Source: an uncultured virus (IMG/VR IMGVR_UViG_3300007539_010416) (lineage: Duplodnaviria > Heunggongvirae > Uroviricota > Caudoviricetes). From it: a stretch of DNA of 20,000 nucleotides. The stretch lies in the IMG/VR virus record IMGVR_UViG_3300007539_010416; one strand, 5' to 3'. The translations under genes and the position numbers were made by a program. The number at the start of each line of letters is the position of its first letter. Position 1 is the stretch's first letter. This document shows positions 1 through 20,000 of this stretch, piece after piece. The notes under the pieces are model-generated. The model saw nothing but the letters and a program-made list of their open reading frames with translations, did not search any database and was not told where the DNA came from.

Positions 1-215
1 AGAGTTACATCTTCTCTATTGGGTGTTTTTGTACCAGATACAAATAAGAAAACATCTGTACCTACATCGCTTAACATGCTTGCAGGAATTCCACCCTCTT
101 TATTGGTTGCGACTGAGCCACTATAAATTATGCCGCCTACGCCCTGAGAACCAATACCGCCAGAAAGAATAATCTTGGTTGTTTCTATTTGTGTTGCTCT
201 AAAATCTTTTGCCAT
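1..215 (-). CDS. N-terminal part of a hypothetical (possibly virion/tail-associated) protein, runs off the left edge
   Basis: Not in the ORF track. ATG at 215 lies just after the stop of 226..462. Open frame MAKDFRATQIETTKIILSGGIGSQGVGGIIYSGSVATNKEGGIPASMLSDVGTDVFLFVSGTK... to the window edge; Gly/Ser-rich beta-strand character. Confidence 0.7.
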   Translation of the reverse strand, partial: MAKDFRATQIETTKIILSGGIGSQGVGGIIYSGSVATNKEGGIPASMLSDVGTDVFLFVSGTKTPNREDVT

Positions 216-225
216 AATAAAATCT

Positions 226-462
226 CTAAATTGTTGCCGGTCTTATTATATATGTCACTCTTCCTGTGAATATTGCAGAAAAATTCAATCTTGCAGTTGA
301 AGATGTAATATTAGAAGCAAATACGTTTACATCACCATTTGTGGATGCAGAGACAACAGGAGGAGAAGAAAAACCTGCAGATGAAAAATCAATATCAACA
401 TAATCAACACCAGACACATTGTCAGTACATGTGAATATTGTGAGATAAGGAATAGCGCTCAT
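226..462 (-). CDS. Small beta-rich protein, H-type-lectin/tail-fibre C-terminal-like domain; paralog of 462..809
   Basis: F(S)SPPVVSAST..VNVFASNITSSTARLNFSAIFTGRVTYII pattern; 1-nt stop/start overlap with the upstream gene. Confidence 0.55.
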   Translation of the reverse strand: MSAIPYLTIFTCTDNVSGVDYVDIDFSSAGFSSPPVVSASTNGDVNVFASNITSSTARLNFSAIFTGRVTYIIRPATI

Positions 463-809
463 CAGTCTTGACCTACGATAATAAAGTGCACCCTGCCTGT
501 AAAAGGTGCACTAACAGAAATATTAAGTGCAGTTGTTGTTATAGAGGTTATATACGCATTTACATTTGCCTGATTGTTACTTTCTGAATCTACTGAAGTT
601 ACTGTTACTACAGGTACGTTAGTAAAAGAAACTGTCGAAGGATATGTATAAGTCTCAGGCCCGTCAGAATTTATAAAGTCTACATACCCAGCTATCATTT
701 CAAATTCTTCATTTGCACAATATTCGTAAACAGGCTTCTTTCTGATGTACCTGTATACCTTTCGATATCTGTTTTTATCTTTTCTAGTAAACTTATATAC
801 TTTTGACAT
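462..809 (-). CDS. Small protein with basic/aromatic N-terminus and H-type-lectin/tail-fibre-like C-terminal domain
   Basis: FTNVPVVTVTS..NVNAYITSITTTALNISVSAPFTGRVHFII aligns by eye with 226..462; N-terminus KFTRKDKNRYRKVYRYIRKKP. Confidence 0.55.
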   Translation of the reverse strand: MSKVYKFTRKDKNRYRKVYRYIRKKPVYEYCANEEFEMIAGYVDFINSDGPETYTYPSTVSFTNVPVVTVTSVDSESNNQANVNAYITSITTTALNISVSAPFTGRVHFIIVGQD

Positions 810-819
810 ATCCTAAACC

Positions 820-2163
820 TTAAATGAGTTTTGCTGCTACTGCTGATAAATATGATCTTTCTCCCTTTTTTAGCTTGATATGTGCAGCAACTTTCTCATT
901 TTTAAATTTTTCAGCAACAATTGTAAGACCATTAGACAAAGAATCTATGTATGGAGTATCAATTTGATCTGTGTCACCCAACAAGACAATCTTTGAATTT
1001 TCACCAATTCTTGTTATGACTGTCTTAATTTCGTGAATTGTGGCATTTTGTGCCTCATCAAAAATCAAGAATGTGTCGCTAAATGTTCTGCCTCTCATAT
1101 AGGAAAGTGGAGCAATTTCAATCTTTCCTTTCTCCATCATCATCTCAAAATAAGTAAGATCCTTATCTTTGAAGGCATGCCTAAAGTTGTCCATAATAGG
1201 TGACATCCAAGGCGTCATCTTTTCTTTTAAGTCACCTGGCAAGAATCCAATATCTTTACCTACAGGCTGCACGTTTCTTGTTATAACAATCCTGTCATAT
1301 TTTCCCTCATTAAGACCATGAACAGCTGTCATTAAAGTAATGAAAGTCTTTCCTGATCCTGCCAGCCCAGTGATTGTTACTAAATCTATCTTTTCATCTA
1401 CTAGCGCATTTAAAGCGTATAGTTGCTCTCTGTTTCTAGAAGAAAAAGAATAAACAGACTTAAAGTCTTTTTCATTTTTAAGCTTGTGAATCCTGCCTTG
1501 CTTATAAACGCCTAAGAAAGAAGATCTATCGTGTCTAATGCATAAAAATTCATTTTCATGAAATTCTCTTTCAATATAGTCACTAACGTCTTCACAAAGT
1601 TCTTTTATTTCATCTTCAGTTAGATTTTCATTGTAAAGCATATCGATTATTTCTTTTGAGTCTACTTCAATATCCAAGTAACCCTTGTACATTTCATCAT
1701 CAGACTCTAGGACTCTATCTCTGTAATAATCTTCTGCTTTTATACCTAAAGCATCACATTTTACTCTAAAGTTGATGTCTTTTGTGACAACAACTGTCTT
1801 TCTGTCAGGATTATTCTTTTTTGTATATAGAGCACAAGCAATTATCTGATTATCAGCACTTGACTTTTCTAAAAACTGTGGTATTTTATCAAATCCATTT
1901 AGTTCTACTCTTATTGTCTGATCATTGTTACGTATCTTGACTCCTTCATGAAGATTACCTTCTTCTCTTAAATCATCAAGATATCTGTTTACATATCTTG
2001 CTGCTTCTCCAACAACACCTGTCTTGTCTTTGAATCTATCTAGCTCATCTAATACTACAATTGGTATAACAACATCATTCTCAGGAAAGGAATGGATTGA
2101 TGCTTTATCATAAAGTAAAACATTAGTATCTATCACAAAAAGCTTTCTAGTGTTTTCTGACAT
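820..2163 (-). CDS. phoH: PIN-PhoH (PhoH2/YlaK-type) protein: PIN RNase domain plus PhoH ATPase
   Basis: PIN motifs FVIDTNVLL, VLDELD, SADNQII, VTKDINFR. PhoH motifs: Walker A GLAGSGKT, IGFLPGDLKEKM, YMRGRTF, DEAQN, GDTDQID. AGGAG RBS upstream. Confidence 0.95.
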   Translation of the reverse strand: MSENTRKLFVIDTNVLLYDKASIHSFPENDVVIPIVVLDELDRFKDKTGVVGEAARYVNRYLDDLREEGNLHEGVKIRNNDQTIRVELNGFDKIPQFLEKSSADNQIIACALYTKKNNPDRKTVVVTKDINFRVKCDALGIKAEDYYRDRVLESDDEMYKGYLDIEVDSKEIIDMLYNENLTEDEIKELCEDVSDYIEREFHENEFLCIRHDRSSFLGVYKQGRIHKLKNEKDFKSVYSFSSRNREQLYALNALVDEKIDLVTITGLAGSGKTFITLMTAVHGLNEGKYDRIVITRNVQPVGKDIGFLPGDLKEKMTPWMSPIMDNFRHAFKDKDLTYFEMMMEKGKIEIAPLSYMRGRTFSDTFLIFDEAQNATIHEIKTVITRIGENSKIVLLGDTDQIDTPYIDSLSNGLTIVAEKFKNEKVAAHIKLKKGERSYLSAVAAKLI

Positions 2164-2174
2164 TTTTCTCCTAG

Positions 2175-2203
2175 TTGTTCTTTACAGAACTTGTGTTTAT
2201 AAT
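2175..2203 (+). promoter_or_regulatory. Possible sigma70-type promoter for 2231..2461
   Basis: TTGTTC (2175-2180), 17-nt spacer, TATAAT (2198-2203); AGGAG RBS before ATG 2231. Confidence 0.4.
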
Positions 2204-2230
2204 ACTAAATATCATGCTTAGGAGTAAAAT

Positions 2231-2461
2231 ATGAAATGCTTTGATTATCACAATAAGACAAAAAAGAGTTGTGAAAAAATTAACTGTAGATACTGGATAG
2301 AATGCAAAGATGCACAAATGTGTTGTATAAATTTATGCAAAAATAGTTCTAATCTTACATTAGAAGATGTAGGAAAAATATTTGGGGTTACAAGAATGAG
2401 AATATGTCAGATTGAAAAAGCTGCTATAAAGAAGCTTAACTCTGTAAAGAATAAAATTTAA
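2231..2461 (+). CDS. Stand-alone sigma70 region-4 HTH protein with Cys-rich N-terminus
   Basis: LTLEDVGKIFGVTRMRICQIEKAAIKKL matches sigma70 region 4.2 (TLEEVG..F.VTRERIRQIE.KAL.KL); 7 Cys and a His in the first 36 aa. Confidence 0.85.
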   Translation: MKCFDYHNKTKKSCEKINCRYWIECKDAQMCCINLCKNSSNLTLEDVGKIFGVTRMRICQIEKAAIKKLNSVKNKI

Positions 2462-2484
2462 AAATCTTTCTACGAAAATGAGGG

Positions 2485-2510
2485 AGCCCGGTGGATTTCT
2501 CCACCGGGCT
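2485..2510. terminator. GC-rich hairpin between convergent genes, probable bidirectional intrinsic terminator
   Basis: Perfect 11-bp stem AGCCCGGTGGA/TCCACCGGGCT with a 4-nt loop (GAAA on the minus strand); T-rich TTCTATT after it on +. Confidence 0.8.
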
Positions 2511-2540
2511 TTCTATTACTTAAAGACCATTATTATTTGT

Positions 2541-2723
2541 TTATTTATTTAATTCAATTGATTCTCTAACGAGATCGCTCGCTAACTTTTTAGCGTCTCT
2601 GAGTCCTCTTCTAACTCTTAGACCTGCTGACTTATTTCCACCTGAATGTTTTACTACATCATTTCTTAGAGACTCTACTAGAGTCAAAAGTTCTTCAAAT
2701 CTTTCAATTAAAGTTTCATTCAT
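2541..2723 (-). CDS. Histone H1-like (Hc1-family) nucleoid protein
   Basis: Signature GNKSAGLRVRRGL (family pattern GNK[AS]AG.R.RK) in a 60-aa helical hairpin; AAGGAG RBS. Confidence 0.8.
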   Translation of the reverse strand: MNETLIERFEELLTLVESLRNDVVKHSGGNKSAGLRVRRGLRDAKKLASDLVRESIELNK

Positions 2724-2733
2724 AATATTCTCC

Positions 2734-2982
2734 TTAGACTATGAGTTTTCTCTTTGATTTATTATTATTATCTTCTTCTTCATCATTGTTAAACTTTTCT
2801 ATAAAAATTTTCAATACAGTAGTTATATCTTTCATAGCTGTATTGCTTTCTAAAGTCATTGCAATATTAAACATGATATCAATTTTTTGATCTTCTGTTA
2901 TACCAAAATCAATTATTTTTTTTGCAATCTCTCTAGCTTCTTGTTTTCTTTTAGCTAGTTTTATACTTTTAATATCAGACAT
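2734..2982 (-). CDS. Hypothetical helical protein
   Basis: 82-aa ORF overlapping the upstream stop, co-oriented in the operon. Confidence 0.7.
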   Translation of the reverse strand: MSDIKSIKLAKRKQEAREIAKKIIDFGITEDQKIDIMFNIAMTLESNTAMKDITTVLKIFIEKFNNDEEEDNNNKSKRKLIV

Positions 2983-3451
2983 TTTTACCTACTAAGATTG
3001 TATTAATTTCTTTATTGAGTATTTTAATCTTATTTTCGCCGTCTATTTGTAAGATTTTAATATTTTCTATTTCACCCACAATAGATCTTTTAACAACTAT
3101 GGTCTCTCCCCACCTTTCATTTTCAATAATATCTAAAGCGTGTTCAAAATCTGCAATATCTGATCTATTTGTTGTCAAAACAGAATTAATTCTGTCAGGA
3201 AGCATCATCATAATATCTTCTATTGTCAATATTGAAGCTATGTCTTCTTTTCCTGGACGAAGTTCAGATTTACAAGCATCATAAACATAATGTAAAGATT
3301 CACAATTATTACATTTTGCTAGTTTTGGTACAATGTTATTATTTTCATCAAATTTTGAATATACTGGAAACTTATGATTAATTTTGTTTTCAGATTTATC
3401 AAATATCTTAAGAAAACAATGACATTCTATTAGATGCTTTATTCCTTGCAT
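2975..3451 (-). CDS. Hypothetical protein with probable Zn-binding N-terminal domain
   Basis: HLIECHC ... KCNNC..LH...DAC; packed into the operon with a 2-nt gap. Confidence 0.7.
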   Translation of the reverse strand: MQGIKHLIECHCFLKIFDKSENKINHKFPVYSKFDENNNIVPKLAKCNNCESLHYVYDACKSELRPGKEDIASILTIEDIMMMLPDRINSVLTTNRSDIADFEHALDIIENERWGETIVVKRSIVGEIENIKILQIDGENKIKILNKEINTILVGKNV

Positions 3452-3453
3452 TA

Positions 3454-3657
3454 TCAGTCAATTGTATTAATAATCTGATTCATTGAACGGTTGTAAGAAT
3501 CCTGGACTGAAGTTTCAACTAAGTTTACTAAACTTCTAAGCTGTTCATCATTCAAGTTGAAGTTATTTCTATTTTCAGCGATCTGACTCTGCAGACGTTC
3601 TATCATGAACCTAACAGTTTGTGTAACAGTTCCCATTACTTTTGCTTGATTTGCCAT
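3454..3657 (-). CDS. Hypothetical small helical protein
   Basis: Track start is GTG 3663; ATG 3657 preceded by AGGAG (3663-3667) is the more likely start. Confidence 0.65.
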   Translation of the reverse strand: MANQAKVMGTVTQTVRFMIERLQSQIAENRNNFNLNDEQLRSLVNLVETSVQDSYNRSMNQIINTID

Positions 3658-3659
3658 TT

Positions 3660-4910
3660 TCACTCCTTGCCTATTAGCATTTTATCTATATTATAGAATA
3701 TTTCTTTTGTTGTGTTAACTTTTTTTAAAACGTATTGATAAATCTCACAAGGTATCATAAGATTTCTTTTGTCAACTGTGATAAGATAATATGGTTTTTT
3801 AGAAGTATTTATCATTCTAAGAAGATAGTCTATCTCTCTGTTAAACTTTACGTCATTTTTAATTTGTTCAGGAAGATAAATTTTTAAAGACTTAGAATTC
3901 ATATTTTTAATTCTTGTTCTTATTATTTCTGTATTTGCATCAGGAGGAGATTCTTCTATTCTCTTTTCAAGATACTTAATATGTCCTTTTATTTCTTGAC
4001 TAGACGCTAAAGATTCTATACTAAATCCTTTCCTGTTGAAAGAAATACTTTTACCTATCTTAAGCTCTTTTCTCATTTCTTGAGAAATTGTCTGTCCTTT
4101 CATAGAAGAAATAATATCTGATTTATGTAAAAGTGCAATATCATTTAAGATATTAATTGTATCTTCACTTATAGACATTGACACAGGAAATATCTGAGTG
4201 ATTCTTTTTGCATTGTTCTGGATGATTACTTGCTTTACTTCGTCAGACATTCCGAAACAAAAAAGAACATGGGGCTCTTTGTTTTGAGCAGCAAAATGAA
4301 GCATATGGTGAATTTCACTAACAGACTCTATATAACCGTCGATAATAGCAAATCGATAATGCTTCATTTCTAAAGAATTTTTGGTTCCTAAAAATGAACA
4401 ATCATAGTCTACTTTGAAAAAGATGTCATCTTCTTTTTTGATTGTTATCCATTCATTATAAGAGTTTTCTAATTCTATTATTCTTTCTGTAGAAGAGTTT
4501 TCAACTATCCATCTAAATACATTTTTTGCATTTTCGTCTCTGCAGGTAGATATAAATTTATCGTACGTATTTTCTAAAAACAAATTTACTTTTTTATTCA
4601 TTAAAATTTGTTTTTCAAAAAACAAATTGAGAAAAGCTTCGCCTAGATAAGGATAAAGTTTCTCACAATTATCAAACTCTCGTTTTAAAATAGACTTAAG
4701 TTGGTAATCTGGCATGAATTCTTTTTTACTAAAGAATTCGTTAAGATAGTTGAGTGAAGAATTATCTACTATCTTTTTACTACTATAAATAGTTGAACTA
4801 TTTCTCTGATAGTTGTCGAAAGACTCTTTTTCTTCTTTTAAGAATCTTTCGACATGATTTCTATCAAATATCTCTATTTTATGAATCTCGCCACAAGTTG
4901 TTTGATGCAT
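3660..4910 (-). CDS. Degenerate GroEL/chaperonin-like protein (apical domain recognisable, no GDGTTT)
   Basis: LEMKHYRFAIIDGYIESVSEIHHMLHFAAQNKEPHVLFCFGMSDEV...ILNDIALLHKSDIISSMKG...EIKGHIKYLEKRIEE...EIIRTRIKNM aligns by eye with GroEL [46 protein letters not shown]...MLQDIATLTGGTVISEEIG...AIQGRVAQIRQQIEE...EKLQERVAKL. Confidence 0.75.
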   Translation of the reverse strand: MHQTTCGEIHKIEIFDRNHVERFLKEEKESFDNYQRNSSTIYSSKKIVDNSSLNYLNEFFSKKEFMPDYQLKSILKREFDNCEKLYPYLGEAFLNLFFEKQILMNKKVNLFLENTYDKFISTCRDENAKNVFRWIVENSSTERIIELENSYNEWITIKKEDDIFFKVDYDCSFLGTKNSLEMKHYRFAIIDGYIESVSEIHHMLHFAAQNKEPHVLFCFGMSDEVKQVIIQNNAKRITQIFPVSMSISEDTINILNDIALLHKSDIISSMKGQTISQEMRKELKIGKSISFNRKGFSIESLASSQEIKGHIKYLEKRIEESPPDANTEIIRTRIKNMNSKSLKIYLPEQIKNDVKFNREIDYLLRMINTSKKPYYLITVDKRNLMIPCEIYQYVLKKVNTTKEIFYNIDKMLIGKE

Positions 4911-6813
4911 ATGTTAAGATTTCCTCAGCAGAATGTTCATTATAACCATACTCATCAATTAGCGTTTGTACCATATCTGAGTGCTTCTTTTTCTGCTCAT
5001 CGTCTCTTGTCTTAGACTGTGTTACGATTCTTGCGATATCCTTAACTGAATTGATTAAGTATTGCTCAACTGCTTCTTTAAGCGGTCCGTAAGACTTGTA
5101 GTTAACCTTTTCACCACGACGGAGACGGCTAAACATGAAGGCAGTTACATCAGATCTAAATCCATCTCTAGCAGACCCTACGACTCCAATCATTTCTTCA
5201 ATGGACCGCATAAATCTTTCATCAGGTTCAGTTTCTTCTCTTGTGATCTTGTTCTTTACCTTAGACTTTGTAGTGAAAGCTTCAGCATTGTCCATGTAAG
5301 AATCAAATAAACTCTGTGCTTGCTCATCATAAGCTGTCACAAACGCCTTTGCGATTTCATTTTCAAGAATCTTGAGGTATTCTTCTCTGATCGTACTTTG
5401 AATAATCTCTAAGAATCGTTCTTTCTTGTCATTGTCAATAATCTGCTCATTGACTTGACGAATTAAAGAATCCATAACGTTAATGGGTGTAATCATTTGT
5501 GTATCTGAATCTGAAAGTGCAGCATCTAGTGACTTCATGATAAATCTTGTGGAAATACCTTCCATTCCTTCATGAACTGCCTCTGCTTTTAGATCCTTAA
5601 TGTCAACCTTTTTAACACGACCCTTTTCAATGATATTTTCACCGTTATAGATCTTCATCTTAGTAAGAAGATCACACTTGTTTGAAGGTGTTAAACGACT
5701 CATGACTGAGAACATTGAAGCTATCTTTATAGCATGAGGAGCGATATGTGCACCACGAAAGTCAGATCGATTAATCATTTTTTCGTAAATCTTCTGCTCT
5801 TGATCAAGTTCTAGAACATAAGGGACTTCAATCTTTAGAACACGGTCAAGAATAGCTTCGTTAGTGTGTTCTCCCTTGAACCGGTTCCACTCAGACTCGT
5901 TACAATGAGAAAGAATAACTCCGTCGAAGTAGATCATATCGTTCTTGCCAGGAGAAGGAACTCTCTTTTCCTGTGTCGCTGTCAACATGGTGTGCAAGAA
6001 TTCGATTTCGTTCTTGAATACCTCAACAAACTCAACAATTCCGCGGTTTCCAACATTAAAAGCTCCATTTAGTGACAAAACACGAGGATCGTCTTCTGAG
6101 TACTTATCAAGCTTAGAAATGTCTTCAGTTCCGACTAGAAGGCTTACATCTTGTGAGTTTGCATCCATTGGCGGAACAACCGAGATTCCGCGACGGCCGC
6201 GTTGTGAGAATGAGCTCTCAACAACAGGAAATTTCTCATATTCTCCGTTAAACTCTTCCATTAGTCTGTGACGACAAATTGGACAGAGATCACCTTCAAT
6301 ATGAACTCCAAGCATCTCTTCAAATTGTGGTCTGAGACTTCTTGGAAGTAAGTGAAGTGGTTCTTCTCTTATTGGGCAGCCCTCGAGGTGATAATGATTA
6401 TCTGCTTTTTCTAGGGCACGCTTAACAGAATCAATTAGAGCTGACTTACCTGCTCCGACTGGACCCATTAAGAGAAGAACCTGTCTGCTTTCTTCACCTT
6501 TGTGTGCAGCAGACTTTAAAAATCTTAAAAGCTTATTAATGACTGATTCCATTCCGTAGAATTCTGAAGAAAAATAGTTATATATTCTAAGTTTTTCTCC
6601 ATTAAAGATAGGCCTATAACCTTCATTATCAACATCAAGTGTTTCTACACCTTGATTTAGAATAGACTCATAAAGTCTTCTGTGTGCTAGTTTAATGATT
6701 CCTGGATCTTCATTAACTAGGTTTAGGTAGTCTATAAAAGTACCACTAAACTTTTCTGCTTTCTTTTCTTGTCTTTGACTTTTGATTATATCTAAGAAAT
6801 TTTTGCGTGCCAT
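4879..6813 (-). CDS. prkA: PrkA/YeaG-family AAA+ ATPase (annotated as serine protein kinase)
   Basis: 644 aa; AHRRLY, Walker A LMGPVGAGKS, GCPIREEPLHL, SQDVSLLVG, SEDDPR, GNRGIVEFVEVFK, NEAILDR, EGMEGISTRF; AAGGAGG RBS. Confidence 0.95.
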   Translation of the reverse strand: MARKNFLDIIKSQRQEKKAEKFSGTFIDYLNLVNEDPGIIKLAHRRLYESILNQGVETLDVDNEGYRPIFNGEKLRIYNYFSSEFYGMESVINKLLRFLKSAAHKGEESRQVLLLMGPVGAGKSALIDSVKRALEKADNHYHLEGCPIREEPLHLLPRSLRPQFEEMLGVHIEGDLCPICRHRLMEEFNGEYEKFPVVESSFSQRGRRGISVVPPMDANSQDVSLLVGTEDISKLDKYSEDDPRVLSLNGAFNVGNRGIVEFVEVFKNEIEFLHTMLTATQEKRVPSPGKNDMIYFDGVILSHCNESEWNRFKGEHTNEAILDRVLKIEVPYVLELDQEQKIYEKMINRSDFRGAHIAPHAIKIASMFSVMSRLTPSNKCDLLTKMKIYNGENIIEKGRVKKVDIKDLKAEAVHEGMEGISTRFIMKSLDAALSDSDTQMITPINVMDSLIRQVNEQIIDNDKKERFLEIIQSTIREEYLKILENEIAKAFVTAYDEQAQSLFDSYMDNAEAFTTKSKVKNKITREETEPDERFMRSIEEMIGVVGSARDGFRSDVTAFMFSRLRRGEKVNYKSYGPLKEAVEQYLINSVKDIARIVTQSKTRDDEQKKKHSDMVQTLIDEYGYNEHSAEEILTYASNNLWRDS

Positions 6814-6860
6814 ATAATCCTCCTTGCTCTTATCATAATATACTGCAGATCAATGTTTAA

Positions 6861-8180
6861 CTATATTTCCCAAACTTCGTCTTCCAAAATTGTAAACAGT
6901 CTAACATCGTCTTTCCATAGATCTTTAACATGATCAACAACTTTTTCAGCATGCTCTAAGTCTAGATCTCTTCCATCATACTCATGTTTAAGTATGAGAG
7001 ATCCATCTTTTTCAATTCTTTCAACATATATTTGAGGAATACTTCCTACACCAATGCTCTTTAGCATATCTTGCTTAATAACTTTCCAATCTTCATCATC
7101 GGCGACTTCTGATATTTGTATTTCTCCGCCTTTGTTCCTGACATAAGAAAATATATTTAGTTCTCTTATGTCTTCTTCTTCTAAGAATATTCTACATGCT
7201 GATACATCATCATGAATTTCTCTTACTTCAAAGCATGCTTCTAAGCCTAGCTCTCTTTCTATTTTCTGGAAAATGTAAAATCCGATATGATAGGGATTTA
7301 AACCTCCAATATGTGGTCTGACAACTGCATTATGAAGCTTAAGAAAAGGAATGTGAAATTTATCTTCTAAGTTTAGATCATGAAGTATCTTATAGTGCCA
7401 GAAGCTAGCCCAGCCCTCATTTAGAATTTTGGTCTTGATCTGAGGGATGAAGTATAGAGATTCTCTATGCATGATATCTAGGATATCAAGTTGCCAGTCT
7501 TTAAATCTGTTCTTACCGTATTCTTGGAAAAAAGCAAATAGGTCATAATCAGGTCTTAGTAATTTGTTTTCTAATTGACTTTGGTCCAGATTTATACCTA
7601 CATCTTTAAGCTTATTGTATCTTTCTATCTCGGATGCTTTTATTTCTTTTTTAGACTTTCTAGGAATACCGTATCTATTAGTCTGAAATGCAATGGCTTC
7701 TAGATTGTCAATAAATTTTTCTACTTTATCTATTCCTATCTCAGTATTTTCTACGTATCCTTGAATTCTCTTCTTAGCATTTCTCATTCTGGGCACTACG
7801 TTTTTTGGATCTGTGTCTTTAAAGCATCTATTATTTTTAAAGAAGTCACTATGACCTACGCAGTGTGCCATAATTAGAATCTGAAGAAATAGCTCATTCT
7901 GCCGCATTAGATAAGCGATACTTGGGTCGCTATTAATAATAAGTTCATAAGGGAGTCCAGAAGCACCTGCATTGTACATGAAATGTGTTCTTTCAAATGA
8001 CTTACCGTAAGACCAGTGATTAAAGTGAGAAGGCATGCCGTGATAAGACATGTGCCCTATCATCTCGTAATAGTCACATACTTCATAGTCAATAGGAAAC
8101 CAGTCTAGACCGTACCCTTTTGCTACTTCGCATATCTTATCGTCCCATTCTTTTAGTTGACTCAAAGACCAATCAGACAT
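6861..8180 (-). CDS. spoVR: SpoVR/YcgB-family protein
   Basis: GMPSHFNHWSYGK, LPYELIINSDPSIAYL, AHCVGHSDFFKNN, YFIPQIKTKILNEGWASFWH, LNPYHIGF. Start reassigned to ATG 8180 (GGAGGT at 8188-8193). Confidence 0.95.
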   Translation of the reverse strand: MSDWSLSQLKEWDDKICEVAKGYGLDWFPIDYEVCDYYEMIGHMSYHGMPSHFNHWSYGKSFERTHFMYNAGASGLPYELIINSDPSIAYLMRQNELFLQILIMAHCVGHSDFFKNNRCFKDTDPKNVVPRMRNAKKRIQGYVENTEIGIDKVEKFIDNLEAIAFQTNRYGIPRKSKKEIKASEIERYNKLKDVGINLDQSQLENKLLRPDYDLFAFFQEYGKNRFKDWQLDILDIMHRESLYFIPQIKTKILNEGWASFWHYKILHDLNLEDKFHIPFLKLHNAVVRPHIGGLNPYHIGFYIFQKIERELGLEACFEVREIHDDVSACRIFLEEEDIRELNIFSYVRNKGGEIQISEVADDEDWKVIKQDMLKSIGVGSIPQIYVERIEKDGSLILKHEYDGRDLDLEHAEKVVDHVKDLWKDDVRLFTILEDEVWEI

Positions 8181-9342
8181 TTGCTTTACCTCCAAACAAT
8201 TTTGTAAATTGGGGCCATATATCTTCTTTTTCTGTTATTTTAATTAATTTAAATTTATCACACTCAAGAGGTGTAAAGACTTCTGTCATTTCTTGTCCGT
8301 AGATATGATCTCCGGCTGGATTTACCTGAATATAAGCAGACATTTGCGAGAGACCAATTACTTTCTTCATTGCGTCTATTGCTTTAGGATTATCTTCACG
8401 CCAGTTTTCTCCATCACTGCAATGGAAACTGTAAATGTTCCAAGCACTGGGAGAATACCTCTTTTCAACAATTTCTAATTCTTTTGTTAGACCTGAAGAT
8501 ATGTAAGTTCCTCCGGTAGACGCCTTTTTAAAGAAATCATCTTCAGAGACTTCTTTTCCTTCTGTCGTATGTGATATAAAAACTAGATCAACAGTATCGT
8601 ATTTGTATCTGATAAACTGATAGAGTAAGAAAAAGAAAGATCTTGCTAAAAACTTTTTAGCTTTACTCATTGAACCAGACACATCCATGATAAAGAAAAT
8701 CACTGCGTTTGTGATGGGCTTCTTTTTTACATCGATGTGTTTGTATTTTAAATCATCGGCGTGAAATGGAAATCTTTCACCACTTTCCCGATCATATGTT
8801 CCGTTTTTCTCAGATTTCTTTTGTCTTCTAATTTTATTTTTAAGAGTTTCTTTCTTAGAAAGTCTAACTCTAATTCCTTGACTTCTATATCCTTTTCGCT
8901 TAATTCTTTCAGCGTATACTGAATCTGAGTGCTTTTTCTGCAAGTCTGGGAGATTGAGATCTTCAAATAAGTATTTGGCTAACTCATCTAAGGTTACTTC
9001 TACGTCGTAGTATTCTTCACCTTTTTCTTTGCTAGGTTCGCCTCCAGGTTGTCCAGCTTGCTGCTTGTCAGCTTTCTTTATAACCTGTCCTTTTTTAATA
9101 TCTTTTCCCTGAGCTGATCCTACACCTTTCGATCCACTTCCTTGCCCATAAACAAATTTATACTGCTTGATTCCTCTAACAGGAATTCTAATTTTCTTTT
9201 TGCCGTCTTGCCCAATAATAGATTCCTCGGCTACAATATCGTGAATTCCTTCCTTTATAGCTTTTTCTATTTTTTTCTTATGACGTGCTCTATCAGATGC
9301 TGATCTATCAGCTATGGTTTTGTGTGTTCTAAATACTGACAT
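8173..9342 (-). CDS. yeaH: YeaH/YhbH (DUF444) family protein with vWA/MIDAS domain
   Basis: DRARHKKKI, IRIPVRGIKQYKFVYG, LFEDLNLPDL, MIDAS FIMDVSGSM, GGTYISS, WNIYSFHCSDGENW. Confidence 0.93.
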   Translation of the reverse strand: MSVFRTHKTIADRSASDRARHKKKIEKAIKEGIHDIVAEESIIGQDGKKKIRIPVRGIKQYKFVYGQGSGSKGVGSAQGKDIKKGQVIKKADKQQAGQPGGEPSKEKGEEYYDVEVTLDELAKYLFEDLNLPDLQKKHSDSVYAERIKRKGYRSQGIRVRLSKKETLKNKIRRQKKSEKNGTYDRESGERFPFHADDLKYKHIDVKKKPITNAVIFFIMDVSGSMSKAKKFLARSFFFLLYQFIRYKYDTVDLVFISHTTEGKEVSEDDFFKKASTGGTYISSGLTKELEIVEKRYSPSAWNIYSFHCSDGENWREDNPKAIDAMKKVIGLSQMSAYIQVNPAGDHIYGQEMTEVFTPLECDKFKLIKITEKEDIWPQFTKLFGGKANV

Positions 9343-9409
9343 TTTAATATCTCTTGCATAATTATATCTACAGTTAGATATATATTAAATAGTTATTTAG
9401 AGAAGAATT

Positions 9410-10144
9410 ATGAGATATAGAGATACCTTAAAAGAACTTGATAGAGATTTACAAATTATAGAAGAAAAATATTCTATAGAAGAGAAGAAAAAGTCTAATA
9501 AAAATAAGGGAATGAGAAGTGTCAAGTATGGTGCTGATAACAAACCTGCAGTAACAAAGATGGATTTTCTCCCCGCAAAAGTTCTCAAAAAAATCGCAAA
9601 AGATAAAGAAGAAAATGTAAATGAAGAAGAAGATGATTTAAATGAGAAAAAGGGAAGAAACAAGAGACCAGGAGATCCGAAATACTACAAAGGAACCAGA
9701 CAATCAAACAAGTCTATGGAAAAAGAAATAAAAAAGTGTGCAAAAACTCCCAGACCAAAAAGCTGTTATGATTACTGGGATGCAGATAAAAAATATGATA
9801 AGTCAAAAAATGAGTCTTTAGAAGAATTTAAATCTCTAATATTAGAAGTTATAGAAACTGAACTTGAAGAAAGAAAGAAGCGTAAAAAGAAAAAATCTTC
9901 AAAGCTCTCAGCAAAGACTAGAGAAACTCTAAAGAAAAAAGCTAAAAATGCAAACATGCCTTTGGGTGCTTTAACTGGTGTATATCGAAAGGGTTTGGCT
10001 GCTTGGCTTACTGGGCACAGGCAGGGTGTCCCGCAGCATGCATGGGCCATGGCCCGTGTAAATTCTTTCATCCGAGGAGGCAAAACTAGATCAGTAGACA
10101 AGTCTGAGTGGAAGAAAGTTCAAAACTTTAGGAAGAAAAAGTGA
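9410..10144 (+). CDS. Lys-rich protein with C-terminal DUF5824-like viral domain; modules separated by Glu-rich linkers
   Basis: LKKKAK..MPLGAL..VYRKGLAAWLTGHRQGVPQHAWAMARVNSF resembles DUF5824 as recalled from viral proteins. Confidence 0.7.
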   Translation: MRYRDTLKELDRDLQIIEEKYSIEEKKKSNKNKGMRSVKYGADNKPAVTKMDFLPAKVLKKIAKDKEENVNEEEDDLNEKKGRNKRPGDPKYYKGTRQSNKSMEKEIKKCAKTPRPKSCYDYWDADKKYDKSKNESLEEFKSLILEVIETELEERKKRKKKKSSKLSAKTRETLKKKAKNANMPLGALTGVYRKGLAAWLTGHRQGVPQHAWAMARVNSFIRGGKTRSVDKSEWKKVQNFRKKK

Positions 10145-10431
10145 AAATAACACGTAGACAATTAAAACGTATCATTTTAGAAATGATGAATGAGTTGCAA
10201 GCTTCAGAAGAAGAAGTAGAAGCTGCAAAAAAAGAACTATCTGATGAAGGTGGAGCAGCTTCAAAAGAACAGGTGGCTCGAGCTGTAAGGAATGCTTCTA
10301 AAGAAGATACTGACTCTGCAGATGATTCTGCTGTCATTTCAGCTATAATGGCAAAAGACGAAGATATTAAAATTCATAAAGACGGCGATGTTATTGATCA
10401 GTCAGGCTTGTCAGAGTCTAAAAAAAAATAA
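10141..10431 (+). CDS. Acidic hypothetical protein with shared N-terminal leader; probable 5' part of a recoded gene
   Basis: GTGA start/stop overlap; MKITRRQLKRIILE leader; ends TCT AAA AAA AAA TAA. Confidence 0.8.
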   Translation: MKITRRQLKRIILEMMNELQASEEEVEAAKKELSDEGGAASKEQVARAVRNASKEDTDSADDSAVISAIMAKDEDIKIHKDGDVIDQSGLSESKKK

Positions 10432-10754
10432 TCGAAGCAGATCCTGCAAAAGGTACAGGTAAAAAACCAAAAGGCAGCGGGCGCAGACTTTATACAGATG
10501 AGAACCCAAAAGACACTGTTTCTGTAAAATTTAGAACAGCTTCAGATATTAGAAAAACTCTCTCTAAAAAGTCTTTTAAATCAAAGCCTCATAATAGACA
10601 GTCTCAAATTATTAATTTAATTCATCAACGTGTTAGAGCGGCTTATAAAAATGCTAAAGACCCAGATACTAAAAAAAGGCTCAAAAGAGCCTTAGATTAT
10701 GCTTTTGAGAGAAAAGAAGCTTCTAAGCGTAAGACTAAGAGGATGAAGAAGTAA
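10422..10754 (+). CDS. Unannotated 110-codon basic ORF without canonical start; -1 frame continuation of 10141..10431
   Basis: Read by hand: KKIIEADPAKGTGKKPKGSGRRLYTDENPKDTVSVKFRTASDIRKTLSKKSFKSKPHNRQSQIINLIHQRVRAAYKNAKDPDTKKRLKRALDYAFERKEASKRKTKRMKK*. Bounded by TAA 10419-21 and TAA 10752-54; fills an otherwise empty 300-nt gap. Confidence 0.8.
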   Translation, partial: KKIIEADPAKGTGKKPKGSGRRLYTDENPKDTVSVKFRTASDIRKTLSKKSFKSKPHNRQSQIINLIHQRVRAAYKNAKDPDTKKRLKRALDYAFERKEASKRKTKRMKK

Positions 10755-11703
10755 TTCTATCTCTGTAGCTGATAAGTGCTAGCTCTTTTGCTTTTGCTTC
10801 AATGACCACGTCAAAATCTTTCCCATAGTCATTGATAGTATCATAAATGTAGTCACTGTGAGCATTTGCTTTCTTATTACTACCTTCTTTTTCAGAAGCT
10901 GACTCTGAATAGTGGAAACAAGGTCTTACATCGCCCCAAGTTTCACATGCCATGGCATGACACTCTTCTTCAGACTCACCATCATTTCGAAATTTATGGT
11001 GACGATAGTCAAAGACAATTGGTACAGGAATTCGCTTGTAAATTCCATTATAAAGATCTGCAGTTGAAAAAAGACTTTCTTTGTCATCGTTTTCAACTGT
11101 AAGTCTTGTCTTTACGCTATCTGGTAGTCGATGAAAGTTTTCTACCCAGCGAGTCATTGCAGACTCACGATCTCCGTAAGAAGCTCCAATATGGATATTG
11201 ATCTTAGCCCAGTGACTCCGAGGCATACCCATCAAGTCCATAATCTTTCCATGAATAGCTAGATCAACAATTGTGTTCTGAACTACATGCTCTTTGGTAG
11301 AAGTCAGAATATTGAAAGGGCCAGGATGGAAAGAAAGACGAATTCCTTTCTCAATTGCATAGTCTCCAGCAGTTTTTAAATTATGACTTATTTTTTCAAA
11401 ATGGGGGAGATCTTCAAGCATATATTCAGATGCCCATGGGAATAGGCAGGATGTCATTCTGAATACACGAATGTTATGCCTATGGTTCCATTCAAGAATA
11501 GGAAGAAGATTCCCTGTATTCAATTCTGCCAGCTCTGAAGCATACTCTATGCCTTTTGCATCGAAAGTGCGGCGAATCATGGATCTATTGCAAGTAATTT
11601 TGTTCTTTTTGTCCTGCTGCAGTGTAAGATTAATACATGCATAGCCTAACTCAATTCCTTTCTTGTTTTCTGTAAAGTTTGTCATTTTGCTTTTTTCTCC
11701 CAT
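10735..11703 (-). CDS. uvsE: UV DNA damage endonuclease (UvsE/UvdE)
   Basis: LGYACIN, VFRMTSCLFPWAS, RLSFHPGPF, INIHIG, RLTVENDD, PIVFDYRHH, FHYSES, AHSDYI, IEAKAKE; start may be Met at 11685. Confidence 0.95.
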   Translation of the reverse strand: MGEKSKMTNFTENKKGIELGYACINLTLQQDKKNKITCNRSMIRRTFDAKGIEYASELAELNTGNLLPILEWNHRHNIRVFRMTSCLFPWASEYMLEDLPHFEKISHNLKTAGDYAIEKGIRLSFHPGPFNILTSTKEHVVQNTIVDLAIHGKIMDLMGMPRSHWAKINIHIGASYGDRESAMTRWVENFHRLPDSVKTRLTVENDDKESLFSTADLYNGIYKRIPVPIVFDYRHHKFRNDGESEEECHAMACETWGDVRPCFHYSESASEKEGSNKKANAHSDYIYDTINDYGKDFDVVIEAKAKELALISYRDRITSSSS

Positions 11704-11742
11704 ATTTACTATTGATAGAGTGTTTTATTTGCAGGAGACATT

Positions 11743-12531
11743 ATGAAATTATTAAAAAATATTATCCCTGGCTTGATTATTATAATAATCCTTATTTTAT
11801 TTTGCACTCAATTACAAAATAATAAAGAACAACTAAGTCATACTGTTCAATTTAATAAACTTTATCAAACTTCACATACTCCTTACCCACTTCAAAATTT
11901 TGTATATTTAGACACTTACATGTCAATAACCAGTCTCGAAGGAGAAGGTTCAGGACAAGTAATTAATTCTGCTTCAGGAATTGCTGTCAGAGGCGTAAGA
12001 GGTAAAGTATATGCAATGACTGCTGGACACTGGTGTAGTGTAGATCCAGAAGAATATATACCTACACTCTCAGTTATAAATATGCTTTATCCAAACTTCG
12101 AAATTAAAATGCAAAGAAGAGTAGCATTTTTTGGTAATTTTTACCCAGTCGAAGAAGTATATTCTGACTTGGAGAACGATGTCTGTGTAATAACTTTTAG
12201 ATCTCCTTATGCATACAAAGTTGACAACATTAAGCCTGCAAGAAACTATCCGGATATCGGTGAAAAGATTTATACTGCTTCAGCACCCTTAGGAATATAT
12301 TCTCATGAAATGAGACTTATTTTTGACGGATATTTTGGAGGTTGCAAAGAAGATTCAATCTACTGCTTCTATACAATTTCAGGTGTTGAGGGAAGTTCTG
12401 GCTCAGGTGTTTTAAACAGAAGAGGTGAACTGGTTTCAATCTTAGACGTATCTGTAGTTAATTTTCATGAAGTAACTGGAGGTGCAAGATTAGAAGTAAT
12501 AAAAAGAATGTATGACGAGTATATTAGATAA
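11743..12531 (+). CDS. Membrane-anchored/secreted trypsin-like (S1) serine protease
   Basis: N-terminal hydrophobic segment; triad motifs TAGHWC, ENDVC, GSSGSGV; AGGAG RBS. Confidence 0.85.
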   Translation: MKLLKNIIPGLIIIIILILFCTQLQNNKEQLSHTVQFNKLYQTSHTPYPLQNFVYLDTYMSITSLEGEGSGQVINSASGIAVRGVRGKVYAMTAGHWCSVDPEEYIPTLSVINMLYPNFEIKMQRRVAFFGNFYPVEEVYSDLENDVCVITFRSPYAYKVDNIKPARNYPDIGEKIYTASAPLGIYSHEMRLIFDGYFGGCKEDSIYCFYTISGVEGSSGSGVLNRRGELVSILDVSVVNFHEVTGGARLEVIKRMYDEYIR

Positions 12532-12947
12532 TGAAACTTTATATTGATAAAAATTTAGGATTAGATGAAAATAAGTCACGTCTTATGGCAGACTTTTGCT
12601 TATTTTGTGCAGATAATTTGCCTATAGAGGGAAATTTTTCTGTTTATATCGTCTCAGAAAGAGAGCCCTATCAAATTACAACGACAGCTGTTTATCAGAT
12701 GCAAAATCAGTGCTGTTACATTTATGCCAAAAACAGGGCGCTTGCTGATGTCATGAGATCGGTTGCACATGAAATGACACACATGATGCAAGATCAAATG
12801 GGTTTAATTAGAGGACCTATTAGAGACGCTGGTGGGTTTCATGAGGATCAAGCAAATTCCAAGGCTGGAGAGTTGATTAAACTTTTTGCAAAGAGCAAAG
12901 AGGGAAGAAGAGCTATTTACGAAAGTAAAAATTTTAAGCGTCGCTAG
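12531..12947 (+). CDS. Small zincin-like metallopeptidase
   Basis: RSVAHEMTHMMQ (HExxH) with downstream EDQAN third-ligand helix; TAATG coupling to the protease gene. Confidence 0.75.
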   Translation: MKLYIDKNLGLDENKSRLMADFCLFCADNLPIEGNFSVYIVSEREPYQITTTAVYQMQNQCCYIYAKNRALADVMRSVAHEMTHMMQDQMGLIRGPIRDAGGFHEDQANSKAGELIKLFAKSKEGRRAIYESKNFKRR

Positions 12948-13776
12948 ACTCTTCGCTATCATCTGCTGAAGCGACAGCATCTCTACTGCTATCTCTGGTA
13001 AACATTTCTCTAAACTGTTCTAACCTAGCCATGGCATGACCTCGTGCACGAGCAGCATTTTTCTTTCCTGAGACTTTATCAGCAGCCATATTTACACCTT
13101 CTTCGGGTGTTCTAGCATTACAAAGCTCTTCCCAAGTCCACACATTATTGTGAGTATCTTTCATATAGTGAACAACTACTTGTGCTGCATTCTCCGGCAC
13201 ATTAACAGCGTCAGGATTGCTACCATAGCCTGCTTTAGTATAATTGGCCTTACCAGTTAGCTGAATAAACCCTCGACCTCTATAATTCCATCCGTCATTT
13301 TGACAATTATTTCCTAGCCATCCGCCGTAGAGTGCATTGAAGAATTTTTCATTAGAAGATTTAAGTCTTGAGATTTGATCATCACTTAAGGTGCTAAATG
13401 GAGTTCCTGCATCAATATCTTCAACTTCACAATGAATTGTATTGTTTCGAAAAACTTGTTTAATTCTATCTAATGAAGTATTTGCATACCCAACTTCAGC
13501 TCTAGGGTTGAAGTTACACTCTTTTGCAATAGTTGCGCAAACACCTATTATTGAGTTTGTGTTAGTCATGCCTGCGTCTTGTAACGCTTTTACAACTATT
13601 TTGATATTTTCTGGCGGATAATTCCCTCTTACTTGTGTAACATCAAGATTAGACGCACTACTAGATGAACCTCTTCCACTACCGCTTTTTAAGCCAACAG
13701 TCTTTTTAAAAGCTTTGACTTCTCTAAAAATTGATTCTCTTATAATTTTTCTAATGAATTTTTCTTCAATAATCAT
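12934..13776 (-). CDS. GH19 chitinase/lysozyme-like peptidoglycan hydrolase with shared N-terminal leader
   Basis: ATIAKECNF..RAE catalytic Glu pair; DGWNYRGRGFIQLTGKANY signature. Confidence 0.88.
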   Translation of the reverse strand: MIIEEKFIRKIIRESIFREVKAFKKTVGLKSGSGRGSSSSASNLDVTQVRGNYPPENIKIVVKALQDAGMTNTNSIIGVCATIAKECNFNPRAEVGYANTSLDRIKQVFRNNTIHCEVEDIDAGTPFSTLSDDQISRLKSSNEKFFNALYGGWLGNNCQNDGWNYRGRGFIQLTGKANYTKAGYGSNPDAVNVPENAAQVVVHYMKDTHNNVWTWEELCNARTPEEGVNMAADKVSGKKNAARARGHAMARLEQFREMFTRDSSRDAVASADDSEESSDA

Positions 13777-13784
13777 TATTAACT

Positions 13785-15554
13785 CTAGTATCCGCCGGCA
13801 CCAATATCAACATTTACAATAATATATCTTTTGGGACCGCCCCGTCGAATATCAAAAGAACCTGAGTTTTTAGCGTAGTGTGCACTAGTTTCTGCAGATG
13901 GAAATTCTAGCCGGCTTAAAAGGCTCTTAATAGCTCTTTCTATCATTCTTGGTCTCTTAAATAATCCGCTTAATCTCTGGCTGGTAAAAAGCAAATCGAC
14001 ATCTTCAATCTTTGTCTTATTTTTATCAACTTGCATATAGAAAGTCATAGTCCCACCAGGGTGACCTTCTTGGTGAGTAGTTACGTTCATATTTCGCGTA
14101 ATGACTCCTGCGAATGCTCTGTCTGGGTCATTACCTCCAGGAAGTTTAAATCCATGGTCTTTGAATTTAGGTCCACCGTTATTCGCATTGGCAATAAGCC
14201 TAATTCCTATCTTTTCATCAGGAATTCTTTCAACTACTCTTGTTTTGCCTCCGCCGGTGTCGCCTGAAGCTCTATTCTGACCACTAGGCCTTCTTGTTAC
14301 TGAAGGCGGTGCCATATTTCCGTATTTAGCTTCACCGCAATATCCGTCCATAAGAAACGCCAGGCACCCTCTGGGTCCTTTTGTATAGCCAGGAAAATCT
14401 TTTACCAAGTAACTAGCCATGAGATTCCAACTGCCTACGCCGTCTTCAGCAGATCCCGTCGAAGCCCCGGGCCATGGACTTGATTCACTGTATCCTTTGT
14501 CTGACAAATATTTTCTATCCTTCAAGATGCGTTTGACAACTGCAAGCCAAGCTAACTGACATTGATCATTCCACAAGGTGCTATTTTCGTCAGCAATTTT
14601 TATACCTGCGAAGCCTGGCCCCATATTGACAAGGTGCATATTTAAAAGTTTTCTTATTTTTTGTACATACTCTCCGACGCTTCCACTTTGCAAAGGAGGC
14701 AAGTTTTCAAAGCAATTAGGATCTCCTGGAGTGGCTGCAGCAGCACCAGGATCTGTAGACCTGGTTGCGCTCGGTGTATCTCCTCCGGAAAGAGATTTTG
14801 CAATAGAAGCGGCTTTATTATAGTAATAATCAAAATCTTGAATCATATCGGGATATTCATCTGCAGGATAATTTTCTTGCATAAAATCATTGGGCGTTGT
14901 CGCGTTATCGACCCATAATTGAAATCCGGGTGAAACAATAAAAGGAGAGTATTTAAGATATTCTAAAGAAATAGGCTCTTGTTCCGGTGTTACTTCCTTC
15001 ACAACATCAGATTCGAAAAAGTTTTTTAATTGTGCCTTATCATTTTTAAAATCATCTACAGTGTAATTTTCCTCATCTAACTTAAAAAGAGGAAGTCCTT
15101 CAATGTAATTTTTAAGTTTCATATTAAAAATGTTAATATCTGACTGCTCATTAACATTTTTAATAGCCCATGCAAAATCGGTATACCAGTTTTGTCCATA
15201 AATTTCGATATAGATTTCAAAAACTTTACAATACTCTTGTAATGTGCTTATTTCACTTCTAAGGAGATCAATAATCTTATCATCTTCATCTCCTGAAAAT
15301 GCTACCCGCGGGTCCTGTTTTTTTCCTTCTGGCCCTATTAGATCATTAATTTGTATTGCAACATCCGTAAGTGTGCTTATATCTAATTGATCAGCAGCTG
15401 CTTGAAAAGCTCCAGACTTTCTTTCAAATTCTTGAGCAAGTGCAGCATATTCTTCAGGAGTGGGATCATTTGTATCTTCTAAAATCAATCTGCTTTTAAT
15501 TTCTAATAAGACTTTTTTTCTAATAATTTTTCTTATTTGAGATTCAATAGTCAT
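13785..15554 (-). CDS. Multidomain hypothetical protein with shared leader, possible annexin-like repeat and degenerate peptidoglycan-binding domain
   Basis: 589 aa; PPLQSGSVGEYVQKIRKLL resembles the start of PG_binding_1; low-complexity G/T/P/A linkers. Confidence 0.7.
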   Translation of the reverse strand: MTIESQIRKIIRKKVLLEIKSRLILEDTNDPTPEEYAALAQEFERKSGAFQAAADQLDISTLTDVAIQINDLIGPEGKKQDPRVAFSGDEDDKIIDLLRSEISTLQEYCKVFEIYIEIYGQNWYTDFAWAIKNVNEQSDINIFNMKLKNYIEGLPLFKLDEENYTVDDFKNDKAQLKNFFESDVVKEVTPEQEPISLEYLKYSPFIVSPGFQLWVDNATTPNDFMQENYPADEYPDMIQDFDYYYNKAASIAKSLSGGDTPSATRSTDPGAAAATPGDPNCFENLPPLQSGSVGEYVQKIRKLLNMHLVNMGPGFAGIKIADENSTLWNDQCQLAWLAVVKRILKDRKYLSDKGYSESSPWPGASTGSAEDGVGSWNLMASYLVKDFPGYTKGPRGCLAFLMDGYCGEAKYGNMAPPSVTRRPSGQNRASGDTGGGKTRVVERIPDEKIGIRLIANANNGGPKFKDHGFKLPGGNDPDRAFAGVITRNMNVTTHQEGHPGGTMTFYMQVDKNKTKIEDVDLLFTSQRLSGLFKRPRMIERAIKSLLSRLEFPSAETSAHYAKNSGSFDIRRGGPKRYIIVNVDIGAGGY

Positions 15555-15555
15555 T

Positions 15556-16422
15556 TTATCTCCTCGTCATTCTGCTGATTAAGTCATTTATTTCATCTCT
15601 GCTCATGCTCCGACTAACTTCTGCACCTAGTTGTGCAATGTCTTCAGGAGTAGCTTCTTGTCGAGCTAAGTCTATAATTTTCATCTTAAAATCTTCCCAG
15701 CTGCCACCTTTGCAGATAACGTCTGCAATAGGCGCTGCCATGGGTCTTAACATTTTTTCGAAGTCAATGTTTAAAGTTTCACGCGGGATACCCATTGCTA
15801 TTTGTGTGACCATGTTAGGATCCATTCTCTGACCAAACATTGATTCTGTGAAGCTATCAATAAAAGATGTCATAATTTGTCTATCAAAAATTTCTTCTTT
15901 CGCAGTTTCAGCAAAAGTATCCATCACCAAGTTTACAAGTTCTACACAGTCAGCTTCGGAATTATTTCCTCGCTGAAGTATTGCGCTCGTGATTAATTCA
16001 ATTCCTTTTGGATGACTAACAATTTTTGGAACAAAGTTTCTAATGGCTCTTCCGAAAGGCGAATCAGTTGTAACAGAAGAGGGAAGCCCAAGAGCTTGAG
16101 CAGTTGCGTTCAAGATAACACCTGTTAAAACTTCTCCTGCAAAATCTTTTGTAGCCGGTTCAAGATTTTCAACCCTATTTCCTAACCAATTCATTAAAGG
16201 TGCAGGTATCATATCTAAAAATTCTTCAGACCCTTCTGGCATTTCAAAACTGCTCATGTCAAATTCTCTGAGCAGCATCATCTCTTCTCTTTTTTCCATG
16301 TAACTCTCAAAAAAGAGAATTAATTCTTGAGCAGCTGCCTGTCTTTCACTGACCATGTTTCTTTTTTTGACCTTCTTAAGAATTTCTTCTTTGATGATCT
16401 TTCTCAAAGCTTCTTTTTTCAT
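15556..16422 (-). CDS. Helical hypothetical protein with shared N-terminal leader
   Basis: 288 aa; MKKEALRKIIKEE; 1-nt gap to the next gene. Confidence 0.75.
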   Translation of the reverse strand: MKKEALRKIIKEEILKKVKKRNMVSERQAAAQELILFFESYMEKREEMMLLREFDMSSFEMPEGSEEFLDMIPAPLMNWLGNRVENLEPATKDFAGEVLTGVILNATAQALGLPSSVTTDSPFGRAIRNFVPKIVSHPKGIELITSAILQRGNNSEADCVELVNLVMDTFAETAKEEIFDRQIMTSFIDSFTESMFGQRMDPNMVTQIAMGIPRETLNIDFEKMLRPMAAPIADVICKGGSWEDFKMKIIDLARQEATPEDIAQLGAEVSRSMSRDEINDLISRMTRR

Positions 16423-16438
16423 TTTGAATCCCTTTTAT

Positions 16439-16466
16439 AAATATCTATTTTTGTTGATAGATATTT
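16439..16466. repeat. Perfect 10-bp inverted repeat in an intergenic gap
   Basis: AAATATCTAT (16439-48), 8 nt, ATAGATATTT (16457-66). Confidence 0.7.
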
Positions 16467-16469
16467 GCA

Positions 16470-16910
16470 CTAATAATTAGACGTCTTCATAATTATATCG
16501 ATAATAGGCAATCTGACTCCCCAATTTTTGTGCTGATCAATCCCCATGTGATGTGCATAATGCCAAGGAATCCATTTTCTGCCCCACTCGATGTCTGTGT
16601 GAGACTTTCGGTGGACAAAATAATAGCTTAAAAGACAAAACACAAGTGTCGCATAAGCAATCGGAAAGAAAAATACCACAGGTAAGTGAACAACTGACAC
16701 CATTAAAAGGCTGTAAATTTCAAAACGAGAAGATAAAATTGACTTGTAAGACTCATCATGCATCTCATTTTTTCTAGATATTCTATGGTGTTTTCCAAAA
16801 TGATTCTTAAAGGCAAACTTAAATCTTCGATGGTCGTGAAGAAAGTGCTTGTGAGCAATGTATTCGAATATGTGACTATACAACCAGGCGAAAATTATTT
16901 GTAGTATCAT
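16470..16910 (-). CDS. Fatty-acid hydroxylase/sterol desaturase superfamily membrane di-metal enzyme (minimal size)
   Basis: His boxes EYIAHKHFLH, HFGKHH, YYFVHRKSH, WHYAHH, then NWGV; hydrophobic segments. Confidence 0.85.
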   Translation of the reverse strand: MILQIIFAWLYSHIFEYIAHKHFLHDHRRFKFAFKNHFGKHHRISRKNEMHDESYKSILSSRFEIYSLLMVSVVHLPVVFFFPIAYATLVFCLLSYYFVHRKSHTDIEWGRKWIPWHYAHHMGIDQHKNWGVRLPIIDIIMKTSNY

Positions 16911-16991
16911 TTTTTTTATTTCAGAAAAGTATTATGTGTTTGACTCCTATATTTAATTATACTGCAAAAGGACCTATTAGGGAGATTTTTA

Positions 16992-18404
16992 ATGAAAATA
17001 ACTAAAAAAGATCTGAGAAGATTGATAATGGAAAATGTGAATGCGCTTTTGGAGCAAGATAGCAGTTCAACAACTAGTTCAGAAGATGATGAAATTTCTG
17101 AAAATTTTTTAGAAGATATTCCTATCTTAGAAAATGGGTCTGAAGAAGCCATAACAGCAAATAGTGCAGGCAAAAGAATATGGGAGTTTAAAAGAGAACA
17201 AAATGATTTTCAGTTTGTACCTAGCCGGGAAGACGACTTACTAACAATAATGCCTAAGAGTATTGGTGATGATCCTGAAGACATTGATAATTTAGGTCTC
17301 GGCAGTCTTTTTGGAGTGATTGTGAGGGAAAATTCTTTATATGTCGAGAACTATGATCAAGTTAAAGCAGAATTCAATAGTGAAAATATTGCCAAATACT
17401 CTCTTTTTCTCAATAACACAGAAAGCTCTATACCGACATTCGAAAGCTTAAAAAGCAGATATGAAACTCAAAATGCTGACACTGTTGAACCTCAAAATGA
17501 TCAAAGCGAAACCCAGCCAGCTGATACCCCTGCCCAAACAAGCCAACCCAGAAGTTCATCCACCGCGAGAAGTACTGCTGCAAAAGAAAAAGTTAAAGCA
17601 ATACAAAAGATTATTGATCCTAATGCTACTAGAACACAGCCTGATGGCATATGGAGTACAGGAACAAATTTAGCTTGGAAAAGCTGGCTAGAAAAATCTC
17701 AAAGTGTGATTGCAAAACTCAAGTCAGAAATGTCAACACCAACTAATGAGACTTTTTACAAAAATGATCTAAGCAAACTTTTTGAAAGATTTTTAAAAGA
17801 AGATGAAACGGCCGAGCCTAGCGAACAAGGTCTTCCTTTAGAAACTTTCGGTTTATTTGTAAAAGATGCATCTAAAGCTGCAGAATATTTAGGATTTTCG
17901 CCAACCTTAACAGGTGTAAAGCAATTTGTAGACGCTGTTGAGGCTGAAAAAAGTCAAGATACAACTGCTCAAACAAGAGCATCAACAGCAGATGATGATA
18001 TGGCGGCATCTCCGTCCGGAGATGCGCCAGATTCAGAAGAAGTTTTCGATGTGAAAAACTTAAAACTTAAAATAGATAGATTCCAGAATAGACAGGGAGA
18101 AAGAATATCAGATCCTAACCGTTATACTGAAATCAATTTGAATGCAGATAACTTAAAACTTCCTACATCAATTAGAAGTGGGTCAAACAGCACCGAGCTA
18201 GAAAAGTTTAAAAATCTTAGACTCTCTAAAGAAAAAGATGCGATCTTTATTAACAACAAAATTAGAGGAAACGTATTCAGAAAGTTTAAACTCACCCCGG
18301 TCAAAGTAGTAGGTGAGTATGTTGTGATAGATAAACCAGCAGATGCCCTTGAAGAATCACTTTCTCACGGTGCATTGATTAGAAGAAGATACAGAAGATA
18401 CTAA
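16992..18404 (+). CDS. Acidic multidomain hypothetical protein with shared leader and degenerate peptidoglycan-binding domain
   Basis: MKITKKDLRRLIME; KVKAIQKII...DGIWSTGTNLAW; Arg/Tyr tail; GGGAG RBS. Confidence 0.75.
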   Translation: MKITKKDLRRLIMENVNALLEQDSSSTTSSEDDEISENFLEDIPILENGSEEAITANSAGKRIWEFKREQNDFQFVPSREDDLLTIMPKSIGDDPEDIDNLGLGSLFGVIVRENSLYVENYDQVKAEFNSENIAKYSLFLNNTESSIPTFESLKSRYETQNADTVEPQNDQSETQPADTPAQTSQPRSSSTARSTAAKEKVKAIQKIIDPNATRTQPDGIWSTGTNLAWKSWLEKSQSVIAKLKSEMSTPTNETFYKNDLSKLFERFLKEDETAEPSEQGLPLETFGLFVKDASKAAEYLGFSPTLTGVKQFVDAVEAEKSQDTTAQTRASTADDDMAASPSGDAPDSEEVFDVKNLKLKIDRFQNRQGERISDPNRYTEINLNADNLKLPTSIRSGSNSTELEKFKNLRLSKEKDAIFINNKIRGNVFRKFKLTPVKVVGEYVVIDKPADALEESLSHGALIRRRYRRY

Positions 18405-18405
18405 T

Positions 18406-18729
18406 TTATCTTCCCAGAATTTCAATCACATACATGAAGTCAGACTGAGGTCTGACTTCTTCTTTTTGGCGAGCTTTTGCGTCAAATGATCCTACTTGAT
18501 TAAAGTCAGCATCAAAAAACATGATCTTTAGAGGGAACTGTGTCTCTTCCATTGTGTAAGCATGACACACAGGTTCGTCGTATTTAAAGAGCATACCCTC
18601 ATTTCGGGGGATAAAAGGTATATTTGCTAATCCTTTTCTCCGCTTTTCAAAATCATCGGCGACATACAGTGTATATGTTCTACCGCCTATAGGAATATTT
18701 ACGGTCTTATAGTTGGGAAATAAGTGCAT
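18406..18729 (-). CDS. DUF192 family protein
   Basis: VADDFEKRRKGL, EGMLF, TMEETQFPLKIMFFD, YVIEI. Confidence 0.88.
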   Translation of the reverse strand: MHLFPNYKTVNIPIGGRTYTLYVADDFEKRRKGLANIPFIPRNEGMLFKYDEPVCHAYTMEETQFPLKIMFFDADFNQVGSFDAKARQKEEVRPQSDFMYVIEILGR

Positions 18730-18730
18730 T

Positions 18731-18759
18731 TTGTAAACTCTTAATTTATTATATATGAT
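18731..18759 (+). promoter_or_regulatory. Possible sigma70-type promoter for 18777..19247
   Basis: TTGTAA (18731-36), 17 nt, TATGAT (18754-59); AGGAG at 18766-70. Confidence 0.45.
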
Positions 18760-18776
18760 ATAAATAGGAGAAAACA

Positions 18777-19247
18777 GTGAACTTTTTACTAGGAATAATT
18801 TTAGCTACAAATACTTCTTTTGCAGAAGATCTAGAACATCTTAGGCAGTACGAGTGGAATACATTTGTACCTAACGTTGTAATCTGTAACGGTGCTAACA
18901 TAGATCCACAGCTAGTTGAAAGAGTAAATGATGTTTGGAGAGACAGAGGAGAAGAAGTTGGAAAAGTCTTAGTAAAAGAATGTAGAAGTAGACCTCTTGC
19001 AGGTGAAATAGGTATATATGTTAGTGATGATATGCCTGCAGGAAATGTTCACGGACTGACAATCAGAAACGTGTACAAGAATCCTGATGGGACTTTCACA
19101 AGAGATATTAACCACTCAAGAGTCTACATTAGGCCTGAAAATGTAGACAGCTTTATCTTGCTTGAGCATGAAATAGGTCATGCACTAGGGTTTGATGACA
19201 CTCTAGATAGATCTTCTGTTATGTCAAAGTATGGAGCTATTTACTAA
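18777..19247 (+). CDS. Secreted metzincin (matrixin-like) metalloprotease
   Basis: Signal-like N-terminus ending SFA; HEIGHALGFDD; Met-turn SSVMS; GTG start with AGGAG. Confidence 0.8.
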   Translation: MNFLLGIILATNTSFAEDLEHLRQYEWNTFVPNVVICNGANIDPQLVERVNDVWRDRGEEVGKVLVKECRSRPLAGEIGIYVSDDMPAGNVHGLTIRNVYKNPDGTFTRDINHSRVYIRPENVDSFILLEHEIGHALGFDDTLDRSSVMSKYGAIY

Positions 19248-19624
19248 TAGTCCATCCCGTCACCTAGAAAACCTGTGATATTTCCTTTTGAATCTAATTC
19301 GTCAATTGCCATCATAATTGTTTCAAAAGGATAAAATCTTAAGTCTCTATGCTGTCTGATTTTACCTACCAGTTCTTCAGAACTAATACCGTCTCCAATT
19401 AGCTTATCTAAAACATCTTTCGCTAATTCATACATATGATCTTGTTCTTCTGCGTGGCGTTCTTCTGCAGCCATTTGAAATTCATAATCGTAATCTAGGT
19501 CATTATGAAATTCATCACTCTGCATAAGTGCTTGCTGTTCTTCGTAGTCGGATTGACCTGCAGCCCACATTTCGTCAGATGCTTCAGAAATCATTCTTCT
19601 AAGCTCGCTTCTAGTAATCTTCAT
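19244..19624 (-). CDS. Acidic hypothetical protein with shared N-terminal leader
   Basis: MKITRSELRRMISE; AGGAG RBS. Confidence 0.8.
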   Translation of the reverse strand: MKITRSELRRMISEASDEMWAAGQSDYEEQQALMQSDEFHNDLDYDYEFQMAAEERHAEEQDHMYELAKDVLDKLIGDGISSEELVGKIRQHRDLRFYPFETIMMAIDELDSKGNITGFLGDGMDY

Positions 19625-19704
19625 ATTAATCTCCTAATTTATTATAACTATCCTGAATCTTCTTTAATTTCCAAAGTATTATAACCATCTTTAAGTGGAC
19701 AAAG

Positions 19705-20000
19705 TTATTCAGAATCACTCTCTTCAACTTCTTCCTCGACTACGGGCGGCGGAGGAGGTGGTGGAGATGCTGAAGAAGGAATTTTAGATAGACATGATTC
19801 TGGTAAATGTGAGCGCAAATCTAATTTATACTCATCCATGGTGGGCTGCTTCCAGGCAATGCTTGAGCAAAATTCTCTATGATGCTTTTGATCCATTAGA
19901 AAAAGCTCCAATGCTGCCATTGAAATAGTCATATCTTCGGTTTTGTCTTCTACAGAATCAAGAGCTGCTTCTTTTGTAGGCAGATAAGTTTCACATGTGC
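19705..20000 (-). CDS. C-terminal part of a hypothetical protein with poly-Pro and acidic tail; starts beyond the right edge
   Basis: Frame stays open upstream of the tracked Met (TCETYLPTKEAALDSVEDKTEDMTIS...) to the window edge; ends PPPPPPPVVEEEVEESDSE. Confidence 0.7.
   Translation of the reverse strand, partial: TCETYLPTKEAALDSVEDKTEDMTISMAALELFLMDQKHHREFCSSIAWKQPTMDEYKLDLRSHLPESCLSKIPSSASPPPPPPPVVEEEVEESDSE

Follow-up and report, generated by a model that had tools for sequence, protein, structure and literature searches.

How is a reading frame of 110 codons expressed when it opens inside a run of adenines at the end of another gene and offers no start codon of the usual kind? The question is raised by a locus in a stretch of 20,000 nucleotides from an uncultured tailed virus, the whole of which is called the window here. 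The ORF at 10141–10431 (+ strand) ends TCT-AAA-AAA-AAA-TAA; its nine A's (A9, 10420–10428, + strand) form a longer A/T run than any other in the 20 kb and include an in-frame A_AAA_AAA heptamer. The −1 frame is closed by a TAA at 10419–10421, opens within the A run and stays open for 110 codons on the + strand (10422–10751, stop at 10752–10754), with no ATG, GTG or TTG before 10743. One extra A, or a −1 shift, would join the two frames into a product whose computed length is 204 aa. The zero-frame stop (TAA, 10429–10431, + strand) is made by the ATA (Ile) codon of the −1 frame and the base that follows it. Two candidate prohead-protease sites on the + strand, both recognized as sequence motifs, lie close to the run: L-S-E in the zero frame (10408–10416) and I-I-E in the −1 frame (10428–10436).

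An earlier note on this DNA had described these frames correctly and had proposed that programmed recoding yields a short and a long form of a head cargo protein. Comparison with relatives supports the recoding well, and neither of the results named as fatal to it, an assembly error in the run or an independent start of the downstream frame, was found. We consider A9 very probably a programmed recoding site of some kind, and present below the evidence for this, the alternatives, and a possible role for the site.

The gene content of the window (PhoH, PrkA, SpoVR, DUF444, DUF5824 and UvdE, by Pfam) looks like a portion of a large aquatic phage, and sequencing runs with window-like DNA come from fresh, lagoon and sea water. 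A DUF5824 gene (9410–10144, + strand, 244 aa; PF19141, E = 8.6e-12) has a stop that overlaps the start of ORF 10141 (GTGA). A gene for a UvdE UV endonuclease (10735–11703, − strand; PF03851, E = 3.5e-59) is convergent with the −1 ORF, and their 3′ ends overlap by 20 bases (10735–10754). A cluster of PhoH, PrkA (YeaG), SpoVR and DUF444 (YeaH) genes occupies 820–9342 on the − strand, with 59–88% identity in four related records; the nearest related record, G001, has no counterpart of the slip-site region. An ORF of 60 aa at 2541–2723 (− strand) encodes what we take to be a protein reminiscent of the histone H1-like Hc1 proteins.

Integrity of the A run

The earlier note had raised the possibility that A9 is an A10 misread in assembly. 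Contigs from four of the 21 listed sequencing runs were aligned to the window, and in those of three of the four runs, from three studies, A9 and the TAA (10420–10431) are crossed without a gap. The contig from run X1, possibly the source sample, covers 9908–10634 with no gaps and no differences; that from X4 (10136–10604) has no gaps at the site and five substitutions, every one of them outside the A run; and that from X5 (9900–10998) has no gaps at the site and 25 substitutions, whose positions are partly listed. No long contig across the site was listed for X2. All four are DNA runs; the one RNA run among the 21 shares a fraction of 0.05 of the sequence words. On the strength of the gap-free contigs of X1, X4 and X5, a homopolymer assembly error is rejected; a minority A10 allele is possible because contigs drop rare variants.

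The codon at 10141 is GTG in the window and ATG in the X4 and X5 contigs, which supports a start at this position. Low-depth contigs of X2 and X4 carry a three-base insertion after 10383.

Products of the two frames

The short product (10141–10431, + strand, in the ORF list) has 96 aa and a pI of 4.9, and consists of a leader, an acidic domain and LSE-SKKK-stop. The leader, MKITRRQLKRIILE (10141–10182, + strand), ends in an [ILV]xE motif and is conserved in an alignment of the family (A1); it is a candidate capsid-targeting sequence. Leaders of this type, which end in ILE-14 in the window's protein, open seven of 273 long ORFs in four related records and the window, in unrelated genes. Further ORFs with similar [ILV]xE-ending leaders lie at 12934–19624 of the window (starts at 13776, 15554, 16422, 16992 and 19624), one of them with weak lysozyme/GH19 matches below the cut-off.

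The acidic domain (10201–10407, + strand) is predicted to adopt a winged-helix-like fold (model pLDDT 74.6). Its best structural match is 2od5_A (Z 7.1, rmsd 3.3, 74 residues aligned) and the next are winged-helix domains (Z 5.4–6.8), which weakly suggests such a fold. No Pfam or PHROG family scored above the cut-off for this domain (16 and 8 proteins scanned), and the ORF gave a DUF1664 match that was sub-threshold only. A single-sequence scan of viral contigs with the upstream ORF returned 116 stretches, none of which was confirmed; with alignment A1 as query, relatives of the acidic protein were found in viral contigs, and the same alignment against GTDB genomes returned 325 stretches with none confirmed. 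Of 91 proteins of the acidic family, 10 end in E[SA]KKK and none is joined in frame to the basic module; the remaining members lack a Lys tail at their end or run in frame into other modules. In two contigs (L114:2508-2774 and L116:3001-3273) the acidic gene lacks the Lys tail and a UvdE-like convergent gene lies directly next to it; module and cassette appear to have been lost together there.

Behind IIE, the −1 frame encodes a basic module of 105 aa (pI 10.9) with the motif DP-x-x-GTGKKPKGS-x-RRLYTDENP followed by three to four helices. Its model (pLDDT 79.8) is a helical bundle preceded by the poorly ordered N-terminal motif. A fold search gave nothing clear (the best hit, at Z 8.3, is a helical bundle and not significant), and no Pfam or PHROG family was found for it among the 16 and 8 proteins scanned. 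BFVD matches contain the same module inside proteins of 947 and 971 aa, and ESM Atlas returned only unnamed viral clusters. With the module as tblastn query, the sole match in a cultured phage was in Pelagibacter phage HTVC033P (51% over residues 7–77); tblastn with the module and with the protein of L283 gave partial matches elsewhere in proteins, and no cultured phage carrying the cassette was found. Judged by its charge, the module most likely binds packaged DNA.

Relatives of the module are common. In a pattern search of viral contigs one was encoded in 590 of 600 matches. Among the best 80 module loci three are cut off and 76 have an in-frame start; in these the module either stands by itself after a short leader or is joined to one of a wide variety of N-terminal parts. 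The sole start-less case among the 77 evaluable loci, L005, has an A9 break. Compared with start-less relatives, the window's copy gives a dN/dS of 0.03–0.12 at dS above 1.5. Between the loci L115 and L150, the initial 48 codons of the −1 frame contain no start, and pS is 0.71 and pN 0.06. These comparisons indicate that the start-less frame is under purifying selection.

The same break in orthologues and in unrelated genes

The earlier note had proposed to check homologous loci for a conserved poly-A run and stop. Both are kept in the two orthologues of 60–61% protein identity, as TCA AAA AAA AAG TAA (A9) in L150 and as TCA AAA AAA AAA TAG (A10) in L115; in both, an extra module comes first in the −1 frame. 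The syntenic loci L005, L216 and L223 have no acidic gene, and there the DUF5824 gene itself has a LEE-SKKK tail, A9 and a −1 step into the module. An ExKKK tail is present in one of 37 DUF5824 homologues, from which we infer that the cassette travels with the downstream module. In L254 the module is reached from a third upstream gene, again through an A9 and −1 break, and three unrelated families, grouped by eye from their sequences, have the same design (L265/L390/L419, L294/L304/L348 and L344/L354/L403). In the L265 family, 18 of 20 pattern matches are of the L265 type, and all 18 have A9 and are out of frame.

The break takes the form xE-S-KKK on A9 or A10 throughout, and the offset is always −1. 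As in the window, the stop is overlapped by a GTA, ATA or CTA codon in L150, L115, the L265 family and others. A second [ILV]xE, which was not required in finding them, is present in all seven lineages with a stop within two codons (L115, L150, L265, L390, L294, L344 and L354). L316 departs from this with VTSE, a second site is missing from L254 and from the DUF5824 group, and L403 lacks an exact first [ILV]xE. The exact junction, searched as a DNA pattern, was found at 32 loci, none of them with the module, and was absent from the 30 longest blastn matches to window positions 9000–12000.

At three loci (G002, L023 and L195) the run at the junction is an in-frame A10, as LRE-SKKK-DP or VDE-AKKK-DP, and the run therefore also changes at the DNA level over evolutionary time. 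Slippage at these three loci (in G002 at C1:136892-136901, − strand) would shorten a long default product, which is the reverse polarity.

Several further loci deserve mention. In the family of 400–470 aa proteins of L265–L284 (for example L283:1121-2660) the −1 extension is a Cys-rich tail of 36–41 codons after G-LSE, which by eye resembles metallothionein. In two contigs, L181 and L186, a different small protein, of the EPKKGTGKHPG type, lies in a start-less −1 frame after an A10 that follows a short ATG-started ORF. At L404:1319-1829 (− strand) an A10 with ESKKK-stop leads into a −1 frame of 70 codons; it is flanked by a gene that by eye is tail-tube-like and another that is tape-measure-like, and was dropped as a cassette family. 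The site has the look of a normal tail-chaperone frameshift, though its run has the length that polymerase slippage needs.

Start-less frames and the length of the run

Whether such frames follow A runs by chance was examined in a survey of the unique ends of ATG-started ORFs of at least 80 codons in 454 sequences (1.94 Mb), scored for a start-less −1 ORF of at least 40 codons, with two-Lys sites counted within the same sequences. A start-less −1 ORF followed 13 of 22 gene ends with at least nine A's, a figure that gives no prevalence because the loci were partly collected through A-run patterns; they are pattern-enriched and not independent, and L404 is one of the 13. None followed the 25 ends with A8 or the 52 ends with a shorter A_AAA_AAR heptamer, and 28 followed the 1868 other ends, with no motif common to those 28.

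A second pattern, [hydrophobic]xE-TCA-Lys-Lys-Lys-stop with free Lys codons, did not demand an A run and matched at least 118 loci. Among the matches listed, those with at least nine A's behind an ORF of at least 80 codons had a −1 frame of 89–202 codons in seven of seven evaluable loci, from four families, with the first start 16–53 codons in (L316 and L378 are cut off); none of 11 listed loci with a broken A run had such a frame. Counted as groups among the matches listed, this is four of four versus none of eight (Fisher p = 0.002, or about 0.003 in a hand calculation that merges L392 with L395/L396). A scan that permitted A8 gave 14 loci with a long ORF upstream, L404 among them; every one of these had nine or ten A's, and the single A8 of 19 was a chance match.

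Polymerase or ribosome

The earlier note had left transcriptional slippage and ribosomal frameshifting as equal routes. Recoding as such stands, but the evidence leans towards the polymerase, which we think is probably what slips rather than the ribosome. Most transcripts would then be faithful copies with nine A's, translated into the 96-aa protein that ends in ESKKK; on a fraction of transcripts RNA polymerase would slip and add one A, and ordinary translation of these would pass through SKKK-IIE into the basic module, giving 204 aa. Nine is a length at which bacterial polymerases slip efficiently (PMC5009743), and many genomes avoid A/T runs at this length (PMC1088944). Sequence properties expected of a slippage site are present: an A9 or A10 homopolymer, a conserved break, a selected frame behind it, and avoidance of such runs elsewhere. 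T4-like phages depend on the host polymerase.

Avoidance of runs was assessed in the same 273 long ORFs in which the leaders were counted. In-frame A_AAA_AAG was seen 59 times against 47 expected; AAA-AAA-AAA encodes one of 79 KKK triples, against 30.7 expected. It is because A_AAA_AAG is tolerated in ordinary genes and A9 avoided that polymerase slippage is favoured. In 338 kb the numbers of runs of length 7, 8, 9 and 10 are 222, 28, 5 and 1, a steep fall above seven, and five of the six runs of at least nine lie at cassette junctions, in records that were chosen for holding a site. The rarity of long runs could arise through slippage in replication instead of transcription. Several genes of record G008 contain A9 in frame, and 94 of 100 module loci with a nearby A9 have their own in-frame start, many of them M-KKK-DP; A9 is not always a recoding signal.

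Programmed −1 ribosomal frameshifting, on A_AAA_AAA in the window and on A_AAA_AAG in most relatives, and aided by the stop adjacent on the 3′ side, would give the same products and the same likely role. It is the strongest alternative, although we regard it as unlikely; both routes may act together. An in-frame heptamer is present at every site, and the constant −1 offset is as expected of it. The last Lys is AAG in five families (L005, L150, L265, L294 and L344/L354), although AAG makes up 27% of Lys codons; with the adjacent stop, this is compatible with a ribosomal −1 shift on A_AAA_AAG, the most shift-prone motif in Escherichia coli (PMC5009743). Against this, no site has fewer than nine A's, as the A8 and shorter-heptamer gene ends attest (0 of 25 and 0 of 52), and the window has the weaker A_AAA_AAA. 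A_AAA_AAG itself is tolerated in ordinary genes, and in L115 and L150 it occurs in perfect form within an in-frame A8 a few codons past the site.

An internal Shine-Dalgarno sequence on the 5′ side, or a structure close by on the 3′ side, is the usual stimulator of a −1 ribosomal frameshift. The window has no Shine-Dalgarno-like word 5′ of the run and no hairpin 3′ of it (z +0.3). Among 16 runs that were folded, one had a Shine-Dalgarno-like word, 23 nt off, and no hairpin was conserved; those of L216 and L223 (z −2.9 and −2.8) begin about 22 nt away.

Alternatives without recoding

In a third reading, which we consider very unlikely, the switch is made in the DNA: replication would convert A9 to A10 and back, turning the module off and on in sub-populations. 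Homopolymers are mutable, rare alleles would be hidden in contigs, and in-frame A10 junctions do exist (L241/G002, L023 and L195). However, the 18 contigs of the L265 family are uniformly A9 and out of frame, though the search pattern permitted in-frame matches, and not one of the 91 acidic-family proteins is fused in frame. The offset is also kept in all three bridging contigs of the window's phage, with the reservation that contigs drop rare alleles. Moreover, out-of-frame sites occur at nine and at ten A's, and the in-frame cases have other upstream genes.

The downstream frame might instead be a separate gene with a non-AUG start, at the ATA (10428) or ATC (10431) that exist in the −1 frame, coupled to the overlapping stop. 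The overlap of ATA with TAA is like that of ATGA couplings, and other phages commonly encode the module as a gene of its own. In X5 a loose contig end, from another organism, joins at 10426 after letters ending ATG, and is perhaps such a stand-alone form in that organism. We nevertheless find this reading highly improbable, in that orthologues have no start codon at this position: L150 has GTA at the codon in question, and in L005, L216 and L223 the Lys run leads directly into the module with no ATN codon. Nor is there a Shine-Dalgarno-like word upstream, and the constraint to A9 or A10 would be left unexplained. A separate point, which counts against the recoding reading, is that in L150 and L115 the basic module itself could be made from an internal ATG.

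Least credible is that the module is a recent pseudogene, left behind when the loss of one base at a mutational hot spot split a gene that had been fused: in-frame A10 junctions exist and Lys-rich junctions do produce A runs, but this reading is largely refuted by the low dN/dS and pN/pS of the start-less stretches, and several families have the break, always at the same offset.

A possible role in the phage head

The note's suggestion that the protein is head cargo draws on the motifs and on the gp21-type protease of a relative. T4 gp21 cuts after ITE and LTE, within the [ILV]xE motif class (PMC5694885), and T4 internal proteins are loaded by a short leader (PMC9958956). No head genes are present in the window. 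The relative G002, whose PrkA is 82% identical, has a gene for a PF03420 protease. Its major capsid protein contains LRE-A close to the N-terminus, and about 10 kb past the capsid gene comes the basic module, after LRE-SKKK. PF03420 scored above the cut-off in all five records searched, of which only G002 is shown to have the window's gene cluster.

As the shift often lies between two [ILV]xE motifs, the 204-aa form probably takes the basic module into the head. It is reasonably likely that both forms enter the prohead by means of the leader and that a gp21-type protease cuts after ILE-14, LSE-92 and IIE. Cleavage would drop the slip peptide and free the basic module, of which there would be fewer copies than of the acidic domain. 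Taken as a whole, recoding on A9 by the polymerase, co-loading and cleavage form what we judge a fairly probable account, and the best explanation of the locus.

We propose more tentatively, and with somewhat more doubt than confidence, that the junction is a portable dosing cassette of large aquatic T4-like phages, found behind at least six unrelated upstream genes and tuning the copy number of head cargo. It would consist of [ILV]xE, S, KKK encoded by a run of nine or ten A's, and a stop, followed in the −1 frame by a second [ILV]xE, the opening codon of which forms that stop. As the tail of any leader-tagged protein, it would cause a set fraction of molecules to bring an additional module into the head; there the prohead protease would cut on both sides and discard the slip peptide.

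Relation to known systems

Slippage on a run of this length is known from bacteria. In dnaX of Thermus thermophilus a nine-base homopolymer gives rise, by added A's, to a long form, so that one gene makes two forms (PMC5009743); dnaX, however, is a host replication gene with a single site of nine T/A, whereas here a recurring phage cassette has been read from sequence. In tssM1 of Citrobacter rodentium an A run directly precedes a premature stop and two lengths of protein are made, but the run is A11 in one secretion-system gene, where the ratio was shown to matter (PMC4256274). The A9/A10 cassette differs in its adjacent candidate protease sites and in its presence in several unrelated genes.

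Among phages, lambda G/GT and the capsid extensions of A2, T3 and T7 likewise add a −1 C-terminal extension to a late-type gene (PMC5009743). The site described here does not lie between major tail and tape-measure genes, its neighbours being DUF5824, DUF444, SpoVR, PrkA and UvdE, nor does it extend a capsid subunit, and its extension is probably cut off and freed. The earlier note placed the site outside the tail-chaperone context; recoding outside that context is not in itself new, given the capsid extensions of A2, T3 and T7 (PMC5009743).

The leader resembles, at the level of the motif, those of T4 IPII, IPIII and Alt, which are N-terminal, end in [ILV]xE and have ITE- or LTE-like sites (PMC9958956, PMC5694885), and the relatives have a PF03420 protease. 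The T4 accounts consulted in these two sources report no recoding, whereas here modules are chained and shuffled. In the way it would work the site also resembles Gag-Pol, in which a second protein enters the particle as part of a recoded fusion, at a lower ratio, and is later released by cleavage (PMC5009743). There is no homology between the two; Gag-Pol is made by a ribosomal, structure-stimulated shift, and here a small basic module is involved, whose packaging is deduced from motifs.

No description of the cassette was found in a literature search that was mostly of open-access text, without the supplements that might list frameshifts of single phages. The slip mechanism is known from dnaX and tssM1; what appears to be new is a portable cassette that travels together with a cargo module and often has a candidate protease site on either side.

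Signals of this kind are missed by gene callers in what is a widespread group of uncultured phages, and the window's module, being start-less, is absent from a standard ORF list. The site points to transcriptional slippage in phages whose genes are transcribed by the host polymerase. If the cassette reading is true, its 20–30 bases would reveal a simple rule, open to testing, by which these phages set how much of each protein is packed into the head, and the cassette would be a phage counterpart of Gag-Pol.
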